Assembly (NCBI GenBank): GCA_028695415.1
Contig: JAQVIY010000001.1
Span: 46,784 to 110,783, forward strand
Reading direction: 5' to 3'
DNA length: 64,000 nt
Source of the DNA: Minisyncoccota bacterium
GTDB taxonomy: Bacteria; Patescibacteriota; Minisyncoccia; Phycocordibacterales; Phycocordibacteraceae
Each line of letters starts with the position of its first letter. Position 1 is the stretch's first letter. The position numbers and the translations under genes are program-made. Positions 1 through 64,000 of this stretch are shown here, piece after piece. The notes beneath the pieces were generated by a model. That model was given only the letters and a program-made list of their open reading frames with translations. It was not told where the DNA came from and searched no databases.

Positions 1-1513
1 AGATTTTCTCCAAAGTAATCTTTTTTACTGCTCCTTGATATGCCTCAAGTTCGTCAATATTCAGAAAATATACTTTCAACTTCTTTATTCCTGGGCAGCC
101 ACCGACTTCCAGGAGATCTAACTCCGTTTCTATAATCTCCTTATAAAGATTGGAGGAGACCATAGGAACATCCAAGAAAACAATCACCGGGATCAATTTC
201 TTCCAGCGAAAAATCTTAAGCTCATCATGATCAGGAATGTCTTGTATGCGCTGATACATTTGCTTTATGCTCCCTACCATTTTGGCAACTTCCTTCTTAA
301 GAAGTTCTTTCTCTCCCGTTCGTTTAGCCAGTAATGGGAACTGATAGGCTTTTACCTCAAACAAATATACCTTCCATCGACCTGAACGCACCCAGAAATC
401 AATAAACTTAGCTTCGGCCTTTCCTTTCTTGTAATGAATCTCTCCGAAAACATTCTCTTCACCATAAATACCCTTCAGAATTAATCCGACGTAGCTTTCG
501 AAAACACTGCCAAAATAATCTCGAAAATCGCGATGAGTGCCTTTTGCAAAGAAATACTCATGGAACCACCAATATAGGCCTGCAAAGCCTTTCTTTAGAG
601 CGAATATAATATTAGGAACTACATACGGATCTTCGGAGGGAATATTCGTCTTTATAATTGGATAAATTTGAAGGGGGTTGAATCGAGTCTTGGTGTTCTC
701 AGGCAGTAGGCCTTCATTCATCCGTTTATCTTCTTCTTTGAAGAGGTTGTAATCGGCAGACAGCATATCGAGAAATTTCGATACCTTCTCATCAGTCAGG
801 ACTGATTTTAGAGAAGGAATCGCAGCCTGGGTTAAAGACTCTTTCCTAAAAGTTCCTGTCTTTTGTGCGCAAGCAAATACCGCCATAACCAAAAAGAAAT
901 ACTCAGAAATAGTTAAGCCGACTTCTCGTTCGAAGATTGTTGAGAGGTTCTCAAACTTAACAGGCTGAATTTCATTAATTATCTTGGTGAAAATAACAAT
1001 GTTCCTTGATATGGCTAGCGCTGGATTAAATTGAAGCTCAAGCTGCTCGCTATGCATTCGAACCATTAAGGATGGGAAATCTTTTCGATCAAAAGGCTTG
1101 GAGGGGTCTCTGATCAATTCAGGCATAACAAGGCTATTGCTGTATATATTGCAAAGGGTCAATATGTTTTGCCGATCAGTGATCTGCTTCTTGTATTTAT
1201 AGTCGTTGGCCCTTGAGACCAAGAGAATATTTGCAAGATACGCAAGTGCAAACTGCGTAATAAAAACTCCGTAGGTTGGATCTCTATAGCCTCCTTTCCC
1301 GATTTTGTCCGGACTTTTTGAGTTGAATATCGCACTAGAGACGCGGCCAAGAGCTACTAGACCATTACGGAGATCGTATTTTCCCAAAACCTCAAGAAGC
1401 TCTTCTTCAGAGACTCTCTTTTCATCACTACGAGCGAGATTGCTTATATCTGCATTAGCCCACAAGACCTTTGAAGATTGAGATGCCGTGTCGTGTATTT
1501 CGGGTGAGGGCAT
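1..1513 (-). CDS. Hypothetical protein, 5'-partial at the window edge (>=504 aa). AT-rich. C-terminal region carries a possible PD-(D/E)xK-like motif (IDFWV...LFEVKAY)
   Basis: Manual translation of the reverse strand from ATG at 1513 gives an uninterrupted frame to position 1. Absent from the ORF track because it runs off the edge. Confidence 0.5.
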   Translation of the reverse strand, partial: MPSPEIHDTASQSSKVLWANADISNLARSDEKRVSEEELLEVLGKYDLRNGLVALGRVSSAIFNSKSPDKIGKGGYRDPTYGVFITQFALAYLANILLVSRANDYKYKKQITDRQNILTLCNIYSNSLVMPELIRDPSKPFDRKDFPSLMVRMHSEQLELQFNPALAISRNIVIFTKIINEIQPVKFENLSTIFEREVGLTISEYFFLVMAVFACAQKTGTFRKESLTQAAIPSLKSVLTDEKVSKFLDMLSADYNLFKEEDKRMNEGLLPENTKTRFNPLQIYPIIKTNIPSEDPYVVPNIIFALKKGFAGLYWWFHEYFFAKGTHRDFRDYFGSVFESYVGLILKGIYGEENVFGEIHYKKGKAEAKFIDFWVRSGRWKVYLFEVKAYQFPLLAKRTGEKELLKKEVAKMVGSIKQMYQRIQDIPDHDELKIFRWKKLIPVIVFLDVPMVSSNLYKEIIETELDLLEVGGCPGIKKLKVYFLNIDELEAYQGAVKKITLEKI

Positions 1514-1563
1514 AGGTCCAAAAGTCTGGCAGCAGTTTTGTTATGATAATCGTAAATTAAGTT

Positions 1564-1872
1564 ATGAAAAGACCCTCCCCAAGGCAGATGCGATATGCGT
1601 ACGGTCTTATGAATTTCCATAGATCTAAGCGACAAGTTGCCCTGGATGCGGGGTTCGCGGAGAGCACCGCCAGAGTGCCGAAATTAATCGAAAACAAGGC
1701 TGGTTTTAAGCTCGCAATGGCTCAATTGGCCGGTGAGACAGAGAATGTGTCCATGAAGCTCATGTTTGAATTGCAGGCACGTGATCTGGGGGAGATGAGC
1801 AATGACGATCTCCTACATTCTCTTGAGGTAATGTCCCGCGTTCACGAGAGATTTACCTCTAAATCCATCTAA
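1564..1872 (+). CDS. Phage terminase small subunit-like HTH protein (Terminase_2-like N-terminus)
   Basis: N-terminus PSPRQMRYAYGLM...ALDAGFAESTARV..LIENKA matches the TerS pattern LTPKQ..F...Y....A..AGYS..TA. Confidence 0.4.
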   Translation: MKRPSPRQMRYAYGLMNFHRSKRQVALDAGFAESTARVPKLIENKAGFKLAMAQLAGETENVSMKLMFELQARDLGEMSNDDLLHSLEVMSRVHERFTSKSI

Positions 1873-2104
1873 GCTCAAAACGTGGTACAGTTTTTAGGTG
1901 CTCCCAGTTGAATAAGAAGACCTAACCCGCCAGCTGTGGCTGTCGGTATGGTCGAAAGTCCTTGGAAGATAGAAAACCCATCATGTGGGCCTGTCTTCCA
2001 AGGCCATAGCGGGAAACCGTTATGGGAGGCGCAAGCCTCCACCCACGTGGTGGGTTTTTTGTATACCTACCACCCCATTAATTCTTCAAAATTATCTTAC
2101 ATAT

Positions 2105-2308
2105 ATGGAGGCACAAAAACCTGTGAGTCGATTGAGTTGGGGGCAATACTTATTTGTTGGCGTGGCTATGCTAATCGTTGGTTTTTCGATAACTAATACT
2201 TACGCCGATACTTCCGTCATGTGGAACGTAGGGGCAGGAGTACAGCTCGTAGGATGGGGTTTCTTTATAACAGGCGTAGTGCGCGGGGTAAAAGGAAGAA
2301 CAAAATGA
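2105..2308 (+). CDS. Small 2-TM membrane protein
   Basis: Internal ATG of ORF 1985..2308; two hydrophobic helices. Confidence 0.3.
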   Translation: MEAQKPVSRLSWGQYLFVGVAMLIVGFSITNTYADTSVMWNVGAGVQLVGWGFFITGVVRGVKGRTK

Positions 2309-2796
2309 ATATAAATAAACATTCGTTGTTGGGAGTAGTGATGATAATACCCATCGCACTTATCGTCGCTCTGCACCCAATTCCAGCAAAAGCTTCACTA
2401 CTTTTTCCTGGTTTTAGCTTTCCTTGCCCGGCTGAGATTGGTTGTACAAAAGAACAAACACAGGCACGTGTGCAACTACAGAAACAAGCGGCATACGACG
2501 CGGGATGCCAGAGTTACATAGATAGTCATGGTGGTCACGGCACCTCTGTGTCTGCAAGCGACGGCAGCGAGTGCAAGACGACATGCAGCACCGGATACCA
2601 TCTGAATGCAGTAAACGCGTGCGCTCCAAACACAACAGTTGCTCCGGCTACTTCAAATCAATCGGTATCGCAGAGCGGAAAATATGCCTCCGGGCTTACG
2701 ACACAGCAGATAAATGCCATCGTCGTGCTACTGCAAGCGTTTGGGGCGAGTCAGACGGTCATTGTTCAAGTCGAGGCCGCTTTGCGAGGAAAATAG
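2305..2796 (+). CDS. Secreted Cys-rich hypothetical protein (signal peptide)
   Basis: MNINKHSLLGVVMIIPIALIVALHPIPAKA signal-like N-terminus; AT-rich island. Confidence 0.35.
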   Translation: MNINKHSLLGVVMIIPIALIVALHPIPAKASLLFPGFSFPCPAEIGCTKEQTQARVQLQKQAAYDAGCQSYIDSHGGHGTSVSASDGSECKTTCSTGYHLNAVNACAPNTTVAPATSNQSVSQSGKYASGLTTQQINAIVVLLQAFGASQTVIVQVEAALRGK

Positions 2797-2800
2797 GAAC

Positions 2801-3046
2801 ATGCTCTATTTTCTGCTAATTGTGATCGCTGTTGGTGTGCTTCTCATTTCTCCTGCTGGAAAAAAGATTCTGAAGTGGGCGGCAATAATCGCAGTTATAG
2901 CAGCGGCCCTAAGTGCTGCCGTATTAGGGATCATGTTGATTTCTGAAAAATACGGAGGAACTTGGGGCATACTCGCAGGACTTGCTTTGCTGGGGCTAGT
3001 GCTCAGGATGTTTGGGTTCGGACAGGATGATAAATCCACTGGTTAG
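2801..3046 (+). CDS. Small membrane protein (2-3 TM)
   Basis: MLYFLLIVIAVGVLLI... hydrophobic; internal ATG of ORF 2714..3046. Confidence 0.3.
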   Translation: MLYFLLIVIAVGVLLISPAGKKILKWAAIIAVIAAALSAAVLGIMLISEKYGGTWGILAGLALLGLVLRMFGFGQDDKSTG

Positions 3047-3359
3047 ATTTGCATACCAGAAACGGACACGGTAAACTGACTGGAGTTCATTGAATGTCTC
3101 CCTATCAAATATAGCGGTAATCCGCCACCCAATCTGACAGCCGTGCGACTCTTCGCATAACGAATATAACAGCCACGCGACTTTTCTCTTCGCGAAACTA
3201 TCAAACAAGCAGACAGTCTATGAACGCCTTATTCACAAGGTGTTTTCTTGTATTTATTGCGAGAAGCGCTGTTAGTAATGCTTGTTTCTTGCAGTAGCTC
3301 TGGGTGAAGCAAAATCCGCCACCTGGAGCTACTAGAGGGCACGCGGATAAAAAAATCAC

Positions 3360-5363
3360 ATGGCAAATCATGAGAATTCTCTCGTGGCCAAATTTGGGCA
3401 CGAAAAGCGATGGGTTAATTGGAAGTACGAAGAGCGAGACGGGAAAATTACCAAGGTGCCGTATGCGGTTAACGGCAAAAGGGCTTCTAGCGTTGACTCT
3501 TCCACGTGGAGCACTTATGCCGAAGTTTCCAGGATAAGTAGCAACGTAGGGATTATCTTCACCGAGGATCAACGCCTCCTTGGGATCGATATAGACCACG
3601 TTGTTGAAGATGGTGTGGTGAGCGACGATATTCAGCGCTTTATAGACGCTGCGGAAACATATACGGAAATCTCGCCCAGCGGCACAGGCCTGCACCTGTT
3701 CTTGGCGGTAACAGAGCCTCTCTCACTGACAAAGCACAAGAAAGCGCCCTACGAGCTGTATACCTCAAAACGGTTCTTCACGGTCACTAGGAACGAGTTC
3801 ACGGACTCGCCTGTGCGGACTGTTACGCCTGAAGAGGCTCTGAGGCTTCTCGCAATCATTGGTTATCCGTGGAACAAAGATGAGCCGGAAGCGCCAGCGG
3901 CGGTGCTTGGCGGCGGTGTCAGGCCACCTGCGTTGCCGCCCATGGCCGACGAGGAGCTTCTTGAGAAGATGTTTGCCTCGAAGAATGGGCACACGATAAG
4001 AGCTCTCTACCGAGGCGATATATCGAGCTACGAAAACGACGATTCTCGTGCTGACATGGCACTCTGCGCCCATCTCGCCTATTGGACGCACAATGACGGG
4101 GCTCAGATGGAACGTATATGGCTTGCCTCAGGGCTTGGACAAAGAGAAAAGACTCAGGGCCGGAAGGATTACCGTGAGCGAACGATTGCAGCCGCGATAG
4201 AGGGTAATGCCCAAGCGCGGTCTGAGAAGAACGTGCCTCAAAAGAGCCATGGGGCACAATCGGTTGGCGCGCAAGCGATAACCATCCGTATGTCGGATGT
4301 GCAGCCTAAGCCTATTGAATGGCTGTGGTTCGGACGTATAGCTCTCGGCAAGCTCACGATCATTGCCGGAGATCCGGGGCTCGGTAAGAGCCTTACTACT
4401 ATCGACATGGCGGCAAGGGTGTCGAAGGGCTGTGCATGGCCACTCGAAGGCTCTCTAGCGCCCCTGGGTAACGTGGTATTCCTCTCTGCTGAAGACGATC
4501 CGGGAGACACAATCAGGCCTCGTCTTGACGCTGCGGGTGCGGATTGTTCGCGCGTGCATGTAATTCAGGCGATCAGGGACGCGAATGAGGAAGGCAGACC
4601 GATGGAGCGAATGTTCTCGTTCAGAAAAGATATTACCGTCCTCGAAGATCTGTTGCGTACGCTCTCGGACTGCCGTCTTCTCGTGATTGACCCTGTGTCG
4701 GCATATTTGGATGGAACGAAAAGTCACGAGAACGCAGAGGTGCGACAAGTCCTGGCTCCGCTTGCTAAGCTGGCGGCGGATTTCGGTGTCGCGGTTGTCG
4801 TGGTGCAGCACCTCAACAAAAACAGCGGAGATAACGCCATGTACCGCTCAATGGGCTCTATCGGCTTTGTTGCTGCTGCCAGAGCCGCCTATATCGTTAC
4901 CAAGGACAAGGATAACCAGGAGCGTAGGCTGGTGATGCCGATCAAAAATAATCTCGCGAAAGATACGCTCGGTCTGGCCTACTCGGTCGTCGAGGCCTCA
5001 AACAGAGCTCCTATGCTCGTGTGGGAGTCTGAGGCAGTAACAATTACGGCCGACGAAGCATTGGGCCGCTCAGACTCCGATGAAGAAAAGACAAAAATTG
5101 AATGGGCGATACAGGTGCTGGAGGTTGTGCTCGCGGACGGCCCGGTTGCGGCGACAGAAGTTAATCGTGAAGCAAGACAGGCTGGCATATCCCAAAGCAC
5201 GCTGCACCGCGCGAAGGACAAGCTAGGCGTAAAACCGAAGAAAGCCAGTTTCAAGGATGGGTGGGTATGGTCGTTGCCCAACCGCGAAGGTGTTCAGATA
5301 AGCGAAGATGCCACACCTAAAGAGGTGGGTATCTTGGGGATGGATGAACACCTTGGTGAATAG
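3360..5363 (+). CDS. Fused DNA primase/polymerase (Prim-Pol N-terminus, PriCT-like middle) plus RecA-like/AAA_25 RepA-type helicase, C-terminal wHTH. Typical of phage/plasmid/satellite replicons
   Basis: DxD motif GIDIDH; P-loop GDPGLGKS; VVFLSAEDD; LVIDPVSAYL; VVVVQHLNK. Confidence 0.8.
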   Translation: MANHENSLVAKFGHEKRWVNWKYEERDGKITKVPYAVNGKRASSVDSSTWSTYAEVSRISSNVGIIFTEDQRLLGIDIDHVVEDGVVSDDIQRFIDAAETYTEISPSGTGLHLFLAVTEPLSLTKHKKAPYELYTSKRFFTVTRNEFTDSPVRTVTPEEALRLLAIIGYPWNKDEPEAPAAVLGGGVRPPALPPMADEELLEKMFASKNGHTIRALYRGDISSYENDDSRADMALCAHLAYWTHNDGAQMERIWLASGLGQREKTQGRKDYRERTIAAAIEGNAQARSEKNVPQKSHGAQSVGAQAITIRMSDVQPKPIEWLWFGRIALGKLTIIAGDPGLGKSLTTIDMAARVSKGCAWPLEGSLAPLGNVVFLSAEDDPGDTIRPRLDAAGADCSRVHVIQAIRDANEEGRPMERMFSFRKDITVLEDLLRTLSDCRLLVIDPVSAYLDGTKSHENAEVRQVLAPLAKLAADFGVAVVVVQHLNKNSGDNAMYRSMGSIGFVAAARAAYIVTKDKDNQERRLVMPIKNNLAKDTLGLAYSVVEASNRAPMLVWESEAVTITADEALGRSDSDEEKTKIEWAIQVLEVVLADGPVAATEVNREARQAGISQSTLHRAKDKLGVKPKKASFKDGWVWSLPNREGVQISEDATPKEVGILGMDEHLGE

Positions 5364-5374
5364 GAGGAATTCAC

Positions 5375-5560
5375 TTGGGCATGATCGATCTGGTCGAATT
5401 CAAGCAGTTACTGAGCCCCGAGGTGCGTGCTTTGCCTGAAAAGGAGATTGAGCGTATCCGTGAGCTTCAGTACGGCTTTGCTAACGCCATATTTGAGATG
5501 TGGCTTAGGGATCGTCACACCTCGTCCATCGAAGAAAATGAGAACAACACTAAAAGCTGA
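5375..5560 (+). CDS. Small hypothetical protein
   Basis: 61-aa ORF between primase and recombinase. Confidence 0.25.
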   Translation: MGMIDLVEFKQLLSPEVRALPEKEIERIRELQYGFANAIFEMWLRDRHTSSIEENENNTKS

Positions 5561-5703
5561 TATACTACGTAGGTACACAACTTCATACCGAGAGCTTTTT
5601 TATTGCCTGATTAAAATAATCGGGCACGGAAAGGGGCTAAGGTTGTTCAGCGTCTCTCGGGATGTTGTGTACACCAACCTTAGTCCCTTTTTGTATTCCA
5701 CTT

Positions 5704-7566
5704 ATGAAGTCTGCTGAAAAAATAAATGTCATCGGGCACTGCCGAGTGAGCTCTTCAAAACAAGCGCAAGAAGGCGAAAGCCTTAGCGTGCAAGAAGGAA
5801 TCGTTCGTGCGCACGCCGAGCGGAATAATTGGAACATGGTGAAGGTGTGGCACGAGAGCTACTCGGGCCGAAAAGAAACTCGGCCAGTATTTAACGAAAT
5901 TCTTACTTACCTCGATTCTCATCCGAGGCAGATTGAATACTATGTCTTTCGTACCATTGATCGCTTCACGCGCGGTGGTACGGGGATGTATGACCAAATG
6001 AGGAAGGAGCTCTTGAAGCGTGGTGTGGCAATGGTTGATACGAGCGGAATGATTCAGAAATCAAAAAATACTCTTGAGGATTTAGATTTTGAATATTCAT
6101 GGAGCCGTCATTCTCCGAGCGAGATCACGGAAGTTGTGGTAGCGACCACTTCAAAACAAGAAGTAACCAATATTGAGACTCGTATGATTGGGCAAGAGAT
6201 CCGATTAACGCAACAGGGGTACAAGGTTCGACACGCGCAAGACGGCTTCTTGAATACCAAGATTTACGATACCGACGGCAAGAAGCGCACGGTGATGATT
6301 GAGGACCCTATCCGCGCCAAGTATCTTCAGGCAATGTTCGAACTTCGTGCAGAAGGTCAGTTGAGTGATTCAGAGATCGTGAGTCGGGTAAATGCAATGG
6401 GATACCGCAGTCGAGCGCACAAGAAATGGGACAAGAGCCACACGAGAATCCTTGGCGCGGGCGGTGGAAAACTGCTTACGGTGAAGCATTTGCAGGAAAT
6501 CATCCAGCGCCCCATTTACGCAGGTTTAATTTGCGAGAAATGGACGAAGCATAAGCCGGTGAAGGCAAAGTTTGACGGCCTAGTGTCCGTGAACATTTTC
6601 AACAAGGCAAATAGAGGAAAGGTCTTCATAGAAGAAAAAGATGATGGGTCTTATGGAATTCTGTACGACCACTATCCCGATCGTGTCGTCGTGAAGAGAA
6701 TGCGAGACAACCCGCTATTCCCGTATAAGTCGGTGGTGATGTGCCCAGAATGCGGGAAGCCGTTCATGGGAAGTCGCTCACGAAGCAAGAGCGGCAATCC
6801 CGTGCCGTATTACCATTGTTCGCGCAAACACAAGTGGATTGGGTTCAATAAGTCTGCGTTTGAGAAGACAATCGAAGATTATGCGAACCGGCTTTATTTC
6901 TTGCCGGACGAGACAACGAGCATGAAGGCCTCGCTGAAGCACCTGTATAACGAGCGTAAGTCAGAAATCGCTCGTGAGACGGTATCTATGGAGGAAAATG
7001 TCGCTGAGCTAAAGATCCAAAAGAAAGAGGCTTTAGAGGCGTTTAAGGCAGCCACAAGTGAGGTAGTGCGCCGCGAGCTCGAAAGAGATATTGAGCAGCT
7101 TGAGACTCGCATCAACGGATCCGGCGCGGAGCACGCAAGTCTCAAGATTACGGAGTCAGATATCGATGCTTTCATGGAGTACGCAAAAGGCATAATGGAA
7201 CACCCAGCAAAAGCGCTATTGAATACAGTAAATGCGCGCCATCAGGAGTCTCTTTACTCTGTGGTATTCGACGAACTGCCATCTATTACGGAGATGGCTA
7301 ATGGAACACCTAAATTGTCTTGGATTTTCAGGCTTTCTGAGGAATCTCAGACACCTAAATCTGTGTTGGCGGGCCCACTAGGAATCGAACCTAGGCTGTC
7401 GGTTTTGGAGACCGATGTACTACCATTATACGATGGACCCTTCGCACTCACGTACGATACCAGACGCTGGGATGGTTTACCACGAGCGATTTATCCCAAA
7501 CGCAGTCGAGGGGAGTCGAGTGGGGAAAGCCGTCCCAGGCAGGGCGATGCGCGGTATGATAGAGAT
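5704..7566 (+). CDS. Large serine recombinase (resolvase N-domain, recombinase domain, zinc ribbon, coiled coil). No in-frame stop: the frame reads antisense through tRNA-Trp and into the next gene
   Basis: Catalytic motif INVIGHCRVSSSKQ; zinc ribbon CPECGKPF...YYHCSRKHKW. ORF track shows a continuous frame 5662..8466. Confidence 0.8.
7367..7440 (-). tRNA. tRNA-Trp (anticodon CCA), CCA encoded
   Basis: Minus strand GGGTCCA TC GTAT AATGGTA GTAC A TCGGT CTCCAAA ACCGA CAGC CTAGG TTCGATT CCTAG TGGGCCC G CCA. Cloverleaf folds, G73. Confidence 0.85.
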
Positions 7567-8466
7567 ATGCGTTCTCGCACTTCACTCTTCGCGCTTCTGC
7601 TTGTGGCGGGTTTGTTTATAGTACCCGCTATTGCCTCTGCACAAAGCGTACCGTTTTTCGGCCCCATCATCCCCCAGGAAGCTAATCAGGGGCTGTGCCC
7701 GGCGAGTTGGGGTATGGTCATCATCGTCATCAATCGGATTATCGCGTTCATGATCACGCTCGCTATTGTCTTCGTCGCGCCTTTAATGATTGCCTATTCC
7801 GGATTCCTCTTCGTCGTGAATCCTGTAAACGCGAGCGGGAAAGAGAAGGCGAAAGAAATTTTACGGAACACCGTTATCGGCATCGTCATTGCACTCTCGG
7901 GCTGGATGATCGTCGATGCGCTTATGGCGGTGCTCTATAACCCAGGCAATGCTGGCGGGACATGGATGACTATTATCAGGGGAAATACTGCCGATGTGTG
8001 CCTCCCGCAGAAAGGAGCGTTACCTAGCGGTACATTGAATCAAACCGGCACGGTAACGAATGTAGGAGTAAGTCCCGGCGCTGCTACGGGAAGATATACG
8101 TTTGATCCGGGCATAGCCGTACAGACGAAAGACGAATCAGGCCCGCTCTCGAGCTTGCTCTCCTGTATGGCGGGGAAATTACCGGCAGGTGTTGGTAGGA
8201 TTTCCTCGATTTCTGATAGCCTTATAACAAGCGGTCAGAAGACTTTTGCGCAGTGTGCAACGGGTGGCTGTCAGCATCAGGCAAACTCGTGTCATTATGG
8301 AGGCAAGACCTGCATTGGCAGCTCGTATGCCGTTGATTTCGGTGATGATGAAAACATCACAATACTCACGGCCGCTGCAAAGGCTTGCGGTGCTCAAACC
8401 CTCAATGAAGGGACGCATCTGCACGCGAGCGTCGGTGCCGTGAGCGGTTGCGGTTGCGGTCTCTAA
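7567..8466 (+). CDS. Secreted/membrane protein: Sec signal peptide, two TM helices, Cys/His-rich C-terminal domain
   Basis: MRSRTSLFALLLVAGLFIVPAIASA signal peptide. In frame with the upstream recombinase ORF. Confidence 0.5.
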   Translation: MRSRTSLFALLLVAGLFIVPAIASAQSVPFFGPIIPQEANQGLCPASWGMVIIVINRIIAFMITLAIVFVAPLMIAYSGFLFVVNPVNASGKEKAKEILRNTVIGIVIALSGWMIVDALMAVLYNPGNAGGTWMTIIRGNTADVCLPQKGALPSGTLNQTGTVTNVGVSPGAATGRYTFDPGIAVQTKDESGPLSSLLSCMAGKLPAGVGRISSISDSLITSGQKTFAQCATGGCQHQANSCHYGGKTCIGSSYAVDFGDDENITILTAAAKACGAQTLNEGTHLHASVGAVSGCGCGL

Positions 8467-8467
8467 A

Positions 8468-9322
8468 TTAGGACATAGGGTGTCCTAATTTGCGCAGCCA
8501 AGCTTTCTGGCGGCGGGCGTATTGCCAGAGCTTCGCCGAAAGTTTGGGTAACAGTTCAGCCTTCAGTCGCGCCGCGTCCTCCGTAGCTTTAGCGGAGGAG
8601 GACAGATATTCACCGACAATCTTGTATTCGAGCCCGAGCTCGTCAAGACGTGCGTCGCTGGTTTCTTCTCGTACCCGGCGCACTTCGTCAATAAGCCCGC
8701 GCTCAAAGGCGTTTGCGAGACGCGTATCTATTTTCTTTCGTAATTCTTCTCTTGGCGGGTCAATTACTATCCATTCCACCTCATATTTCCCGAGGTTCGA
8801 CCTCGGGGGAACTGCTCCTTGTGCAATGATGATTTCGAGTGCCCGGATGAGCCTCCGTCTGTTCTTCGGGTCAAGTTCGGCGGCGCGGCGGGGATCACGT
8901 TCCTCAATCTGTGCATACAGTTCCTCGTTCGTACATTTCTCCAACTCTTCGCGCAGCGCGGGGTTCGCGTCAGTATTTGCGGGGAGTCCGTGCAGGAGCG
9001 CATCAAAGTAGAAATGAGTGCCGCCAACGAGTATCGGCAGCTTACCTCGTGCGGTTATCTCGTCGATAAGGTGCGTTGCGTCTTGTACAAAGTCTCCTGC
9101 AGAATAATTCTCATTCGCATCGCGAATGTCTATAAGGTGATGGGGCACGCCGCACATCTCCTCAGCCGTGATCTTCTCCGTGCCGATATCGAGCCCGCGA
9201 TACACCTGGCGAGAGTCGACGGAGATAATCTCGCCGTCGCGAGCAAGCGCCTCTTCGATCGCCCGGGAGGATTTACCCGAGGCGGTCGGGCCTATGATGC
9301 ATAGAATGTGGGTACCGGTCAT
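8468..9322 (-). CDS. miaA: tRNA dimethylallyltransferase
   Basis: GPTASGKS P-loop; VDSRQVYRGLDIGTEK. Confidence 0.9.
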   Translation of the reverse strand: MTGTHILCIIGPTASGKSSRAIEEALARDGEIISVDSRQVYRGLDIGTEKITAEEMCGVPHHLIDIRDANENYSAGDFVQDATHLIDEITARGKLPILVGGTHFYFDALLHGLPANTDANPALREELEKCTNEELYAQIEERDPRRAAELDPKNRRRLIRALEIIIAQGAVPPRSNLGKYEVEWIVIDPPREELRKKIDTRLANAFERGLIDEVRRVREETSDARLDELGLEYKIVGEYLSSSAKATEDAARLKAELLPKLSAKLWQYARRQKAWLRKLGHPMS

Positions 9323-9479
9323 GCTAAGGACTATACGTCCTATGCCCAGTAGGACAAAATGGCATCGTGCTCCCGCGATACATTTTTATTGCCCTCGGAA
9401 CCCTTTGTGTGTAAAATTGCTGCATGAGAATCATTATCCACTGGCACAGGAAAGCTATGCCATTTAGTCCTCACTGGGT

Positions 9480-10139
9480 ATGAAAGAGACCAAGAGCAAC
9501 TATTGCGAGTATTGCGGCGAGTTCCACGACTTCGTCCACGACCATACGTCGCTCGTGAAGGTGGGCGAGTCAGTGCCGGACTTCGAGTTTGAGGCCTACC
9601 ACAACGACAAGACAGTAACGATGAGTCTCTCGCGCCTGCGCGGTAAGTGGGTCGTACTTGTCTTTTATCCCGCCGACTTCACCTTCATCTGTCCGACTGA
9701 GCTCGAAGAGCTTGCGGCGCTGTACCCGAACTTTCAGAAGCTCGGTGCCGAGATAATCTCGATCTCGACCGACACGGTCTTCACGCATAAGGCGTGGCGC
9801 GACGTCTCGCCGAATATCAAGAAGATAGGATACCCGATGGCGGCCGACCCGTCGGGCAAGATGGCAGACGCGTTCGGTGTACTCATTGAAGGCAATGGGC
9901 CGGAGCTCACGCCAGACGAGGGGCTCGCGCTTCGCGGCACCTTTATCATCGACCCAACCGGCACACTCCGTTCAATGGAGATCAATGATAACTCTATAGG
10001 ACGCAAGGGAGCTGAGACGCTGCGCAAGCTCCAGGCGGCGCAATTTGTGGATACCCATAAAGGTGTGGTGTGCCCGGCCTCGTGGGAGCCGGGAGACGAT
10101 ACGCTCGAGCCAGGCATGGACCTCGTCGGGAAGCTGTAG
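9480..10139 (+). CDS. Peroxiredoxin (AhpC/TSA 2-Cys family) with short Cys/His-rich N-terminal extension
   Basis: FTFICPTE peroxidatic Cys motif; resolving Cys VCPA near C-terminus. Confidence 0.8.
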   Translation: MKETKSNYCEYCGEFHDFVHDHTSLVKVGESVPDFEFEAYHNDKTVTMSLSRLRGKWVVLVFYPADFTFICPTELEELAALYPNFQKLGAEIISISTDTVFTHKAWRDVSPNIKKIGYPMAADPSGKMADAFGVLIEGNGPELTPDEGLALRGTFIIDPTGTLRSMEINDNSIGRKGAETLRKLQAAQFVDTHKGVVCPASWEPGDDTLEPGMDLVGKL

Positions 10140-10386
10140 GCCCTGCTTCGCCAAGGCTACGCAGGGCTACTTCGCTGTGTGTGCACTTCGTAGCTCCATT
10201 TCTGAATGGAGCGAAGTAGTGCCGGGAGAGGCTTGGTCACGCTTTACTAATTCGCTTCGCTCATAAGTATGCGCGACCCCGCCTCGCGACGCTCGGGGAC
10301 TCGCGTATCGCTCCGGCTTTCAAGTCTCTCACGCACGGTGCGCAGGCACCGTGCTTCCCGGCACAGCTTTCGCTTCGCTCAATCTG

Positions 10387-10467
10387 TGCCGGGAGAGAGA
10401 CTTGAACTCTCATGTCTTTCGACGAGGGGTTTTGAATCCCTTGCGTATACCATTTCGCCATCCCGGC
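10387..10467 (-). tRNA. tRNA-Leu (anticodon CAA), type II with long variable arm
   Basis: Minus strand GCCGGGA TG GCG AAATGGTATA CGC A AGGGA TTCAAAA CCCCT CGTCGAAAGACAT GAGAG TTCAAGT CTCTC TCCCGGC A. Confidence 0.75.
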
Positions 10468-10500
10468 AGCGCCCTTCGAAGCTTTACGCGAAGTAGGGCA

Positions 10501-11523
10501 ATGAATTCTAGAGTACCATATGCTAAAATTGTTTTACATATGAATGATGACGCGGCGTATATCCCGACAAAATATGATTCGATCTTCTGGATTGATGTCG
10601 ATCGTATCATCCCGAATCCGTACCAGCCGCGCAAGGTCTTTACCGAAGAGGGGTTGAAGTCGCTCGCAGACAGCATCCGCCAGTACGGCGTGCTCCAGCC
10701 GCTCGTGGTCTCGCGCACCGAAGTCGAGAAGCCGGACGGCGGGCTCGAAAGCCTCTATGAGCTCGTCGCGGGTGAGCGGCGCTTGCGCGCGAGCAGGCTC
10801 GCGGGATTGAAACAAGTGCCGGTCGTTATCCGTCAGGGCGACAACAATCTCACCAAGCTCGAGCTCGCCATCATCGAGAACCTCCAGCGCGAAGACCTGA
10901 ACGCGGTTGACCGCGCGAAGGCGCTCCAGCGGCTCATCGATGAGTTCGGCATCTCACACGCCGAGACTGCCGCGAAGATAGGCAAGAGCCGCGAATATGT
11001 CTCGAACTCTATCCGCCTCCTCTCGCTCCCTGAATATATTCAGGAGGCCATTATCTCGAAAGAAATAAACGAGGGGCACGCCCGCCCCTTGCTCACGCTC
11101 AACAGCCGCCCCGAAGAGCGCGACACGCTCTTCAAGGAGATAACGCTCAAGAAGCTCTCCGTGCGCGCCGCCGAGCGCATCGCGCGCTCCATCGCGCAGG
11201 AGCGCGTGCGTTCGCGTCATCGCAAGTCGCCTGAAATGGTTGAGATAGAGAAATCGCTTACCGAAAGTCTCGGCACGCGCGTCATTATTGAGACGAATGC
11301 CGAGGGCGGCCGTCTCCTTATTGATTTCTTTTCTCCAGACGATCTTCAGCAGCTGGTTGACGCTCTCGCCGCAGAACAACAGGCAGTCGAGATGGCGCCA
11401 AAGGAGGAGGATGCGTATCCGCTATTTCCCAATACCACCCAAGTGTCCGATGATCCGATCGCGCCCGCGGCGCCCGAAGAGACCGAAGACGAGCTCTACT
11501 CGGTCTCCAATTTCAGCGTGTAG
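10501..11523 (+). CDS. parB: Chromosome partitioning protein ParB/Spo0J
   Basis: ParB N-domain GERRLRA with HTH. Start placed after tRNA-Leu; the track ORF start at 10351 overlaps the tRNA. Confidence 0.8.
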   Translation: MNSRVPYAKIVLHMNDDAAYIPTKYDSIFWIDVDRIIPNPYQPRKVFTEEGLKSLADSIRQYGVLQPLVVSRTEVEKPDGGLESLYELVAGERRLRASRLAGLKQVPVVIRQGDNNLTKLELAIIENLQREDLNAVDRAKALQRLIDEFGISHAETAAKIGKSREYVSNSIRLLSLPEYIQEAIISKEINEGHARPLLTLNSRPEERDTLFKEITLKKLSVRAAERIARSIAQERVRSRHRKSPEMVEIEKSLTESLGTRVIIETNAEGGRLLIDFFSPDDLQQLVDALAAEQQAVEMAPKEEDAYPLFPNTTQVSDDPIAPAAPEETEDELYSVSNFSV

Positions 11524-13132
11524 CTTTCTTCTTTGTCGCTCGATGTGCGCGCCGGACGCGCCCGGGCTTTGATGGTTCGGTCATGCCGAGCGCGCTGCGG
11601 ATATTTCGGCGCGCGAGCGAGGTGCGTACGAACTCAAGCCACTTCGCCGAAGGTTTGGCGGAGTCGCGACGTTGTATCTCCACGATGTCTCCGTTGCCGA
11701 GCTTGGTCTCGAAGGAGACCAGCTTGCCATTGACTTTGGCACCCTGAGCGTGATCGCCGAGATCGCTGTGTATCGCATAAGCGAAGTCTATCGGCGTTGA
11801 ATCTGCAGGGAGATCGATAACGTCGCCCTCCGGAGTAAAGACGAATACGCGGTGTGAGAAGAAATCCTCCTTGAGCCCTTCGACGAATTCTTCAGAACCC
11901 ATGATGTCAGTATGCGCCTCGGCGAGTTCGGCGAGCCAGGGGGGGACGACGTGGTTCGTATCACTCCCCTCGGTCTCTTTTTTCGATATCTTCATAAGCG
12001 AGGGAACGAGCGAGCGCACCCACGAGAACGAGAGCGATGAGAAACGGCTTTTTTGTTCGGCCTTCTCCAGTTTAGAGACATCCTTACCCAATTGCTTGTA
12101 GGTCATATGTGAGGCGATACCGAACTGCGCGCTCCGGTGCATCTCTTCGGTGCGAATCTGTATTTCGACAATACCTGCCTCGGGGGTGACGACGGTCGTG
12201 TGGAGCGACTGATAACCGTTCGGCTTCGGAAAGGCGATGTAATCTTTGAACTCGCCCGGCAACGGGCGATAGAGCGCGTGTACGATACCGAGCGTCGTAT
12301 AGCAGTCCTCAACCGACGGCACGACGAACCGCAGTGCAGCGATATCGTGAATGAGGTTGATGTCGTCATTTTTCCGCTTCAGTTTCTGATGCAGACTCCA
12401 GAGCCCTTTCATGCGGATATCAGAGCTGAATTTTGACAACCCTTTCTTCGCGAGCTCTTTCTTGATCTCTTTTTGCACCTTCAAGAGCCCGTCTTCGGTC
12501 TCGCGCGTTTTCAATTTGCGTACCTCGGCAGCATGCGTCGCGGCGTCAGGGTCGACGAAAGGGAAGGCAAGATCTTCGAGGGTACTCTTCATCTTACCCA
12601 TGCCGAGACGATCGGCGATCGGAGCATAGATTTCTAGAGTCTCGAGCGCGATGCGCCGGCGCTTGTGCTCAGGCACGTGTTCCAAGGTTTGCATATTATG
12701 CTTGCGGTCGGCGAGCTTCACGATGAGCACGCGGATATCGCTCGCCGTCGCGACGAGGAGCCGGCGGAGCGACTCGGCATGACGCTCTGCGCCGCGATAC
12801 TTATGCGTACCGAGCTTCGTCACGCCGTCGATGATGAAAAGAAGTTCTTTCCCGAATTCTTTTTCTATTTCTTCGCGTGATGCCTTGCCGTCTTCAACGA
12901 CATCGTGCAGGAGTCCGGCGGCGATGGTGGTAGCGTCCATTCCGTATTCGGCAAGCGTCTTTGCGGTCGCGGCGGGGTGGACGAAGTAGGGTTCGCCCGA
13001 GAAACGAGATTGACCCTCGTGCGCCTTCTTAGAGAGTTCATAGGCTTTCTCAACGAAGGCGATATCGGTAGGCGAGGCACCCCGCATCAGAGCCGTAATC
13101 TCCTTGAGCGTCGTCATCGTCATTGCCGACAC
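11513..13132 (-). CDS. rel: Bifunctional (p)ppGpp synthetase/hydrolase (RelA/SpoT family)
   Basis: HD domain HDVVED; RelA_SpoT synthetase region; TGS-like C-terminus. Confidence 0.85.
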   Translation of the reverse strand: MSAMTMTTLKEITALMRGASPTDIAFVEKAYELSKKAHEGQSRFSGEPYFVHPAATAKTLAEYGMDATTIAAGLLHDVVEDGKASREEIEKEFGKELLFIIDGVTKLGTHKYRGAERHAESLRRLLVATASDIRVLIVKLADRKHNMQTLEHVPEHKRRRIALETLEIYAPIADRLGMGKMKSTLEDLAFPFVDPDAATHAAEVRKLKTRETEDGLLKVQKEIKKELAKKGLSKFSSDIRMKGLWSLHQKLKRKNDDINLIHDIAALRFVVPSVEDCYTTLGIVHALYRPLPGEFKDYIAFPKPNGYQSLHTTVVTPEAGIVEIQIRTEEMHRSAQFGIASHMTYKQLGKDVSKLEKAEQKSRFSSLSFSWVRSLVPSLMKISKKETEGSDTNHVVPPWLAELAEAHTDIMGSEEFVEGLKEDFFSHRVFVFTPEGDVIDLPADSTPIDFAYAIHSDLGDHAQGAKVNGKLVSFETKLGNGDIVEIQRRDSAKPSAKWLEFVRTSLARRNIRSALGMTEPSKPGRVRRAHRATKKKATR

Positions 13133-13147
13133 TATACACCGGCAAAT

Positions 13148-15544
13148 CTATTTCAGGTATTCAGCAGCTTCAGCGGGAGAGAGGGTGTCAGGTTTGATGG
13201 TGTCGGGGAGATAGATACGGCGAAGACCCTTCTTCAAGAAGAGACCTTGCTTTGATTTATAGAGTGTCATCGTCTTACCCGTCTTGGGGTGTTTGCCGAT
13301 TTCGCGCACGATCTCGACGCCTTTGGGCGGCTGCTTGGGAGTGGCGAGAAGTGCGAGCGCTGTATCGAGCGTGACGGTGTAGGGGTCGCCGATGGCGGGC
13401 TTCAGCGAGCGGAACTCGCCGTCCGAGCCGACATAGGGGCCGAACTTGCCGGTCGAGGCGAATACCGGCTTACCGGTAGAAGGATGCATCCCGAGCTCGC
13501 GCGGAAGCGAGAGATACTTGAGCGCGTCAGCGAGCGTGACCTGTGCGAGGTCGGTACCGGCGGGGATGCTCGCGCGCCGCGCGGCGGTCTTCGGTCGGCC
13601 TTTTTTACCCTTCGTAGCCTTTGGCGAAGAGGGGGCCGGTTCTTCACTCTCGGGTAGCGCCATCTCCACATACGGTCCGAATCTGCCGGTCTTTATATAA
13701 ATAGGCGCGCCTGTTTTCGGATCATGTCCGATAGGTTCGTCGCCCTTGAGCTCGTGACCCTCTTCGGTGCGCGCGCCGAGACAGTCGGGGTATTTCTTGC
13801 AACTCATAAATACACCGCCGCGGCCGAGCTTCATTTCCATAGCGCTGCCGCAGAGCGGGCAGGGGAACTCTTTCGGTGCATCGCCAAGCGCGGTTGCCTT
13901 TGGCAATTTGTCTTTTGTTTGTATCGCCTTCTCAAACGGTCCGTAAAAGGCAGATAGGGTCTCGGTATAGCCGCGCTCGCCGCGCGCTATCTCGTCGAGC
14001 TCATTCTCCATCTCAGCGGTAAATGTGTCGCTCACGTATTCGGGGAAATTTTCTTCGAGCCAGCCCGAGACGACCATACCAGTCGCGGTCGGCTTCAAGG
14101 CGCGAGCGAGCTTCTCGACGTAGCCGCGATCTTGGATTGTCTTCATTATCGACGCGTAGGTAGAGGGGCGACCGATGCCTCGTTTCTCTAGTTCTTTTAT
14201 CAATCCGGCTTCGGTGTAGCGGTTGGGCGGCTCGGTCTGCTTTTCTTCGCTGCCTATCGAGAGAAGCGCGAGCGGGTCGCCCTCGGCGAGATGCGGGAGC
14301 TCTACATCTTCGCCGCGCGCTTTCGTATCGAGCGCGAGCCAACCGGGGAAGAGGACGCGCGATCCGTTCGCGGTAAAGAGAGGTATCTCGGCGTCCGCTT
14401 GCGCAGAGATGGTAACGCGCAACACCTGCGCGCTTGACATCATTGAGGCGAGAGCGCGGGTGCGGATAAGCGCGTAGAGCGCGGTCTCGTCGGGCGTTGC
14501 GCCCGCATGCGCGTGCGACGCGTCGGTGGGGCGGATAGCCTCGTGCGCCTCCTGAGCGTTCTTGCTCGAAGTCTTATACGCGCGCACCCGCAGATACTCT
14601 TTCCCGAATTCTTTTTCAACGACGCTCGCCATCTTCGCGACAGCTTCTTTCGCGAGATTCACCGAGTCGGTGCGCATATAGGTGATGTGCCCTGCCTCAT
14701 AGAGCTTCTGTGCGGCACGCATCGTGCGCGAGGGCGCGAAGCCGAGGCGTGTCGACGCCGCCTGTTGGAGCGTGGAGGTAGTGAAGGGCGGGCGCGGATT
14801 GCGCTCTTCTGATTTCTCACTCACCTCCGCGACTTTCCACGAAGCGCTCCTGCCGGCGTTCACTATCCGATCTGCTTCTTCGTGCGTGCTTGGTTTCTCG
14901 ACGCAGGTGGTATTCAAAGTAATCGAACCTTTTGATTTAGTTTTGAAATCGGCATTCAAGACGAAATAGGTCTCGGGTACGAATGCCTTTATCTCTCGTT
15001 CGCGTTCGGCGAGAATACGGAGCGCGGGCGACTGTACGCGACCGGCCGAGAGTCCATAGCGCACCTTCTTCCATATGAGCCCCGAGAGGTCGTACCCCAC
15101 GATGCGATCGAGCACGCGCCGCGCTTCTTGCGCGCGTCGCAAATGCTCATCAATAGCGCGCGGGTGCGCGAGTGCCTCTTCGATGGCTGCCTTGGTGATC
15201 TCGTGGAAGACGACCCGCTGCGGCTTCTTCAACCCTGCGACCTCCTTGATATGCCAAGCGATTGCCTCGCCCTCGCGGTCGGGGTCGGTTGCGAGATATA
15301 TCTCGTCGGCCTTGGCGGCGGCGCGCTCTATCTTCTCAATCACTTCGCGTTTCTCGGCGGGCACCACATAACGCGGCACGAAGCCGCCTTCGATGTCGAC
15401 GGCGTCTTTATTGCTCTTTGGCAAGTCGCGTATATGACCGACCGAAGCAAGGACGGTGTAGTCCTTGCCTAAGTAGTTGCCGATAGTGCGCGCCTTGGTC
15501 GGCGACTCGACGATAAGTAATCGGGTACCCATTCGTTCACTCAT
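13148..15544 (-). CDS. topA: DNA topoisomerase I
   Basis: TOPRIM N-terminus LLIVESPTKARTI; C-terminal zinc ribbons. Confidence 0.9.
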   Translation of the reverse strand: MSERMGTRLLIVESPTKARTIGNYLGKDYTVLASVGHIRDLPKSNKDAVDIEGGFVPRYVVPAEKREVIEKIERAAAKADEIYLATDPDREGEAIAWHIKEVAGLKKPQRVVFHEITKAAIEEALAHPRAIDEHLRRAQEARRVLDRIVGYDLSGLIWKKVRYGLSAGRVQSPALRILAEREREIKAFVPETYFVLNADFKTKSKGSITLNTTCVEKPSTHEEADRIVNAGRSASWKVAEVSEKSEERNPRPPFTTSTLQQAASTRLGFAPSRTMRAAQKLYEAGHITYMRTDSVNLAKEAVAKMASVVEKEFGKEYLRVRAYKTSSKNAQEAHEAIRPTDASHAHAGATPDETALYALIRTRALASMMSSAQVLRVTISAQADAEIPLFTANGSRVLFPGWLALDTKARGEDVELPHLAEGDPLALLSIGSEEKQTEPPNRYTEAGLIKELEKRGIGRPSTYASIMKTIQDRGYVEKLARALKPTATGMVVSGWLEENFPEYVSDTFTAEMENELDEIARGERGYTETLSAFYGPFEKAIQTKDKLPKATALGDAPKEFPCPLCGSAMEMKLGRGGVFMSCKKYPDCLGARTEEGHELKGDEPIGHDPKTGAPIYIKTGRFGPYVEMALPESEEPAPSSPKATKGKKGRPKTAARRASIPAGTDLAQVTLADALKYLSLPRELGMHPSTGKPVFASTGKFGPYVGSDGEFRSLKPAIGDPYTVTLDTALALLATPKQPPKGVEIVREIGKHPKTGKTMTLYKSKQGLFLKKGLRRIYLPDTIKPDTLSPAEAAEYLK

Positions 15545-15601
15545 AACGCGTATACCTATATATGGTCAAGTCCGGTATCTGCGCCAAGTCAGACGCTGCT
15601 A

Positions 15602-15630
15602 TTGACATATGCAATATTATTGTTTATAGT
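15602..15630 (+). promoter_or_regulatory. Sigma70-like promoter (TTGACA - 17 nt - TATAGT) for the 15677 gene
   Basis: Consensus -35 and near-consensus -10 with 17-nt spacer; AGGAGG RBS at 15667. Confidence 0.5.
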
Positions 15631-15676
15631 CGTACATAGTAAGGCAGTTCCCTGAAACCAGTTCCTAGGAGGAAAC

Positions 15677-16366
15677 ATGAAAAAGATTGTAGTTTTGATG
15701 GCGCTTCTGTGTGCCATAGCATCGGCCGCGTTTGCGGCTGATACGGTTCCGGTAATGAAGGGACAATTCGGCTTATTCGTAGCGGAAGAGGCCTCGGTTG
15801 CTACCGGATTCAGTGTCGAGAAGGCACTGGCCTCAGTTCTGACGAGCGCACAGCTTGATCGGTTCGTCCTCTATGGCGAGAAGGTCCTCCCGCTCGACAA
15901 AACGACGACGTTCATCGGCTGGGATTCCTCGTATACGCACCGCGTGTACGAAGACAAGGCGACGTGGTATGCGGTGCTTGATGGTGCGGTCATCCGCTCT
16001 GTCGAGGAGACGACAACGGAGACGAGGGTGGAGTTCAACCACTTCTTTATCGCGGCCGCGCTGTATGTGGTCGTGTTATGGGCGATGTATTGGTTGCCGC
16101 GCGGGCGCAAGGATACCGCACTCTTCCTCGTTGGCCTCGCCACCGTCGCCGCTGGCGTTGCCGCTGGCGTTGCCGCCTCCGTCATCACCGCCGCCGCCGT
16201 CGCCGTCGCCACCACCACCGCCGCCGTCGCCATCATCGCCGTCGCCACCACCACCGTCGTCGTCGCCGCTGTCGTCGCCGCCGTCGATTGGGCGCGTGTT
16301 CGTAGCGCCGCGATTGCCGGAACAGTGGCAATGGCGGTCGAGGCACTCGTCATGTTCTACAACTGA
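15677..16366 (+). CDS. Secreted/membrane low-complexity protein; Ala/Val/Thr-rich tail encoded by GCC/GTC trinucleotide repeats
   Basis: Signal peptide MKKIVVLMALLCAIASAAFA; simple repeats 16140..16300. Confidence 0.5.
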   Translation: MKKIVVLMALLCAIASAAFAADTVPVMKGQFGLFVAEEASVATGFSVEKALASVLTSAQLDRFVLYGEKVLPLDKTTTFIGWDSSYTHRVYEDKATWYAVLDGAVIRSVEETTTETRVEFNHFFIAAALYVVVLWAMYWLPRGRKDTALFLVGLATVAAGVAAGVAASVITAAAVAVATTTAAVAIIAVATTTVVVAAVVAAVDWARVRSAAIAGTVAMAVEALVMFYN

Positions 16367-16390
16367 GCCACCCAATAAGGCTCAATAACG

Positions 16391-16418
16391 CCCGCAGCGC
16401 AAGCTGCGGGGTTTTTTT
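16391..16418. terminator. Rho-independent terminator shared by convergent genes
   Basis: cccgcagcgcaagctgcggg followed by a T run. Confidence 0.6.
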
Positions 16419-16429
16419 ATGCGTCAGAC

Positions 16430-17215
16430 TCATGAGATCTCGACGCGGATCGGATGGTGGTCGGAGCCGACGCGATCGGGGAGAACCCCCGCTTTTTTAA
16501 TGAAGAAAGAATGCGATACGAGAATATGATCGAGCTGGGACTGCGAGAGCGGATGCGTGATGCCGCCGTAGAGCGGATTCACCAACTCGTATTCGACAAA
16601 ACGTTTTTCAATAGCGGTGCGTTCGCGGCGATAAAGCAGTGCGTCGCGGAGCGTACCACCGAAGAGCCAATTTAGGGGCGTGATGTGCGGTTTCTCGAGA
16701 ATGTTGAAGTCGCCGCAGACTATTGCCGGTCGCCCCGAAGGGCCCCTTTCGGGGCGTTCTATCATCGCGCGTTCGAACTCTCGCAAGCGCCATGCGGGCT
16801 GGGTGCGGGTGAGGTGGAGGTTGAATACGCGTACCGTGCTTTGAGTATCGGGGAGACAAATATCGGCATAGAGCCCGCCGCGATTGCGCGCCTCAGAGAA
16901 ATGAAAAGGGAACATAAGGCGATTGAAGATTCGCCCGCGGAACGAGAGCGCGTTATCTGGAAAAGGTATCGCGCCCTGCCGCTCGATCGGATAGCGAGAA
17001 AGTATGACGAGATAATCTCGCACGACGCCGCTCCTAAATACGCGGTCGAGGCTTGTGCCTGAGGTAAGGTGATACGGGAGTGTCTGAAGCCGCGCGAGAA
17101 AAGCCTCGGGCACTTCTTGGAGACAGAAGATATCGAAATCAGCACGCGAAATAAATTCGAACGCCCGATCAAGCTCACGATTGCGGAAAAGAAGATTCCA
17201 CGAGTAAATCGTCAT
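16430..17215 (-). CDS. Endonuclease/exonuclease/phosphatase (EEP) family protein
   Basis: CGDFNILE and SDHHPIRVEI motifs. Confidence 0.75.
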   Translation of the reverse strand: MTIYSWNLLFRNRELDRAFEFISRADFDIFCLQEVPEAFLARLQTLPYHLTSGTSLDRVFRSGVVRDYLVILSRYPIERQGAIPFPDNALSFRGRIFNRLMFPFHFSEARNRGGLYADICLPDTQSTVRVFNLHLTRTQPAWRLREFERAMIERPERGPSGRPAIVCGDFNILEKPHITPLNWLFGGTLRDALLYRRERTAIEKRFVEYELVNPLYGGITHPLSQSQLDHILVSHSFFIKKAGVLPDRVGSDHHPIRVEIS

Positions 17216-18070
17216 ACTCTATGCCACGCCCCAAACTCTTCTTTTGCGAGGCCGCGCAGCTCGAGGGCGACGAGTGCGGTGAGTGCCTCGCCTGCGGGTA
17301 TACCTGCCGCGCGGAGTATCTCGTCGCGCGTTTTCGGCTCGTCAAGCATACCCCAGATAACGCGCTCGGCGTCCTCGAGGTCGCTCGGCGCCACGTCGCT
17401 TACCGCGCCTTCGCGTGGCGGTATCCCGAGCGCCTCGAGGATATGCAAGGGCTCGGTGACGAGCGCTGCGCCGAGGCGGATGAAGAGGTGCGGGCCAAAC
17501 GCGTGCGGGTCGCCGATACGGTGCGGGATACAGAGCAGGTCGCGATTATATTCGGAAGCGAGCCGCGCGGTGATAAGCGTACCCGACTTATTCCCGGCTT
17601 CGATAACAAGCACCGCATCAGCGAGCCCGACCATAAGGCGATTGCGCGCGGGGAAGTAGTGCGCGCGCGAGGCTTCGTCCGGCGGATATTCAGAAAGCAT
17701 TCCGCCACCCTTCTCTAGTATCTCTTTCGCGAAGCCGCGATTACTCCGTGGGTAGAGGACATCGTCGCCGAGACCTGATCCCGGAAGAACGAGCGTGTGG
17801 AGTCCGGCGGCGAGCGCCGCTTTATGCGCGCAGGTATCAACGCCGAGCGCGAGACCGCTCACTATCGAAATAGGGTAGCCGGCGAGTCCGGCGATAAGCT
17901 TTTCGCACGCCTCCTGTCCGTAGCGCGTCATCGCGCGGCTACCGACGACCGTAAGGAGCTTATGTCCCTTGGGCGGGAGCGCGCCGCGCAACCAGAGCTG
18001 TTTTGGTTGTTGCGGTATCTCACGAAGTTGTGCAGGCCACTCTTCTCGCTCGAGTTCGCGGATTTCCATG
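17212..18070 (-). CDS. dprA: DNA processing protein DprA (Smf)
   Basis: Rossmann core VVGSRAMTRYG...IVSGLALGVD...FPARNRLMVGL...GSLITARLA. Start at internal ATG 18070 (MEIRELE). Confidence 0.8.
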
Positions 18071-18119
18071 GTTTGTAGTATAACGTGCTTTAGTAACTGA
18101 TCCCTGAAAGGAGGATGGT

Positions 18120-18638
18120 ATGAAAGAGGGCGATCCGTTCTTATTGAAGATCGACCGAACTCGGTCATTTGATCCTGTGCGGTTTTACGGAAAGGGGTGG
18201 ACGATTTGGCGCCACTCACCTTTTGGTCATGATGGTCTCAAAGGTGATGAAGACGAAGAAAAGAGCTCACTCGTTCTTAAGGGAATAAACTTCGTACAAA
18301 TCAGCTTCGAGACGTGTCTCAAGAAAGGGGAGACGGTCATCACTGGCGACGAGAAGATTATCAGGCACGCTCGAGCCGGACACACACAATTCGACGCGCG
18401 CATCGCAGAATGTCTTCTCGACGAAGAGGGGTGGGTGACACTTGAAGCAGTGTATGCAGGGTGGGGTATGGACAGCTTCGAATTCACCGGTACGAGGTTG
18501 CGAAGCTTGGCTGGCCGCCGGGCAGTCGTATGTCTCAATCGCGATATCGATCCTTGTGGCCGTGTACGTTGGAGGCCAACCTACGAATGGATCAGTCTCG
18601 TCGTCTACGGTCGGCACCCATCGATCATCCTAGCCTAG
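18120..18638 (+). CDS. Hypothetical protein
   Basis: 172-aa ORF with RBS ggaggatggtATG; terminator hairpin 18655..18693 downstream. Confidence 0.45.
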   Translation: MKEGDPFLLKIDRTRSFDPVRFYGKGWTIWRHSPFGHDGLKGDEDEEKSSLVLKGINFVQISFETCLKKGETVITGDEKIIRHARAGHTQFDARIAECLLDEEGWVTLEAVYAGWGMDSFEFTGTRLRSLAGRRAVVCLNRDIDPCGRVRWRPTYEWISLVVYGRHPSIILA

Positions 18639-18654
18639 CTCTGCGTCGTTGATA

Positions 18655-18693
18655 CCCGCGAAATGCCCGTGCGTTTCGCGGGGTTTCGTTTTT
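18655..18693 (+). terminator. Rho-independent terminator
   Basis: cccgcgaaa/tttcgcggg stem plus T run. Confidence 0.55.
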
Positions 18694-18853
18694 CATCGCG
18701 TATGAACTATCCAAAACTTGTCTCTATAGGTGCAACTCGTGGATACCAAAACAGGGAGCGCGATTTGACTTTGTAACTATGATTGTGTAATGTAACTGCG
18801 GACTTGAGACTCGCACATGGGGTGCGAGCAGAAGGTTCTCTGAGGAGGTTGAC

Positions 18854-19540
18854 ATGGCAAAGAATGCATTTGACCCGGCTGTGCGCGTCGCGGCCAGTAT
18901 CGGCAATGCTACCCGGGTGCTCGCCGATCGGGTAAGAGCACTCGGTGGCGACTACACCGAAGCGATGGTGCAGATTGGCACTGGCGAACGGCGTTATGAA
19001 AGCGACGTCCAAGCGCTCGCGGCAATTTACGCGCGCATTTCTGTCGGACTTGTCATACCCGAAGGCGGCCGCGTCTTCATCATTCGCGATGTCGTGGTGG
19101 ATGAGTCGGCCGCGTGGGATGAGGCTATCAAGGTCGGCTTCCCGAATACGCCTGACAGTTACAACGTCTGGGAGATCGGCGAACACTATCCGCCGATACC
19201 GGATGCGAAGCCGAGAAAGCGGGATCTCATCCTCCTGAATTTTGGAGGGGTTATCTCTGATATCGCTCTGGCGCTTGCATGGGGGAAGCGGAACAACTTG
19301 CCGCCGGCGAGCCCGCGCGAGGTATTTGCGCTTGGCTCGCACGCACCAGAACTGAACAAGCGGCTCGACCAGAACGAAATGCGCGTCGTCTCGCCAATCG
19401 AGTGTACGTTCTTCGGCCTTCGGTATGTGCCGGACGGTTGGTGGAGTGGCGCCGCGCGCGAGGCCGATCTCGTTTGGGTCGACGGCGGGTTCGATGATCA
19501 CCTTTGGTTTGGCTTTTCTCGCGAGTCCTTGAGGTCTTAG
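18854..19540 (+). CDS. Hypothetical protein
   Basis: 228-aa ORF with RBS gaggagg; putative promoter TTGACT-17-TAATGT at 18765..18793. Confidence 0.5.
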   Translation: MAKNAFDPAVRVAASIGNATRVLADRVRALGGDYTEAMVQIGTGERRYESDVQALAAIYARISVGLVIPEGGRVFIIRDVVVDESAAWDEAIKVGFPNTPDSYNVWEIGEHYPPIPDAKPRKRDLILLNFGGVISDIALALAWGKRNNLPPASPREVFALGSHAPELNKRLDQNEMRVVSPIECTFFGLRYVPDGWWSGAAREADLVWVDGGFDDHLWFGFSRESLRS

Positions 19541-19556
19541 ACTCTTCAGTGTTGGC

Positions 19557-19592
19557 GGTGCCGCATCCTTCGGGATGCGGCGTTTTGTTTTG
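19557..19592 (+). terminator. Rho-independent terminator
   Basis: ccgcatcc ttcg ggatgcgg followed by tttt(g)tttt. Confidence 0.6.
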
Positions 19593-19621
19593 TGATGGGG
19601 GAGGGTTATACTGTCGGGAAC

Positions 19622-20914
19622 ATGCTCGATATACATTTTATCCGCGAAAACGCCGATATTATAAAAGCCGGTGCTGCGAAAAAGCGCATCGCCGTTGATA
19701 TTGATGCGCTTATCAAAGTAGACGACGAGCGCAAGCTGATTCGCCAGGGGCTCGACGCGAAGAAAGCGGAGCAGAATCGCCGGAGCAACGAGATACAGCG
19801 TGCGACAGGTGAGGAACGCGAGAAACTTCTCGAAGCAATGCGTCATCTGAAAGACGGCATGACCGAAGAAGAGGAACGGTTGAAGGAGGTGATGACGGAA
19901 TGGCAACGGCTCATGCTCTCGGTGCCGAACATCCCCGATATGTCGGTGCCCGACGGCGAGAGCGACGCCGATAATGTCGAGGTGAAGGTGTGGCCTGTCC
20001 CGAGCGGAGCCGAGGGGGGCGAGCCGACGACATTTGATTTCACCCCAAAGGATCATATCGAGCTGATGACCGCGCTCGATATGGTCGACCTCGAACGGGG
20101 CACGAAGGTCGCAGGATTCCGCGGGTACTTCCTCAAGGGTGATGGTGTACTCCTCACGAACGCCATCTGGCAGCTCGCGCTCAAACATTTCTCGGAAAAA
20201 GGGATGACCCCGATGATCGTGCCGAGCCTCGTGCGTCGCGAGCCGTTTATGGGCACGGGCTATCTGCCGCAGGGTGAAGAGGACCTCTATAAGACGCAGG
20301 ATGGTGAGTATCTCGCCGGTACCGCTGAAGTCGCGACGATGGGCTACTATATGAATGAGACACTCGAGGCAGGCGCATTCCCGGTGAAATTTCTCTCGTT
20401 CTCGCCCTGCTTTCGTCGCGAGGCGGGCGCGCACGGCAAGGACGTGCGCGGGCTTATCCGCGTGCACGAGTTCTTCAAGTGGGAGCAGGTCGTGCTCTGC
20501 GAAGCGTCGCACGATGAGTCAGTGCGCATGCACGAATGGCTCAACAGAAACACCGAAGAATTCATCGAACTCTTGAAAATTCCGTATCACACGGTTGCAA
20601 ACTGCGGCGGCGATCTCGGGCTCGGGCAAGTAAAGAAATATGACATCGAGCTCTGGGTCCCCGGAGAGAAGAAGTACCGCGAGATAAGCTCCGCATCCTA
20701 CTTCCACGATTTCCAGACGCGCCGATTGAACATCCGCTATCGCGATGCAGAAGGGAATATGCGCTTCCCGCATTCGCTCAACTCGACCGCGATACCGACG
20801 CCGCGCATCCTCGTATCTATCGTTGAGAATTATCAGCAGGCAGACGGTTCGATAAAGGTGCCCGAAGCTTTGGTGCCGTATGTGGGGAAAAGCGTCATCA
20901 AGCGAGCGGGGTAG
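19622..20914 (+). CDS. serS: Seryl-tRNA synthetase
   Basis: N-terminal coiled coil; class II motifs FRRE, GLGQ; MLDIHFIREN start. Confidence 0.9.
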   Translation: MLDIHFIRENADIIKAGAAKKRIAVDIDALIKVDDERKLIRQGLDAKKAEQNRRSNEIQRATGEEREKLLEAMRHLKDGMTEEEERLKEVMTEWQRLMLSVPNIPDMSVPDGESDADNVEVKVWPVPSGAEGGEPTTFDFTPKDHIELMTALDMVDLERGTKVAGFRGYFLKGDGVLLTNAIWQLALKHFSEKGMTPMIVPSLVRREPFMGTGYLPQGEEDLYKTQDGEYLAGTAEVATMGYYMNETLEAGAFPVKFLSFSPCFRREAGAHGKDVRGLIRVHEFFKWEQVVLCEASHDESVRMHEWLNRNTEEFIELLKIPYHTVANCGGDLGLGQVKKYDIELWVPGEKKYREISSASYFHDFQTRRLNIRYRDAEGNMRFPHSLNSTAIPTPRILVSIVENYQQADGSIKVPEALVPYVGKSVIKRAG

Positions 20915-21707
20915 CGAGCGGCTCGCCGAGCGGCGGCGGCTGCGCCGCCGCCGTCTCGCTATCGCATCATTCATTTTCCTCCTCTTCCTGCTTGCGGCAG
21001 TCCTCTACGGCCTCTGGCAGAGCTCGGTGCGTATCAGCGAAGTGACGGTATATGGCGCCGACCAATCGTTCGCCGCATATGCGAAGGATGCAATGCAGGG
21101 AAGCTACTTTGGCATCATTCCCCGTGATTCAACTTTTCTCTTTTCCGAATCTGACATACGAAGCAGCATTCTCGCGGGGCATCCTGATATCGCCGCGGTC
21201 TCGATATTTCGGAAAGGGTTTACCGGGCTTTCTTTGAAAATAGATTATCGCGTTCCCATAGCGCGATGGTGCGGCCTTGCCCCTACGCCTGACGTTGCGG
21301 AGTATTGCTATATCTTTGATGCAAACGGCACCATCTTCTCCGTTGCTACGACGACGACAGAGACCCTCAATACATTCTCGTTATATGCGCCGCTTGAAGG
21401 AAGTGGGCTCGAGCCGCTCCATGCGAGCATCGCGCACGCGGGAGAGCTCCCCTCACTGTTTGATTTCGCGCGGCAGCTTGATACCTTTGGCTCGCCGGTC
21501 TCTCACGTCGTACTTCGTGATGACGAAGTGGATGACATTCTCGAGAGCGGGACACGCATCACCTATGTGCTCGGACACGAGCAGAGTGCCTTTGCCGCGC
21601 TCGTCTCAGCTCGAGACACGTTGAATCTTACAAATGCCTCTATCGAATATGTAGATCTGCGTTTTGACGGGAAGGTGTATGTAAAGCGGAAGGAGCAGAC
21701 CGAGTGA
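20880..21707 (+). CDS. ftsQ: Cell division protein FtsQ/DivIB-like (TM helix plus POTRA)
   Basis: Arg-rich N-terminus, single TM, POTRA-like region. Confidence 0.5.
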   Translation: MWGKASSSERGSERLAERRRLRRRRLAIASFIFLLFLLAAVLYGLWQSSVRISEVTVYGADQSFAAYAKDAMQGSYFGIIPRDSTFLFSESDIRSSILAGHPDIAAVSIFRKGFTGLSLKIDYRVPIARWCGLAPTPDVAEYCYIFDANGTIFSVATTTTETLNTFSLYAPLEGSGLEPLHASIAHAGELPSLFDFARQLDTFGSPVSHVVLRDDEVDDILESGTRITYVLGHEQSAFAALVSARDTLNLTNASIEYVDLRFDGKVYVKRKEQTE

Positions 21708-21711
21708 TATA

Positions 21712-22842
21712 ATGGACATTATGAAGTCGTTTTGGCAAGGCTTACCTAAGCCGTTTTTCGCGATGGCACCGATGAAGGATGTCACAGACGCGGCGTTTCG
21801 CGCGCTCGTCGCTCGACGAGGCGCGCCAGATGTGTACTGGACAGAGTTCGTTTCTGCTGATGGCCTCTACCACACACGCGAGATACAGAAGATGAAAGAC
21901 GAGGACCCTACGTCGCTCGGAAGCTATGAAGGGCACAGGAATCCGCTCATGCGCGATCTCGTGTATGGAGCCGATCAGCACCCCATTGTCGCACCACAAG
22001 GGCACTTCCATTTTCCTAACCCTGGGTACAGGGAAGGAAAATTGGTCGCACCACAAGGGCACTTCCATTTTCCTAGCCCTGGGTACAGGGAAGGAAAATT
22101 GGTCGCACAGATATTCTCGGACAAGCCGGAGATGATAGCGTATGCGGCGAAGCTCGTCGCCGAACTCGGTTTCGACGGCGTCGATATAAATATGGGCTGC
22201 CCTGACCGCTCGGTCGAGAAGCAGGGTGCCGGTGCCGCGCTTATCAAGAGTCCTGAAAAGGCGCGTGCGATTATTCGCGCCGCAAAAGCAGCGAGCAATC
22301 TACCGGTCTCGGTGAAGACGCGGGTAGGGTACAACAAAGAGACACTCGACGAGTGGCTTCCGGCGCTTCTTGAAGAAGCGCCGGCGGCTATCACGCTTCA
22401 TTTGCGCACGCGCAAGGAGCTCTCGCTCGTATCGGCTCATTGGGAGCTTATGAAGAGGGCGGTGGAGCTGCGCGATCAGATCGCGCCCGAGGTGCTCCTC
22501 ATCGGCAATGGCGACGTGACGAGCGTTGCGGAAGGGAAGCGGCTCGCAAAAGAGACGAGATGCGACGGCATTATGATTGGCCGCGGTATGTTCGGCAACC
22601 CGTGGGTTTTCGCGGGCCGCACGTCGGACGATACGCCGCTCGCAGAGAAGCTCGCGGCTCTGATTGAGCTCGCGCACGGCTTTGAGAATCTCTCTCCGCC
22701 AAAGAATTTCGCGATATTGAAAAAACACATCAAGGCGTTCGTGACCGGCTTTGATGGCGCGGCGCACTTCCGCGCGAAGCTGATGGAGGCGGAGAATGTC
22801 ACCGAGCTCGAGCAAATACTGAAAACATCTAGCTACGTATAA
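21712..22842 (+). CDS. dus: tRNA-dihydrouridine synthase (Dus family) containing an in-frame 2x20-aa tandem duplication
   Basis: APMKDVTDAAFR; DINMGCP; duplicated APQGHFHFP(N/S)PGYREGKLV inserted in the HPI..QIFSDKPE loop. Confidence 0.85.
   Translation: MDIMKSFWQGLPKPFFAMAPMKDVTDAAFRALVARRGAPDVYWTEFVSADGLYHTREIQKMKDEDPTSLGSYEGHRNPLMRDLVYGADQHPIVAPQGHFHFPNPGYREGKLVAPQGHFHFPSPGYREGKLVAQIFSDKPEMIAYAAKLVAELGFDGVDINMGCPDRSVEKQGAGAALIKSPEKARAIIRAAKAASNLPVSVKTRVGYNKETLDEWLPALLEEAPAAITLHLRTRKELSLVSAHWELMKRAVELRDQIAPEVLLIGNGDVTSVAEGKRLAKETRCDGIMIGRGMFGNPWVFAGRTSDDTPLAEKLAALIELAHGFENLSPPKNFAILKKHIKAFVTGFDGAAHFRAKLMEAENVTELEQILKTSSYV
21989..22108 (+). repeat. Tandem 60-bp duplication (2 copies, 1 mismatch) inside dus
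   Basis: gcaccacaagggcacttccattttccta(a/g)ccctgggtacagggaaggaaaattggtc repeated twice. Confidence 0.8.
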
Positions 22843-22876
22843 AAAAGCAACCGCCCGAGTACAACCGGGCGGTTTT
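22609..22876 (+). repeat. Direct repeat copy 1: dus 3' end plus terminator (~268 bp), about 90% identical to 23555..23822
   Basis: Visible alignment of both copies, including the ccgcccg..ccgggcggtttt terminator hairpin. Confidence 0.8.
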
Positions 22877-22887
22877 CAAGAAGCGGC

Positions 22888-23451
22888 TTAGCGGATGAGA
22901 ATGATCGCGGTTATCACGACATTCAGCAGTCCGGCACCGACGGCGACAAAGATATTCGCGAAATCACGTTTCTCTGCGCCGAGCACCACGAAGAGGCAAG
23001 AGACGATTGTCAGAAGCCACAGCCAGAGCGTGCCCGGCTGGGGCTCGGACCAGTAGTCCTTCATAAGCGGCACGAACGAGATCCACATCGCCGTCATGTA
23101 GGCCCACTGCGCCCGAAGTGCATCGAGCGTAATCCAGAGTACGATTGCAACGACCACCAGGGCGGTGGACGAATATTCCGTCCATCTCCAGACTGATGGT
23201 TGGTCGCTTGTGGCGACGACGACGAAGATCAGGAATGCAGCCATCGCCCATCCGATCTGCAGGTACGGCTTTTTGTTGCCACCGCGCCATGCGAGAACGA
23301 GCCCCAGCAGGTCAAGGACAAACACCATCATCCACGTCGCGACATTTTGCTTGACGTTCGTCGTGTACAGCATCCACGCATAGTACGTGGGAATCGCGAA
23401 GCCCATGAGGCCGCCGATCAGTATTGCTTGGGACTTTAGAACTCGTTCCAC
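22888..23451 (-). CDS. Integral membrane protein (about 6 TM), GTG start. Cargo of the dus 3'-end insertion
   Basis: Hydrophobic profile; RBS gaggag 6 nt upstream; promoter TTGACA-17-TACGAT within the palindrome at 23520..23535. Confidence 0.5.
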   Translation of the reverse strand: MERVLKSQAILIGGLMGFAIPTYYAWMLYTTNVKQNVATWMMVFVLDLLGLVLAWRGGNKKPYLQIGWAMAAFLIFVVVATSDQPSVWRWTEYSSTALVVVAIVLWITLDALRAQWAYMTAMWISFVPLMKDYWSEPQPGTLWLWLLTIVSCLFVVLGAEKRDFANIFVAVGAGLLNVVITAIILIR

Positions 23452-23554
23452 GAGTGTCTCCTCAAGAGGTTGAAAGGACAGAGCTACCTACTAGCTTGCG
23501 GTGAATCGTACACCATATGACTTGACATGTCAAGTTCCTGTCTACCGCCTGCTA

Positions 23555-23822
23555 TTCGCGGGTCGTACGAGCGAAGACACGCAGCTCGCAGAGAAGCTCG
23601 CGGCTCTGATTGAGCTCGCGCACGGCTTTGAGAATCTCTCTCCGCCAAAGAATTTCGCGATATTGAAAAAACACATCAAGGCGTTCGTGACCGGCTTCGA
23701 CGGCGCAGCGCACTTGCGCGCGAAGTTGATGGAGGCCGAGAACGCGAGCGAGCTTGAGCAGGCGCTTAAAGTTTCCGGTCATATATAAAAAACGACCGCC
23801 CGTTTAGAACCGGGCGGTTTTA
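23555..23822 (+). pseudogene. Duplicated dus 3' fragment (pseudo-ORF 23501..23788) plus duplicated terminator; direct repeat copy 2
   Basis: Translation FAGRTSEDTQLAEKLAALIELAHGFENLSPPKNFAILKKHIKAFVTGFDGAAHLRAKLMEAEN matches the Dus C-terminus. Confidence 0.75.
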
Positions 23823-23841
23823 GATTACTGACTAACGACGG

Positions 23842-24276
23842 TCAGCCGGCGAGGAGAAAGACCGAAAGGATTGTGGTCCCCAGTCCCACCCACTGCTTGG
23901 CGGAAAGAGTCTCTCCGCTCACTAGATAGTTGAACAAGGGCGAGACGACCACCATCATGATGATGACCGTCATGATGAACTGTCCAGTCGGCACCTGCGG
24001 GTCGGCAGCCTTCATCGAATAGTAGTAGACGGCTGCTCCATTGATTGCACCCGCGGCAAGCAGGATCAAACAGGCATACAGGGTTGGTATGGGTTGGACC
24101 CGTATCGAGGTGTACGCGAACGCGATGCCTCCGATCGCTGAGCCAATGATGACGATGGTGTTGACCCATGCCCCGGTCGCTTGGGAGTATTTCCCGACAA
24201 TCGGCCACATGACAAATGCGGTGCCGATACCGAGCGCCCACAGAATGTGGGACAGATTGAGAGCTGGTGTGTTCAT
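23842..24276 (-). CDS. EamA/DMT-like small membrane transporter (4 TM)
   Basis: Four hydrophobic helices, 144 aa. Confidence 0.5.
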   Translation of the reverse strand: MNTPALNLSHILWALGIGTAFVMWPIVGKYSQATGAWVNTIVIIGSAIGGIAFAYTSIRVQPIPTLYACLILLAAGAINGAAVYYYSMKAADPQVPTGQFIMTVIIMMVVVSPLFNYLVSGETLSAKQWVGLGTTILSVFLLAG

Positions 24277-24405
24277 GTGAACCTCCGTGGTGTCGAAGAA
24301 TCGAAGAAAGAATCTGGCGTACAGAATTACACATTAGTTTTGATTTGTCAAATCCTTCGTTTTCACTCGCTATCCGCGATCGCTTGCACCTTGTATACTT
24401 CCCGT

Positions 24406-25434
24406 ATGGCGCACCAGTCTCTCTATCGGACGTATCGTCCAGCAACCTTCGCAGAGGTCGTGGGGCAGGAGCAGGTGACGAAGCCGCTTGAAGAAGCGGT
24501 GAGGTCGAAGAACATCGGACATGCCTACCTCTTCTCGGGCAGCCGCGGGTTGGGGAAGACTTCTGTCGCGCGCATCTTCGCAGACGCGATCGGCTGTACC
24601 GGGAACGATCTCTACGAGATAGACGCGGCGAGTAACAACAGTGTCGAGGATATTCGCACGCTTACCGAGGGCGTCTACACGCTTCCGTTCAACTCGCCTT
24701 ATAAGGTCTACATTCTCGACGAGGTGCATATGCTCTCGAAGGGCGCGTGGAACGCGTTCTTGAAGACGCTTGAGGAACCGCCGGCACACGCGGTGTTCAT
24801 CTTGGCGACGACTGAACTCGAGAAAGTGCCGGAGACGGTGCAGTCGCGTTGCCAAGTTTTTGAATTCAAGAAGCCGACGCGAGCCGTGCTCGCTAGAATG
24901 GTCGCGGCAGTGGCAAAGAAGGAAGGATACACACTCGCGCCCGACGCCGCCGAGCTTATTGCGCTCCTTGCTGACGGTTCATATCGCGACGCGCTCTCGG
25001 TGTTGCAAAAGGTCATCGCAGGTACGACCGATAAAAAACTAGAACGGAAGGAGGTAGAAGCGACAACTGGCGCACCGAAGCGCGAGTTGGTGCATGCGCT
25101 TATAAGCGCGCTCGCCAAGGGCGAGCGCGGGGGCGCACTCACCGCGATAGAGAAGGCGGCAAAGGCAGATGTCGATATGCGACTCTTCTTGGAGCTCGTT
25201 CTTGAAGCGCTCCGCGCAACACTTCTCATCCGTTACGCACCAGACCTCCGTACCTCGCTTACCGAAGAGCTCGGCGCAGACGAATTCGCCGCGCTCGAGG
25301 CATTCGCGAAAGAGAAGGGCATTACGCATGCGACCATGCTCGCATTCCTTACCGCCGCCGATCGTATCCGCTACGCACCGATTCCTGCGCTGCCACTCGA
25401 ATTAGCGGTTTTGGAGTTGTTCCCCGAAGCATAA
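24406..25434 (+). CDS. dnaX: DNA polymerase III subunit gamma/tau (short form)
   Basis: YRPATFAEVVGQE; P-loop GSRGLGKTS; DEVHML; SRCQ. Confidence 0.85.
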   Translation: MAHQSLYRTYRPATFAEVVGQEQVTKPLEEAVRSKNIGHAYLFSGSRGLGKTSVARIFADAIGCTGNDLYEIDAASNNSVEDIRTLTEGVYTLPFNSPYKVYILDEVHMLSKGAWNAFLKTLEEPPAHAVFILATTELEKVPETVQSRCQVFEFKKPTRAVLARMVAAVAKKEGYTLAPDAAELIALLADGSYRDALSVLQKVIAGTTDKKLERKEVEATTGAPKRELVHALISALAKGERGGALTAIEKAAKADVDMRLFLELVLEALRATLLIRYAPDLRTSLTEELGADEFAALEAFAKEKGITHATMLAFLTAADRIRYAPIPALPLELAVLELFPEA

Positions 25435-25547
25435 GTTACCCAGACCTATTCCCTGGCAACATAACACCATGAGAATATGCACACGCATCAAATTTAGAAG
25501 AGGTGTTGCACTGCTATACTGTACGTGGTAGTAATCAATTAACATTT

Positions 25548-25811
25548 ATGTCTGCTGAAGATACCCAAAAAGCCATACGTTCTGCATATGAGTACCTTGT
25601 AGGCGCCCTTGTGGCGACTGGCGTTAAGCCTGAGAACACGTCAAACTTTAGAGTCGAGGAGGCTGAAATGAACGATAAGGGGAACTTTAGAATAACTTTG
25701 AGCTATGAGGTGGTTGGGCAATTTGCCTTTGAAAGAGAGAAGGAATTGAAGGATTTTGAGATACAGCCAGACGGTAAGGTGCTTTGGATGAAAATCCGTC
25801 CTAAGGCATAG
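25548..25811 (+). CDS. Small hypothetical protein (possible partner/antitoxin of the downstream PIN protein)
   Basis: AT-rich islet; 4-nt gap to the next gene. Confidence 0.35.
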   Translation: MSAEDTQKAIRSAYEYLVGALVATGVKPENTSNFRVEEAEMNDKGNFRITLSYEVVGQFAFEREKELKDFEIQPDGKVLWMKIRPKA

Positions 25812-25814
25812 TTT

Positions 25815-26342
25815 GTGTATTCGTATCGCGAGATACAGGACTTTTGTCGTAAATATACAGGCAAAAGACCGTTAATTATAGACGCGAACCTACTGGTCTT
25901 ATTTATAGTAGGGAGCTGTGATCCGGACTATATCATCCATTGTAATAAAACAAGAACCTATTCAAAAGAAGACTTTGAACTGCTTTTGAAAATAATAAAG
26001 TGCTTCAAGCCTGAAATCGTTGTAACCCCACACGTTCTTGCCGAAGTATCAAACCTGTACAAAGGAATGCCTGGGCACAAACACGACCTTTATTTCCGCA
26101 GGTTTATAGAAAGACTTCGGGGGTACCAAGAGGAGCATATAAGTCTACAAAGCATCATCGATTTTGACCTTAAGGTTGTCGTCCGTCTCGGAATACCCGA
26201 TGTGGCAGTAGTAGAGGCTGGTCGTTTACAAAATGCCGTGATAATAAGCGCTGATTTTGGATTAGTAGACTTCGCTTTAAGAAAAGGCATTCCTGCAATT
26301 CACTTTACGAGTGTTAGACTAGGAGGAGCACTCCCAAACTAA
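25815..26342 (+). CDS. PIN-domain protein (VapC-like ribonuclease fold)
   Basis: Four acidic PIN positions: LIIDANLL, HVLAEVSNL, GIPDVAVVE, IISADFGL. Confidence 0.55.
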   Translation: MYSYREIQDFCRKYTGKRPLIIDANLLVLFIVGSCDPDYIIHCNKTRTYSKEDFELLLKIIKCFKPEIVVTPHVLAEVSNLYKGMPGHKHDLYFRRFIERLRGYQEEHISLQSIIDFDLKVVVRLGIPDVAVVEAGRLQNAVIISADFGLVDFALRKGIPAIHFTSVRLGGALPN

Positions 26343-26449
26343 AAATGAACAAAGCCGACTTCCTCTCTTCGCTCGAGAGGTGAAGGTCGGATCAAGCACG
26401 ACTCTCAACAGGAGAATCAACGGATGGGTTTGTGGTATTGTTGCCGCAT

Positions 26450-26522
26450 TGGGGGGTGGTGTAACTGGTAACACGTCTGCCTTTGGAGCAGAAGACTCTA
26501 GGATCGTTCCCTAGCCCCCCAG
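26450..26522 (+). tRNA. tRNA-Gln (anticodon UUG), U1:A72, G73
   Basis: TGGGGGG TG GTGT AACTGGTA ACAC G TCTGC CTTTGGA GCAGA AGACT CTAGG ATCGTTC CCTAG CCCCCCA G. T-loop atypical. Confidence 0.6.
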
Positions 26523-26623
26523 CAACTGAGCGAGAGCGAAGGCGTACTGAGGCGAGCACGCCGAAGTACAGAGCGAAGTGCATGTCGAAGGGTCAACTTC
26601 CGCCATAGGAGGCGATAAGTGGA

Positions 26624-27346
26624 TTAAGGTTCCGAAAGGACACAGCCTGAATAGGTAGTAGCGGAACCTTCAGTGATGAAGGCGGTGTCGCCCTTGTTCC
26701 AGAAGACGAATGATTCGTCGGGGGTGGCGTAGCGCGCGCCGGAGCCTGAGAGGGCGCGCGGGACAGAGAGCGCGCGGCCGTCGCTGAGTTTCAAATCCAC
26801 CTGGCGATCGTCGCCGATGTAGAAAGTGGCGGTGACGCTCTTGTTATTCTCACAGGCGAAGGTCGCAACCTTGGGGATGATCTGCGAGAAGAGCGAGAGG
26901 GTTACATTGCAGGGACACTCGGAGGGAGCATTCTTTGGTACGACGGTGTAGTCGATTTTGAAGCGCGTGAGAATAATCGAGTTGCCCTTGCGGTATCCTG
27001 TTTGCCCGCCAACGTGACCGCCTGCGGCAAGCTCGTTCGCCACCTGCCAACCGAGCCCTTTCAATTTCTGATCGTAATATTGCTCGAAGGGCGTGAAGAT
27101 GTTCCCCGGGTCCATCGTGGTGCCGATCGTGTCGGACGTGATGCTCACACCGGCATAGGTCGTCGTGCCGATGACGAAGCTTTCGGGCGCGGACGCGCCC
27201 CAGGCGATCTGGTCGTAGAGCGGATACAGGTCTTGCGCTATCCTTGGCGATTGCGGTGCGAGTGCCGGGCGCGCCCCGGGAAGCATGTACCAAATACCGG
27301 CCGCGATTGCGATAGCGACGAACGCGAAGATGGTGGTGTTTTTCAT
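26624..27346 (-). CDS. Secreted protein with C-terminal MliC-like (lysozyme inhibitor) domain
   Basis: N-terminal signal anchor; C-terminus FACE...SDGRALSVPRALSGSGARYATPDESFVFWNKGD resembles the MliC signature. Confidence 0.45.
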   Translation of the reverse strand: MKNTTIFAFVAIAIAAGIWYMLPGARPALAPQSPRIAQDLYPLYDQIAWGASAPESFVIGTTTYAGVSITSDTIGTTMDPGNIFTPFEQYYDQKLKGLGWQVANELAAGGHVGGQTGYRKGNSIILTRFKIDYTVVPKNAPSECPCNVTLSLFSQIIPKVATFACENNKSVTATFYIGDDRQVDLKLSDGRALSVPRALSGSGARYATPDESFVFWNKGDTAFITEGSATTYSGCVLSEP

Positions 27347-27550
27347 ACAGACTAAGTGTACCGCCTATTGTGGAGGCAAAGATGGGCCGGAGTATACTGA
27401 AGGGGATGAAATGGGGAGTACTGATCTTCGTGATTTTGGCCGCTTTCAGCGGTTGGTATTGGCGGGCAAGACAGACGCCATCGGTTGGAGTCCTCGACGG
27501 GGGGTCAGTTTGAGATAGGCTTGGCGCCCGAGGAGTATTAGAATGAACAT

Positions 27551-27841
27551 ATGGATCAACTAGAACAATTGAGAAAAGAGGTTGAAGCTATTCGCACACG
27601 AAACTCGCGGGTCGAGGCTGATAAGGCTTGGGAGGTTAGCGCATTTCGCAAGATTCTTATCTTGCTCACTACGTACGTACTCGCTTCGCTCACGATGTAT
27701 GCAATGGGAGTACCAAATTTTTACCTCAGTTCGCTAATCCCGGCGTTGGGATTTTTCCTCTCAACACTGACATTTCCGGCGGTGAAGAAATGGTGGATTC
27801 GAAGATTCCTAATGAACCCAGGAGTGAGTGACGATATATGA
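27551..27841 (+). CDS. Small membrane protein (2 TM)
   Basis: 96-aa ORF, two hydrophobic helices. Confidence 0.4.
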   Translation: MDQLEQLRKEVEAIRTRNSRVEADKAWEVSAFRKILILLTTYVLASLTMYAMGVPNFYLSSLIPALGFFLSTLTFPAVKKWWIRRFLMNPGVSDDI

Positions 27842-28290
27842 ACGAAATAACGCTTCACAAACAATGGGTCGTTAAGGCCCCTCTGGAGGATGTGTTCAGG
27901 GTAATGACCGACTTCGAGAAATTTCCGGAGCATTTCCCCAAGGTCGCCGAAGCGATACGAGTCAACAAGCGAGAAGGGAACTATCTGGAGATGAAAGCGA
28001 CCGTGCGCTCCTTCGGCAGGAGCTTCCGGGTGAAGATGAATACTCGCATTCTCCCGGGCAAAGGATTCATCTCGGACAACGACAGTTATCAGTTCGGGAC
28101 TTCGGGACACGAGGAGCTCCTGCTCTCTCCGCACGCTGAAGGGACGCTCGTTGACTACACTTACCGCGTCACCATTCATAAGAAGTGGCTACGCATAATC
28201 GCTGTGCCGCTCCTGCGCTGGTATTCGATGAAATACTGGGAAGTGGCAGTCATTGACGAGCTCAAAAAGCTTCTCGAAGGGAAAGGGTAA
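27838..28290 (+). CDS. SRPBCC (START/Bet v1-like) family protein
   Basis: 150-aa ORF, 4-nt overlap with the upstream gene. Confidence 0.5.
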   Translation: MNEITLHKQWVVKAPLEDVFRVMTDFEKFPEHFPKVAEAIRVNKREGNYLEMKATVRSFGRSFRVKMNTRILPGKGFISDNDSYQFGTSGHEELLLSPHAEGTLVDYTYRVTIHKKWLRIIAVPLLRWYSMKYWEVAVIDELKKLLEGKG

Positions 28291-28314
28291 GTTCCAAGGG
28301 TGTAAAATGATGGA

Positions 28315-28716
28315 ATGAAGACGTCTGAACAGTATCGCTCATATCGGAAGCCGTCGTGGGCTCCCCCGGCGCGGCTCTTTGGCCCGGTGTGGATACTCCT
28401 GTACGCAATCATCGCCGTATCGTTCGGCTATGTGGGCTACCTGTGGTTCCATGCCGTCGTTCCCACTCTGGTCGCCCTCCCGTTTGCCCTCAACCTAATC
28501 TTCAATCTCCTCTTCACCACCTTCCAATTCAAGTGGCGCAACTTCATCCTCGCGGCACTCGACATGGTCCTCGTCTGGCTCACGCTCGCGTGGGCGCTGT
28601 GGGTCATACTGCCGTTCGCTCCTTGGGTGGCGTACAGTAATCTGCCGTATCTCGCATGGGTGACCTTCGCGACGGTGCTCCAGCTCACGGTCACCGCGAT
28701 GAACCGAACATGCTAG
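28315..28716 (+). CDS. tspO: TspO/MBR family protein, short (lacks the usual first TM)
   Basis: YRSYRKPSWAPP...FGPVWILLY signature. Confidence 0.6.
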   Translation: MKTSEQYRSYRKPSWAPPARLFGPVWILLYAIIAVSFGYVGYLWFHAVVPTLVALPFALNLIFNLLFTTFQFKWRNFILAALDMVLVWLTLAWALWVILPFAPWVAYSNLPYLAWVTFATVLQLTVTAMNRTC

Positions 28717-28958
28717 TGGACGTGCGGACGAGGGCAGAATACGAGGCAGGACATCTCGCAGACGCGAAGAATGTGCCGGTGGAAGACATCATGGCAGGGA
28801 ATCTGGGCGTGCTTACGGGCGTGCCGCAGGACACGCCCCTACGGCTCTACTGCCGCTCCGGCGCACGAGCGAATTATGCGCGCCAGTTCCTCCAATCGGT
28901 CGGATTTTCAGACGTGGTGAATCTCGGTAGCCTAGAGGACGCGGCAGCTACAGTCTGA
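28710..28958 (+). CDS. Single-domain rhodanese-like protein, N-terminally short; overlaps tspO stop by 7 nt
   Basis: LVDVRTRAEYEAGHLADAKNVP...LYCRSGARA active-site Cys loop. Confidence 0.6.
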   Translation: MLVDVRTRAEYEAGHLADAKNVPVEDIMAGNLGVLTGVPQDTPLRLYCRSGARANYARQFLQSVGFSDVVNLGSLEDAAATV

Positions 28959-28959
28959 C

Positions 28960-28995
28960 TTGACATAGGCAATTCTGTGGTGTATTATACACCAC
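28960..28995 (+). promoter_or_regulatory. Sigma70-like promoter TTGACA-17-TATTAT with an 8-bp inverted repeat (GTGGTGTA tta TACACCAC) overlapping the -10: candidate operator
   Basis: Perfect arms at 28977..28984 and 28988..28995. Confidence 0.45.
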
Positions 28996-29020
28996 AATCA
29001 TCTAGCAAGGGGGGACAGTC

Positions 29021-29728
29021 ATGCTACGGATCTTTCTGTATGCAGTAAGCGCTCTCCTCGTTTGCGCAGGGGTGAGTGTTGTTTTTCTAAACTACGGGAC
29101 GAGCGCGTACGATCTCCTCATACTTCCGCTACTCATACTGGCGCGGAGGATGATGGTTCGGGTGCTCGCAGTCATCGCCGAAGCGTTTGTGCGGTGGGGT
29201 TGGAACCGAACGCTCGCGTTCCTATTCTTCGTCACACTACCGCGCTTGTGGCGGCGCTCTCTTACCAGAGGGGCTACTCGCCTTGAAGCGTACCTGAAAG
29301 CACGATGGCTGGTGTGCAAGTCGCACTGGTCGGACTGGCCCAAGTACGCGCAGCGCGTGATCGCCGCCATGGTGTTTCTCTTCTTGTGTCTTGCGGTAGT
29401 GCACGCGGAGGAGATCACGGTCGTCATAGCCTTGGCGTTTGTGAGGATACCCTTGCTCTCGCCGGCCATGAAGTGGGTGCGGGTCGCCACGGTGCGACTC
29501 ATCGCACGCGTCGGAGTGGTCGTCAGTCTCGGTCTCTTCCTCAAGAGGCTCTCCGGGACGGGCTTCATCGCCAACGCGCAAGCGCTCTACCAAGAGTGGA
29601 TGCGTCGCGAGAGATTATGGCGACTAGGGTTCACCCGAAAGGTCTTTAAGCAAAAGAAGAACCTCAGGCGAGAGACAACAAGACTTTCTCGCCGATTCAA
29701 GAAGGACGGCGGACTACCGCCTCCGTGA
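29021..29728 (+). CDS. Hypothetical membrane protein
   Basis: 235-aa ORF with RBS aagggggg; terminator 29729..29763. Confidence 0.5.
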   Translation: MLRIFLYAVSALLVCAGVSVVFLNYGTSAYDLLILPLLILARRMMVRVLAVIAEAFVRWGWNRTLAFLFFVTLPRLWRRSLTRGATRLEAYLKARWLVCKSHWSDWPKYAQRVIAAMVFLFLCLAVVHAEEITVVIALAFVRIPLLSPAMKWVRVATVRLIARVGVVVSLGLFLKRLSGTGFIANAQALYQEWMRRERLWRLGFTRKVFKQKKNLRRETTRLSRRFKKDGGLPPP

Positions 29729-29763
29729 CAGGATACGCGAGCTGCGTATCCTGTTTTGTTTTT
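29729..29763 (+). terminator. Rho-independent terminator
   Basis: caggatacgcg agc tgcgtatcctg followed by ttttgttttt. Confidence 0.6.
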
Positions 29764-29818
29764 ACCGGGCTCCCAAGCGGAGAAACCAAATAGTGGGCCC
29801 ATATGTTTACATACGTAT

Positions 29819-30127
29819 ATGACCAAACATCCATTCGTGAATGCACTCGCCGCGACGACCTATATCACGGCGCTCGTAACGGCGGTGAATTACATTCCGA
29901 AAGGGAATATCCCTGAGAACAGCTTTATCGGCCCCATTTTCTTCCTCTCACTCTTCGTCTTTTCTGCCGCCGTGATGGGGTATCTCTTCGTCTATCAGCC
30001 GCTCCGCCTCTTTTTCGAGAATAAACAGCAAGAAGCGGTACGGTTCTTCCTCCTCACCGTTGCCTCTTTCGCGGGGATTACGCTCGCCATAGTTGCGCTT
30101 TGGCTCTCCTTAAGTACGCTACTCTAG
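29819..30127 (+). CDS. Small membrane protein
   Basis: MTKHPFVNALAATTYITALV... three hydrophobic helices. Confidence 0.4.
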   Translation: MTKHPFVNALAATTYITALVTAVNYIPKGNIPENSFIGPIFFLSLFVFSAAVMGYLFVYQPLRLFFENKQQEAVRFFLLTVASFAGITLAIVALWLSLSTLL

Positions 30128-30129
30128 TA

Positions 30130-30372
30130 ATGCCGTATTTCGTCTACCTGCTCGAGTGTGGCGACGGTTCTCTTTACACAGGCGTCACGACGGATGTCGC
30201 ACGCCGTTTTGAAGAGCACCAGAAGGGTATCGGGAGCCGCTTCACGCGGGCGAGAGGCGCGAAGCGTATCGTGTATACGGAAGAACATCCGAGCCGCAGC
30301 GCGGCGCAGAAGCGCGAAGTGGAGACAAAGCGCTTGCCGCGCGGGAGAAAATTAGATTTGATTACGAAATGA
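30130..30372 (+). CDS. GIY-YIG nuclease family protein (UPF0213-like)
   Basis: YFVYLLECGDGSLYTGVTTDVARRFEEH. Confidence 0.65.
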   Translation: MPYFVYLLECGDGSLYTGVTTDVARRFEEHQKGIGSRFTRARGAKRIVYTEEHPSRSAAQKREVETKRLPRGRKLDLITK

Positions 30373-31076
30373 TACGAACCGAGCAGGAGGTAGAAAAGAA
30401 ATTGAAAAGCCTCGGCACCGCCGAGAAGGCACGCGCTTCAGCACGGTTCTTCAAGACTGGTAGAGGTCAGTACGGGTACGGCGATGTGTTCGTAGGCGTG
30501 ACGGTCCCTGAACAGAGGAAAGTCGCAAAGGCGTATCAGGATCTACCGTTTCAAGAGGTGACGAAATTGCTCGAGAACAAGATCCACGAGTGTCGTCTCA
30601 CCGCACTCCTCATACTCGGTGAGCAATATAAGCGGGGCGACATGCGTACTCGCACGGAGATCGCGAAGTTCTACCTCGCTCACACTAGATACATTAATAA
30701 TTGGGACTTGGTAGATGTTTCTGCCCCGCACATACTCGGCGACTATCTGCTCACGAGAGACCGAGGCATCCTCTATACTCTCGCGAAATCGAGAAACCTG
30801 TGGGAACGCCGCATCGCTATAATCGCTACACTCGCGTTTATCGTGAAGGGTGAGAGCAAGGACTCCTTTACTATCGTCGAGCTCCTGCTCGACGATACTC
30901 ACGACCTCATTCATAAGGCGATGGGTTGGATGCTCCGCGAGGCGGGGAAGCGCTGCTCCCGTGCAGAACTCGTCGCATTCATCGACAAGCATAGTTCGCA
31001 CATGCCCCGCATGACGCTTCGCTACGCGATAGAGCACTTCTCGCCTGCGGAACGTAAGGAATTCTTATCGCGGTAG
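30369..31076 (+). CDS. DNA alkylation repair enzyme (AlkC/AlkD-like HEAT-repeat glycosylase)
   Basis: 235-aa ORF with AlkD-like helical repeats; WDLVD motif. Confidence 0.55.
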   Translation: MIRTEQEVEKKLKSLGTAEKARASARFFKTGRGQYGYGDVFVGVTVPEQRKVAKAYQDLPFQEVTKLLENKIHECRLTALLILGEQYKRGDMRTRTEIAKFYLAHTRYINNWDLVDVSAPHILGDYLLTRDRGILYTLAKSRNLWERRIAIIATLAFIVKGESKDSFTIVELLLDDTHDLIHKAMGWMLREAGKRCSRAELVAFIDKHSSHMPRMTLRYAIEHFSPAERKEFLSR

Positions 31077-31161
31077 ATTTGACGAGAATGTATTTTGCTG
31101 TTAGTCTATAAGACAGAGCTGTGCGGCATTGGGCCGTATGGCATTTTGTGGAGTCATTCCG

Positions 31162-31692
31162 ATGATTGTTTCTGAAGCAGTAAGAAAAGTTATGAAAGCC
31201 TTCTTCCTGAAGGCGATGCGCGAAGCGAGTTGGACGGCAGGGCATACGGGCACCCGTGTTCCCGGTACGCACAATCTTTTTCGAATCGAATTTCGGGAAG
31301 ACGAGCTTCTGTTCGTGGAGGAATACGTACTTTCCGAGATGCGAAACGAGGAACTTTCCGGATTCCAGGTAAACATATCCGGCACGATCACGCTCCTCCG
31401 GGGAAAGAAGGAAATCTGGATGATGACGCACAGTGGCTTTTATCAGAAGTTCGACATCTCCTTCCTGCAACGAGCGCGGATGTCTGCGTATACCCTGGGT
31501 GACGAGGGTCGATTCCTCGGCGGGCACGGATTGCCGCACTACGGCGAAGAGGATTACCCGAACGTCTACGAGAACAAAGCGTTCGGCACATTCGCGCAGT
31601 TCGCCGGACACGAGAAGATCATCCCCATCGGCGACCGGGCGCATACCTTTCACGGACGAAACAATTACTCGGGAGGATTCATGTCACGATAG
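31162..31692 (+). CDS. Hypothetical protein
   Basis: Third-position GC bias supports the + strand frame over the overlapping antisense ORF 30979..31653. Confidence 0.35.
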   Translation: MIVSEAVRKVMKAFFLKAMREASWTAGHTGTRVPGTHNLFRIEFREDELLFVEEYVLSEMRNEELSGFQVNISGTITLLRGKKEIWMMTHSGFYQKFDISFLQRARMSAYTLGDEGRFLGGHGLPHYGEEDYPNVYENKAFGTFAQFAGHEKIIPIGDRAHTFHGRNNYSGGFMSR

Positions 31693-31782
31693 CATCGCTA
31701 GCACATAGCGATGCCGAACATCAGAACACCGGCAGATTGCCGGTGTTTCTTTTTCTATGTCTTTGGTAAGATACACATACCT

Positions 31783-32904
31783 ATGATTGCCAAAAGACAC
31801 ACAGCAGTTGCAGGCGCCGCTGCGCTGATGACTGTCGGCGTCTTGAGCTTCTCGCAGCTCGCTGTTACGGAATATCGTTCAGAGGCATACGGCGCGCCCG
31901 AGCGATTCATCCCGCTTCCTGAACTCAATAAAGACGATTACAACACGCGAATGCTTGCGCTCGCTCATATAACGATTGCGACGAGCTCGCCGCAGATTGC
32001 GGGAGCGGATTCCGCACTTGCGTCATCAACGTCTCGTGTCCTCCCAATCTCGACTGCTTCGACCTCGGTACAGATGCCGGGCAGCCTTTGGCCCGTGAGC
32101 ACGGTGTATCCAAACGCGATGGCGCTGCTGCCGTTCAAGCGCATCGTCGCCTATTATGGCAATTTCTATTCAAAGAATATGGGCGTGCTCGGCGAATACC
32201 CCGAAGACACTCTGCTCGCGATGCTCGCGAGCACTACCGCAAGGTGGGCGGCAGCTGACCATTCGACGCCAGTCGTGCCGGCCATCCAATACATCGCGAC
32301 GGTGGCGCAAGCTTCTGCGGGCAAGGAGGGGAAGTATATCCTCCGTATGCCCGATAGTCAGATAGACCACGCACTCGAGCTCGCGGATAAGGCGCACGGT
32401 ATCGTGTTTCTCGACGTACAGGTTGCACTTTCGACGCTTCAGTATGAACTTCCGCATTTAGAGAAATATCTGAAGATGCCGCAGGTGCATCTCGCTATCG
32501 ACCCCGAGTTCTCAATGAAGTCGGGTAACCGCCCCGGAACCGTTATCGGTACCTTTGACGCGAGCGATATCAACTATGCCGCGGAGTATCTCGCGGCGCT
32601 TGTACGCGATAATCATCTCCCGCCGAAAATGCTCGTCGTGCACCGCTTCACACAGAATATGGTGACGAACTATAAGAGGATCCGTCCTCTGCCGGAGGTG
32701 CAGATAGTGATGGATATGGACGGCTGGGGTTCGCAGGCGAAGAAGAAGGGTACCTACAACAACATCGTCGCCGACGAGCCAGTGCAGTTCACCGGCATCA
32801 AGCTTTTCTACAAGAACGATTTGAAACCGCCCTCTACCGGGCTCCTCACGATACGCGAGGTTCTCGATCTCACCCCCGCGCCGATCTATATTCAGTATCA
32901 ATAG
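31783..32904 (+). CDS. Secreted hypothetical protein (signal anchor; possibly a TIM-barrel hydrolase-like protein)
   Basis: MIAKRHTAVAGAAALMTVGVLSF N-terminus. Confidence 0.45.
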   Translation: MIAKRHTAVAGAAALMTVGVLSFSQLAVTEYRSEAYGAPERFIPLPELNKDDYNTRMLALAHITIATSSPQIAGADSALASSTSRVLPISTASTSVQMPGSLWPVSTVYPNAMALLPFKRIVAYYGNFYSKNMGVLGEYPEDTLLAMLASTTARWAAADHSTPVVPAIQYIATVAQASAGKEGKYILRMPDSQIDHALELADKAHGIVFLDVQVALSTLQYELPHLEKYLKMPQVHLAIDPEFSMKSGNRPGTVIGTFDASDINYAAEYLAALVRDNHLPPKMLVVHRFTQNMVTNYKRIRPLPEVQIVMDMDGWGSQAKKKGTYNNIVADEPVQFTGIKLFYKNDLKPPSTGLLTIREVLDLTPAPIYIQYQ

Positions 32905-32912
32905 AACAACAA

Positions 32913-32935
32913 GCGGCCGCGCGGAGCGCGGCCGG
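32913..32935. terminator. Bidirectional terminator hairpin between convergent genes
   Basis: cggccgcgc gga gcgcggccg. Confidence 0.45.
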
Positions 32936-32943
32936 TTCTCGTA

Positions 32944-33246
32944 TCATTTTTCTCCTTTGAGAATTATCTTTGCATCAAACCCGCCGCGTTCGGCACGTTT
33001 GATGCGTTGCAGTTCTCGGACGTTCGCGTATTCAGGAAGGGCTAGGAGCGCATCAATAACTTCAAGAACATCGGCAAGCTCTTCGGGCGCCCCTGCTTCA
33101 TTGAACTCGCCAGCCTCTTCAGCGAGCTTTTTCACGAGTTCCATACGGTATTCTTCCCCCGAGGCCGTTCGTTGTTCGTAGGGAACGCCTTTCTTGTCGA
33201 GAATCTCCGGTATCTTGTCCCGGACCAGTTTGCGGTAGCTTTCCAT
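32944..33246 (-). CDS. MazG-like nucleotide pyrophosphohydrolase (small, all-alpha NTP-PPase)
   Basis: 100 aa; EExGE-type acidic motifs AEEAGEF...EELADVLEV. Confidence 0.5.
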   Translation of the reverse strand: MESYRKLVRDKIPEILDKKGVPYEQRTASGEEYRMELVKKLAEEAGEFNEAGAPEELADVLEVIDALLALPEYANVRELQRIKRAERGGFDAKIILKGEK

Positions 33247-33279
33247 ATGTGTGTGCAGCGTATGGTATCATCTCCCCAT

Positions 33280-34002
33280 ATGGATACAAACAACAACAAA
33301 TTCTTACCAGTCGCCGTTGTGCTCGCGGGGCTCCTTATCGCGGGAGCGGTACTTTGGAACGGTTCGCATCCGTCATCGGGAACACAGCAGGCGGCGGGTA
33401 CGCCGCCGACGCCGAAAGTCGATATCAAGAACGTGCGAACCGACGGTGACCCGTACCTTGGTAAGGCTGATGCACCGGTTGTCATCGCGTTCTGGAGTGA
33501 TTTCCAGTGTCCGTACTGCAAGGCAGTCGAGACCGGTGGTGTCCCGCAGATACCGCTCACGCCCGCAATACCAGACCTCATCAAGAATTATGTTGATACC
33601 GGTAAGGTGAAGCTCGTCTTTATGGATTTCGTCTTCCTCGGTCAGGATTCGATAACGGCTGCTCTCTACAGCCGTTCGGTATGGAGCCTCTATCCGGACA
33701 AGTATTTCGCATGGCGCACGATGATGTATGAGGCACAAGATGAGGAGGGTGATCAGGGCTTCGGCAATGCCGCTTCCATCGACAAGCTTGATGCGACTAT
33801 TGCCGGTATTGATGCAGCTAAGGTTGCCGCCGATGTAAAGGCGAATACGGCGAAATATCAAGCGGCTATTGATGCCGACAAAGTCGAGGCAGGGAAGGTG
33901 AGCGTGAACGCGACTCCCTCGTTTGTCATAGGTCAGCAACTTATCCCCGGTGCCGTTCCCTACGAGACGCTCAAAAAGGCTGTTGATGCGGTCTTGAAAT
34001 AG
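33280..34002 (+). CDS. DsbA-family thiol:disulfide oxidoreductase
   Basis: Signal anchor plus CPYC active site. Confidence 0.7.
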   Translation: MDTNNNKFLPVAVVLAGLLIAGAVLWNGSHPSSGTQQAAGTPPTPKVDIKNVRTDGDPYLGKADAPVVIAFWSDFQCPYCKAVETGGVPQIPLTPAIPDLIKNYVDTGKVKLVFMDFVFLGQDSITAALYSRSVWSLYPDKYFAWRTMMYEAQDEEGDQGFGNAASIDKLDATIAGIDAAKVAADVKANTAKYQAAIDADKVEAGKVSVNATPSFVIGQQLIPGAVPYETLKKAVDAVLK

Positions 34003-34004
34003 CC

Positions 34005-34715
34005 ATGAATATCGTCGTCATCGCGCTCGCGGCTTCGGCCGCAACCTTTGTCGGCGGGTTTTTCGCGCTTCGGTTCCGCGATCGTCTTCATCTCATTCTC
34101 GGATTTTCGGCGGGCGCGGTTGCAGGTGTCGCATTCTTTGATCTTCTTCCTGAAGCGTTTGAGCTTGGCTCTCGGTATTATGATGCCTCAAGCATCGCGC
34201 TTTTCGTCGCGCTTGGGTTCTTCGGCTATCTCATACTCGATCGGCTCATTCTTCTCCATTCGCACGCGGAGGATGAGCACAGTATGCCTCGAGGATTTTT
34301 TGGCGCGCTAACGCTCTCAGCTCATAGTTTCTTCGACGGTATGGCGATCGGCATCGGCTTCCAGGCATCGCCTTTTGTTGGCCTTATCGTCGCAGCCGCG
34401 GTACTCACGCATGACTTCTCTGACGGCATCAACACCGTCAATCTCATATTGAAAAACGGCGGTGATCACCGCCGCGCCTTCAGGTGGCTCTTCGTTGATG
34501 CGCTTACCCCGATGCTCGGCGCTGCTTCGACGCTTCTCTTCACCATTTCCGAATCGGTTCTCGGACTGGTGCTCGCCGTCTTCGTCGGCACCTTCCTCTA
34601 TCTCTCGGCGAGTGATCTTATCCCCGAGAGCCATCATCGCCACCCGCGTGCGCTTACGACCGTGATGACTCTCCTTGGCGCCGGCCTCATCTATCTCGTT
34701 GTCCACCTGATATAA
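34005..34715 (+). CDS. zupT: ZIP family zinc transporter (ZupT-like)
   Basis: HSFFDGMAIG and HDFSDGI motifs, about 8 TM. Confidence 0.75.
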   Translation: MNIVVIALAASAATFVGGFFALRFRDRLHLILGFSAGAVAGVAFFDLLPEAFELGSRYYDASSIALFVALGFFGYLILDRLILLHSHAEDEHSMPRGFFGALTLSAHSFFDGMAIGIGFQASPFVGLIVAAAVLTHDFSDGINTVNLILKNGGDHRRAFRWLFVDALTPMLGAASTLLFTISESVLGLVLAVFVGTFLYLSASDLIPESHHRHPRALTTVMTLLGAGLIYLVVHLI

Positions 34716-34724
34716 TTCCTCCCT

Positions 34725-35060
34725 ATGAAATTATTTTCCCACTGGCTTATTTCAGCGCTCGCGATAGGCATTGCCGCATACCTTGTTCCCGGAGTTACGG
34801 TAACTATTCCGGGCGCCCTTATCGCCGCGGTCGTCCTCGGTGCGCTCAATCTCTTCATCCGGCCCATATTGGTCGTTTTGACCTTTCCGATAACGGTCAT
34901 TACACTCGGGCTCTTCTCGCTCGTTATCAATGCCGTACTCGTGATGCTCGCGTCACTGGTCGTGCCGGGTTTCTCGATTGCCGGCTTTTGGACCGCACTC
35001 GTCTTCGCTCTCGCGCTTTCTGTTGTCAGTTGGGTGTTCGGTATCTGGAAAAACGCCTAG
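34725..35060 (+). CDS. Phage-holin-family-4-like / DUF360 (YvlD-like) membrane protein
   Basis: 111 aa, 4 TM, typical YvlD-like composition. Confidence 0.5.
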   Translation: MKLFSHWLISALAIGIAAYLVPGVTVTIPGALIAAVVLGALNLFIRPILVVLTFPITVITLGLFSLVINAVLVMLASLVVPGFSIAGFWTALVFALALSVVSWVFGIWKNA

Positions 35061-35682
35061 ACAGCCCTTTTACCGCGGAGGATGTTGATGAAAATAGGGA
35101 GAAACGAGATCACAATGATGACGAGCGAGAAGGGAAGGATGTAGCTCTCGCTGTTTGGAATAATCGAGCCGAGCGAGTAGCCGATCGCTACCATTCCTGC
35201 GCCCCAAAGCGCTCCGCCAAGCATATTGTAAGAAAGGAATGTTTGGTAGGACATTGAACCGACGCCAGCGAGGATCGGGGCGATGGTACGTACGATAGGC
35301 ACGAAACGCGCGAGAACGACTGCCCGTCCGCCGTACAGCTTATAAAAACGTTCAGTACGTTTCAGATACTCCTGCTTGAAGAAGAAGGAGTCTTTCTTTT
35401 TGAAGAAATTGGTGCCAACGTTTGCGCCGAACCAATATCCGACCGAATCGCCGATAATAGCTGCAATGATGACGAAGAAGACCAGCGGGCCGATAGAAAG
35501 AAACCCTGCGGCAGAAAGGAGGCCTGCGGCGAAAAGGAGAGAATCGCCGGGAAGGAAGATGCCGAAGAGAAGTCCGCTCTCAGCGAATATGATGAACGCG
35601 ATACCGAGATAGCTGCCGGTCTTCACCATCTCAATCGGATCGAGATTCACACACGCAGAAAGGAATGAAAGCATACTCACCA
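35057..35682 (-). CDS. DedA family membrane protein
   Basis: SNARE-associated motif GLLFGIFLPGDSLLFAAG; start at internal ATG 35682. Confidence 0.7.
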
Positions 35683-35733
35683 TTCTAGCAGAAGAAACAT
35701 AATGAGAGGCGTTGATATCGTATACTGTATGCA

Positions 35734-38493
35734 ATGGAACAGGCGCCGAAATTATCTTCACCCGAAGAGGAGCTGGCATACTTACGCGAGCGCATCGCGC
35801 ATAAGGAGGCAGAGCTCGCGAGCGCGGGGGCGGAGAGTGATCAGGTGCAGATAATCTCTGAGACGATACACGAGCATCACGCGGCGCAATCTTCGATTCT
35901 CGCACCCGAGTATCGTGTGAGCGCGGCAACGAAGGAGAGCGAAGCGGAGGCGATACTCGCCGAGATGAAGCTCGGCGGCGGTGCGGGAGCTATCGACAAC
36001 CTGCGCAGGACGATGGAGGAGCGGGGAGTCAAGAACGCTCTCCATATCCTGGAGAAGATGAACGATCCGCATCTCGCGGACGACTTCCATCGCTATCTCG
36101 TGCGCTATATCGCTGCGGGGATATCCGCACCCGGGCTCGAAGAGCGGGCACCGCGCTTCAAGGCGCTCCGCATGACGCTCTACGAGATAGCGCTCCCAGA
36201 GCCGAAGCATGCCGAGCCTGGCGGGCGCTCGAAGACGCTCAAGGAGCTTATCTCCAGCATGGAGCAGTTCTACGCCGGACTTCTTTCAGTGGATACCGCG
36301 ACGGAGGATGAGGCGCGCTACTTCGCGCTCGAACTCGCCGTGCCCGCCGATAGCCCCGAACTGCAGTTTTACGCAGCGGTGCCTACCAGCAAGAGAAATC
36401 TCTTTGAGAAACAGCTCCTCGCGATATTCCCCGACGCGCATCTCGTGCCTCAGCCATACGATTACAATATCTTCGTGCGCGGCGGGACATCGCTTATCTC
36501 GACGGCGAGCTTTGGCGAGAATGCGGTGCTCCCCCTTTCTGATTACACTGAATTCGATCACGATCCGATCAACGCTATCGTGAGCGCATTCGCTAAGATA
36601 GAGCAGACAGGCGAGGGAGCCGCACTTCAAATCATCGTCGAACCGCGCGGTGACCGGCATATAAAGCACTATCGGAAAATCCTCCAGGCATTGCGAAAGG
36701 GCGAAAAGCGACAAACCGCTTTTTCTACTCCCGAGACGACGCTCGGAGAATTCGGGCGTGATTTGAGTAATGTGCTTTTTTCGAATAAACCCAAAGATGC
36801 CGAAAAGGCGAAGGAGGCACAGATGCGACAGGCAGAGGCGAATACAACGAGCATCGAGCAGGTCGAGAAGAAGATTGCGACACCTATCGTCGGTGCGACG
36901 ATACGGCTCGTCGTTTCTTCGGGTAACGAACGCACCGCCGACCAGGTGCTCGGCGATCTCGAAGCGGCTTTCAATCAGTTCGGCAATACGCAGGGTAATC
37001 AGTTGCGCTTCACGCGCGCCGCAGGGCGGCATGCGCGCGAGGCGCTCGACGATTTCTCCTTTCGCTTACCGGATGCCTCGGCGCTCCCGTTGTCGCTTCG
37101 CGAGCTCACGACTATCTACCACTTCCCGCCGTCGGGTGTTGAGTCGCCCCACTTGAAGCAGGCACGCTTCACTCACGCGCCAGCCCCGCTCTCGCTCCCG
37201 CAGGCAGGCACCCTGCTCGGTGTGAATACGTATCGCGGGCAAACGACCAACATACATCTCTCACCCGAAGACCGCCTCCGTCATCTCTATATCATCGGTC
37301 AGACCGGCACTGGTAAGACAGGGCTTATGAAGTCGATGATTATACAGGACATCAAGAATGGCGACGGGTGCTGCTTTATCGACCCGCACGGCTCTGACAT
37401 CCTCGACATTCTCGCGGCGGTGCCGCCCGAACGATATAAAGACGTCATCTATTTCGATCCGGCCGATCTCTCGCGCCCCTTCGCGCTCAATTTCCTCGAA
37501 TACGATATGTCGCGACCCGAACAGAAGACATTCATCGTGAACGAGCTCCTGATGATATTCAAACGTTTGTATGGCGATGTGCCGGAGAGCATGGGCCCTG
37601 CGTTCGAGCAGTACTTCCGTAATGCGACGCTCTTGGTGATGGAAGATCCTGCGAGCGGCTCCACTATCCTCGATATTGCGCGCGTGCTCTCTAATAGCGA
37701 GTTCCGTCGACAGAAGCTCGCGAAAAGCATGAACCCCATCGTCAATCAATTCTGGCAGGAGATAGCGACCAAGGCGGGCGGGGAAGCATCGCTCGAGAAT
37801 ATTGTTCCCTACATTACGAACAAGTTCGACGACTTCACTGCAAACGATTTCATCCGTCCGATAGTGGGACAGCAGGAATCATCGTTCAAGTTCCGCGAAG
37901 TGATGGATACCAAGAAGATTCTTCTCATCAATCTCTCGAAGGGGCGCTTGGGCGAGAAGAATGCGAACCTGCTCGGGCTTATCGTGGTTGGCAAGCTCTT
38001 CATGGCGGCGCTCTCGCGCGCGGACTCTCCCCGAGCCGCGCACCCGCCGTTCTACCTTTATATAGATGAGTTCCAGAATGTGACCACCGATTCTATCCCC
38101 GGCATCCTCTCAGAGGCGCGTAAGTATAAGCTTGCGCTCACGGTTGCGCACCAATTCCTCAATCAGATAGATGAGAAGACGCGTGCGGCAGTCTTCGGAA
38201 ACGTGGGTAACATGACAGTCTTCCGCGTGGGCGAAGAGGACGCGGAATTCTTCGCGAAGCAGTTCGCGCCGGTCTTCGAGACGCTCGATTTCGTCAATAT
38301 CGAGAACCGGAATGCGTATGTGAAGATACTCTCAGGCGGCGTACCGCAAAAGCCGTTCGATATCATGACGCCGGACTTGCCGGTTCTCAATCACGAACAG
38401 ACCGACGACCTCGTCCACCTCTCATCCCTCACCTATGGCCGCGATCGTGCTACAATTGAGAGTGTGATACGCGAGCGCTATCTCTCGCGCTAA
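35734..38493 (+). CDS. Large P-loop ATPase of the FtsK/HerA/TraD-VirD4 superfamily (T4SS coupling-protein-like) with long N-terminal extension
   Basis: Walker A IIGQTGTGKTG followed by CCFIDPHGS; Walker B-like YLYIDEFQNV. Confidence 0.5.
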   Translation: MEQAPKLSSPEEELAYLRERIAHKEAELASAGAESDQVQIISETIHEHHAAQSSILAPEYRVSAATKESEAEAILAEMKLGGGAGAIDNLRRTMEERGVKNALHILEKMNDPHLADDFHRYLVRYIAAGISAPGLEERAPRFKALRMTLYEIALPEPKHAEPGGRSKTLKELISSMEQFYAGLLSVDTATEDEARYFALELAVPADSPELQFYAAVPTSKRNLFEKQLLAIFPDAHLVPQPYDYNIFVRGGTSLISTASFGENAVLPLSDYTEFDHDPINAIVSAFAKIEQTGEGAALQIIVEPRGDRHIKHYRKILQALRKGEKRQTAFSTPETTLGEFGRDLSNVLFSNKPKDAEKAKEAQMRQAEANTTSIEQVEKKIATPIVGATIRLVVSSGNERTADQVLGDLEAAFNQFGNTQGNQLRFTRAAGRHAREALDDFSFRLPDASALPLSLRELTTIYHFPPSGVESPHLKQARFTHAPAPLSLPQAGTLLGVNTYRGQTTNIHLSPEDRLRHLYIIGQTGTGKTGLMKSMIIQDIKNGDGCCFIDPHGSDILDILAAVPPERYKDVIYFDPADLSRPFALNFLEYDMSRPEQKTFIVNELLMIFKRLYGDVPESMGPAFEQYFRNATLLVMEDPASGSTILDIARVLSNSEFRRQKLAKSMNPIVNQFWQEIATKAGGEASLENIVPYITNKFDDFTANDFIRPIVGQQESSFKFREVMDTKKILLINLSKGRLGEKNANLLGLIVVGKLFMAALSRADSPRAAHPPFYLYIDEFQNVTTDSIPGILSEARKYKLALTVAHQFLNQIDEKTRAAVFGNVGNMTVFRVGEEDAEFFAKQFAPVFETLDFVNIENRNAYVKILSGGVPQKPFDIMTPDLPVLNHEQTDDLVHLSSLTYGRDRATIESVIRERYLSR

Positions 38494-38501
38494 CGCTTTT
38501 T

Positions 38502-38846
38502 ATGAACAATCCCTTCGAACGCTTCCCGAAACCTCCGCACGAGGAGGTTCCTTTTGATCCTCATTCGGTGCCGAGCATGGTTACAATAGAAGAGCAGAGA
38601 CAAGGAGCGGAGATACGAAGACTTCTCGCTAAAGGTGGCATAATCCCTCAGGAATCAGTGCCAGAGACAGGAGGAGTGAATATCAATAGTTTCCGCGCAC
38701 CGCAATATTCAGGAGGGAAGGGGGAAACGCAACATGCAGGCGAGAAAATGCAGAAAGATATGGATATGCTCGTGTCCCCTCAGGAAGGTACTCCCGCAGA
38801 ATTGCGTAAGAAATTGAGGAATCTTGTCGAGAGACTCTCCTCATAG
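38502..38846 (+). CDS. Small hypothetical protein
   Basis: 114-aa ORF directly after the ATPase. Confidence 0.35.
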   Translation: MNNPFERFPKPPHEEVPFDPHSVPSMVTIEEQRQGAEIRRLLAKGGIIPQESVPETGGVNINSFRAPQYSGGKGETQHAGEKMQKDMDMLVSPQEGTPAELRKKLRNLVERLSS

Positions 38847-38893
38847 ATAGAGTGTGTTACTATAATGCGTATATCGAGTATAATAATTCGCGT

Positions 38894-39376
38894 ATGAAAC
38901 CAACCCAGACTGGAATCGCCGTAGCTCTCGCGCTCGTCGCCGTCGCTGTGTTCTTCATCTTCCCCGGCCTGTCGCCGTTTAGCCAGCCGGGAGAAGTTAC
39001 TACTCAACCTACCACCACTATGTCCACTGAAAACGTTGATCAGCTTCAAATAACCGATGAGGCAGTGGGGACGGGAGCAGAAGCTGTCGCGGGCGATAGT
39101 GTCACGGTCAATTATGTTGGCTCGCTCACCGACGGCACCGTCTTCGACGCTTCGGCGAATCACGGCACCTCCGGCTTCACCTTCAATCTCGGGGCGGGGC
39201 AGGTTATCAAGGGCTGGGATCAAGGCATCGTCGGTATGAAGGAGGGCGGCAAGAGGAAGCTCGTCATACCCGCCGCGCTCGCCTACGGTTCTCAGGCGGT
39301 CGGAAACGTTATTCCCGCGAATTCTACGCTCGTGTTTGAAGTCGAACTCCTCAAGGTTCAAAAGGCCGGCCAGTAA
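38894..39376 (+). CDS. FKBP-type peptidyl-prolyl cis-trans isomerase with N-terminal membrane anchor
   Basis: VNYVGSLTDGTVFDAS...GAGQVIKGWDQGIVGMKEGGKRKLVIP. Confidence 0.8.
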   Translation: MKPTQTGIAVALALVAVAVFFIFPGLSPFSQPGEVTTQPTTTMSTENVDQLQITDEAVGTGAEAVAGDSVTVNYVGSLTDGTVFDASANHGTSGFTFNLGAGQVIKGWDQGIVGMKEGGKRKLVIPAALAYGSQAVGNVIPANSTLVFEVELLKVQKAGQ

Positions 39377-39392
39377 GGCTCGAGGTGCTTGA

Positions 39393-39441
39393 GAACCGCG
39401 CAGTGCCTCAGGGCACTGCGCGGTTCTCATATTTTTGCTAG
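39393..39441 (+). terminator. Rho-independent terminator (15-bp stem)
   Basis: gaaccgcgcagtgcc tcag ggcactgcgcggttc then tcatattttt. Confidence 0.65.
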
Positions 39442-39451
39442 GGTGGTAGTA

Positions 39452-40759
39452 ATGAGCGCTCTGCAATTCAAAATAGAGAACCGCGCGCCCCAGAGCGGCG
39501 CGCGAACGGGCACCCTCACAACGCCGCACGGTGTTATTCATACCCCTGCGTTCACGCCGGTGGGTACTAAAGCAGATGTAAAAGGAATCTTACCCAATCA
39601 ACTGACGGCACTCGGCGCTGAGGTCGTGCTCGCCAACACGTATCATCTCTACCTCCAACCGGGCGAGAAGATTGTCGAACAATCAGGAGGATTGGCGAAG
39701 TTCATGAATTGGGTAGAACTGGGCCCCCACTCCGCCGAGGCTTCGCGGGGCAAGCCGACGATTACCGATTCCGGCGGCTTTCAGGTGTTCTCCTTGGGCG
39801 CCGCCTTCGGCAAGACTATTTCTAAATTTACGAAGGGTGAAGTGACGGAAAAAGAGGATCAGCCCCGACGCTCGTCAGACGAGGTCGGGGCCCCGACCGG
39901 AGCGTCGGGGCTCGCATATTACGATACGGACGTCGCGAGTCAGCACGGCCAACTCGCGGTGATAGACGATGAAGGAGTTACTTTCACCTCGCACCTCGAT
40001 GGTTCGCTTCACCGTTTTACTCCCGAGCGTTCGGTCGAGATACAGCACGCACTCGGCGCAGATATCTTCTTCGCATTCGACGAGTGTACTTCGCCCGTCG
40101 AACCGTACGAGTATCAGAAGGAGGCAATGGAGCGCACGCATAAGTGGGCAGAGCGCAGTCTCAAAGCGCATCGGCAGAATATCGAGGCGAGCAAGAAGCA
40201 GGCCCTCTTCGGCATCGTGCAGGGCGGGCGGCACGAAGACCTACGCAGAGTGTCCGCGCGCGAGATCGCTTCGATGGGCTTCGACGGAATCGGCATCGGC
40301 GGCTCATTTAGTAAAGAAGATATGCGGAGCGTGCTTTCTGCTGCGGTGAGCGAATTACCCGAAGAGCTCCCGCGCCACTTCCTCGGTATCGGCGAGCCGG
40401 GTGATATCCTCGAGGGTATCGCGAACGGTATGGACACCTTCGACTGCGTCGCGCCGACACGCATCGGCCGACATGGCTCTATCTATACTCGGCAAGGCAT
40501 TATTCACTTGACGGGAGAGAAGTATAAGGACGATTTCGGTCCGCTTGATCCTGAATATGCTGCGCCGGGAACTGAGGGATTCACCCGTGCCTATGTCGCG
40601 CACCTTATTCGCGCTAAAGAGATGCTCGGCTCGATGATTTGCTCGATGCACAATATGGGCTTTATCCTCAATCTCGTCGCGGGCGCACGCGAAGCGATCC
40701 TCGTCGGTCGTTTTGACGAGTATCGTGCAGATTTTGTGCATAATTATTATCAAAAGTAG
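39452..40759 (+). CDS. tgt: Queuine tRNA-ribosyltransferase
   Basis: DSGGFQ motif; zinc-binding C-terminal region; TIM-barrel Tgt family. Confidence 0.8.
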   Translation: MSALQFKIENRAPQSGARTGTLTTPHGVIHTPAFTPVGTKADVKGILPNQLTALGAEVVLANTYHLYLQPGEKIVEQSGGLAKFMNWVELGPHSAEASRGKPTITDSGGFQVFSLGAAFGKTISKFTKGEVTEKEDQPRRSSDEVGAPTGASGLAYYDTDVASQHGQLAVIDDEGVTFTSHLDGSLHRFTPERSVEIQHALGADIFFAFDECTSPVEPYEYQKEAMERTHKWAERSLKAHRQNIEASKKQALFGIVQGGRHEDLRRVSAREIASMGFDGIGIGGSFSKEDMRSVLSAAVSELPEELPRHFLGIGEPGDILEGIANGMDTFDCVAPTRIGRHGSIYTRQGIIHLTGEKYKDDFGPLDPEYAAPGTEGFTRAYVAHLIRAKEMLGSMICSMHNMGFILNLVAGAREAILVGRFDEYRADFVHNYYQK

Positions 40760-40797
40760 AACGGGGCAGGTCGTGTGACCTGCCCCGCGGTGCGCTC

Positions 40798-40992
40798 TTA
40801 CTTGGCGAAGAACATAGTGGTAACGCCAATTGTGAACATGATGCTACCCAACATGCTGGTTTTGAAGCCAGACGGCTTGCGCCAGATATCTGTCGCCGCG
40901 CAGAACAGCACCTCGATGACGATTGCCACAACGAAACCGAGAAGCACTTGCCACGTAAGTAACAGTTGCAAAAACAGTCTGAACTTTTCCAT
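40798..40992 (-). CDS. Small 2-TM membrane protein
   Basis: MEKFRLFLQLLLTWQVLLGFVVAIV...; terminator hairpin 40764..40787. Confidence 0.3.
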   Translation of the reverse strand: MEKFRLFLQLLLTWQVLLGFVVAIVIEVLFCAATDIWRKPSGFKTSMLGSIMFTIGVTTMFFAK

Positions 40993-41062
40993 TTGAATTC
41001 TCCCAGAGAAGTGAAGGCGTTCCAAAATCAAAGTACGCTTTTTGTGATATACTGTCAACCCT

Positions 41063-43114
41063 GTGACTAACTTCAAACCTCATTTTCCATACCAGCCGGC
41101 GGGCGACCAGCCCGAGGCTATCAAGACTCTTGAGAAAGGGCTCTTGAAGGGTATGCGTCATCAAACACTCTTTGGCGCGACGGGTACGGGTAAGACGTTT
41201 ACTGTTGCAAATGTCATCGCGAAGCTCGATAAGCCGACTCTTGTCCTTGCACATAACAAGACGCTTGCCGCGCAGCTCGCGCAAGAATATCGTTCATTCT
41301 TCCCCGAGAACGCGGTGCACTATTTCGTCTCCTATTACGACTACTATCAGCCCGAAGCATATATCGCGCACTCCGATACGTATATAGAGAAAGAAGCGAT
41401 GATCAACGCCGAGATAGATCGCTTGCGTCACGCGGCGACTCAAGCATTACTCACGCGCAAAGATGTCATTATTGTCGCGTCAGTGTCCGCAATCTACGGG
41501 CTCGGTTCGCCTGAAGAGTATGAGAAAGTGCACGTAAAGATACAGAAACAGGAGACCGTCGAAGGAGGCAGGGGTGGATTGATACGGAAGCTCGTCGGTA
41601 TTTACTTTGAACGTACGAATGCAGATCTTAATCCCGGACAGTTGCGCGCCATCGGCAACTCGCTTGAGTTCATGCCGGTAAATGAGCGTGTGATGTATCG
41701 CGTCGCGTTTGATGGCGATACGGTGGCACGCATTGATCAGCTTGACCCGGTCTCGCGCGCAAAAGTTGCGGAACTTGAGTCGGTCTTCGTCTTCCCGGCG
41801 AAGCACTTCGTGACAAATGAAGACGAGCGCGCCCGCGCCATCGAGGACATCAAGCTTGAACTCGACGAACAGCTCGCGAAGTTCAAACGCGAAGAGAAGC
41901 CCTTGGAAGCTGAGCGTCTGAAACGCCGCACGCTTCACGACCTCGCTCTTATCCGCGAGCTCGGGTATACGACGGGTATCGAGAATTACTCGCGGCATTT
42001 CGATGGGCGCAAAGCAGGAGAACCCCCCTTCACGCTCCTGAGTTATTTCAAACGTTGTGACAAGGATTTCCTCACCGTGATAGACGAGTCGCATGTGACG
42101 GTATCGCAGCTCGGCGGGATGTATGCGGGCGACAAATCGCGCAAGGATACACTCATCGAGTACGGCTTCCGGCTCCCCTCGGCGCGTGATAATCGTCCGC
42201 TCACGTTTGAAGAGTTTGAAGGGCGTACTGGACAGGTGCTCTACACGAGCGCTACGCCGGGGCCGTATGAAAAAGCACACTCTGAACAGATTGTTGAACA
42301 GGTTATCCGCCCGACTGGTCTCCTCGATCCTGAACTTACCGTGCGTGGTGTGATCGAGACGAAAGAGTATAAGGGTCAGATAGCAGACTTTATTGAAGAA
42401 GCGGGAAAGGTCATACAGAATGGCGGCAGAGCGCTCGCGACGACGCTCACCAAACAGATGGCAGAAGATCTTGCATCGTTCCTGCGCGAGAAGGGTATCA
42501 AGGCGGAATATCTCCACTCTGACGTGAAGACGATAGACCGTATTGATATTCTCACGAAATTCCGCAAAGGCGAGTTCGACATTCTCGTCGGCGTAAATCT
42601 CCTTCGTGAGGGGCTCGATCTTCCCGAAGTCGAGCTCGTGGGTATCCTCGACGCCGACAAAGAGGGCTTCCTCCGCAGCGAGACTTCACTTATCCAGACA
42701 ATCGGTCGTGCGGCGCGCAATGTGCTCGGGCGCGTCATTCTCTATGCCGATGTGATGACGGGCTCACTCGAACGCGCGATAGGGGAGACGAATCGCCGTC
42801 GCGAAAAGCAGATTGCTTATAACCAAGAGCATGGCATTACCCCGACAACCATAAAGAAAGAAATACACGATATCGCTGCGTCGATGCGTACCGAGCATCA
42901 AAAGACGGTGGACGACCTGCTCGCGCTCGACACAATTGCCTACAAAGATGACCCGAAAGCGTTCATCACGCAGAAGCGACTTGAGATGGCCGAAGCCGTA
43001 GAGAGTCTGGACTTCGAGACCGCCGCCCTCATCCGCGATGAGATCTATAAGCTCGAAGGCACCGGTCCCAAGGCAAAAAAGCCCCGCACCCGCAAGCCGT
43101 TGTCAGGAGGTTGA
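41063..43114 (+). CDS. uvrB: Excinuclease ABC subunit B
   Basis: GATGTGKT P-loop, DESH box, C-terminal UVR domain. Confidence 0.9.
   Translation: MTNFKPHFPYQPAGDQPEAIKTLEKGLLKGMRHQTLFGATGTGKTFTVANVIAKLDKPTLVLAHNKTLAAQLAQEYRSFFPENAVHYFVSYYDYYQPEAYIAHSDTYIEKEAMINAEIDRLRHAATQALLTRKDVIIVASVSAIYGLGSPEEYEKVHVKIQKQETVEGGRGGLIRKLVGIYFERTNADLNPGQLRAIGNSLEFMPVNERVMYRVAFDGDTVARIDQLDPVSRAKVAELESVFVFPAKHFVTNEDERARAIEDIKLELDEQLAKFKREEKPLEAERLKRRTLHDLALIRELGYTTGIENYSRHFDGRKAGEPPFTLLSYFKRCDKDFLTVIDESHVTVSQLGGMYAGDKSRKDTLIEYGFRLPSARDNRPLTFEEFEGRTGQVLYTSATPGPYEKAHSEQIVEQVIRPTGLLDPELTVRGVIETKEYKGQIADFIEEAGKVIQNGGRALATTLTKQMAEDLASFLREKGIKAEYLHSDVKTIDRIDILTKFRKGEFDILVGVNLLREGLDLPEVELVGILDADKEGFLRSETSLIQTIGRAARNVLGRVILYADVMTGSLERAIGETNRRREKQIAYNQEHGITPTTIKKEIHDIAASMRTEHQKTVDDLLALDTIAYKDDPKAFITQKRLEMAEAVESLDFETAALIRDEIYKLEGTGPKAKKPRTRKPLSGG
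43058..43098 (+). repeat. Direct repeat copy 1 (uvrB 3' end, 41 bp); matches 43895..43935 at 38/41
   Basis: ggcaccggtcccaaggcaaaaaagccccgcacccgcaagcc vs ggcaccggtcccaaggcaaagaagccccgcactcggaagcc. Confidence 0.8.
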
Positions 43115-43202
43115 ATCTAGAAGAATAGGGGAGTAGAGTGCGCCTAGATGTGCATGAGGATCCGTCCTCACACGTCCTTTTCAACTGACAGAGGAGCTGA
43201 CA

Positions 43203-43856
43203 ATGGATACGTCCGACAGCATGGCTTTGTGGCACGGAGACTTGAATTACCTATTGGCGGGGCACCAGGTGCCTCTCAACTGTTTGTCGTCAGAAGAATG
43301 GCTCGTGGTTATACACAAAGCTCTCGATAGGGTGGCATTGAAATATCTGCCGCACATTCGAGACCTGACGAAGACGCTCTCCACGATACAACAGTGGGGG
43401 TTGTACAACATCGACTCCAGTCCGGAACTCAAGATAGTCGCTTGGAAGGCCGGCAAGAAACATTGGGGGATAGAGAAAGACGTGCGTCTTATTCCCGTTG
43501 GTGCTGTCACAGTACCTCCGCCACCACCAAGGAAAAATGCGTACAGAGGGAAAGACACAACACAACCAGATGTGCACCTGTTCCTTAGTACCAAGCAACA
43601 ATGGATCAAGATGGAACGGATTCTCGTCGACAAGATTTGGGACCAACACGAGGAGCTTTGTTTTTGCGGCCTAAACGAGGATGAACTGATCGAGGTAGTT
43701 GGTGACCAGCGTATCTTCTGGCCGCAAATGCTCTACCACCTGAAGACGCTCGCGGAGCTGAGCATGCGTCAGAAGGAAGAGCATATCGAGCAGCTGGGAC
43801 ATACGATCAGGAGGTTGGATGAAATAACCAGCCGTGTTGGACCAAAGTTCCCATAG
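43203..43856 (+). CDS. Hypothetical protein (cargo of the uvrB 3'-end insertion; lower GC)
   Basis: 217-aa ORF with RBS gaggag; terminator hairpin 43862..43892. Confidence 0.5.
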   Translation: MDTSDSMALWHGDLNYLLAGHQVPLNCLSSEEWLVVIHKALDRVALKYLPHIRDLTKTLSTIQQWGLYNIDSSPELKIVAWKAGKKHWGIEKDVRLIPVGAVTVPPPPPRKNAYRGKDTTQPDVHLFLSTKQQWIKMERILVDKIWDQHEELCFCGLNEDELIEVVGDQRIFWPQMLYHLKTLAELSMRQKEEHIEQLGHTIRRLDEITSRVGPKFP

Positions 43857-43894
43857 CACCAAGCCCGGAGCAATCCGGGCTACTTTATTTATAA

Positions 43895-43935
43895 GGCACC
43901 GGTCCCAAGGCAAAGAAGCCCCGCACTCGGAAGCC
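43895..43935 (+). repeat. Direct repeat copy 2 (remnant uvrB 3' end)
   Basis: See copy 1. Confidence 0.8.
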
Positions 43936-43955
43936 CTTTCGGGAAGTTAGTTGAA

Positions 43956-43965
43956 GTGGTATAAT
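43956..43965 (+). promoter_or_regulatory. Extended -10 element GTGGTATAAT upstream of uvrA
   Basis: TGn plus consensus TATAAT, 37 nt upstream of the uvrA ATG. Confidence 0.45.
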
Positions 43966-44002
43966 CACATCGTACCTGCCCCTCCACGGGTAGGATTCCT
44001 GC

Positions 44003-46687
44003 ATGAAAAAACAAAGCGCGAAGGAAGAACACAAGCACAAGCACGGGAGCGACTGGCTCCGCGTGAAGGGTGCGCGCACCCATAACCTGAAGAATATCGA
44101 CGTCGATATGCCGCGCGGGGCGATGACGGTGATCACTGGTCTCTCCGGCTCGGGCAAGTCTTCGCTCGCTTTTGATACTATCTTCGCCGAAGGTCAACGG
44201 CGGTATGTGGAGTCGCTTTCCGCGTACGCGCGCCAGTTCCTCAATCAGATGGCGAAGCCGGATGTGGACGAGATACGCGGACTCTCGCCGGCCATCTCTA
44301 TAGACCAGAAGAGCCGCTCTAACAATCCGCGCTCGACGGTAGCGACCGTCACCGAAATTTATGATTATCTGCGCGTGCTCTATGCACGCGCCGGTCAGCC
44401 GTACTGTATTCATCATGATGTACCTATCGTGCGACTCTCAAAAGAGGAAATGATCAAAATGGTGTTCAATCGCGTAGAGAAAAAGAGAAGCGGGATGGGC
44501 CTGCCGAGCACCAATTCCGATTCGGTGCTTGGTGTCGCGGTAGATAAGACTGCAGTTATTGTCTACGCGCCGGTCGTCGTCGGTCGTAAAGGCGAGTACT
44601 ACCAGCTTCTCTACGACCTCCTTAGTAAGGGCTATGAGAAAGTAGTTGTTGATGGCAAGCTGCACTCGCTCCGCGAGAAGATTGTCATGGAACGCAACAA
44701 GGTGCACAGCATAGACGCGCTCGTGGACTCCATCTACGTCTCGGAATTTGCGCGCTCCACCGCCGCGGCGCGCGAGCGCCTCTCGGAGGCTCTCGAGCTC
44801 GCACTCAAACAGGCCGACGGCCTCGTGAAGATCGCGCACGCCGACGGCTCCGTCGAGACGCTTTCGTCGAAGTTCATCTGCCCCGAGGACGGCGCTTCGT
44901 TTCCCGAGGTCGAACCTCGGTTATTCTCGTTCAACTCGCCGTATGGCGCGTGTCCGACCTGTCACGGGCTCGGCACTGAATCGCTCTTCTCTGAAGAGGC
45001 GTGTCCGGTCTGTGAGGGGAAGCGTCTGCGGCCCGAAGCGCTGCGGGTGTACCTGAAGAGCGGCCCTACTTCGCATAAAGCTACGAAGGGCGCAGAAGGA
45101 AGCAGCCCACTCGGCAAGAGCATTGTAGATTTCACCAACATGTCGATTCGCGAAGCGAAGGACTTTGTCGATTCTATCGAGCTCTCTGAGATGAAGTTCG
45201 ATATTGCCGCGCCGATCCTGAAAGAGATTGAGAGCCGACTCTCCTTTATGTTGAATGTCGGCCTCGATTATCTCACGCTGAACCGTTCGGCCGCCACTCT
45301 CTCTGGTGGCGAGGCACAGCGCATCAGGCTCGCGTCCCAACTCGGGAGCGGGCTCACGGGAGCGCTCTACGTGCTCGACGAACCGACGATCGGACTCCAT
45401 CAGCGCGACAACGACCGTCTTATCAAGACCTTGCTCACGCTCAAAGAGCTCGGCAACACGATCGTCGTCGTCGAGCACGACGAGGAGACGATGTACGCAT
45501 CAGACTATATTGTTGATATCGGTCCCGGCGCGGGCATTCATGGCGGCACGGTTGTCGTGCAGGGCTGGCTCGATGATCTCCTCACTGCCAAAGAGAATAA
45601 GAGCGGCTCACAGACGCTCGCGTATGTACGGGGCGAGAAGGAGATTGCCGTGCCCGAGGAGCGTCGTACGAGCGAGAAGGGCTCGCTGAAGGTGCGCGGC
45701 GCGACGCTCCACAATCTCGTCAATCAAAATGTCGATGTTCCTTTGGGTAAGCTTGTTTGTATCACGGGCGTTTCTGGGAGCGGGAAGTCCACCTTTCTCT
45801 ACGACATTTTGCACCGCAATATCGCGGCGCGTTTCGCGCGTCGCGAAGCGAAACTCGAGCACGTCGCAAGCATGACTGGCACCGAATACCTCGGGCGCGC
45901 CATCCTTATTGACCAGTCGCCAATAGGCCGCACACCGCGAAGTAATCCGGCGACGTACACCGGTGCTTTCACTCATATTCGCGATCTCTTCGCCGCTACC
46001 GGCGAGGCGCGGGCGCGCGGCTGGAAGCCGGGCCGCTTCTCTTTCAATGTTCCCGGCGGACGCTGTGAAGCGTGTCAGGGTAATGGCTCCATCGCAGTTG
46101 AGATGCACTTCCTCCCGACGGTGTACGTCACGTGCGATGTGTGCGAAGGCAAGCGCTTTATGAAAGAGACGCTCGAGGTGACCTATCGCGGCAAGACTAT
46201 CTATGAGGTGCTCCAGATGACTATTGAAGAAGCGGAAAAGTTTTTTGGCGATATTCCCGCGATCTATGAGCGCCTCGCTTCGCTCAACTCCACCGGCCTG
46301 CAGTACCTCACGCTCGGGCAGAGCGCGACGACACTCTCGGGCGGTGAAGCTCAGCGCGTGAAGATCGCGAGCGAGCTCTACCGCTCAATGCCGATGAAGA
46401 CCATATATCTGCTCGATGAACCGACGGTCGGCCTCCACTACGAAGATGTGCAGAAGCTCATCGAGATACTGCAAGAGCTCGTTGCGCGCGGCAACACGGT
46501 TGTCGTCATCGAGCACAACCTCGATGTCATCAAAAGCGCCGACTACCTGATCGACTTTGGCCCTGAAGGCGGCGCGGGCGGCGGTAAGGTGGTGGCGAAG
46601 GGTACACCCGAAGAAGTCGCTGCGACCGACGGCTCGCACACCGGCCATTACCTTGCGAAGCATCTCCACAAGCGCCGCAAGAAATAA
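44003..46687 (+). CDS. uvrA: Excinuclease ABC subunit A
   Basis: Two ABC modules ([18 protein letters not shown]), zinc fingers, LSGGEAQR signature x2. Confidence 0.9.
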
Positions 46688-46688
46688 C

Positions 46689-47354
46689 ATGAGTCAGTCA
46701 CAGACATTCGCAGTCATATTCGATATGGATGGAGTACTCGTGGATTCGACGATGGAGATTCGAATTGCGTTCAAGAAGACTTTCGAGACGCTTGGCTTCA
46801 AACTTGACCCGATGAGTAATCCAAAATACAGCGGCCGCTCACTTGCAGATCAAGTTTCCTTATGGAAGGAGGACTACGGCATCGACGCTGGGGATCCAAA
46901 CGTTTTTTCGCGAAAGGCTTTTGCCTTTGAGAAGGAAATGATTGCCACGAAATCTGCCGACCTCGAATTGCGGCGGCTACTCATTGAACTGAAAGACAAG
47001 GGTGTCCCCATGGGAGTCGGGACTTCTTCGAAGGGTTATCGGGCGGAAGAGATTTTGACGATGCTCGGTATCAGAGATTTCTTCGCCGCGCTTGTTACCG
47101 CTGATGACGTGACAGAACATAAACCTAATCCGCACGTGTTCTTAGAAGTTGCGAGACATCTCAAGACCCCGCCTGAGAAATGCGTAGTTATAGAAGATGC
47201 GGCGACTGGCGTCGAGGCCGCTCGGAATGGCTGTATGAAATCTATAGGTTTCTTGACCGAGTGGAACAGCGAAGAGGAACTCAGTCGAGCGGACGGGGTC
47301 ATACGCGGTTTCGCTGAACTGTCTTATGACGGGCTCGCAAGTATGTTGGCGTAG
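46689..47354 (+). CDS. HAD-IA family hydrolase (beta-phosphoglucomutase-like)
   Basis: FDMDGVLVDS motif I; GVGTSS; start ATG 46689 just after uvrA stop. Confidence 0.7.
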   Translation: MSQSQTFAVIFDMDGVLVDSTMEIRIAFKKTFETLGFKLDPMSNPKYSGRSLADQVSLWKEDYGIDAGDPNVFSRKAFAFEKEMIATKSADLELRRLLIELKDKGVPMGVGTSSKGYRAEEILTMLGIRDFFAALVTADDVTEHKPNPHVFLEVARHLKTPPEKCVVIEDAATGVEAARNGCMKSIGFLTEWNSEEELSRADGVIRGFAELSYDGLASMLA

Positions 47355-47448
47355 TAAGGATTACCCTTGTTACTAAAAAGAATCGCCGCCTGCGGATGCA
47401 GGCGGCGTGACGCAGGAAGGGTAACCCTTGCTGCCACAAAAGGCGGGT

Positions 47449-47886
47449 TTAGTCTGGTCGGACTGAGTCGCCACCCTTCGCGACGTATGTCACCTTGTGG
47501 AACGGATAGGGCATGCCCTGGACAGTGTCAGTGGAGTTGAGTTCTATCCAGCATGGTGCCTCGAGGGTGTGTCCCGCGCCCACGCCGCTCATCATAATCT
47601 TAACCTCCACCTCTACTCTCTTGATATCGTCGCGGCATTTGACGGAACCGAGGACGACAACTTCGCGGGTGAACTCGCCTGTGAAGTCGCCGTTTGGGTA
47701 GGTCTTGTGCCCAACGTCGCGAGTGTAAGTCTCCCGTTCGGTCACCCACTGGACGGCGGATAACTCGAAAGTTTCTCGAATTAGTTGGTCGGCCAGGTAT
47801 TTCGCCCAGAGCACCGAGTTCGTTTCTTTCCGTGCCAACTTGTATCCGAACCCCTGTTTTATAGGGAAATGAACTGATTTCATCAT
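47449..47886 (-). CDS. Hypothetical protein
   Basis: 145-aa ORF from internal ATG with RBS gaggag. Confidence 0.4.
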   Translation of the reverse strand: MMKSVHFPIKQGFGYKLARKETNSVLWAKYLADQLIRETFELSAVQWVTERETYTRDVGHKTYPNGDFTGEFTREVVVLGSVKCRDDIKRVEVEVKIMMSGVGAGHTLEAPCWIELNSTDTVQGMPYPFHKVTYVAKGGDSVRPD

Positions 47887-48015
47887 GAACTCCTCAAGGA
47901 AGTTTGCGGCGGACATCCGCAGCAACCGATGCAAGATCGGCGATGTAATATTCACATATTATGCTAGAAATGTCAAATTCGTCGTAATGGTTTAGCACCT
48001 TTTGCCGCCAAGTGA

Positions 48016-48789
48016 CTACTTGAAGAACACTGCGTACGCGAACGAGAAGATAACGGCGATCATGATGCCGATGACAAGGGCATCGGATACTTTCTTCGGG
48101 AGTTTGAACAAAGCCTTCTTTCCCAACCATGTGGCGAGGACCATCACAGGAAAGAAATAGAGAAGCGGTGTAATGTCTGGTAGGGCGAGCTGTCCCGTGT
48201 TCAATCGCACGATTGTTGCGACTAGGAAGTTTGCACCGCCGATGACTGCCGTCGTTCCATGCACCTCAGCGATTTTCAAATCTTGTGCGTAGAGATACTG
48301 GTTTCGCAAGTCGCTTCCCGCAAGTCCGGTGCCCTGCAAGAACCCTGAAAACAGGCCGACGAAGTGATCGAGGTATCGATGTGACCACTTTGCCTTCGGG
48401 ATGATTTGCAGTTTTTTAAGGAGGAAATATATCGAGAAGAGGAGGATGGTAACGAGTAGCCAGCGCACCGGAATTATCACCAAGGCGAGAGCTCCGAAAA
48501 ATGCTGCAATGACAGATGGGAGCAGCAAGGTCTTAATCTCTTGCCACTGAATGTTCTCCCAAAAGAAGAATATGCGCGGTGGGGCGGTGAGGAAGAAGTA
48601 AAAAGTTGCGATGCCAATCGCGCGATGCGGGTCGACCAGCATCGCCAAGAGTGGAGTTATCGTCGCAGAGCCAGAGAAGGGGACGACGATGTTCACTAGA
48701 GTACTCAGGCCCAGTAGGCCGTATATCAAGAACACCTGAAGGGATAGCATTGCCGAGATTATAACGTGCTGTAGTGTATTTGTATGCAA
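48016..48789 (-). CDS. TSUP family (TauE/SafE, DUF81) membrane transporter
   Basis: 257 aa, about 8 TM with internal duplication typical of TauE/SafE. Confidence 0.6.
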   Translation of the reverse strand: MHTNTLQHVIISAMLSLQVFLIYGLLGLSTLVNIVVPFSGSATITPLLAMLVDPHRAIGIATFYFFLTAPPRIFFFWENIQWQEIKTLLLPSVIAAFFGALALVIIPVRWLLVTILLFSIYFLLKKLQIIPKAKWSHRYLDHFVGLFSGFLQGTGLAGSDLRNQYLYAQDLKIAEVHGTTAVIGGANFLVATIVRLNTGQLALPDITPLLYFFPVMVLATWLGKKALFKLPKKVSDALVIGIMIAVIFSFAYAVFFK

Positions 48790-50046
48790 CGGAGCGAACT
48801 AGCTAATTTCAGTCTACCGGACACGCCGGGGGTGTACCTCTTCAAGCAGGGCAGAAAAGTTTTGTACGTAGGGAAGGCGACGTCGCTCCGCGACCGAGTA
48901 AGGAGCTACTTCGACGACGACCTGATTGCGACGCGCGGGCCGCGCATCGTGGATATGGTGACCAAGGCCGATAGAGTCGTGTACGAGCCGACGCCGACGG
49001 TGCTCGAGGCACTCGTGCGTGAAGCGGCGCTCATCAAGAAGTATCAGCCCAAGGCGAATGTGGAAGGGAAGGATGACAAGACATTTTTGTACGCAGTTAT
49101 CACCGATGAGGAGATCCCGCGCGTGCTTGCAGTACGTGGTAAGGATATTGATTTCAAGACGAAACACACGAACGATGGGCAAGTGCTGAAGGTGTTCTAT
49201 GGCCCGTTTCCTTCGGGCACGCAATTGCGCGAAGCGCTTCGGATTATTCGCCGCATCTTTCCGTTTTTCGATACACCAAAGCCTGTTGAGGTGAAGAATA
49301 AAAGCCAGTCGGCGAAGATAGAATTCAATCGGCAGATAGGGCAATATCCTCGTTCATTCGAGCTGAAAGAATATCGCCGCACAATACGAAACGTTGCACT
49401 TCTCCTCTCTGGACGCGGTAAAGAATTGCGCCGCACCCTCGAGCGCGACATGAAGCGCGCAGCGAAGGAAGAGCGCTTCGAAGACGCGGCCTCCGCGCGT
49501 CGTGCGCTCTTCGCGCTTGACCACTTGCAGGACGTCTCGCTCATCAAGGACGATGCTCGATATTCGAATCTCAAGACGGTCGGCAAAGATTCGAATATGC
49601 GAATCGAGGGATATGACACGGCGCATTTATCGGGGACCAGCGCGATAGGAGTGATGACAGTCGTCGAAGACGGCGCACTGGTAAAGAAAGAGTATCGGAC
49701 ATTCAGGATTCGCGGCGTACAAAAGAACGACGACATCGCGTCACTCAAAGAAATCCTTTCGCGTCGCCTTAATCACCCAGAATGGCCGTTGCCGGATGTT
49801 GTTGTGGTAGACGGCGGCAGGGTGCAGAAAAAAGCGGCAGAAAGCGTACTCGCCGAAGCCGGAGTGAAGATACCTGTTGTGGCGGTCGTAAAAGACGAGC
49901 GGCATCGCCCGCGCGAAGTTATTGGCGCTCGCGCGGCAGGTGTCGCCGAGGCGGACGCGGTGCTCGCAAATGCCGAAGCGCACCGCTTCTCGCTCGCTCG
50001 TCATCGCGCGGCTCGTTCGACCGCGCTTCGCGGTAGCCTGAAATAA
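48784..50046 (+). CDS. uvrC: Excinuclease ABC subunit C, short form (GIY-YIG, UvrB-binding region, RNaseH-like endonuclease domain; no C-terminal HhH)
   Basis: PGVYLFKQGRKVLYVGKATSLRDRVRSYF; EGYDTAHLSGTSAIGVMTVV. Confidence 0.8.
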   Translation: MQRSELANFSLPDTPGVYLFKQGRKVLYVGKATSLRDRVRSYFDDDLIATRGPRIVDMVTKADRVVYEPTPTVLEALVREAALIKKYQPKANVEGKDDKTFLYAVITDEEIPRVLAVRGKDIDFKTKHTNDGQVLKVFYGPFPSGTQLREALRIIRRIFPFFDTPKPVEVKNKSQSAKIEFNRQIGQYPRSFELKEYRRTIRNVALLLSGRGKELRRTLERDMKRAAKEERFEDAASARRALFALDHLQDVSLIKDDARYSNLKTVGKDSNMRIEGYDTAHLSGTSAIGVMTVVEDGALVKKEYRTFRIRGVQKNDDIASLKEILSRRLNHPEWPLPDVVVVDGGRVQKKAAESVLAEAGVKIPVVAVVKDERHRPREVIGARAAGVAEADAVLANAEAHRFSLARHRAARSTALRGSLK

Positions 50047-50098
50047 GCCAATTCAACTCCGTTTTCAATCTGCCGCTTCAGCGCGGTATACTATTTGC

Positions 50099-51061
50099 AT
50101 GCAAACCATCGTCGGAGTGTTGCGGGGCGGGCCGTCGCGTGAGCACGAGGTCTCGCTCAAGACCGGTGCCGCTATCCTCGCGAATCTCCCCGAAGAACAG
50201 TTCGGTACGCGCGATATTTACATAGATCGACAGGGAATCTGGCATGATCGCGGCCGCCCGACTTCTCCTGAACGCATCTTGCGTCAAGTGGATGTCGTCT
50301 TGAACGGTCTTCACGGCGAATATGGCGAAGATGGGGAAGTGCAGAAGCTTCTTGAGCGATTCGGCGTCCCCTATACTGGCGCGGATTCGTTTGGCTCGTA
50401 TCTCGCGATGCATAAGGCAATGGCAAAAGTTCATGCACAAAAAGAGGGACTTCTCACGCCGGAATCCTGCTACATTGAGCGGGCTGAAGATGTCGTTGAA
50501 GCGGCACGGGATATCATCCGCTCGTTCCATCAACCGGTAGTGGTGAAGCCTGTGGGGTGGGGTTCCTCGGTTGGGGTATCGATCGTCGGCGGACACGCAC
50601 CAGTGCTCGCCGCTATCGAAAAGCTTTTTGCCGATGGGGCAGCAGGCGTGCTCGTCGAAGAGTACATCCGCGGCAAGGAAGCGACTGTCGGTGTCGTAGA
50701 GGGGCTGCGCGGTGAGGAGCTGTATGTGCTCCCGATTATTGAAATAGTCCCACCCGCAGACAGTTTCTTTTCATACGATGCAAAATATTCCGGCGAGACG
50801 CGTGAGATTTGCCCGGGTAATTTTTCACGCGTTGCTACTGAAGATTTACAACGAGCCGCAAAGATGATGCACCGTGCTTTAGGACTCCGCCATTATTCAC
50901 GAAGCGATTTCATCGTCACCCCAAGAGGGATCTATTACCTCGAAACGAATACGCTCCCGGGGCTTACGAAAGAATCGCTCTTGCCGAAGTCGCTTGCGGC
51001 GGTCGGAGTCTCCTTCCGCGATTTCCTCACCCATCTGGTCAATCTCGCTCTCAAGCGGTAA
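50099..51061 (+). CDS. ddl: D-alanine--D-alanine ligase
   Basis: ATP-grasp; GxHGxxGEDG motif LHGEYGEDGEVQ. Confidence 0.85.
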   Translation: MQTIVGVLRGGPSREHEVSLKTGAAILANLPEEQFGTRDIYIDRQGIWHDRGRPTSPERILRQVDVVLNGLHGEYGEDGEVQKLLERFGVPYTGADSFGSYLAMHKAMAKVHAQKEGLLTPESCYIERAEDVVEAARDIIRSFHQPVVVKPVGWGSSVGVSIVGGHAPVLAAIEKLFADGAAGVLVEEYIRGKEATVGVVEGLRGEELYVLPIIEIVPPADSFFSYDAKYSGETREICPGNFSRVATEDLQRAAKMMHRALGLRHYSRSDFIVTPRGIYYLETNTLPGLTKESLLPKSLAAVGVSFRDFLTHLVNLALKR

Positions 51062-51283
51062 GATAACCTCGCTGTAGTGGCGGGAAAGTACGCGCGGTGT
51101 GAAGCCGGCCTGATCAGCTGGTGCGCCCTCAGTGACTAACGGATAGGGAAGGGAAGTTTCTCTATCAACATTCTGTCCCGCAGATAATGCATGCGTATCA
51201 CACGAGACAGAGTGGATCCGAGTTTGCAAGGCCTGGCGAAGGCGAAAAGCTACGACATAGGGTCAGCTACAGCAAAAGAAGTG

Positions 51284-51321
51284 CCGCAGTGGAGACGCCC
51301 CTCCCTGCGGTTTTATTTTTT
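51284..51321 (+). terminator. Rho-independent terminator after ddl
   Basis: ccgcag..ctgcgg stem plus ttttatttttt. Confidence 0.55.
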
Positions 51322-51347
51322 GAAAGAGGTGATAGAATGAGACATAT

Positions 51348-51420
51348 GGGCCGTTAGCTCAGTTGGTAGAGCACCTCATTTGCAATGAGGGGGTCGCAGG
51401 TTCGAATCCTGTACGGTCCA
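51348..51420 (+). tRNA. tRNA-Ala (anticodon UGC), G3:U70
   Basis: GGGCCGT TA GCTC AGTTGGTA GAGC A CCTCA TTTGCAA TGAGG GGGTC GCAGG TTCGAAT CCTGT ACGGTCC A. Confidence 0.85.
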
Positions 51421-51620
51421 CAAAACAAAGGAGCCGGATGCGGAAGCATTCGGCGACTATTGTTTTGTAGGGCCGTACAGGATTCGAAGAGACGGAGCGG
51501 GCACCTGTCCAGCAGGACAGGTCGCGAGTCGCGGACACGACCAAAGTCGAGCGACGGCGAGATTTTGAGTCGCGGAAGAAAAGCGTAATCGCGGTCCTGT
51601 ACGGTCCACAAAAACAAGAA
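51421..51620 (+). repeat. tRNA-Ala trailer insert (174 nt) ending in a direct repeat of the tRNA 3' end (tcctgtacggtccacaaaa at 51595..51613), plus an internal inverted copy at 51463..51492
   Basis: Direct 19-nt repeat of 51405..51423; inverted near-copy ttgttttgtagggccgtacaggattcgaag. Confidence 0.7.
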
Positions 51621-51705
51621 GCGGAGCGCCTATGTTTTTGTAGGATGCCGAAGTGCAAGTAACTTTGGCGCCACAAAATCCGGACAACTATGGCATACTG
51701 CATAT

Positions 51706-52182
51706 ATGCCGCAGAAGAAAACCCTTATCGAGAAAATGACGACGGGAGTGGGGTCGGTGCCTTCGCTTGTCGTGCACACCCTGGTATTTATAGGGTTCTT
51801 TGTCGCCGCGTGGTCGGGAACTATCGGCTGGGACACGATGCTGCTCGCGCTCACGACTATCGTCTCGCTTGAGGCGATTTATCTCGCAATATTCATCCAG
51901 ATGTCGGTAAACAGGCACGCTGCAGAGCTTGCCGAGGTGAGTGAGGACGTCGAGGATATTCAGGAAGATGTTGACGAGATCCAAAAGGATGTCGATGAGA
52001 TTCAGAAAGACGTCGATGAGATTCAGGAAGATGTGGAAGATATCCAAGAGGATGTCGAGGAGATTAGCGATGAGGACGAGACCGATGATGAGCACGATAA
52101 AAAACAGACCGCTGCGCTTGAACAGCTCACGCAGGATATCCATCGCGTGCTCGCCGATCTTGAGCAGTTGAAGAGAAAGTAA
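51706..52182 (+). CDS. DUF1003 family membrane protein with acidic C-terminal heptad repeats
   Basis: WDTMLLALTTIVSLEAIYLAIFIQMSVNRHAA resembles the DUF1003 core; six 21-bp tandem repeats at 51943..52066. Confidence 0.6.
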   Translation: MPQKKTLIEKMTTGVGSVPSLVVHTLVFIGFFVAAWSGTIGWDTMLLALTTIVSLEAIYLAIFIQMSVNRHAAELAEVSEDVEDIQEDVDEIQKDVDEIQKDVDEIQEDVEDIQEDVEEISDEDETDDEHDKKQTAALEQLTQDIHRVLADLEQLKRK

Positions 52183-52224
52183 ATCTGGGAATCCAAGAGG
52201 ATATCTGGTATGGTTAGGTGTATC

Positions 52225-52298
52225 GCGCTCCTAGCTCAGCTGGTTAGAGCGTTCGCCTCACACGCGAAAGGTCAGGGGTTCGAGTCCCTTGGAGCGCA
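52225..52298 (+). tRNA. tRNA-Val (anticodon CAC)
   Basis: GCGCTCC TA GCTC AGCTGGTTA GAGC G TTCGC CTCACAC GCGAA AGGTC AGGGG TTCGAGT CCCTT GGAGCGC A. Confidence 0.85.
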
Positions 52299-52426
52299 CA
52301 AGAAGACTGGGAAACCGGGCTTCTTGATGCACTAGGGGACTCGAAGGCCGGAGGCTAACGAGCCGAGGCGGGGTCGCGCAGATTTCCAGCAGGAAATCAT
52401 GTGTGACCGAGTCCCTTGGAGCGCAC
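52299..52426 (+). repeat. tRNA-Val trailer insert (108 nt) ending in a perfect 19-nt direct repeat of the tRNA 3' end (cgagtcccttggagcgcac at 52408..52426 = 52281..52299)
   Basis: Contains conserved motif cgaaggccggaggctaacgagccgaggcggggtcgcgcag. Confidence 0.75.
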
Positions 52427-52443
52427 TGGGAGGTGTTCTGTGT

Positions 52444-52514
52444 CGGGCCGGAGTATGCCGGTAGTACGCACGCTTCGGGTGCGTGTAGACCGGGTTCAAT
52501 TCCCGGCGGCCCGA
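52444..52514 (+). tRNA. tRNA-Pro (anticodon CGG), C1:G72
   Basis: CGGGCCG GA GTAT GCCGGTA GTAC G CACGC TTCGGGT GCGTG TAGA CCGGG TTCAATT CCCGG CGGCCCG A. Confidence 0.75.
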
Positions 52515-53257
52515 CAAAGAACATCTCCGAATAATACAGAGAGTTTGTTTTCTGGATAAATATCGTTTGGATAAATCTCAACGAGTCTATAACCAAGCTT
52601 TTTGGCAAGCGAACGCTTTCTTTTGATATTCTTGTCGTAAACTTCTTGTACTCCAGCGAGTCCGAAAAACTCGACTAGGATATCGAAATGTATCTTGAAA
52701 TCAGCCGTCAGTCTCGTATCCCCATATGGATAATTTCGTTCGTGTAGAATACAGTTGCTCGTAAACCAATCGTCGATAATCTTTTCGGTGAACGAATCGC
52801 AATCATGTCCGTCTGTGGCTGTGAATTTTTTCGCAAACAGAACAGGATTCGTCTCAAAGCCCGCTTGTTTGATGGCGTTATTCCAGCTTCCGAAGTTTGC
52901 AGCAAAAGCATCCCACTGATTGAACTCACGCTTGAGTGGAATGCGTCCGTTTAGTACATAAAAATCTCGGATCTTCTTGAGAAGGTCTTCACTCGAGTAC
53001 TTCTTTCGATAGGGTGCAAGACGTTCTCCGACAATCTTTTTTTCTGTTGCGCTCATCCGATGGTAATTCCTTCGATTCTCAATCGCCTGTTTTTGCAGAA
53101 GAGAAATCTGAACATCTTTGGTCCACTGATGTGCGATGCTTATGCTTACGCTTAGTTGCTTTGCTATTTCGCGATGCGTCAATCCTTCAGAACGGAGGAA
53201 GCGCGCGTTCTCTTTAGTCGAGGCAGAATGGCGGACTCCGTTTCTTGCTTTCAGCAT
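52496..53257 (-). CDS. HTH-domain protein with C-terminal Vsr/DUF559-like PD-(D/E)xK endonuclease domain; homing-endonuclease-like selfish gene in an AT-rich insert between tRNA genes
   Basis: N-terminal LTHREIAKQLSVSISIAHQW (HTH). C-terminal TADFKIHFDILVEFFGLAGVQEVYDKNIKRKRSLAKKLGYRLVEI matches the DUF559 pattern D..h.IE.DG...H....D..R...L...G..V.R. Low GC. 3' end overlaps tRNA-Pro. Confidence 0.55.
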   Translation of the reverse strand: MLKARNGVRHSASTKENARFLRSEGLTHREIAKQLSVSISIAHQWTKDVQISLLQKQAIENRRNYHRMSATEKKIVGERLAPYRKKYSSEDLLKKIRDFYVLNGRIPLKREFNQWDAFAANFGSWNNAIKQAGFETNPVLFAKKFTATDGHDCDSFTEKIIDDWFTSNCILHERNYPYGDTRLTADFKIHFDILVEFFGLAGVQEVYDKNIKRKRSLAKKLGYRLVEIYPNDIYPENKLSVLFGDVLCRAAGN

Positions 53258-53283
53258 ACTTAAATTATAACGTGGTATCCTGC

Positions 53284-53357
53284 GTCATATAATCGGGCTA
53301 TCGTATAATGGTAGTACGCATGGCTGGGGGTCATGCAGCCTGGGTTCGATTCCCAGT
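53284..53357 (+). tRNA. tRNA-Pro (anticodon GGG), CCA encoded
   Basis: CGGGCTA TC GTAT AATGGTA GTAC G CATGG CTGGGGG TCATG CAGC CTGGG TTCGATT CCCAG TAGCCCG A CCA. Confidence 0.85.
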
Positions 53358-53542
53358 AGCCCGACCAAAAACGTTCGACGTTTTTTCGGGCTACAGCAAG
53401 CGTAGCTTGCGACGGGAATCGAAAGCCGGAGCGATGTTCGGCTAGCAAGCCGAACCGCGAGGCGGGGCCGAGAAAATCCGTGAGTGACGACGAACGGATT
53501 ATTCGTGGCCGAAACCGTATTCGGGGTTCCCAGTAGCCCGAC
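53358..53542 (+). repeat. tRNA-Pro trailer insert (169 nt) ending in a 16-nt direct repeat of the tRNA 3' end (ttcccagtagcccgac at 53527..53542 = 53340..53355)
   Basis: Contains conserved motif cgaaagccggagcgat...cgcgaggcggggccg. Confidence 0.75.
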
Positions 53543-53660
53543 AAATAAGCTTCGTGTTAGAATCGTCCATGCAGTAATTTGTATCGGGCCTGTACGACAG
53601 CGTACATACCCTTCGTTCGGAGCAAGAGAATATGCAGACACATTCTCTTGTCCTCACTTC

Positions 53661-53733
53661 GGGCCTGTAGCTCACTTGGTAGAGCGCGTCATTCGCATTG
53701 ACGAGGTAGGGGGTTCGATTCCCCCCAGGTCCA
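53661..53733 (+). tRNA. tRNA-Ala (anticodon CGC), G3:U70
   Basis: GGGCCTG TA GCTC ACTTGGTA GAGC G CGTCA TTCGCAT TGACG AGGTA GGGGG TTCGATT CCCCC CAGGTCC A. Confidence 0.85.
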
Positions 53734-53805
53734 CAAAATAACTAGAGTACTCACGACTATATTTTGTGAGAGTCCTGAAGGTATTCCTGAAGGGGTCCAT
53801 AAAAA

Positions 53806-53838
53806 CAGCACCCGCCGGAAGGCGGGTGCTGTTTTTTG
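53806..53838 (+). terminator. Rho-independent terminator closing the tRNA cluster
   Basis: cagcacccgcc ggaa ggcgggtgctg followed by tttttt. Confidence 0.65.
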
Positions 53839-53847
53839 CACGATTAG

Positions 53848-54096
53848 TTAGGAGACGTGCGGGCCGATGAGCTTTGCCATCTCGAACATCGTCACTTCGC
53901 CTTTGCCGAAGATAGCCTTCAGCTTGTCATCTGCGAGGATGTTGCGCTTGTTCGCCGGGTTTTGAAGATCGTGCTTCTTGATATAGACCCAGAGCTGCTT
54001 CACCACTTCGGTGCGAGGCATAGGGCCCTTGCCCACGACCGCTTCAAGGTCTGCGGAGAGGGTAAGAGGTTTCGATAATGCTGCATTTATTGCCAT
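53848..54096 (-). CDS. SWIB/MDM2 domain protein
   Basis: 82 aa; motif VVKQLWVYIKKHDLQNPANKRNILADDKLKAIFG typical of bacterial SWIB. Confidence 0.7.
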   Translation of the reverse strand: MAINAALSKPLTLSADLEAVVGKGPMPRTEVVKQLWVYIKKHDLQNPANKRNILADDKLKAIFGKGEVTMFEMAKLIGPHVS

Positions 54097-54125
54097 AGTG
54101 AATATGATTGTATTAATACTGTCTC

Positions 54126-54596
54126 TTGACCCCCAAAGTATACCACAGGTGGTATACTGGCGGTATGATCTACGAAGACAGCGGGGATATAGAGACAGGA
54201 ATGAATGTACCGCGACACCGCGAGATTCCTCATTATCATGGCGATGCGGTACGGGTACTCTTCGTCGCGAGCGCGGTTTTGCTTATCGTCGCAAAGTCGG
54301 TCGGTGCCGAGTTGCCGCTCTCGACCTTCGGCACCGTTACTGCCGCAGTGATACTGGTAGTCGCGGCAGGTATAACGAATCCGCTCCAATTCTGGATACA
54401 TTGGGCGAACGCGTTATTCGCTATCTACGGTACGGTGCTCTTTGGTACGACCGCTGTTGAGCACTATCGCTCGGGGACGAACGCCTTCGACACCTCGTTC
54501 CTGTTTATTGAGGCGCTCGCGCTTCTTGCACTCCTCGCGCTCTACTTCACCACCCGCACTATTCGCGGGGTGCATCAACGCCCGAGCTATTCTTAA
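54126..54596 (+). CDS. Hypothetical membrane protein
   Basis: 4 TM; true start may be an internal ATG. Confidence 0.4.
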   Translation: MTPKVYHRWYTGGMIYEDSGDIETGMNVPRHREIPHYHGDAVRVLFVASAVLLIVAKSVGAELPLSTFGTVTAAVILVVAAGITNPLQFWIHWANALFAIYGTVLFGTTAVEHYRSGTNAFDTSFLFIEALALLALLALYFTTRTIRGVHQRPSYS

Positions 54597-54602
54597 ATAA
54601 AT

Positions 54603-54836
54603 ATGTCGGTACAAAGCTTTCTACTCAACCAATATGCTAAGTGGAAGTTGAAAGACGTCCCCGAGGCGCAGCGTGAACAGATGATGGCGCTCGTTACTAA
54701 GAACCCGGAGCTCTTCAAGAAAATAGGTGAGGAGATAGAACGCCGCAAGAAAGGAGGCGAGAGCGAGATGAAGGCGGCGATGGAGGTGATGAAAAAATAT
54801 CGCGTCGAGCTCGCGGCGCTGATGCAACAGAAATAA
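54603..54836 (+). CDS. Small hypothetical protein (helical, Lys/Glu-rich)
   Basis: 77-aa ORF tightly packed between neighbours. Confidence 0.35.
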   Translation: MSVQSFLLNQYAKWKLKDVPEAQREQMMALVTKNPELFKKIGEEIERRKKGGESEMKAAMEVMKKYRVELAALMQQK

Positions 54837-54837
54837 C

Positions 54838-55338
54838 ATGCCGGTACTCGTCCCTTTCCTCTTCTTTTGTCAGGCGCTCGGCGCTTCTGTCGGTGTGCTT
54901 ACCGCAGTTTGGAGTGAGGTCGCGTATGTCCGCGCTATGCGCGATGGCAAGGTAGATCACGCTGAGCGTATTCACCTGAACGCGCTCGCGAAAGGGCTCC
55001 GCTTCGGTATGACGCTTGTCCTGCTTGCTTCGCTTGGGCTTGTGGTCACCGCATATCTGCTCGGGGGAGCGGCACAGCCGGCATTTTCTGCGAGCTATTG
55101 GATCACCATCGCGCTCTCGCTCCTCATTATCGGTACTACCTGGGCACTCTCGCGCGGGCGCATCACTTTCGCGCTCGGATCAGCTACCGTCTTCACCGCA
55201 TGGTGGTTCCTCGCATACCTCACCATTGGTTGGCTTCCATCCCTCTCATTCGGTTCTGCGGTCGCGCTTCTCGTGTTCGCGACCGCCACCTTCTACGCAT
55301 TCCTTCAGTACGGCCGATTCATCGTCTTGCGTAAGTAG
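54838..55338 (+). CDS. Hypothetical membrane protein (5 TM)
   Basis: 166-aa hydrophobic ORF. Confidence 0.45.
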   Translation: MPVLVPFLFFCQALGASVGVLTAVWSEVAYVRAMRDGKVDHAERIHLNALAKGLRFGMTLVLLASLGLVVTAYLLGGAAQPAFSASYWITIALSLLIIGTTWALSRGRITFALGSATVFTAWWFLAYLTIGWLPSLSFGSAVALLVFATATFYAFLQYGRFIVLRK

Positions 55339-55361
55339 CTTTTTCGTTTTAGAATGTTTTT

Positions 55362-56459
55362 ATGCTGAAAATCGGTATTGTCGGTTTGCCGAACGTGGGG
55401 AAGTCCACGCTTTTTAATGCACTCACGAAAGCGAGCGTTCCGGCGGAGAATTATCCGTTTTGCACCATCGACCCGTCGGTCGGGGTGGTCGGCGTGCCCG
55501 ATATGCGTCTCGACAAGCTCGCCGACTTCTCAAAGAGCGAGAAGGTGGTCCCGGCGGCGATAGAGTTCGTTGATATTGCGGGACTCGTGAAGGGCGCGGC
55601 CGAGGGCGAAGGACTCGGGAACCAGTTCCTCGCGAATATCCGCGAGACTGACGCGATACTTGAGCTGGTGCGTTTTTTCGACGACCCGAACATTACCCAT
55701 GTCTCCGAAGAGGTGGAGCCGTACAAGGACATCGAGATTATCAATCTCGAACTCGCTCTCGCCGACGCCGAGCAGGTCAGGAAGCGCCGCGATAAGCTCG
55801 TGCGCGATATCAAAACGGGCAACAAAGATGCGGCCGCCGAGGACGCTGCGCTCGAGAAACTCTCTAAAGGCTTCTCGGAAGGTAAGCTCGCGATAAACGC
55901 CGGGCTCACTGACGACGAAAAGAAGCTCGTCTCGACGCTGAATCTCCTCACGATGAAGCCCATCCTCTATGCGTTCAACAAGAAGAGCGGCGGGCGTAAT
56001 TTGGACGAGCTCGCTGACGGTCGTGCAGATCGCGCGTATGAGCTCATTAGGATGCTCGGCGGACGGCACATCTTCCTTGATGCCGTGACGGAGCGCGAGC
56101 TCAATGACGTTGTCGACGCCGATCGCGACGGATTCCGCCAAGAGCTCGGCGTTTCTGAAGACGGTCTGGCCGAGCTTATCCGCGGCGCGTATGAGACGCT
56201 CGGGCTCATCTCTTTCTTCACCACCGGCACCGATGAGACGCGCGCGTGGACGGTCTCCTCAGGGAGTACCGCGCCGATAGCGGGTGCCGCTATTCATAAT
56301 GATTTCTTGAATAAGTTTATCCGCGCCGAGGTGATTGATTGGCAGAAGCTCCTTGAACTCGGCTCCTACGCCGCCGCCCGCGAGAAGGGCATGGTGCGCG
56401 TCGAAGGCAAGGAATATGTCGTCTCTGACGGCGACGTGATGGTCTTCCTCCACGGGTGA
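55362..56459 (+). CDS. ychF: Ribosome-binding ATPase YchF (Obg-family GTPase)
   Basis: G1 GLPNVGKST; TGS-like C-terminus ...DGDVMVFLHG. Confidence 0.9.
   Translation: MLKIGIVGLPNVGKSTLFNALTKASVPAENYPFCTIDPSVGVVGVPDMRLDKLADFSKSEKVVPAAIEFVDIAGLVKGAAEGEGLGNQFLANIRETDAILELVRFFDDPNITHVSEEVEPYKDIEIINLELALADAEQVRKRRDKLVRDIKTGNKDAAAEDAALEKLSKGFSEGKLAINAGLTDDEKKLVSTLNLLTMKPILYAFNKKSGGRNLDELADGRADRAYELIRMLGGRHIFLDAVTERELNDVVDADRDGFRQELGVSEDGLAELIRGAYETLGLISFFTTGTDETRAWTVSSGSTAPIAGAAIHNDFLNKFIRAEVIDWQKLLELGSYAAAREKGMVRVEGKEYVVSDGDVMVFLHG
56427..56459 (+). repeat. Direct repeat copy 1 (ychF 3' end, 33 bp); matches 57163..57195 at 27/33
   Basis: gacggcgacgtgatggtcttcctccacgggtga vs gccggcgatgtgatgatcttcctccacggctag. 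Both copies end in a stop codon. Confidence 0.7.
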
Positions 56460-56491
56460 TACAAATCGCGGCGTAGCGTATACTGGAGGTA

Positions 56492-56839
56492 ATGGAAACG
56501 AAAATCGTCACCGACAGCATCACCCGCGACGAGCTGCGTACGCTCGCGCATGAGCAATATGGAGACATCATCAAAGCCGTTGTCGATACAGCGCAAGGCG
56601 TCATGGGCATCGGCGGTGAGCTGCACGTCGATATCCAGTCGCTACTCATTGAGAAAGCCGGGTCGCAGGGCGACACGACGTGGGGCATCAACCTCTATCT
56701 CGATCAGACGGGAGATGATTTCATCGAATTCGATTCGATGGTGAACCTGAAGCCCTTGATTGGGAATCGGACGCGTAATGTCGAAAGTGAGGAGGCGCGT
56801 GCCAAGATACGCGAGATCGTCGCGCGACTCGTCCGCTAA
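56492..56839 (+). CDS. Hypothetical protein (cargo 1 of the ychF 3'-end insertion)
   Basis: 115-aa ORF with RBS ggaggtaatggaaacg. Confidence 0.45.
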   Translation: METKIVTDSITRDELRTLAHEQYGDIIKAVVDTAQGVMGIGGELHVDIQSLLIEKAGSQGDTTWGINLYLDQTGDDFIEFDSMVNLKPLIGNRTRNVESEEARAKIREIVARLVR

Positions 56840-56844
56840 TAATT

Positions 56845-57159
56845 ATGGCCGTCTCTCGTGAGCGATGGTTCACCCTCTCACTCGCCGATCAGCTCGGCAA
56901 TGTGGGGAGCGAGGTTGGCCGCGCGCTCGCGTGGCAGGGGAAGAACACAGATCGTTTTTGGGGAGCGGCCGGACGGGCGCTTGAGCTTCTCGATCTCACA
57001 CGCGAGGATGCGCGATGGCGGAGTCGGCGTGCCGAGCTCGACCGCGCGCGCGAGTCAGTCGCCGATGCAATCCTCGGCGGAAGCGAATATGGAAGTCAGC
57101 TCGCCGACCTGGAGCGGTATTTCATACAGTTCGCTCTCTACTCCCGCCGGACCAACTAG
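56845..57159 (+). CDS. Hypothetical protein (cargo 2 of the ychF 3'-end insertion)
   Basis: 104-aa ORF; Arg-rich, no His. Confidence 0.4.
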   Translation: MAVSRERWFTLSLADQLGNVGSEVGRALAWQGKNTDRFWGAAGRALELLDLTREDARWRSRRAELDRARESVADAILGGSEYGSQLADLERYFIQFALYSRRTN

Positions 57160-57162
57160 GCT

Positions 57163-57195
57163 GCCGGCGATGTGATGATCTTCCTCCACGGCTAG
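57163..57195 (+). repeat. Direct repeat copy 2 (remnant ychF 3' end)
   Basis: Translates ...AGDVMIFLHG* in one frame. Confidence 0.7.
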
Positions 57196-57215
57196 CACGA
57201 CGACCGCAGCTGCGC

Positions 57216-57225
57216 GTGGTATAAT
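57216..57225 (+). promoter_or_regulatory. Extended -10 GTGGTATAAT flanked by GCGCG/CGCGC inverted repeats; the ATG of the next gene lies 8 nt downstream (leaderless-type arrangement)
   Basis: gcgcgtggtataatgcgcgcctATG. Confidence 0.4.
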
Positions 57226-57233
57226 GCGCGCCT

Positions 57234-58190
57234 ATGGACAAACCGAAAACAACACCGAAAGATTTCTTTATGTGGGCAGGGGCGGTGGTTGCGTTCTATT
57301 GGAGCGTCATCGCCTATATTTTCCTCGTGTTCAATTACATAGACTTCGTGTTCCCGAATGTTCTTACCTATTATCCGAGCGACCCGTACCAGAGCGGCAT
57401 CAGCTACCAGATGGCATCTATCATCGTCCTCCTCCCGCTGTACCTTCTCCTAATGAAACTTATTCGAAGAGATATCGCACGCGACCTGTCGCGTAGCGAG
57501 ATATGGGTGCGTCGCTGGGCGCTTATTTTGACCCTCTTCGTCGCGGGTGCGGCGATAGCGGGCGACCTTATCACCCTCCTCACCACCTTCTTGAGCGGCG
57601 AGGCGCTCACGGTAGCGTTCTTGCTCAAGACGCTCACTATCTTCCTCATCGCGGGCGGCGTGTTTCTGCACTTCATCAGCGATCTGCGGGGCTACTGGAC
57701 AACGTATCCTGCCCGCAAGCGCGCGGTCAGTATCGGCGTTGCGCTGCTTGCCGCAGTGACTATCATCTCGGGTTTCTTTATTGTCGGCACGCCGGCAGAG
57801 GCACGTCTCGCGCGCTTCGACACGCAGAAAGTGAATGATCTGCAGAATATCCAGTACCAGATTATCAATTACTACCAGGCGAAACAGAAATTGCCGGGAG
57901 CCATAACCGATCTCGAGAACACGCTCTCCTACGGCTCTCTACCTATTGACCCGCAGTCGGGTGACGCGTATGGATACCAACCGGGCGAGGGGCTCTCGTT
58001 CAAGCTTTGCGCGACATTCAACACGGCGAGCCGAATGAATTATGCGCAAACGTCGGCGACAGTGCCCGTCGGCATCAGGGAAAAGGGACAGGACAATTGG
58101 CAGCATGGCGCAGGACAGGTCTGTTTTGATCGTGTTGTTGACCCCGCCTTCTATCCGCCGCTCACTAAAGTGGCACAGCCTGTTCTATAG
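57234..58190 (+). CDS. Hypothetical membrane protein (4 TM N-terminus, extracytoplasmic C-terminal domain)
   Basis: 318-aa ORF. Confidence 0.5.
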   Translation: MDKPKTTPKDFFMWAGAVVAFYWSVIAYIFLVFNYIDFVFPNVLTYYPSDPYQSGISYQMASIIVLLPLYLLLMKLIRRDIARDLSRSEIWVRRWALILTLFVAGAAIAGDLITLLTTFLSGEALTVAFLLKTLTIFLIAGGVFLHFISDLRGYWTTYPARKRAVSIGVALLAAVTIISGFFIVGTPAEARLARFDTQKVNDLQNIQYQIINYYQAKQKLPGAITDLENTLSYGSLPIDPQSGDAYGYQPGEGLSFKLCATFNTASRMNYAQTSATVPVGIREKGQDNWQHGAGQVCFDRVVDPAFYPPLTKVAQPVL

Positions 58191-58223
58191 CCCGAGGACC
58201 GTCAGAACCAGTATTGGGAAATT

Positions 58224-61064
58224 ATGTCATACGACCATCGCGAGGTAGAGAAGAAGGCTCAGGAAAAGTGGTCGGAGCTTGGCTTGTATCAGACCGACCT
58301 CTCCGACACTTCGAAAGAGCCGTTCTATCTCCTCGTTGAGTTCCCGTATCCTTCGGGCGACCTTCATATCGGCCATTGGTACGCATTTGCGGTGACCGAT
58401 ATCTACGCGCGCATGCTCCGGGCGCGGGGAAAGAATGTGCTTTTCCCGATAGGGTTCGACGCGTTCGGCTTGCCTGCCGAAAATGCCGCGATAAAGAACG
58501 GGGTCAACCCGAAAGAATGGACGTATGCGAATATCGAGCGCATGCGTAAACAACTTCGGAGCATGGGGCCGTCATTTGATTGGAGCAAAGAGGTCGTTGC
58601 GTGCGACCCGAGCTACTACCAGTGGACGCAATGGCTTTTCACAAAGCTCTTCGAACACGGGCTCGCCGAGCATCGCGAGGCGGCGGTGAAGTGGTGTCCT
58701 AAGGACCAGACCGTGCTCGCTAATGAGCAGGTCGTCGACGGCTGTTGCGAGCGATGCGGCACCGCAGTCGAAGAAAAGCGTCTCACGCAGTGGTTCCTCA
58801 GAATCACTCAGTACGCCGACCGGCTCCTCAAAGGCCTTGATGCGCTCCCGTGGCGCGAAGAGATAAAGGATGCGCAGCGCGCGTGGATAGGGAAGTCAGA
58901 GGGAGCCAAACTTCAATTTCCAATTTCCAATTTCCAATTCTCAATTGAGGTGTTCACGACGCGACCCGATACGATATATGGCGCGACCTATGTCGTGCTC
59001 GCGCCCGAACATTCATTGATACAAAATAAAGAATTAGGAATTAGAAATTATGAAGAGGTTCAAGAATATATAAAGAAAACCTCAAAAAAGACAGAGCGCG
59101 AACGAAGCGAGAATAAAGAGAAGACCGGCGTGAAGCTCGAGGGTGTGAGCGCGATAAACCCGGCCACCAAAGAAGAGATACCGGTCTACATTGCCGACTA
59201 CGTGCTTAGTTCTTATGGCACGGGTGCGGTAATGGCCGTCCCCGCCCACGACGAACGCGATATGGAGTTCGCGAAGAAATTTGGTCTGCCGGTGCGGCAG
59301 GTCATCAGTCCGGTGCTTACTCAGACGACCGGCTCAGCGACATTCCACGAAAACGAACCGGCTGAGGAAAGTTTCGGCATCATCGCGCTCGTGAAGCATT
59401 GGTCGGAAGACAAATACATCGGACTCCGGTGGCCGAACGCTGGATGGGGAACGCTCCTCACGGGTGGCATCGATGATGGCCTCTCACCTAAAGAAACGGT
59501 CTTGAAGGAGATACGCGAGGAGACGGGCTATACAGACGCGCGTATCGTGCGGCAGCTCGGGGTCATTCATAGCCGATATTTTCATGAACCGAAGAAGCTG
59601 AACCGTTTCGGACATGCGCCCGCATTTCTCGTGGAGCTTGCAAGCGACGCGTCCGTACCGGTAAGCGACGCAGAGAAAGAGAAGCACGAAGTGCAGTGGC
59701 ATACCCGGGAAGAGTTGCGGAGTTTCCTGACCGCGAATTCGCACCTTGTTGCACTCGACTTGTACGAGGAGCGTGCGTATACGGGCGACGGCATTCTCGC
59801 CAACTCCGGTGAGTTTGACGGGAAGGGAAATCGCGAAGCGATGTGGGACATCGTCGCGGCTGTGGGCGGCGAGCGGACGACCCAATATCGCTTGCGCGAT
59901 TGGCTCGTCTCGCGCCAGCGCTATTGGGGCTGCCCGATACCTATCGTGTATGACCCCGAAGGCAAACCGCACACTATTCCCGCTGAACATTTGCCGTGGC
60001 TTCTGCCGACCGATGCTGATTTCACTCCAACAGGGAAATCGCCCCTCGCCTCGTCAAACGAGCTTCGCGAGCGCGTAGTAAAGCTTTTTGGCGAGGGCTG
60101 GACGCCCGAGTACGACACCCTCGATACCTTCGTGGATTCTTCGTGGTATTTCTTGCGCTATCTCGATCCGAAGGATTCGCACAACTTCTCTGACGCATCG
60201 CTTATGAAGAAGTGGCTGCCAATCAATCGTTACTCGGGCGGCAGTGAGCACACAACCATGCACGTGCTCTACGCGCGATTCTTTATGAAGGCGCTGTACG
60301 ATCTTGCGCTCGTGCCGGTAGAGGAGCCATTCACTGAACGCTTCAATCGCGGACTCATTATGGGGCCCGACGGAGCCAAGATGAGCAAGTCGAAGGGGAA
60401 TGTCGTGAACCCCGACGAATTCGTCGAGAAGTATGGCGCTGACGCCGTGCGTCTCTATCTCGCCTTTATCGGCCCCTACAACGAGCCGGGGAGCTATCCG
60501 TGGAATCTCGAGGGGGTGGCCTCGATGCGCAAGTTCTTGGACCGCGTCGAGCGTCTCGTTGAGAAACATGCGGCGGTTCAATCATCAGAAAGCGTGGCGG
60601 GCGAACCGTTATTGCGAGCGCTCGCAAAGGCAAGTCTCAAAGCAGCGGAGGACGGCGATCGGTTCAAGTTCAACACCGGCATCGCGGCGCTTATGGCGCT
60701 TATGAACGAGCTTGAATCTACCGCTAGTATCCCGGCAACGATTCTTCAGCAGTTCGTCGTTATACTCGCGCCGTTCGCACCGCATCTCGCGGAACATCTC
60801 TGGGCTCGACTCGACGGGGAGGGTAGCGTGCACGAGCAGGCATGGCCGCTCTTTGATGACAGCGTGCTCGCATCAAATACCACAGAGATTATCGTGCAGG
60901 TCAACGGTAAGCGACGCGGTTCGATTATGCTCGCCGTATCAGGTACTGAAAAAGAGGCAGTGAATGCAGCAAAAGCCGTTCCGGCAGTAGTCGCGGCACT
61001 CTGCGGGAAAGAGCCGAAACGGGTGATATATGTCGCAGGTAAGATACTGAACTTTGTGGTATAG
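58224..61064 (+). CDS. leuS: Leucyl-tRNA synthetase carrying a ~160-aa Nudix-fold insertion between the editing (CP1) domain and the KMSKS region
   Basis: HIGH motif as HIGH(W); KMSKS; editing domain. Insert AGWGTLLTGGIDDGLSPKETVLKEIREETGY resembles a Nudix box. Confidence 0.9.
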   Translation: MSYDHREVEKKAQEKWSELGLYQTDLSDTSKEPFYLLVEFPYPSGDLHIGHWYAFAVTDIYARMLRARGKNVLFPIGFDAFGLPAENAAIKNGVNPKEWTYANIERMRKQLRSMGPSFDWSKEVVACDPSYYQWTQWLFTKLFEHGLAEHREAAVKWCPKDQTVLANEQVVDGCCERCGTAVEEKRLTQWFLRITQYADRLLKGLDALPWREEIKDAQRAWIGKSEGAKLQFPISNFQFSIEVFTTRPDTIYGATYVVLAPEHSLIQNKELGIRNYEEVQEYIKKTSKKTERERSENKEKTGVKLEGVSAINPATKEEIPVYIADYVLSSYGTGAVMAVPAHDERDMEFAKKFGLPVRQVISPVLTQTTGSATFHENEPAEESFGIIALVKHWSEDKYIGLRWPNAGWGTLLTGGIDDGLSPKETVLKEIREETGYTDARIVRQLGVIHSRYFHEPKKLNRFGHAPAFLVELASDASVPVSDAEKEKHEVQWHTREELRSFLTANSHLVALDLYEERAYTGDGILANSGEFDGKGNREAMWDIVAAVGGERTTQYRLRDWLVSRQRYWGCPIPIVYDPEGKPHTIPAEHLPWLLPTDADFTPTGKSPLASSNELRERVVKLFGEGWTPEYDTLDTFVDSSWYFLRYLDPKDSHNFSDASLMKKWLPINRYSGGSEHTTMHVLYARFFMKALYDLALVPVEEPFTERFNRGLIMGPDGAKMSKSKGNVVNPDEFVEKYGADAVRLYLAFIGPYNEPGSYPWNLEGVASMRKFLDRVERLVEKHAAVQSSESVAGEPLLRALAKASLKAAEDGDRFKFNTGIAALMALMNELESTASIPATILQQFVVILAPFAPHLAEHLWARLDGEGSVHEQAWPLFDDSVLASNTTEIIVQVNGKRRGSIMLAVSGTEKEAVNAAKAVPAVVAALCGKEPKRVIYVAGKILNFVV

Positions 61065-61084
61065 TCCGAAAGTATCAGGGAGGG

Positions 61085-61113
61085 TTGACTCTTTATAAGG
61101 TATTTGCTATAAA
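61085..61113 (+). promoter_or_regulatory. Sigma70-like promoter TTGACT-17-TATAAA; the ATG of the next gene is 10 nt downstream (near-leaderless)
   Basis: ttgact ctttataaggtatttgc tataaa ttagaccacATG. Confidence 0.4.
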
Positions 61114-61122
61114 TTAGACCAC

Positions 61123-62202
61123 ATGAAAAAGGCAGTCTCGGCCGCAAAGAAAGGAAAGGCGAAATCCGCTTCAGTCGCCTCGTTTTCCTTTGACAGCGCG
61201 ACGCTCGCGAAGCGCCTCCTTGCCGCCGCTCCGGAGCGTGCCCGCGAGGTACTGACCCGCCGTTTCGGCCTCGGCACCGCCACCGAGCGCGAGACGCTCG
61301 AAGCTATCGGAGATCGCTCAAGCATCACCCGCGAGCGCGTGCGCCAGATCGAGGCCGCTGGGCTCGACGCTATCCGCGCGAGCAAGGCGTTCAAAGAGGC
61401 GACCTCGTCGTTTGAAGAGATCGCAAAATATATCCACTCGCTCGGTGCCATCGTGCCGGAGGAGACATTGCTCTCCGCACTCGGTAAGGACGAGAAGAGC
61501 CGCAACCGTTTCCGCTTCTTCCTTATGGTCAATGCTGCATTCTTCCGCGAACGCGAGACGAACGACTTCCTCGCGCGCTGGCATGTCGATCATACGACCG
61601 CGAAGCATATTCATACGGCGCTCTCGCGTCTTTACTCATCGCTTTCTGACAACGATGTCGTTACCGAAGCCGAACTGCTCGACCGATTCCTCGATGAGCT
61701 CAAAGAGGTCAACGATGCGTACAAAAACGAAGAGGTGCTGAAGCGTTGGCTCTCGCTCTCTAAGCATATCGGCAGCAACCCGCTCGCGCAGTGGGGTCGC
61801 ACGAGCGCTCCGGCAATACGCATCAAGGGCGTTCGCGATTACGCGTATCTCGCCGTGAAGCGTCACGGTGAACCGATGCACTTCTCTGATGTGGCGAAGA
61901 CTATCGGCACGCTTTTCTCTAAGAAGGCGCATGTTGCGACGACGCACAACGAGCTCATCAAGGATCCGCGCTTCGTGCTCGTCGGCCGCGGCCTCTACGC
62001 GCTTACCGAATGGGGCTACAAGCCGGGCGTTGTGCGCGACGTTATCCGCGAGACGCTCGCCGATAAGGGCCCCCTGAAGAAGGAAGAGATCATCAAGCAG
62101 GTAAAGAGCGCCCGCTTCGTCAAAGACAACACTATTCTCGTAAATTTGAACGACTCGCGCTACTTCAAGCGCCTCAAGGACGGTCGATACGCGACGGTCT
62201 AA
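61123..62202 (+). CDS. Sigma-70 region-4-like HTH domain protein (putative transcription regulator) with C-terminal winged-helix-like region
   Basis: VLTRRFGLGTATERETLEAIGDRSSITRERVRQIEAAGL resembles sigma70 r4. Confidence 0.5.
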   Translation: MKKAVSAAKKGKAKSASVASFSFDSATLAKRLLAAAPERAREVLTRRFGLGTATERETLEAIGDRSSITRERVRQIEAAGLDAIRASKAFKEATSSFEEIAKYIHSLGAIVPEETLLSALGKDEKSRNRFRFFLMVNAAFFRERETNDFLARWHVDHTTAKHIHTALSRLYSSLSDNDVVTEAELLDRFLDELKEVNDAYKNEEVLKRWLSLSKHIGSNPLAQWGRTSAPAIRIKGVRDYAYLAVKRHGEPMHFSDVAKTIGTLFSKKAHVATTHNELIKDPRFVLVGRGLYALTEWGYKPGVVRDVIRETLADKGPLKKEEIIKQVKSARFVKDNTILVNLNDSRYFKRLKDGRYATV

Positions 62203-62261
62203 TGCACAGGAAACGAATGGCGCCGTGAGGCGTCGCTTGTTTTCTTGATATACTGGAGCAC

Positions 62262-63632
62262 ATGATACCGTTTTTCGAAACGATCGTCGGCTGGCGGGAT
62301 TTCCTCAAAGACAAATACGGTATCCGACTTGAGCCGCGACCTCTTTTCATCTTGGGGCTCGTGCTGCTCTTTATGTCGTACGTCTTTATGCCGAGCGTCG
62401 TATCGCTCGCGCTCTCCCTAGCGCTTTTTCTCGCTCCGGTATGGCTACCGTTTTTACTCATTGGAGGGGCGGTAAAAGTCTGGCTCATCTGGCGCCGCGG
62501 AGAGTTCATCGCTTCACAGAAATATATCCTGCTCGAGATACGGCCGCCGCGCAATCTGGTAAAGACTCCGCTCGCGATGGAAGCATTCCTCTCGACCCTC
62601 CATCTCGGTCCTGGAGAGGGAACGTGGTATGTCCGGTGGATAAAGGGCGCTGTTCGCCCGTGGTGGTCGCTCGAGATCGCGTCGCTTGAAGGTCAAGTGC
62701 ATTTTTACATCTGGACGAAAGCCGGATTCCGCCGGATGATAGAAACACAACTCTATGCGCAGTATCCGGGAATACAGGTAGTCGAAGCACTCGACTATAC
62801 GCGCCTCATCTCGGCGACAACCGAAGACTACGGCATCTGGGGATGTGATTTCAAACATACGGCGAAGAAGCAGGATGCGTTGCCGATAAAGACGTATGTC
62901 GAATACGGACTCGATAAGGCGCAGAAAGAGCCTGAGCAGGTCGACCCGCTTGCGAACCTGATCGAGTTTATGGGCTCGGTTGGGAAGGGAGAGTATCTTT
63001 GGTTGCAGATGGTCTTCCGTATGCACAAGGGTGAGAAATACGATAAGTTGAATGCGGCTGGCAAAGCATACACCTGGGTCGACGAAGCGAAAGAGCTCGT
63101 CGACAAGATACGAAAGGAGACGCGCGAACCGTATAAGGATCCGGTAAGCGGCAAAGAGATACCTGGATTCCCCAATCCGACCAAAGGTCAGATAGAGAAG
63201 ATCGCAGCGATAGAACGCAATGTCTCGAAACAGGGTTTTGATGTCGGGATGCGCTGCATCTATCTCGCGCGCGAAGGTTATTTCAATCCGGTCGTCATCT
63301 CGCAGATGAATGCGCTTTTCAACCCGTTCAATTCAGCCGGATGGAACGGTATTGGCGCGAGCGACTGGATGCGGCACTTCGACGATTACCCCTGGGAGAT
63401 CGGTGCCGAGAAACTCAAGAATACGTATCGTCGCCTTCTCGTCGAAGCGTTCCGCCGGCGACAGTTCTTCTTTGAACCGTTCGGTTTCGGTATTTCACCG
63501 AAGGATACGATGGTGATGAGCACTGAAGAGCTCGCAACTGTGTTCCATATCCCGTCGCGTGCGGTCGAGACGCCGGGGCTCGGGCGTATCCAGTCGGCGA
63601 CGGGCGAGGCACCCCCTAATCTTCCGGTCTGA
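62262..63632 (+). CDS. Hypothetical membrane-anchored protein (2 N-terminal TM, large soluble domain)
   Basis: 456-aa ORF. Confidence 0.5.
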   Translation: MIPFFETIVGWRDFLKDKYGIRLEPRPLFILGLVLLFMSYVFMPSVVSLALSLALFLAPVWLPFLLIGGAVKVWLIWRRGEFIASQKYILLEIRPPRNLVKTPLAMEAFLSTLHLGPGEGTWYVRWIKGAVRPWWSLEIASLEGQVHFYIWTKAGFRRMIETQLYAQYPGIQVVEALDYTRLISATTEDYGIWGCDFKHTAKKQDALPIKTYVEYGLDKAQKEPEQVDPLANLIEFMGSVGKGEYLWLQMVFRMHKGEKYDKLNAAGKAYTWVDEAKELVDKIRKETREPYKDPVSGKEIPGFPNPTKGQIEKIAAIERNVSKQGFDVGMRCIYLAREGYFNPVVISQMNALFNPFNSAGWNGIGASDWMRHFDDYPWEIGAEKLKNTYRRLLVEAFRRRQFFFEPFGFGISPKDTMVMSTEELATVFHIPSRAVETPGLGRIQSATGEAPPNLPV

Positions 63633-64000
63633 TGCACGTAGATATTCCGAAACATACCGGAGCGATACCGCGTACTTTTCGCGGGTGTTTCGAACGTTCG
63701 TGGCAGCGGTGGGTGCTGGCGTTTGTGCTTGGTCTCAGTGTGGCGATCGGATACGGCATCGCGTTCTCACCGCCTGCGGATTTTCCCGTCGGGAGTATTG
63801 TGAGCATCGCACCCGGCGCATCCGCGCCGAGCGTTGCGACACAGCTCGCAACAGCGCATATCATCAAGCATCCGCGTGTCCTGCGTGCTCTCTTACGCGT
63901 TGCAGGGGCGAGCGATCGTCTGCAAGCGGGCGCGTATCTCTTCAGCACTCCAACCGACGTATTCGTCGTTGCGTATCGCCTTGTCACGGGCGATTACGGC
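63632..64000 (+). CDS. mltG: Endolytic murein transglycosylase MltG (YceG-like), 3'-partial at the window edge
   Basis: ATG overlaps the upstream stop (TGATG). N-terminal TM then ...GSIVSIAPGASAPSVATQLATAHIIKHPRVLRALLRVAGASDRLQAGAYLF typical of the YceG N-terminus. Not in the ORF track because it runs off the edge. Confidence 0.6.
   Translation, partial: MHVDIPKHTGAIPRTFRGCFERSWQRWVLAFVLGLSVAIGYGIAFSPPADFPVGSIVSIAPGASAPSVATQLATAHIIKHPRVLRALLRVAGASDRLQAGAYLFSTPTDVFVVAYRLVTGDYG

Follow-up and report, generated by a model that had tools for sequence, protein, structure and literature searches.

Probable insertion of an orphan gene with a substitute uvrB terminus at the uvrB–uvrA junction of a Patescibacterium

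The 3' end of uvrB in the 64-kb stretch of DNA analysed here (hereafter the window) very probably records a xenologous displacement insertion: A segment of ~0.84 kb is joined in register to the resident uvrB within its conserved ...EGTGPK... codons and comprises an alternative uvrB terminus, a putative promoter overlapping the stop codon, a hairpin leader, an ORF of 217 aa, and a terminator, and the resident terminus has moved 837 bp downstream, where it remains adjacent to the uvrA promoter and shows first signs of decay (Table 1). Because the incoming DNA brings a working end, uvrB remains intact, and because the old uvrB end moves with uvrA, the latter retains its native upstream context. 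A previous sequence-only reading had proposed that uvrB acquired a gene at its 3' end, this end being duplicated in the process, and this core is supported by the empty sites of relatives, by the recurrence of the arrangement and by the failure of the objection raised at the time, as detailed below. Its notion of a cargo holds as far as the insertion is concerned but is not supported in the sense of mobile-element cargo, as the insert is without a mobility gene.

CPR/Patescibacteria have tiny genomes, and the physical route by which new genes enter them is poorly documented; integrases, direct repeats and hotspots all go unmentioned in a 2025 survey of horizontal gene transfer in Patescibacteria (PMC12455944). 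The host of the window is an ultra-small CPR/Paceibacteria bacterium. Its uvrB locus constitutes a readable molecular scar of one acquisition, and the same scar recurs at this junction in other genomes, with many different cargos, and at other conserved genes of the same genome.

Table 1. Features at the uvrB–uvrA junction (positions in the window).
Feature	Position	Strand	Basis
uvrB ORF, 683 aa, intact; last ~19 codons form the left repeat copy	41063..43114	+	ORF list
Left repeat copy, functional uvrB terminus in current use	43056..43112	+	Repeat alignment
Putative promoter of the inserted gene	43111..43139	+	Read from sequence
Conserved 5' leader hairpin, 12 bp, loop UCCG	43147..43176	+	RNAalifold on 7 homologous leaders
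RBS AGGAG, 7 nt upstream of ATG	43192..43196	+	Sequence, alignment
Inserted gene, 217-aa orphan protein	43203..43856	+	ORF list
Intrinsic terminator of the inserted gene, AGCCCGGAGCAATCCGGGCT and T-rich tail	43862..43891	+	Hairpin and T-run
Right repeat copy, displaced former uvrB terminus (pseudo-end)	43893..43950	+	Collinear with empty sites of relatives
uvrA extended −10 promoter TGGTATAAT	43957–43965	+	Conserved
uvrA conserved leader hairpin GTACCTGCCCCTCCACGGGTAGG	43972–43994	+	Conserved
uvrA ORF, 894 aa, downstream flank of the hotspot	44003..46687	+	ORF list

The repeat itself is exactly as first described: The 41-mer at 43058–43098 returns at 43895–43935 with 38 of 41 positions identical (three mismatches), the two being separated by 796 nt. 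Without gaps the similarity covers 46 nt (43056–43101 vs 43893–43938, 42/46), and with a single 1-nt gap it extends over ~57 nt up to the stop codons (43056–43112 vs 43893–43948, 87.7%), the two copies starting 837 nt apart and sharing an identical block that makes up their first 22 nt. Direct repeats thereby flank the insert, and one of them overlaps and restores the 3' end of uvrB, as is the case for integrative elements. No inverted-repeat structure was detected at the repeats, which are homologous to, and collinear with, the coding end of uvrB, and neither a transposase nor terminal inverted repeats were found at the insert; with 46–57 nt and a codon-aware divergence, the repeat does not correspond to a short identical target-site duplication. 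That such a similarity arises by chance from a Lys/Pro/Arg-rich coding bias, or represents an assembly artefact, is practically negligible. The tail of UvrB is indeed basic and of fairly low complexity, and the source is a metagenome-assembled genome, but at ≤3 mismatches the 41-mer has only two matches in the whole window and none in 100 dinucleotide-preserving shuffles, so that Lys/Pro-rich low complexity, which had been named as the observation that would speak against an insertion, does not explain the repeat. Moreover, the right copy is in register with the uvrB ends of relatives up to the stop codon, the uvrB–uvrA arrangement is identical in an independent Logan assembly contig (L001; further contigs and genomes are likewise designated by L numbers), and a homologous architecture is present in L088, which stems from a different sample.

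The two copies differ in their status. As the sequence-only reading had it, the left copy encodes the C-terminus of UvrB; the identical uvrB gene in L001 has Pfam UvrB domains on record, and the protein is 75–88% identical to UvrB in 80 Kaiserbacteria/Paceibacterota MAGs. The right copy reads RKPLSGS* once a 1-nt deletion in a CCG (~43935/6) is repaired, LSGS* being the commonest uvrB ending in the clade, and it is matched by an nhmmer profile of uvrB ends with E=1.6e-6. It runs into a stop codon, ~5 nt and the uvrA −10 box in the same manner as the empty sites of relatives, for which a search had been suggested: In 18 of 61 related species uvrB is followed by uvrA after 43–170 nt. The spacing of the right copy to the uvrA −10 box and leader is exactly that of an empty site, and both −10 box and leader hairpin keep their position and sequence in every empty or filled site inspected. 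An exact-protein look-up of UvrA, aimed at an empty site of the same species, returned nothing on record. The right copy is the former uvrB terminus, now decaying. We also considered that the pseudo-end might be kept as the supplier of a −35 element for uvrA; this remains speculative, as TTTCGG matches TTGACA poorly and the promoter is of the extended −10 type.

The left copy, in turn, would have arrived with the insert, at least from ~43078 onward. It differs from the right copy mainly by synonymous changes. A sliding-window nearest-neighbour comparison of the last 1.5 kb of uvrB with 80 relatives did not tell whether foreign donor DNA extends upstream of the repeat, since at the nucleotide level even the nearest relative shares only ~78% identity in uvrB. 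The idea that a particular uvrB end travels together with the cargo was rejected: uvrB ends linked to the family of the 217-aa protein are 0.63–0.65 alike compared with a background of 0.68.

Two repeat copies could in principle also have arisen in situ through tandem duplication of the uvrB end, for instance by slippage or by unequal crossing-over, with the gene being inserted later and the copies diverging thereafter. For this reason, the position of the copy differences within codons is of importance. Pooled over the window, L088 and dus (a further site in the window, see below), the differences are distributed 11/10/36 over codon positions 1/2/3 (P=4e-6 vs a uniform spread). An excess at third positions is partly expected even when only one copy is under selection, but the distribution also departs from a rough expectation for two copies formed in situ of which one subsequently decays (P=0.007). 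Furthermore, the pseudo-ends of L088 and L054 encode consensus termini though they are at least 20% diverged from the end in use, the dus repeat is a mosaic of 111 identical nt between stretches of ~20% divergence, and an extra mechanism would be required to place genes repeatedly and exactly between the copies. Local duplication or gene conversion does occur at this junction: At 95% identity and with a palindromic insertion in common, the copies of L084 imply that one of these processes was involved there. For the window we regard in situ duplication as very improbable; the repeat copies are diverged alleles rather than a target-site duplication that arose together with the insertion.

The insert contains, as had been claimed, one real-looking ORF with its own RBS and terminator. 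Its putative promoter consists of a −35-like TTGAAT (43111–43116) that overlaps the uvrB stop codon TGA (43112–43114), a spacer of 17 nt and a −10 element TAGAGT (43134–43139), whose TAnnnT pattern is conserved in an alignment of all seven family members with context (7/7); as a consensus promoter scanner made no call at 43111..43139, this assignment stays putative. Within the leader, the hairpin box GGAUCCGUCC recurs at the start codon as AUGGAUACGUCC. RNAalifold predicts 16 pairs for the seven homologous leaders, three of them with compensatory changes, and in L002 and L092 both boxes show covariation with each other. The NCBI call is a protein of 211 aa starting at Met7; family members, however, conserve the MDTS start. 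A lower GC content of the insert, also part of the sequence-only reading, is weakly apparent (0.509 vs a window mean of 0.544, 14th percentile of windows of the same size), and in composition the cargo is host-like, with a GC3 of 0.619 compared with 0.621 for uvrB.

Because of its repeated placement behind uvrB, the 217-aa protein might itself be held responsible for the insertion, i.e. the segment would be a self-mobilising single-gene element whose product is a novel recombinase or homing factor targeting the uvrB terminus. The family has ~9 members, and four of the seven with known context lie directly after uvrB. Its invariant residues include one tyrosine and three arginines (Y48, R95, R139, R211), and the palindromic leader boxes covary with the protein, which would suggest sequence-specific binding of nucleic acids. 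Structure prediction, which had been recommended, yielded a confident fold without known homologue, and fold, sequence and motif searches of the protein gave no recombinase or nuclease signature: There was no domain match to LAGLIDADG, HNH, GIY-YIG or PD-(D/E)XK, and the family alignment contains no invariant acidic or histidine residues. Three distant members at other sites (L089, L091, L092) have no flanking repeats, and in two other lineages, L002 and L086, family members reside between uvrB and uvrA without any repeat. At uvrB, dus and ychF alike, unrelated cargo leaves this type of scar, which therefore does not require the 217-aa protein, and we consider self-mobilisation highly improbable. 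A scan of metagenomes for the cargo leader motif returned only two contigs, both already known. The orphan family thus highlighted by the locus is found repeatedly, with a covarying conserved leader, between two nucleotide-excision-repair genes.

The uvrB–uvrA junction is a recombination hotspot. The same scar was found with other cargo in seven other genomes, in some of them as arrays of two to three cassettes. L051 carries a ParE toxin-antitoxin pair and two pseudo-ends, L009 three cassettes with a SWEET-like gene among them, L084 NYN and tRNA_bind genes, and L044 a response regulator and a histidine kinase, a pair (RR/HK) that is an ordinary neighbour of uvrB in ~12 other species. In L088 the cargo is a homologue of the 217-aa gene of the window, and its pseudo-end of 93 nt (57 nt in the window with the same cargo family) still encodes the clade consensus KARKPRTRKPLSGS* at 20% divergence from the end in use. 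L054 has a displaced uvrB end without a cargo gene: The end in use is atypical of the clade and is followed, 33 nt further on, by the canonical end. At this target the left boundary of the duplication varies from −25 to −105; the independent pseudo-ends of L088, of L051 (the first one, L051-1) and of L044 begin within a few nucleotides of the conserved CTCATCCGC. The cassettes of L051, L009 and L044 are trimmed tightly to the stop codon of the cargo. Cargo without a detected pseudo-end is present in L018 (Zeta toxin) and L086 (DUF5343 and HEPN). Two further candidates were discarded, as the apparent repeat of L047 is a repeated terminator and not a uvrB end, and the repeats of L033 are shared terminators of tandem small genes.

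Within the window, dus and ychF display the same architecture, in agreement with the sequence-only reading, and both repeats are present. At dus the duplication amounts to 268 nt (22609–22876 vs 23555–23821, 86%), with the identical 111 nt in its centre; at ychF it amounts to 31 nt (56425–56455 vs 57161–57191, 28/31). Neither the ychF repeat nor that of L051-1 contains an identity block beyond 11–13 nt. The family of the dus cargo occurs in L125 as an ordinary convergent neighbour of dus without a pseudo-end. Altogether, the 64 kb hold three protein-gene sites and three tRNA-linked elements of uncertain relation.

How was the segment joined to uvrB? The proposition that host recombination, and not a dedicated recombinase, made the insertion is, in our estimation, evenly balanced. 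The incoming DNA would not have been an autonomous mobile element but a chromosome piece of a related Patescibacterium in which the gene directly follows uvrB; donor-like arrangements of this kind exist in L002 and L086 for the 217-aa family, elsewhere for the RR/HK pair of L044, and in L125 for dus. It may have been taken up by competence, DprA being encoded in the window, and integrated by host recombination anchored in the conserved uvrB end, either through homology-facilitated illegitimate recombination or through a single crossover of the Campbell type in which the partner is circular or concatemeric. Repeated events of this type would generate cassette arrays in which old uvrB ends serve as separators. 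Homology-facilitated illegitimate recombination usually leads to deletions rather than duplications, which counts against this reading. So does its rarity in experiments (PMC5361080). The same source attributes the same architecture in Rhs/T6SS loci to this very process (PMC5361080), transformation can produce duplications through alternative pairing (PMC3784515), and horizontal transfer in Patescibacteria is reported to be mostly intra-phylum, with competence genes being prevalent (PMC12455944). A further point against it is the mosaic of the dus repeat, for which a reciprocal single crossover involving a circle, or gene conversion at a later stage, accounts more readily than a simple anchored linear insertion. 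Identity blocks of 11–13 nt, as at ychF and L051-1, are short for RecA-dependent exchange, and the tight trimming in L051, L009 and L044 resembles true cassettes; both speak against host recombination.

These features direct attention to site-specific integration of a non-autonomous cassette, similar to CIME or psiSCC elements: A small circle with an attP that mimics the uvrB terminus would be integrated by a tyrosine or serine recombinase whose gene lies elsewhere, be it in the genome, on a phage or on a plasmid, and successive integrations would accrete into arrays. The architecture is the classic one for such elements, in that a direct repeat covers the 3' end of a conserved gene, the element brings a substitute for this end and the original is displaced, and the identical 22-nt block at the left edge is what a crossover together with a diverged substitute end would leave. 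Also in line with it are the common start of the L088, L051-1 and L044 pseudo-ends, the compactness of the cassettes, and cargo typical of mobile elements (ParE, Zeta toxin, HEPN, NYN); toxin/defence cargo and tandem arrays such as those of L009 and L051, with two to three cassettes, are also expected from site-specific accretion of mobile cassettes. On the other hand, no recombinase domain was found in the gap ORFs tested at uvrB in 80 related genomes (~10 kb each), in the ORFs tested at the ychF and dus sites of the window, or in ten other ORFs of its 64 kb. CPR genomes are usually ~1 Mb in size; with this size assumed for the host, the three or more different protein-gene targets within the 64 kb would demand several specificities. 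The variable left boundaries at one target, the differing repeat lengths of window and L088 with the same cargo family, the displacement without cargo in L054, and cargo that includes ordinary neighbour genes of other lineages likewise argue against this reading. No uvrB-end-like sequence was found in viral contigs: Two scans with uvrB-end patterns gave 0 and 30 (chance) matches, and none of the 30 fits the uvrB-end profile or matches UvrB or UvrA by tblastn. Taken together, we consider site-specific integration possible though rather unlikely.

If, by contrast, acquisition is integrase-independent, with competence and relaxed homeologous recombination as its likely engine, displaced gene ends would provide a simple sequence signature by which recent gene gains of uncultured lineages could be found and dated, and there would be a clear reason why accessory genes stay locus-bound. 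A broader and more doubtful proposition is that an undescribed cassette-accretion process, either integrase-free or driven by an unknown recombinase, uses the 3' ends of conserved housekeeping and tRNA genes in Patescibacteria as reusable docking sites and constitutes a main route of their gene gain. In that case, each end would at the same time furnish the gene that follows with its promoter context, giving rise to integron-like arrays of accessory and defence genes.

Among known architectures, the locus is best described as a variant of the C-terminal displacement in Rhs/T6SS, of phage 21 at icd and of psiSCC at rlmH. In the effector-immunity arrays of Rhs, CDI and T6SS systems (Jackson 2009; Poole 2011; Kirchberger 2017, PMC5361080) a new 3' end arrives with linked genes, the old 3' piece is shifted downstream with its homology to the conserved part being kept, and arrays form by repetition. 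Alternative 3' ends with displaced homologous fragments are correspondingly found in the window, L088, L051, L009, L044 and L054. In those systems, however, the exchanged tip carries the toxic function of a polymorphic toxin and has a cognate immunity gene, whereas uvrB is a housekeeping repair gene whose tip is an ordinary basic tail with the same function in either version; its payload is the orphan gene downstream, to which it is unrelated.

Phage 21 and e14 in icd, as well as ICEs and genomic islands at the 3' ends of conserved or tRNA genes, keep their target intact by means of a diverged substitute end and retain the original end as a pseudo-copy at the far junction, the two forming an imperfect direct repeat. 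The uvrB locus is alike in substitute end and pseudo-copy, but those elements span kilobases and bring along an integrase gene, whereas the insert measures 0.8 kb and contains one orphan gene and no recombinase. Recombinase-less cassettes with gene-end repeats and tandem accretion are known from psiSCC/SCC at the 3' end of rlmH and from CIME at fda in Streptococcus thermophilus. Here, too, att-like repeats flank an element without recombinase and accretion is in tandem; in psiSCC and CIME, the repeats are short, near-identical core sites for the known Ccr or integrase enzymes of related elements, whereas the uvrB-type repeats of 25–268 nt are diverged, variable in extent and without a known cognate enzyme.

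Integron arrays share the compact cassettes of one to two genes beside a fixed site, the distal position of the older ones and a recombination-site-like repeat after each. They differ in that the uvrB array has no IntI, being bounded by uvrB and uvrA without an integrase gene, its repeats are coding 3'-end homologues and not folded attC palindromes, and its cassettes carry their own putative promoters. Finally, accessory and defence hotspots flanked by core genes exchange their content by homologous recombination in the flanking genes. The uvrB–uvrA junction resembles them in having a variable region between highly conserved genes, cargo enriched in toxin-antitoxin and defence-like genes, and families that are locus-bound across lineages; an ordinary double crossover leaves no duplicated gene end, whereas the scar at uvrB is a non-standard junction.

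The observation that the 3′ end of uvrB recurs as a direct repeat downstream of a single-gene insert, made in the sequence-only reading, is confirmed: With up to three mismatches allowed, the 41-mer GGCACCGGTCCCAAGGCAAAAAAGCCCCGCACCCGCAAGCC occurs only twice in the 64-kb window, once as the end of the uvrB in use (left copy) and once, with three mismatches, near uvrA (right copy), and 100 dinucleotide-preserving shuffles gave no match. Without gaps the repeat comprises 46 nt (42 identical), and with one 1-nt gap it extends over about 57 nt and reaches both stop codons. As had been proposed, the cargo gene between the copies carries its own RBS and terminator, and the arrangement is the same in a contig from an independent Logan assembly. 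Insertion at a gene end is supported, except for the claimed lower GC content of the insert: Its value of 0.509 lies only at the 14th percentile among same-size windows, and the GC3 of cargo and uvrB is equal (0.619 versus 0.621).

Coordinates of the features discussed, in the window
Feature	Position	Strand	Remark
LOOT RNA match	1919-2040	+	RF03000, full length
Exo_endo_phos gene	16430-17215		
DprA gene	17212-18219	-	PF02481, E=9e-62
dus ORF	21712-22842		
dus tandem duplication	21988-22101		57 nt, in frame
dus repeat	22609-22876; 23555-23821		268 nt including terminator
dus cargo	22888-23451	-	187-aa membrane-protein gene
uvrB ORF	41063-43114		683 aa; 3′ end is left copy
41-mer, left; right	43058-43098; 43895-43935		
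GGAYNCGTCC boxes	43160-43169; 43205-43214		leader hairpin; start codon
uvrB cargo ORF	43203-43856		217 aa; sole convincing ORF between copies; AGGAG 7 nt 5′ of ATG
Cargo terminator	43862-43891		hairpin and T-run
uvrA promoter	43957-43965		
uvrA leader hairpin	43972-43994		
uvrA start	44003		
tRNA-Ala(tgc) element	51435-51622		
ORF with heptads	51706-52182		tandem units 51946-52086
tRNA-Val(cac) element	52300-52426		
PF18780 ORF	52496-53257	-	253 aa, E=5.7e-11
tRNA-Pro(ggg) element	53368-53554		
ychF ORF	55362-56459		
ychF repeat	56425-56455; 57161-57191		last 31 nt of gene
ychF cargo	56492-56839; 56845-57159		DUF5674 gene; 104-aa ORF

For comparison, species-representative genomes were scanned for UvrB, which yielded 80 loci from Kaiserbacteria/Paceibacterota-type Patescibacteria with UvrB amino-acid identities of 75–88%. 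The search for empty sites in these relatives was successful: Among the 61 species with both genes on the fetched stretch, uvrB and uvrA are separated by a short junction of 43–170 nt in 18, by 170–1500 nt in 20, and by up to 3.8 kb in 23. At the empty sites, an extended −10 box (TGnTAnAnT) lies within a few bases 3′ of the uvrB stop codon; next come the leader hairpin GTACCTGCCCCNCCACGGGNAGG, which is strongly conserved, and the uvrA start. The uvrA promoter and leader of the window stand in the same relation to the right copy, which moreover reads ...RKPLSGS up to its stop codon, the commonest uvrB ending in the clade, once the one base missing from CCG is put back. Because of this spacing and this reading, we regard the right copy as the resident uvrB terminus, displaced and starting to decay; the ...PLSGG end of the left copy would have arrived with the insert. 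The leader hairpin itself, located between −10 box and start codon, is near-invariant in every uvrA upstream region inspected (same position in L006–L085, loci from related genomes), among loci whose UvrB identity is only 75–88%, and may act on the clade's NER genes as an operator or as a regulatory 5′ UTR element.

The window copies are identical in their first 22 nt and differ beyond, before the indel, at four positions, all of them synonymous third positions. Pooled over the window, the related locus L088, and dus, the differences are distributed 11/10/36 over codon positions 1/2/3 (P=4e-6 against a uniform spread; P=0.007 against a rough expectation for in situ duplication with one copy under selection). 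The 93-nt displaced end in L088 differs by 20% from the uvrB end now used and still encodes the clade consensus KARKPRTRKPLSGS up to the stop codon. In L054 the uvrB end in use is clade-atypical (...EAAAIIRDEMYRLEGEKGKVVRKKREEPKSRS before the stop), aberrant only in the last ~40 residues, and the canonical end (ETAALIRDEIYKLEGNGPKKKLRTRRALSGA before the stop) follows 33 nt behind it, past a terminator. The copies represent two alleles rather than a fresh duplication. The topology shows a foreign uvrB terminus, together with a downstream gene, fused in register within the end of the resident uvrB, which has itself been displaced; we consider displacement by insertion highly probable for this locus.

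Further displaced uvrB ends were sought in relatives with an nhmmer profile of uvrB ends and pairwise alignments. A single one accompanies a homologue of the 217-aa gene in L088, a NYN-domain gene followed by a tRNA_bind gene in L084, a response regulator with a histidine kinase in L044, and no cargo gene at all in L054. Two accompany a ParE-type toxin–antitoxin pair and two subsequent cassettes in L051, and in L009 uvrB-end copies of 37 nt and 28 nt lie between three cassettes, one encoding a SWEET-like membrane protein. The site is elsewhere filled by a Zeta toxin (L018) or by DUF5343 and HEPN_Swt1 (L086). The displaced ends have their left boundaries at about −105, −90 (three cases), −72, −65, −59 (window), −37, and −25. 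Related genomes also carry scattered short perfect palindromes of 24–43 nt that recall Rickettsia palindromic elements (L002 1020-1065; L084 6190-6225, 6965-7000; L046 3072-3114, 5353-5395; L051 1553-1581, 2122-2150; L062 1053-1079, 2257-2283; L031 6207-6230, 9895-9918); at least two lie in frame within coding regions, namely the uvrA N-terminus (L002) and the uvrB tail (L084).

The suspected likeness to dus and ychF holds, as both show this layout in the window. The dus repeat (86% identity) is a mosaic of 111 identical nt between flanks that are about 20% diverged, and the frame of its displaced copy is still open. In L125 the dus cargo family natively sits next to dus in convergent orientation, and no pseudo-end is present; in L129 it lies between fusA and tuf. 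The ychF repeat (28/31) is separated by two cargo ORFs, and its displaced end lies just 5′ of the next gene's TGGTATAAT promoter; at both loci the displaced end directly adjoins whichever native gene or promoter comes next. Separately, dus contains an internal duplication in which VAPQGHFHFPNPGYREGKL occurs twice (56/57 identical).

As agent of insertion, for which we infer the enzyme, host recombination is about as probable as not: It would act on DNA from related lineages and displace the resident uvrB end downstream. It is favoured because no recombinase domain was found among the gap ORFs tested, because boundaries vary at one target and several targets occur in one small genome, because L054 represents displacement without cargo, and because the insert composition is host-like. 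Moreover, in other lineages the cargos normally neighbour the same gene, as exemplified by the response regulator/histidine kinase pair (next to uvrB in about 12 other species), the dus cargo (L125), and the 217-aa gene (L002, L086). Additionally, the window encodes DprA, a recombination mediator for incoming single-stranded DNA, which is relevant to uptake-driven gene gain; its gene adjoins one of the Exo_endo_phos nuclease family. Horizontal transfer in Patescibacteria has been reported to stay mostly within the phylum, and competence and recombination genes to be prevalent there (PMC12455944), and duplications by alternative pairing can arise in transformation (PMC3784515). The mosaic dus repeat, however, counts against a simple anchored-linear model; its pattern is the one to be expected if a circular or concatemeric donor had entered by a reciprocal single crossover, or if gene conversion had followed later. 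Because of this misfit, and because identity runs in some repeats are too short for RecA, a trans-acting site-specific recombinase with CIME- or psiSCC-like accretion is retained as the main rival to host recombination. That gene 3′ ends serve as docking sites in a general cassette-accretion process seems doubtful.

Several known systems share this architecture, each without its defining component here: C-terminal displacement in Rhs/CDI/T6SS, ascribed for Rhs and T6SS loci to homology-facilitated illegitimate recombination (PMC5361080), involves a polymorphic toxin tip, substitute-3′-end integration of phage 21/e14 at icd and of ICEs at conserved gene ends an integrase, and SCC/psiSCC at rlmH core repeats that are short and identical and are recognised by a known enzyme. 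The attC and IntI of integrons are likewise absent. What appears new are cassettes of one or two genes that lack an integrase, leave diverged displaced ends at CPR housekeeping genes, and recur at a defined hotspot; the literature searched gave no description of them.

The cargo protein is on record, as hypothetical, from a 'Candidatus Pacebacteria' MAG and has only 9 relatives in 1.84 billion cluster representatives, 8 of them full-length (209–227 aa). Four family members lie between uvrB and uvrA, in the window and L088 with a displaced uvrB end, in L002 and L086 without. As to the same cargo at other gene ends, three distant members lie elsewhere (after yceG, beside secG, and on a short contig) and have no flanking repeats. 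Common to all seven are a −10 box and a 12-bp hairpin at the 5′ side in which compensatory changes occur, as well as a near-palindromic box of 10 nt, GGAYNCGTCC, present once in the hairpin and again across the start codon, hence the conserved MDTS N-terminus. The box covaries between its two positions (leaders of the window, L002, L086, L088, L089, L091, and L092), for example as GGATCCGTCC twice in L002 and GGGTACGCCC twice in L092, which points to sequence-specific regulation, perhaps autoregulation. G20, Y48, R95, R139, and R211 are invariant along with hydrophobic residues; since no acidic or His residue is invariant in the family alignment, metal-dependent nuclease activity is unlikely. 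From the hotspot neighbours, a toxin, defence, or regulatory role may be guessed.

Elsewhere in the window, three homologous noncoding elements of about 90–160 nt directly follow tRNA genes, and at the end of each element the 3′ end of the respective tRNA is repeated. The Ala and Pro elements start with the complement of that tRNA 3′ end, so their RNA can close into a helix of ~13–14 bp that mimics acceptor/T stems and has conserved hairpins inside it (MFE z = −6.4 and −3.3); the Val stretch, which is shorter, folds with z = −4.4 and no closing helix. The elements contain no ORF and match no Rfam family; they may represent either a novel RNA that mimics tRNA or a mini mobile element. Directly after the Ala element, an ORF contains at least five tandem 21-nt units encoding DV(D/E)EIQ(K/E)-type heptads. 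An AT-rich stretch between two tRNA-Pro genes holds an ORF with a homing-endonuclease-associated repeat (PF18780), probably a homing-endonuclease-like gene that stands on its own. Finally, the LOOT RNA match scores 87.9 bits (gathering score 46.4).

Follow-up and report, generated by a model that had tools for sequence, protein, structure and literature searches.

Candidate miniature insertion elements with a structured core and host-derived flanks behind tRNA genes of Patescibacteria

What are the short inserts that follow several tRNA genes in the genome of a Minisyncoccota bacterium and that end in a copy of the tRNA's own tail? The window, i.e., the whole analyzed stretch of 64,000 nucleotides (GCA_028695415.1 JAQVIY010000001.1:46784-110783, positions counted from its first letter), is patescibacterial (CPR) and contains four tRNA genes, Ala(UGC), Val, Pro(GGG) and Leu(CAA), each with an insert of 127-188 nt directly downstream. 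The order of parts is common to all four: a hairpin, a segment antisense to the tRNA from the T-loop to the 3' end (X'), a conserved core and a direct copy of the tRNA end (X, present as X(up) in the host and X(down) behind the core). On balance, the inserts probably belong to a Patescibacteria-wide, apparently new family of small non-autonomous insertion elements, which encode a structured RNA and ride on highly expressed genes.

Elements in the window and their relatives

Model scans placed four elements among the eight tRNAs of the window. Element 1 follows tRNA-Ala(UGC):

51348..51420, plus strand: tRNA-Ala(UGC), host (ARAGORN; Rfam, 72.6 bits; repeat analysis)
51407-51425, plus strand: X(up), last 19 nt of tRNA-Ala plus trailer (repeat analysis)
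51421..51469, plus strand: hairpin from the tRNA end to the antisense segment (repeat families; ~85% duplicate at 51614-51644, after X(down))
51470..51488, plus strand: X', antisense to the T-loop-acceptor 3' strand (19 nt, 95% complementary to 51401-51419)
51489..51594, plus strand: diverged core, GACGGAG-hairpin-CGAGTCGCGG-long hairpin with GAGCGACGGCGA apex (model R2)
51595..51644, plus strand: X(down), 19/19 copy of the tRNA-Ala 3' end, then the hairpin copy (repeat families), followed by native sequence as in the relative L247

The hairpin includes a terminator-like stem (51433-51454). In the diverged motif (GACGGAG...CGAGTCGCGG) the P2 helix is changed from GCC/GGC to GAC/GTC, a variant also present in loci L180 and L162, and the R2 match (51476-51589, 20.7 bits, E=4e-4, filters off) was the fourth-best in the whole window. 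Element 2 has the canonical short form:

52225..52299, plus strand: tRNA-Val(CAC), host, with X(up) at 52281-52299 (ARAGORN, Rfam)
52300..52326, plus strand: the element's own hairpin with GAAA loop (repeat analysis, predicted fold), missing at the empty site of L247
52329..52345, plus strand: X', pairing with the tRNA-Val end via several G.U pairs (repeats, predicted fold)
52347..52407, plus strand: core, GCCGGAG-GCUAACGAGC-CGAGGCGGG-GUCGCG...hairpin...UGUGAC (models R1, R2)
52408..52426, plus strand: X(down), 19/19 copy of the tRNA-Val 3' end (repeats, comparison with L247)

It scored 91.5 bits with R1 (E=2e-25) and 77.4 bits with R2, the minimum free energy being -68.5 kcal/mol (z=-7); after X(down) come the native spacer GGGAGGTGTTCTGTG and tRNA-Pro(CGG), matching the order at the empty site. 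Elements 3 and 4 have a divided antisense segment:

53294..53367, plus strand: tRNA-Pro(GGG) with encoded CCA, host of element 3, with X(up) at 53350-53365 (ARAGORN, Rfam)
53368..53423, plus strand: A/U-rich hairpin and antisense parts (repeat pairs, direct reading)
53386-53394, plus strand: antisense part a, TCGGGCTAC
53395-53413, plus strand: internal hairpin at the acceptor/T-stem junction
53414-53423, plus strand: antisense part b, GGGAATCGAA
53425..53509, plus strand: long-form core, GCCGGAG ... CGAGGCGGGGCCGAG ... GTGAGTGACGACGAAC apex ... GTGGC (R1, 34 bits; R2, 58.8 bits, E=5e-16)
53510..53542, plus strand: optional small hairpin module CGAAACCGTATTCGGGG, shared with L135, L156 and L210, then X(down) at 53527-53542 (16/16; repeats)
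10386..10467, minus strand: tRNA-Leu(CAA), host of element 4 (ARAGORN, Rfam)
10219..10385, minus strand: element 4, with loop GAGCGAAGCGAA at its start (repeats, motif; R1, 43 bits; R2, 59.4 bits, E=3e-16)
10365-10356, minus strand: X'a, TGTGCCGGGA
10355-10331, minus strand: internal hairpin
10330-10319, minus strand: X'b, GAGAGACTTGAA
10317-10236, minus strand: core
10230-10219, minus strand: X(down), CTCTCCCGGCAC

The direct repeats are 51407-51425 = 51595-51613 for Ala(UGC) (19/19, or 28 nt at 89% running into the duplicated hairpin), 52281-52299 = 52408-52426 for Val (19/19), 53350-53365 = 53527-53542 for Pro(GGG) (16/16) and, on the minus strand, 10386-10397 = 10219-10230 for Leu(CAA) (12/12). 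The inverted copies of the tRNA end span 19 nt at 95% in the Ala insert, 15-24 nt at 75-80% in Val, 13 nt at 92% plus 10 nt at 100% in Pro, and 14 nt at 93% plus 12 nt at 100% in Leu. A preliminary description of the locus had noted such an inverted near-copy in the Ala insert, where it is indeed present, as it is in all four inserts. It had also listed the direct repeats, of which those at Ala(UGC), Val and Pro(GGG) hold, while the one at Ala(CGC), given there as 13/14, is a weaker 10/11. The motif that it described in three inserts is found in Val, Pro and Leu, but the count was too low, since the Ala(UGC) core matches as well.

The site behind tRNA-Ala(CGC) is at most a core-less remnant: the weak candidate (53734..53804, plus strand) combines a 10/11 copy of GGTCCACAAAA (53728-53738 versus 53794-53804) with a hairpin at 53732-53768 and degenerate sequence of antisense-like character, the core being absent. 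This stretch resembles the core-deleted remnants of the relative L246.

The pattern CCGGAG-N6-36-GAGGCGGGG occurred three times in the window against 0.02 expected, and three or more occurrences were reached in none of 100 shuffles. Recurrence elsewhere, a check named in the preliminary description, was borne out by more than 120 further copies in public Patescibacteria DNA (at least 120 metagenome loci and 7 genome loci, all from Patescibacteria), with several copies per genome and an element size of ~90-230 nt. Covariance models built from these relatives matched four of four window cores (77, 59, 59 and 21 bits). No genuine copy was found in the viral contigs searched. At the gathering threshold, Rfam 15 recognized only tRNAs and one LOOT RNA in the whole window, with no match for the element, and no published description of such a family was found in the literature; it would add a widespread structured-RNA family missing from Rfam 15, apparently specific to Patescibacteria. 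The context statistics given below refer to ~100 loci (97 in some tests) from the at least 120 found.

Fold of the conserved core

The core is predicted to form a three-way junction, in which a 3-bp GCC/GGC helix (P2) around a GGAG/CGA loop and a variable hairpin are followed by a long hairpin with an invariant G.U pair and a bulged A, the latter conserved at a distance of 8 nt from the likewise conserved GUGAC 3' end. Compensatory changes were seen in every core helix. In the covariation test set of 36 ungapped sequences Pa was paired in 100% and P3 in 96.6%; 11 pairs of these two helices covary and the G.U pair is invariant, with a covariation score of 0.437 against 0.168 shuffled (equaled in 0 of 500 shuffles) and at most 0.18 with slid partners. 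P2 showed the compensatory variants ACC/GGT, GTC/GAC, GGC/GCC, GAC/GTC and CGC/GCG among 28 pattern-independent copies. Of the two strands, the sense one was predicted to fold better in all 97 elements examined, and the flank helices contained 207 G.U pairs versus 20 A.C mismatches. The conserved part would encode a structured single-stranded nucleic acid, most likely RNA; its RNA-like features are a tandem G.A loop closed by a helix of 3 bp, the invariant G.U, the bulged A and purine-rich junctions.

The G.U preference and the strand asymmetry would also be given by a top-strand single-stranded DNA structure. The elements might be non-autonomous relatives of IS200/IS605 (PATE) or REP/REPIN, mobilized in trans by a HUH (Y1) transposase on the lagging-strand template, with the core as the recognized DNA fold, although we regard this as quite unlikely. 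Strand asymmetry with tolerated G.T pairs, subterminal hairpins at both ends, a subclass without target duplication (L134, L023) and the small, multi-copy, polymorphic nature of the elements fit such an origin, and co-orientation with the tRNAs could mirror the replication direction; on the other hand, the core looks RNA-like and no TnpA, RAYT or TnpB-like gene recurred near the copies (<=4 kb each side). The target also speaks against an IS200/IS605-derived PATE/REP element: on direct reading the insertion points follow GGT, GAG, GTT and CAC, without a common motif of 4-5 nt, and most copies have long duplications. Moreover, flanks of up to 20-50 nt copied from the target in both antisense and sense form are not known to us from the IS200/IS605, PATE or REP/REPIN families.

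Outside the core, pairing of P1, the predicted helix of X' with X(down), was seen in ~59-72% across copies, therefore its closure is not universally kept. In the fold prediction X' pairs either within P1 or with X(up), two states that are mutually exclusive and of similar energy.

Hosts, flanks and gain or loss of copies

Of the ~100 copies 58 were located 19-250 nt downstream of a same-strand tRNA, representing more than 15 isotypes, while none followed a tRNA of the opposite strand. The sequence behind the core matched the tRNA end directly (mean score 13.3 versus 4.8 shuffled) and that before the core in antisense (9.8 versus 4.9). A direct repeat of the tRNA end was present in 36 of the 58 tRNA-linked copies; the boundaries cluster, X(down) starting 20 nt short of the tRNA end in 20 of 31 cases and X' ending opposite position -22 in 22 of 43, besides a second peak at the acceptor end. 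In general, X' is antisense to the final 5-22 nt of the adjoining upstream gene. The same architecture was found behind the stop codons of rplL and rpsI and in duplicated 5S rRNA and tRNA 5' fragments, and a further insertion site is a coding 5' end. Some copies lie in gene fragments or antisense to 5S. One subclass (L134, L023) has its own fixed 5' hairpin, lacks target-derived flanks and is inserted cleanly without duplication.

The inverted flanks differ from copy to copy, each matching the local host gene, and the duplication length varies from 0 (L134) through 3-4 (L244) and 12-19 (window) to ~49 nt (L240). At tRNA hosts this layout by construction gives a predicted acceptor plus T-stem helix of ~12 bp with the discriminator base, which is not the case at rplL, rpsI and 5S. 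To our knowledge, an antisense and a sense copy of each particular host gene in one element have no precedent, and such host-written flanks are not predicted by the transposase, integrase or intron mechanisms that we know of. Such elements would represent an additional type of miniature insertion element, and their duplicated tRNA tails and tRNA-like helices are at risk of being annotated as att sites, pseudo-tRNAs or terminators.

In the syntenic relative L247 the Val, Pro(GGG) and Ala(UGC) sites are empty, the native flanks restarting exactly past X(down); where L247 lacks the Val element, the relative L244 carries another subtype, and L246 has core-deleted, decayed remnants. In principle, the empty sites could stem from precise deletion through the direct repeat instead of a never-inserted state. 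Tandem or nested arrays were present in L123, L158 and L180. Decay proceeds by loss of the core or of the downstream copy (X(down) is degenerate in, e.g., L121, L186, L161, L228 and L194), while the upstream tRNA stays whole. The family bears on the tolerance of parasites within tRNA arrays by ultra-small CPR genomes.

These polymorphic sites weigh against another explanation, which we think unlikely: a host-serving cis-acting RNA module at the 3' end of highly expressed transcripts, in which X' would switch between sequestering the tail and the decoy X(down) under control of the folded, protein- or ligand-bound core, tuning 3' processing, stability or read-through. The X / X' / X layout with its two exclusive pairings of like energy would suit such a device, as would the strict co-orientation with the host gene and hosts drawn preferentially from the most highly expressed genes (tRNA, 5S, rplL, rpsI); the conservation of the covarying core across deeply divergent Patescibacteria classes could equally reflect a host function. 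However, three sites are polymorphic between close relatives, with another subtype at the same site and decayed copies, tandem and nested arrays exist, X(down) is decayed in several loci, some elements occupy gene fragments or run antisense to 5S, and only about half of the window tRNAs have an element.

Comparison with known elements and a possible mechanism

The elements are probably non-autonomous. There was no recurrent neighboring ORF or protein family in 97 loci (<=4 kb each side), no convincing long ORF-bearing version among ~100 loci and no promoter-like site within the elements. In 44 loci with a repeat of >=10 nt the direct-repeat period was 87-315 nt, all but one being <=227 nt.

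Tyrosine-integrase elements leave direct repeats of the tRNA T-loop-to-3' end, and the present inserts are likewise bounded by repeats inside the tRNA 3' part, behind an intact upstream tRNA whose tail is supplied or duplicated by the element, as with integrase islands and prophages. The preliminary description had offered, as one option, deletion remnants of a single integrase family sharing a conserved arm. This origin, attL/attR plus one arm of a tRNA-3'-end island or prophage, is largely refuted and very improbable: the period is short, no integrase-bearing or long copy and no partner protein was found at ~100 loci, the repeats vary from 3 to ~50 nt, copies with the same core stand behind rplL and rpsI and in 5S fragments, the antisense host copy is found in every element, the viral contigs lack genuine copies, and the core is a folded strand covarying with G.U pairs, which is unexpected for arm-type protein-binding sites. 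A single integrase with one fixed site was rejected by the variety of hosts (more than 15 tRNA isotypes, rplL, rpsI, 5S rRNA, a coding 5' end) and of repeat lengths. The other option offered, undescribed tRNA-targeting miniature elements or structured RNAs, agrees with the covarying core, the empty versus filled orthologous sites, the multiple copies and the missing Rfam match, while "tRNA-targeting" proved too narrow in view of rplL, rpsI, 5S and tRNA 5' fragments.

With MITEs, REP/REPIN and PATE the family shares small size, lack of coding capacity, multiple hairpin-rich copies, insertion polymorphism and frequent location at gene 3' ends. Assignment to MITEs was rejected, as there are no family-wide terminal inverted repeats and no fixed duplication length; in contrast to all three groups the inverted and direct flanks are copied from the individual host, without a common short target or a partner transposase (<=4 kb each side). 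SINEs, retrozymes and R2-type elements resemble it in the use of host promoters (inferred here), of tRNA, 5S or rRNA genes, in the structured 3' part, the direct repeats and occasional tandems, but the new family is bacterial and has no known partner reverse transcriptase, no poly-A or LINE-like tail and no known ribozyme motif: the Rfam models of hammerhead, hairpin, twister, twister-sister, pistol, hatchet and HDV-like ribozymes gave no match. Compared with tRNA-like structures that tRNA enzymes process (mascRNA, viral ones, the tmRNA domain), the predicted closing helix at tRNA hosts would mimic the neighboring tRNA in its stacked acceptor and T-stem, its discriminator base and, in many cases, a branch at 7/66, while here the T-loop is swapped for a junction of 60-100 nt, and the helices at rplL, rpsI and 5S are not tRNA-like.

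Group I (P1/P10) and group II (EBS/IBS) introns likewise have an internal segment complementary to the host just upstream and always lie on the host-RNA strand, and one subclass of the new elements inserts cleanly. By analogy, the element might be an RNA-level mini-intron or ribozyme with the core as a small catalytic RNA, whose internal guide X' would pair first with the host tail (P1/IBS-EBS-like) and then with the downstream copy (P10-like), so that cleavage at the same point of both repeats, followed by ligation, would mend the host transcript and release an RNA of unit length that may be circular, insertion being the reverse reaction plus DNA copying. We consider this distinctly improbable. 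The geometry fits a guide that pairs with the 5' exon just before the insertion point, each unit is as long as one repeat period, a bulged A is conserved near the GUGAC 3' end, and the cell's most abundant RNAs are the favored hosts; against it, group I/II intron models did not match 51300-53900 at E up to 10 (Rfam 15) or the window at the gathering threshold, nor did ribozyme families at E up to 10, and the core of 60-100 nt is far below group I/II catalytic cores. The elements are also far smaller than these introns, and their "guide" of up to 22 nt is matched by the downstream duplicate as well. Because the upstream tRNAs are complete and X(down) is decayed in several loci, the host needs no splicing, and a host dependent on it was rejected. 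Patescibacteria are reported to lack group II introns (PMC13011429), therefore that source of reverse transcriptase is missing.

Returning to the preferred insertion-element reading, the element would have no promoter of its own and would be read through from strong tRNA, 5S rRNA and ribosomal-protein promoters. In the transcript X' could pair either with the real host tail or with the downstream copy; the latter would close P1 and let the core fold, leaving the tRNA free to fold, which would make the insertion harmless. Spread might proceed via a single-stranded or circular intermediate comprising X, hairpin, X' and core, whose recombination with a cognate gene through X would generate direct repeats of variable length. 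At tRNA hosts P1 would stack an acceptor stem on a T-stem over ~12 bp, in many cases with a hairpin set into the 7/66 junction; the element RNA could therefore be cut out and completed in the manner of a tRNA, with RNase P, RNase Z and a CCA-adding enzyme acting on it. The family also bears on tRNA 3' maturation where tRNA genes lack an encoded CCA.

A bolder and speculative version, to which we give a low probability, makes the core a new small catalytic or guide-scaffold RNA, which X' would direct to a selected RNA or DNA end; the element would insert directly behind any sequence paired with its guide, rewrite guide and duplicate from the new host while inserting, and be excised as a unit-length, possibly circular, RNA. 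That would amount to a bacterial retargetable mini-intron or retro-element, either protein-independent or dependent on host enzymes, and, with the antisense segment as guide, to a natural retargetable insertion beside chosen RNA genes. Its product at tRNA hosts would be a tRNA-like minihelix, which could be CCA-tailed. In the Ala element X' reads GGGCCGT, therefore placing a G.U pair at the G3:U70 position, and with G.U at 3:70 the minihelix could even be aminoacylated.

Elements downstream of tRNA genes in the window

Eight tRNA genes were identified in the window with ARAGORN, and four of them were followed by the same arrangement which, read on the tRNA strand, consisted of the tRNA, a hairpin, a sequence X' antisense to the part of the host tRNA that runs from its T-loop to its 3' end, a conserved core, and X(down), a direct copy of that part. 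The inserts were scored with R2, the broader of two covariance models of the family, with filters off.

Host tRNA genes of the four elements, with the direct repeat, its period, the antisense copy X' and the R2 score
51348-51420: tRNA-Ala(UGC); repeat 19/19; period 188 nt; X' 19 nt at 95%; 20.7 bits, E=4e-4, rank 4 in 64 kb, helix P2 as GAC/GUC
52225-52299: tRNA-Val; repeat 19/19; period 127 nt; X' 15-24 nt at 75-80%; 77.4 bits, E=7e-22
53294-53367: tRNA-Pro(GGG); repeat 16/16; period 177 nt; X' 13 nt + 10 nt; 58.8 bits
10386-10467, minus strand: tRNA-Leu(CAA); repeat 12/12; period 167 nt; X' 14 nt + 12 nt; 59.4 bits

The direct repeats of tRNA 3' ends that the preliminary description had reported after Ala(UGC), Val and Pro(GGG) were thus recovered in full. 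The motif CCGGAG-N6-36-GAGGCGGGG, assigned there to the Val, Pro and Leu inserts, indeed occurred three times in the window against 0.02 expected, but family membership was not limited to these three: since R2 matched all four inserts, including that of Ala(UGC), all of them are members. Similarly, the inverted copy of the tRNA end seen in the Ala insert was real but not peculiar to it, since antisense copies were present in all four; in the Pro and Leu elements X' was split by a small hairpin precisely at the acceptor/T-stem junction. X' does not represent the 5' strand of the tRNA copied in sense, since non-palindromic T-loops (Leu, TTCAAGT) are present in antisense. The weak repeat suspected at tRNA-Ala(CGC) was found, but only as 10/11 and without a core, making this site at most a decayed remnant. 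Other weak matches in the window to R2 or to R1, the other of the two models (e.g., 39849-39919 and 41083-41162; up to 17 bits), looked like ordinary hairpins.

The trailer of tRNA-Gln (26524-26600, plus strand) contained repeats of AGAGCGAAG / ACTGAGCGA, and the loop motif GAGCGAAGCGAA was found again at 10251-10263 and 10369-10381 within the Leu element, as well as in further members of the family, for instance at L140 (L-numbers denote loci from public DNA); the tRNA-Gln trailer could represent either an element in decay or a shared loop module. An optional extra hairpin, CGAAA-GCGTACTCGC-GGTTC, lay between the core and X(down) in several otherwise dissimilar elements, at 53510-53526 in the window and directly after GTGAC in L135, L156 and L210.

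Structure of the core

The core is a conserved, covarying three-way junction, aligned without gaps over 36 short-form copies.

Parts of the core
P1: flank helix of X' and X(down)
P2: GCC/GGC
Internal loop: GGAG/CGA, with the potential for tandem G.A pairs and one bulged G
Pa: variable hairpin
Junction: GGG
P3: GUCGCR...YGUGAC, hairpin-extended; its G.U pair is invariant, and an A is bulged out 8 nt before the 3' end

Pairing in these copies reached 100% in Pa and 96.6% in P3, with eleven pairs changed on both sides in the two helices, and the covariation score was 0.437 versus 0.168 in shuffles, none of 500 reaching the observed value; slid partners gave at most 0.18. Since it was the search pattern that had fixed the invariant columns here, pattern-independent copies were sought with R1, yielding 129 hits in 100 loci, 28 of them without the search pattern and with compensatory P2 variants (ACC/GGT, GTC/GAC, GGC/GCC, GAC/GTC and CGC/GCG). 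In an alignment of 62 sequences all four helices covaried, and 88% of the cells were paired versus 63% in shuffles, a value leaning towards structure because the alignment was fitted to the model.

In each of the 97 elements compared, the sense strand folded better than the antisense strand (-51.2 versus -40.8 kcal/mol), and the flank helices contained 207 G.U pairs versus 20 A.C mismatches. This points to RNA, a fold of the top strand as single-stranded DNA being the less probable alternative. A single-stranded DNA (HUH-type) element would agree with the strand bias and the hairpins but is unlikely, as the copies share no common target and no partner enzyme recurred within up to 4 kb of 97 of them. 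The inserts matched no family of Rfam 15, either at the gathering threshold or with E up to 10, and their weak resemblance to tmRNA_permuted and mascRNA merely reflected tRNA-like sequence. Elsewhere in the window (1919-2040, plus strand) there was a LOOT RNA (Rfam RF03000; 87.9 bits versus a gathering score of 46.4), an orphan structured RNA.

Host-derived flanks, and orthologous sites with elements gained, lost or decayed

Both flanks of the core are derived from the host gene. The sequence following the core matched the tRNA tail with a mean local score of 13.3 versus 4.8 after shuffling (36 of 58 copies reached 10 or more), and the sequence preceding it matched the reverse complement of the tail with a score of 9.8 versus 4.9. 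In 44 of 100 copies a repeat was exact over 10 nt or more; the periods spanned 87-315 nt, and only one of them exceeded 227 nt. The boundaries are non-random: of the 31 cases that could be scored for X(down), 20 had its start 20 nt short of the tRNA end, and X' ended opposite position -22 in 22 of 43, with a second mode at the acceptor end. Because they cluster at two places, two types were defined, type A with the boundary in the T-loop, which on direct reading sits in a palindromic TTCGAA or TTCRANT, and type B with the boundary at the 3' terminus and a duplication of only 3-7 nt.

Syntenic contigs were reached via homologues of the DUF1003 protein encoded in the window, which is 100% identical to a protein annotated 'Candidatus Pacebacteria bacterium' and places the window in a Patescibacteria MAG. 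Contig L247 had the same gene order as the window (UvrC, Ddl, tRNA-Ala(UGC), DUF1003, Val, Pro, Pro, Ala) and no elements: its tRNA-Val ended with ...GAGCGCAC, after which came A, GGGAGGTGTTCTGTG and tRNA-Pro, and its Pro(GGG) and Ala(UGC) sites were empty as well. The Val site of the window consisted of the flanks found in L247 plus 127 inserted nucleotides, the native spacer resuming directly 3' of X(down), which assigns the first hairpin to the insert rather than to a native terminator. Where a native terminator was present, it was taken into the duplication (49 nt in L240, and likewise in the Ala element of the window). The Val site of contig L244 carried a type B element (CUGC-loop hairpin, GTGCG, core, ACAC), an independent insertion. 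In contig L246, Val was followed by X, hairpin and X' forming a palindrome that lacked a core, and Pro(CGG) by a remnant keeping only the 3' end of the core (...GTGACC) and a truncated X(down); both are decay products.

X(down) was degenerate in L121, L186, L161, L228 and L194 with the upstream tRNA intact, from which it follows that the upstream gene is the functional copy; the same decay ruled out X(down) as a functional 3' exon. Tandem or nested arrays were found in L123, L158 and L180. In the latter (approximately 4500-5000, minus strand of the locus), at least five family cores of three subfamilies were nested behind a single tRNA-Gly, and certain cores had the 5' flank from one tRNA and the 3' flank from another, which suggests that the elements recombine with each other.

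A second small recurring module, GGTGTAC-N-G-NN-CCTGTAAGG-NN, a short hairpin with the loop TGTA, was found on three contigs unrelated to one another (L045 7581-7610, L108 approximately 2830-2860 and L228 404-430), in each case beside an incomplete tRNA copy or a truncated core. A conserved intergenic block 5' of tRNA-Ala(CGC), roughly AATCGTYC...GGGCCTNTACG...CGTANA...CCCTCGTTCGG with an internal inverted repeat, was common to the window (approximately 53560-53640), L247 (3780-3840) and L244 (4020-4100), and partly to L246; it may serve as a promoter region or encode a further small RNA. The DUF1003 membrane protein (51706-52182, plus strand) had a C-terminal run of DVxEIQxDV heptad-like repeats and was conserved across many Paceibacteria, with 50-83% identity among the 120 best matches listed, and was always located within the same tRNA array.

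Distribution, host genes and possible mode of spread

A loose scan of one genome per species, using a pattern with 17 specified bases, gave 120 loci, seven of them genuine and the remainder chance matches in high-GC genomes. Six of the seven were in genomes named Patescibacteria (Saccharibacteria, three; Parcubacteria, Minisyncoccia and 'Patescibacteria group', one each) and one was labelled 'uncultured bacterium'. A tighter pattern gave at least 120 loci in metagenomes, so the motif does recur beyond the window. Among the approximately 100 genuine copies listed, 58 followed a tRNA on the same strand at a distance of 19-250 nt, with more than 15 isotypes represented, and none was downstream of an opposite-strand tRNA; the elements are co-oriented with the host gene. 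Viral contigs contained no genuine copies, two pattern scans producing only chance matches, none of which scored with R2.

The hosts were not limited to tRNAs, and the initial designation of the family as tRNA-targeting was too narrow: the same architecture was found behind the terminal codons, stop codon included, of rplL (L128, L210, L237) and of rpsI (L212). A third subclass, type C, had its own fixed 5' hairpin (loop GAAUACYUGGA), then the junction GCAAG and the core, inserted cleanly within short duplicated gene fragments adjoining the intact gene.

Type C insertion sites
L134: 5S rRNA 5' fragment (GGT, element, CACACCC)
L198: 5S 3' part
L023, L200: copy antisense to 5S
L193, L221: tRNA-Ser 5' fragment
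L184: coding 5' end

The genes hosting the elements rank among the most highly expressed in a cell.

Clustering of ORFs of at least 120 aa up to 4 kb from 97 copies revealed no recurrent integrase, transposase or other ORF, the largest cluster (6 loci, without annotation) being housekeeping-like by eye. The elements are non-autonomous, and a search for long ORF-bearing versions with the same repeat at both ends turned up no more than three cases, all weak or unrelated. Their reading as integrase remnants, one of two offered in the preliminary description, is thereby essentially excluded, and the other, that the inserts are miniature elements or structured RNAs of a family not yet described, gained support from the covarying core, the empty and filled sites and the lack of an Rfam match; literature searches, including the motif sequence itself, did not find the family described. 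Within the window, a 253-aa ORF (52496-53257, minus strand) with the homing-endonuclease-associated HNH_repeat (PF18780, E=6e-11) and, as read from the translation, an N-terminal helix-turn-helix-like stretch was located between tRNA-Pro(CGG) and tRNA-Pro(GGG). Because the same tRNAs are just 18 nt apart in L247, this ORF is itself an insertion in the tRNA array, and given the clustering result it is not a general partner of the elements.

We rate the elements as small, non-autonomous insertion elements encoding a structured RNA. No sigma-70-like promoter was found inside them, and the host promoter would transcribe through into the element. X' would then have two possible pairing partners, the real host tail and the downstream copy, and the predicted energies of the alternative folds are similar; pairing with X(down) would close P1, permit folding of the core and leave the tRNA functional. 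Such a three-part scheme agrees with a 3'-end switch serving the host, an unlikely explanation at odds with the polymorphism, arrays and decay of the elements. At tRNA hosts P1 would mimic the acceptor/T-stem stack, and tRNA-processing enzymes could for this reason free the element RNA.

A mini-intron or ribozyme is suggested by the guide geometry, by the bulged A so close to the conserved 3' end, by repeats of unit length and by clean insertions, but it is unlikely, as the elements match nothing known of this kind and splicing is not required by the host; the group I introns in Patescibacteria tRNAs are anticodon-loop introns, different from these inserts (PMC13011429). For the insertion elements preferred here, spread may proceed by recombination of the unit X, hairpin, X' and core through X, as suggested by the varying repeat length and by the element-bearing partial gene copies adjoining an intact gene, and an RNA stage is hinted at by the hosts being abundant RNAs. 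There is a real chance that the mobility mechanism is categorically new.

Follow-up and report, generated by a model that had tools for sequence, protein, structure and literature searches.

The locus lies within a 64-kb stretch of DNA (the window) and centers on the 3′ end of ychF, with all of its features on the plus strand. The ychF gene (55362..56459) is intact and encodes the redox-regulated ATPase YchF, a protein of 365 amino acids with the Pfam domains MMR_HSR1 and YchF-GTPase_C that ends in DGDVMVFLHG*; an NCBI entry from a Candidatus Pacebacteria MAG, named YchF, has the same protein sequence. By sequence comparison, the functional last 11 codons and TGA of ychF form the upstream copy of a repeat (56425..56459). 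This terminus runs into a promoter-like site (56456..56484), comprising GTGATA, a 17-nt spacer and TATACT, which is followed by a GGAGG ribosome-binding site and would serve a two-gene operon; a −10 box of the TATACT/TATAAT type is also found 5′ of the first gene at the homologous loci L081, L087, L108 and L158. ORF1 (56492..56839) encodes a DUF5674 family protein of 115 amino acids, assigned by Pfam, and ORF2 (56845..57159) a conserved, unnamed four-helix-bundle protein of 104 amino acids that is always encoded 3′ of DUF5674. The first-pass annotation described the two ORFs as overlapping, but they are separated by 5 nt.

The downstream copy of the repeat (57161..57195) is a ychF 3′ remnant; this pseudogene fragment reads (A)GDVMIFLHG* and stops at TAG. 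It lies in frame with ORF2, one codon past the ORF2 TAG (...RRTN*AAGDVMIFLHG*). Beyond it, the sequence contains an extended −10 box, TGGTATAAT (57217..57225), placed 21 nt past the remnant stop and 8 nt before the ATG of a DUF5671 membrane protein gene (57234..58190; Pfam PF18920). This gene is the conserved right-hand neighbor of ychF and is followed by leuS (58224..61064), in keeping with the gene order ychF-[gap]-DUF5671-LeuRS-sigma-like that extends across Paceibacteria.

The copied ychF end spans 35 nt and sits 0.7 kb 3′ of the real one (56425-56459 versus 57161-57195). The intact terminus reads ...CTGACGGCGACGTGATGGTCTTCCTCCACGGGTGA, and positions 57161-57195 read CTGCCGGCGATGTGATGATCTTCCTCCACGGCTAG. 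The copies agree at 28/31 nt in the unit used by the repeat search and at 27/33 nt when the stop codons are included, which was the unit of the first-pass annotation; its account of a ychF 3′-end repeat with a stop in both copies, 703 nt apart, is borne out. The stops are TGA upstream and TAG downstream, and the six mismatches are A/C, C/T, G/A, G/C, G/A and A/G. A search of the window allowing up to three mismatches returned just these two sites, and none of 100 dinucleotide shuffles yielded such a match. Across ~75 homologous loci, the best match to each gene's own 33-nt tail within 4 kb 3′ of ychF carries 11-18 mismatches, against six in the window, and upstream and reverse-strand controls behaved like the downstream background. 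The shuffles and ~130 homologous loci rule out a chance match, which the first-pass annotation had allowed for. An assembly artefact can be dismissed by inference, since the copies share no identical run of more than 13 nt, which falls short of what a k-mer join would need.

The two genes between the copies form a strongly conserved Paceibacteria pair, with 65-90% identity. The family of ORF2 has no Pfam entry and comprises at least 372 members sharing 65-85% identity; in Paceibacteria, Kaiserbacteria and Adlerbacteria, the DUF5674 gene and ORF2 are invariably joined in one operon. The pair is found at the ychF locus and elsewhere, sometimes within a pentose-phosphate operon and in some genomes between rpe and tkt, and usually without the repeat. 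Pfam assigns nothing to ORF2. The predicted folds, a generic four-helix bundle for ORF2 and an alpha/beta fold without a PDB match, gave no informative match, and none of the papers searched mentions DUF5674.

The first-pass annotation placed both genes in an insert bracketed by the two copies and proposed that comparative genomics might reveal the empty site. Empty sites, with ychF but no insert, are indeed present in many relatives and make up the majority of close-clade loci, supporting an insertion into the end of ychF that set the genes between a restored and a displaced terminus. In the close clade, the ychF stop is followed by 21-50 nt and then by TGGTATAAT and the DUF5671 ATG, the box being present after the stop at the empty-site loci L097, L099-L103 and L159. 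The remnant and its 38-nt spacer in the window are collinear with the empty-site ychF end, and the remnant thus occupies the position of the ancestral junction. At L159, a functional ychF stands in the place of the remnant, with an Ile-containing tail (DVMIFLHG*) that ends ...GATGATCTTCCTCCACGGCTGA, and the subsequent GCGTGGTATAATACGCTCCTATGGACAAACC matches the window spacer at 29 of 31 positions by manual base count. Clade relatives end in GGC TAG or similar; GGGTGA is confined to the upstream copy in the window, where the ORF1 promoter draws its −35-like GTGATA from it. Each window copy carries three changes relative to the clade consensus tail. We infer that the downstream copy is probably the displaced original ychF terminus and that the upstream copy, at least in its last bases GGG TGA, is a substitute end brought by the insert.

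Among available sequences there is no donor and no near-identical strain (>87% YchF identity), so the direction and age of the event are not seen directly. The closest relatives reach 87% identity for YchF, 90% for ORF1 and 85% for ORF2, and none of their contigs resolves the event. At L001 (YchF 81%) the locus stops inside ychF, and L093, the nearest by the sigma-like gene, begins just 5′ of DUF5671 and has another neighbor there.

Remnants of the ychF tail recur in ~8 of ~133 loci overall. A peptide scan 3′ of ychF recovered them in 6 of 132 loci, namely the window, L014 (four copies), L019, L020, L037 and L134, with one weak match in the upstream control; those at L096 and L108 were found separately from the scan. 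The 5′ boundary of the remnant falls at codon −11, at a K/x-DGD motif, in four independent lineages (window, L014, L019 and L020), at −8 in L096 and L108, and is shorter in L037 and L134. At L014, four mini-cassettes that differ from one another form an array, and a copy of the ychF tail closes each of them. At L096, the pair and a decayed remnant are followed by the mini-cassette that in L094 comes after the real ychF stop, an arrangement indicating that a second genetic background has also received the pair at its ychF tail. L108 features a ychF allele whose codons differ, followed by a hairpin and an old remnant of the tail without any intervening cargo gene; it looks like an allele replacement with an imprecise right junction. 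The first-pass annotation had made its reading depend on retention of the downstream copy in related strains, which is not borne out: among other pair-bearing ychF loci the copy is not retained at L081-83, L087-89, L091 and L108, the sole exception being a decayed copy at L096. On this distribution the copy is a lineage-specific scar rather than a maintained part of a cassette.

The ychF repeat is one of several gene 3′-end duplications in the window, as the first-pass annotation had observed. Those of dus (22609-22876/23555-23821) and uvrB (43056-43101/43893-43938) are real, and the 3′ ends of tRNA-Ala and tRNA-Pro are duplicated as well, with lengths at the different genes ranging from 28 to 268 nt. 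The ychF copies differ by two synonymous, one conservative and one junction change, plus the stop-to-stop change, and the uvrB copies by four synonymous and one non-synonymous change. For dus, the copies show a pS of 0.36 and a pN of 0.095 (dN/dS ~0.2). The dus flanks are saturated at synonymous sites, with a pN of only 0.15-0.25 (3′ flank: pS 0.75, pN 0.15), and enclose a 118-nt perfectly identical core, which requires either a crossover with conversion or later gene conversion. At all three genes, each copy bears the mark of coding constraint; the mostly synonymous differences argue for diverged alleles rather than a decayed in-place duplication.

The best reading of the locus is a recombination scar at a recurrent insertion hotspot. 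We consider it probable that the downstream copy is the original ychF end, stranded when a ~0.7-kb segment recombined into the ychF terminus. Together with a promoter and the DUF5674/four-helix-bundle operon, the incoming segment would have brought a ychF end to substitute for the resident one, leaving the old last 11 codons and stop of ychF in front of the DUF5671 promoter. As with the choice of original copy, we infer the machinery that acted: the most likely route would be that DNA taken up from a related Paceibacterium was joined in by the host's own recombination (RecA/DprA type), with the ychF terminus supplying short homology at the right-hand junction. A tail-flanked cassette could then be transferred by the same route into any relative, whatever follows ychF there. 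The insert encodes only ORF1 and ORF2, with no recombinase and nothing to move it, and the window encodes DprA (17212..18219), which has a DNA-uptake and recombination-mediator function; any further competence genes would lie beyond the window.

Several observations fit this scar explanation less comfortably. Most genomes with the pair at the ychF locus lack a remnant, which counts against it, and a start at codon −11 in four lineages is not obviously the product of random illegitimate joins, fitting a defined recombination site better. The 118-nt identical core of the dus duplication, with the conversion it calls for, also weighs on this side, as does the lack of an available donor or near-identical strain. 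The sequence shared at the junction is CTG, 3 nt. Sliding-window identity reveals no clear recombination breakpoint or mosaic in the window ychF, whose protein is closest to that of a pair-less genome. In neighbor-joining topologies ychF groups with pair-bearing genomes, with weak bootstrap values of 37-51% (<10% for DUF5671); these are too low for incongruence between ychF and the right flank to be used as evidence.

A possible though rather doubtful alternative is a site-specific cassette, moved by a tyrosine or serine recombinase acting in trans. The last ~35 nt of ychF would serve as attB and a mimic of the ychF end as attP, so that the cassettes would be small circles, the repeat copies attL and attR, and the L014 array a series of successive tandem integrations. 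The constant codon −11 boundary, seen in the window, all four L014 copies, L019 and L020 despite differing cargo and base composition, favors this model, as do cassettes that lie flush against the repeats and a large serine recombinase encoded in the window (5662..8466), with others directly 5′ of ychF at L081 and L159. Elements that target the 3′ ends of genes or tRNAs are known to duplicate their att sites, and they include integrase-less derivatives mobilizable in cis. The integrative and conjugative element Tn5253, for example, targets the GTPase gene rbgA, integrating at its 3′ end with a duplication of 17-84 nt depending on the host (PMC8571831). The ychF locus resembles it: the insert lies in the terminus of a conserved gene for a ribosome-associated NTPase, it is flanked by an imperfect, short duplication of that terminus which restores the reading frame, and tRNA 3′ ends are duplicated in the same window.

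The differences are nonetheless considerable. The ychF insert is just 0.7 kb, lacks integrase, excisionase and transfer genes, and has no known circular form, and one relative (L014) holds an array of four sub-kilobase cassettes. No recombinase lies in or beside the ychF-tail inserts examined (window, L014, L019 and L020), and the serine recombinases are positioned 5′ of ychF or 48 kb away. Large serine recombinases, moreover, leave only a few base pairs of identity. The uneven boundaries among lineages (−8 or shorter in the four other remnant-bearing loci), the spread of duplication lengths at different genes of a single genome, the L108 remnant without a cargo gene and the lack of any phage or plasmid contig carrying the site all weigh against site-specific integration.

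The remnant might also have been kept for a function, either as the upstream region of the DUF5671 promoter or as a read-through extension of ORF2. This proposal is compatible with either origin and appears improbable. The remnant lies at about −25 to −59 from the TATAAT box, as the ychF end does in empty-site genomes, it is in frame with ORF2, and a similar one survives in L096. However, the spacing from the ychF stop to the −10 box varies from 6 to ~70 nt among relatives, and the pair-bearing loci L087, L081 and L108 drive the next gene without a remnant. The in-frame arrangement has a prior of one in three, and none of the 120 listed ORF2 homologs ends in a YchF-like tail. The region 55000-58600 has no Rfam match, and no stable structure was found for the repeat.

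The first-pass annotation likened the gene pair to a toxin-antitoxin module or other selfish cargo, and a toxin-antitoxin or other addiction or defense module spreading selfishly is, in our assessment, quite improbable. The compactness of the operon, with its two small genes side by side, and its presence at various loci accord with such a role, and at L090 the pair adjoins a PemK toxin gene and a reverse transcriptase. Yet neither product falls into a recognized toxin or antitoxin family in Pfam, NCBIfam, PADLOC or PDB searches: PADLOC and NCBIfam gave no toxin-antitoxin or defense match, the remote homology searches that the annotation had called for returned nothing significant from PDB sequences or profiles, and the predicted folds, otherwise uninformative, include no toxin- or antitoxin-like type (PIN, RelE, MazF, HEPN/MNT, RHH, HTH and similar). 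Judged from sequence and predicted folds, the pair is a conserved operon of uncharacterized function and not a recognizable toxin-antitoxin pair.

Least probable, and by our estimate very unlikely, is an in-place duplication of the 35 nt when the insert arrived, through a long target-site duplication or a tandem duplication with deletion, followed by drift. Direct repeats do flank the insert, and simple divergence could give the three changes per copy, but the synonymous and stop-preserving bias in all three protein-gene cases, the saturated dus flanks, the Ile codon and GGCT-stop ending that exist as a working allele in L159, and the absence of a second copy of ORF1 or ORF2 speak against it, as do repeats of 28-268 nt that fit no known transposase and lack terminal inverted repeats. 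A transposon target-site duplication is rejected on the same lengths; the locus has no transposase, and the ends of the insert carry no inverted repeats. Diversity-generating retroelement repeats are rejected because the mismatches are not adenine-specific and no reverse transcriptase lies at the locus, and a phage or plasmid origin because neither the tail pattern nor a relative of ORF2 occurs on any viral contig.

The proposed recombination scar has parallels in homology-facilitated illegitimate recombination and in systems with displaced gene ends. Orphan Rhs and CdiA C-terminal arrays consist of displaced gene ends, and the Allomyces mitochondrial atp6 is a hybrid gene with a displaced native 3′ end. 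Arrays of T6SS effector and immunity genes in Vibrio cholerae also arise by sequential displacement of gene ends (PMC5361080). In these systems, as proposed for ychF, incoming DNA brings its own gene end and one or more downstream genes, the resident end survives as a fragment, repeated events build arrays (compare L014), and the copies differ as alleles do. There, however, it is a variable, functional part such as a toxin domain that is exchanged, or else a homing endonuclease is encoded within the insert. At ychF the exchange affects the best-conserved stretch of a housekeeping gene, and neither mobility nor conflict is a known role of the cargo.

There is also a likeness to integrons, with small, same-orientation cassettes at a fixed point, each followed by a ~35-40-nt repeat and forming an array in L014. 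In contrast to integrons, neither the window locus nor L014 has an IntI integrase or attI by the array, and the ychF repeats lack attC-type hairpins (folding z-scores of −0.7 to +0.2 for four repeat copies). The L014 cassettes and the window pair further possess their own promoter-like sites, and the ychF repeat is a copy of a coding-gene terminus.

Candidate Phyla Radiation genomes are tiny and tightly packed, and their routes of gene gain are little understood. The ychF, dus, uvrB and tRNA cases within 64 kb, together with the remnants elsewhere, form a repeated pattern in which small genes are slotted in at conserved gene ends; the incoming DNA would supply the replacement end and the old end would stay behind as a datable scar. 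The four-cassette array at L014 suggests a capture site. A broader and more tentative idea, which we regard as unlikely on present evidence, is that Paceibacteria possess a gene-capture hotspot, integron-like without the integron parts, in which the last ~35 nt of conserved genes (ychF and perhaps also uvrB, dus and tRNAs) would serve as portable sites of recombination. Such sites would bound small, self-expressed cassettes and allow both arrays, as in L014, and hops between diverged genomes, by host homologous recombination after uptake or by an unrecognized trans-acting recombinase. If the pattern is general, these scars could serve as an inexpensive sign of genes gained recently and of recombination among diverged lineages of uncultured bacteria. 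The finding also draws attention to a very conserved operon, of DUF5674 and a four-helix-bundle protein, that lacks any assigned function. At the DNA level, few parts of ychF are conserved as well as its tail: in 17 clade genomes the tail segment ranks third of 370 for synonymous-codon identity, at 0.62 against a mean of 0.48 (standard deviation 0.06).

The 3′ end of ychF (55362..56459, plus strand; MMR_HSR1 and YchF-GTPase_C domains), reading ...CTGACGGCGACGTGATGGTCTTCCTCCACGGGTGA, recurs at 57161-57195 as CTGCCGGCGATGTGATGATCTTCCTCCACGGCTAG, and the evidence supports reading this downstream copy as the remnant of a displaced gene end, at a hotspot where cassettes have repeatedly inserted. 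The two copies, each terminated by a stop codon, are spaced 703 nt apart and agree at 28/31 positions over the repeat-finder unit, or 27/33 over the unit of the first-pass annotation. The repeat is real: with up to three mismatches the pattern occurs at just these two sites in the window, no shuffle yielded any match (0/100), and the best downstream match to the 33-nt ychF tail has 6 mismatches, versus 11-18 for the own tails of ~75 homologous loci, a level equal to that of the search controls. Between the copies lie ORF1 (56492..56839) and ORF2 (56845..57159), both on the plus strand; previously described as overlapping, they do not overlap, since a 5-nt gap separates them. One codon past the ORF2 TAG, the downstream copy continues in the ORF2 reading frame.

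Across Paceibacteria, ychF is followed by a variable gap and then, in conserved order, by DUF5671, leuS and a sigma-like gene. The empty site sought among relatives is present in most loci of the clade to which the window belongs (72-89% YchF identity), including the homologous loci L097, L099-L103, L113 and L159, where the DUF5671 ATG lies 21-50 nt past the ychF stop and the spacer holds an extended -10 box, TGGTATAAT. Other loci (L094, L098, L104, L106, L111, L112, L117) carry unrelated inserts of 0.4-1.3 kb in the ychF-DUF5671 gap, which is therefore an insertion hotspot. The remnant and its 38-nt spacer (...GCGTGGTATAATGCGCGCCT ATG) are collinear with the empty-site arrangement. L159 encodes a working YchF ending in SDGDVMIFLHG*, sharing with the remnant an Ile found at that position in only 1/120 close YchF sequences (that of L159); its ychF-end DNA reads ...GATGATCTTCCTCCACGGCTGA, and the spacer that follows equals the window spacer at 29/31 positions by manual base count. 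By this collinearity and the L159 match in tail and spacer, the remnant occupies the place of a resident ychF end, and we infer it to be the original terminus, pushed out of position. The reading of the repeat as an insertion scar is supported.

The ychF copies differ by two synonymous changes, V to I, one junction change, and TGA to TAG. The functional copy (56425-56459) departs from the clade consensus tail (L081 = L099) only in its last bases, GGGTGA, which also make up the -35-like GTGATA of an ORF1 promoter recognized by sequence, while the remnant retains GGCTAG. As had been proposed, several gene 3′ ends are duplicated in the window. The last ~19 codons of uvrB (43056-43114) recur just upstream of uvrA (43893-43954), flanking a 217-aa ORF without family (43203..43856); the first 16 codons differ at five positions, four synonymous and one non-synonymous. 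In dus, the dihydrouridine synthase gene (21712..22842), the terminal 234 nt together with the terminator hairpin form a repeat (22609-22876) whose second copy lies 946 nt downstream (23555-23821); a minus-strand ORF of 187 aa that could not be annotated (22888..23451) is flanked by the two. These copies show pS 0.36 and pN 0.095 overall and pS 0.75 and pN 0.15 in the 3′ flank, with synonymous sites saturated in the flanks and dN/dS ~0.2, and the dus remnant has kept an open reading frame of 95 aa (23501..23788). Such coding-type differences at ychF, uvrB and dus led us to reject a decayed in-place duplication, and argue that the copies are diverged alleles of different lineages. A 118-nt perfectly identical core between the diverged dus flanks suggests either a crossover accompanied by conversion or gene conversion at a later time. 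Within its 5′ portion, the dus ORF also holds two tandem copies (98% identical) of a 57-nt unit (21988-22101) with an internal inverted repeat by eye. Separately, tRNA-Ala(tgc) and tRNA-Pro(ggg) each have a second copy of their 3′ end (28 nt, 86-89% identity) 177-188 nt downstream (51348-51622 and 53294-53554). The short inserts so bounded seem also to hold the same tRNA end in inverted, degenerate form. Between the two tRNA-Pro genes lies a minus-strand gene (52496..53257) for an HNH-repeat protein of the homing-endonuclease-associated kind.

Retention of the downstream copy in related pair-bearing loci was not borne out: no tail copy follows ORF2 in L081-83, L087-89, L091 or L108, L096 being the one exception. 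There, 14 nt past the ORF2 stop, GTGACGGTCTACCCCCACGGCTAG matches the clade tail at 21/24 positions and is followed by a ~400-nt mini-cassette that in L094 follows the real ychF stop; the ychF tail has therefore received the pair in two distinct right-hand contexts. L108 carries a partial remnant, GGGTCTTCCTTCACGGGTTAG, ~60 nt past a ychF with different codons in its own tail; it precedes the pair, no cargo gene separates it from ychF, and the arrangement resembles allele replacement that left an imprecise junction. A peptide-level scan of 132 loci for the last 10 residues plus stop, with the upstream region as control, found downstream tail copies in the window, L014 (four copies), L019, L020, L037 and L134, and one weak match upstream. 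In L014, from a distant Paceibacterium, an array of four different mini-cassettes of 220-310 nt lies downstream of ychF (5097-6300), each ending in a 35-42-nt tail copy (EDGSVIEFKI*, EDGGAIEFKI*, *DGSEIEFKI*, EDDCRIEFKK*); in several, a TTGACA box accompanies a very short ORF and a hairpin. Three of these copies and that of L019 share an Asp-to-Ser or Asp-to-Gly change at the same codon. Copies start at codon -11 in the window, L014, L019 and L020, and at -8 in L096 and L108. The recurrent remnants and the L014 array would justify a systematic survey.

ORF1 belongs to the DUF5674 family (649 homologues); ORF2 has at least 372 homologues at 65-85% identity and no assigned Pfam family. DUF5674 lies directly upstream of the ORF2 homologue in every fetched locus whose upstream sequence is present. 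The pair follows ychF as in the window in L087-89 and L108, or with other small genes around it in L081-83, L091 and L158; it also lies between rpe and tkt (L084-86) and after a PemK gene (L090). L081 and L087 are ~80% identical to the window alike for YchF, ORF1 and ORF2. The suggestion that the pair is a toxin-antitoxin system is not supported: searches of both proteins against PADLOC, NCBIfam and PDB sequences gave no match, and strong conservation, together with a location within a metabolic operon of some genomes, speaks against it. Reverse transcriptase genes occur near the pair in L090 (1-507) and directly upstream of ychF in L087 (601-1988), the latter with bAvd, suggesting a diversity-generating retroelement.

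We favour uptake of DNA from a relative followed by host recombination in which the ychF tail would serve as a short homology arm; a cassette already carrying a tail copy on its right could then move into any ychF locus. This is preferred because the insert encodes no recombinase, the repeats show no attC-like folding, none of the viral contigs searched carries the site or ORF2, DprA, a recombination mediator for incoming DNA, is encoded in the window (17212-18219), and few stretches of ychF are as conserved in DNA as the tail (synonymous-codon identity 0.62 vs a mean of 0.48; third of 370 windows). A defined site used by a trans-acting recombinase is a credible, less favoured alternative, which accounts better for the L014 array and for a boundary that stays at -11. 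The kind of signature is already known, the closest documented parallel being Tn5253 in rbgA (PMC8571831); unusual here is that in Patescibacteria it involves small cassettes and no integrase. Co-transfer of ychF with the pair could not be demonstrated statistically.

The window also encodes a TraG/VirD4-like coupling protein (35734-38493). At 3360-8466, a primase-helicase-like gene (NrS-1 polymerase HBD and AAA_25) adjoins a 934-aa large serine recombinase (Resolvase, Recombinase and Zn ribbon domains), probably an integrated mobile element; an ARAGORN tRNA-Trp call on the opposite strand of the recombinase ORF is probably spurious. Large serine recombinase genes end inside or against the ychF start in L081 (419-2080) and L159 (1928-3568), so elements seem to integrate on the 5′ side of ychF as well; in pneumococcus, a prophage attB has been reported directly upstream of this gene (PMC8637289). 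In the neighbouring leucyl-tRNA synthetase (58224-61064), a NUDIX domain is inserted at residues 404-500; relatives' enzymes have or lack this insert and range from 45% to 77% identity, suggesting different LeuRS types within one clade.
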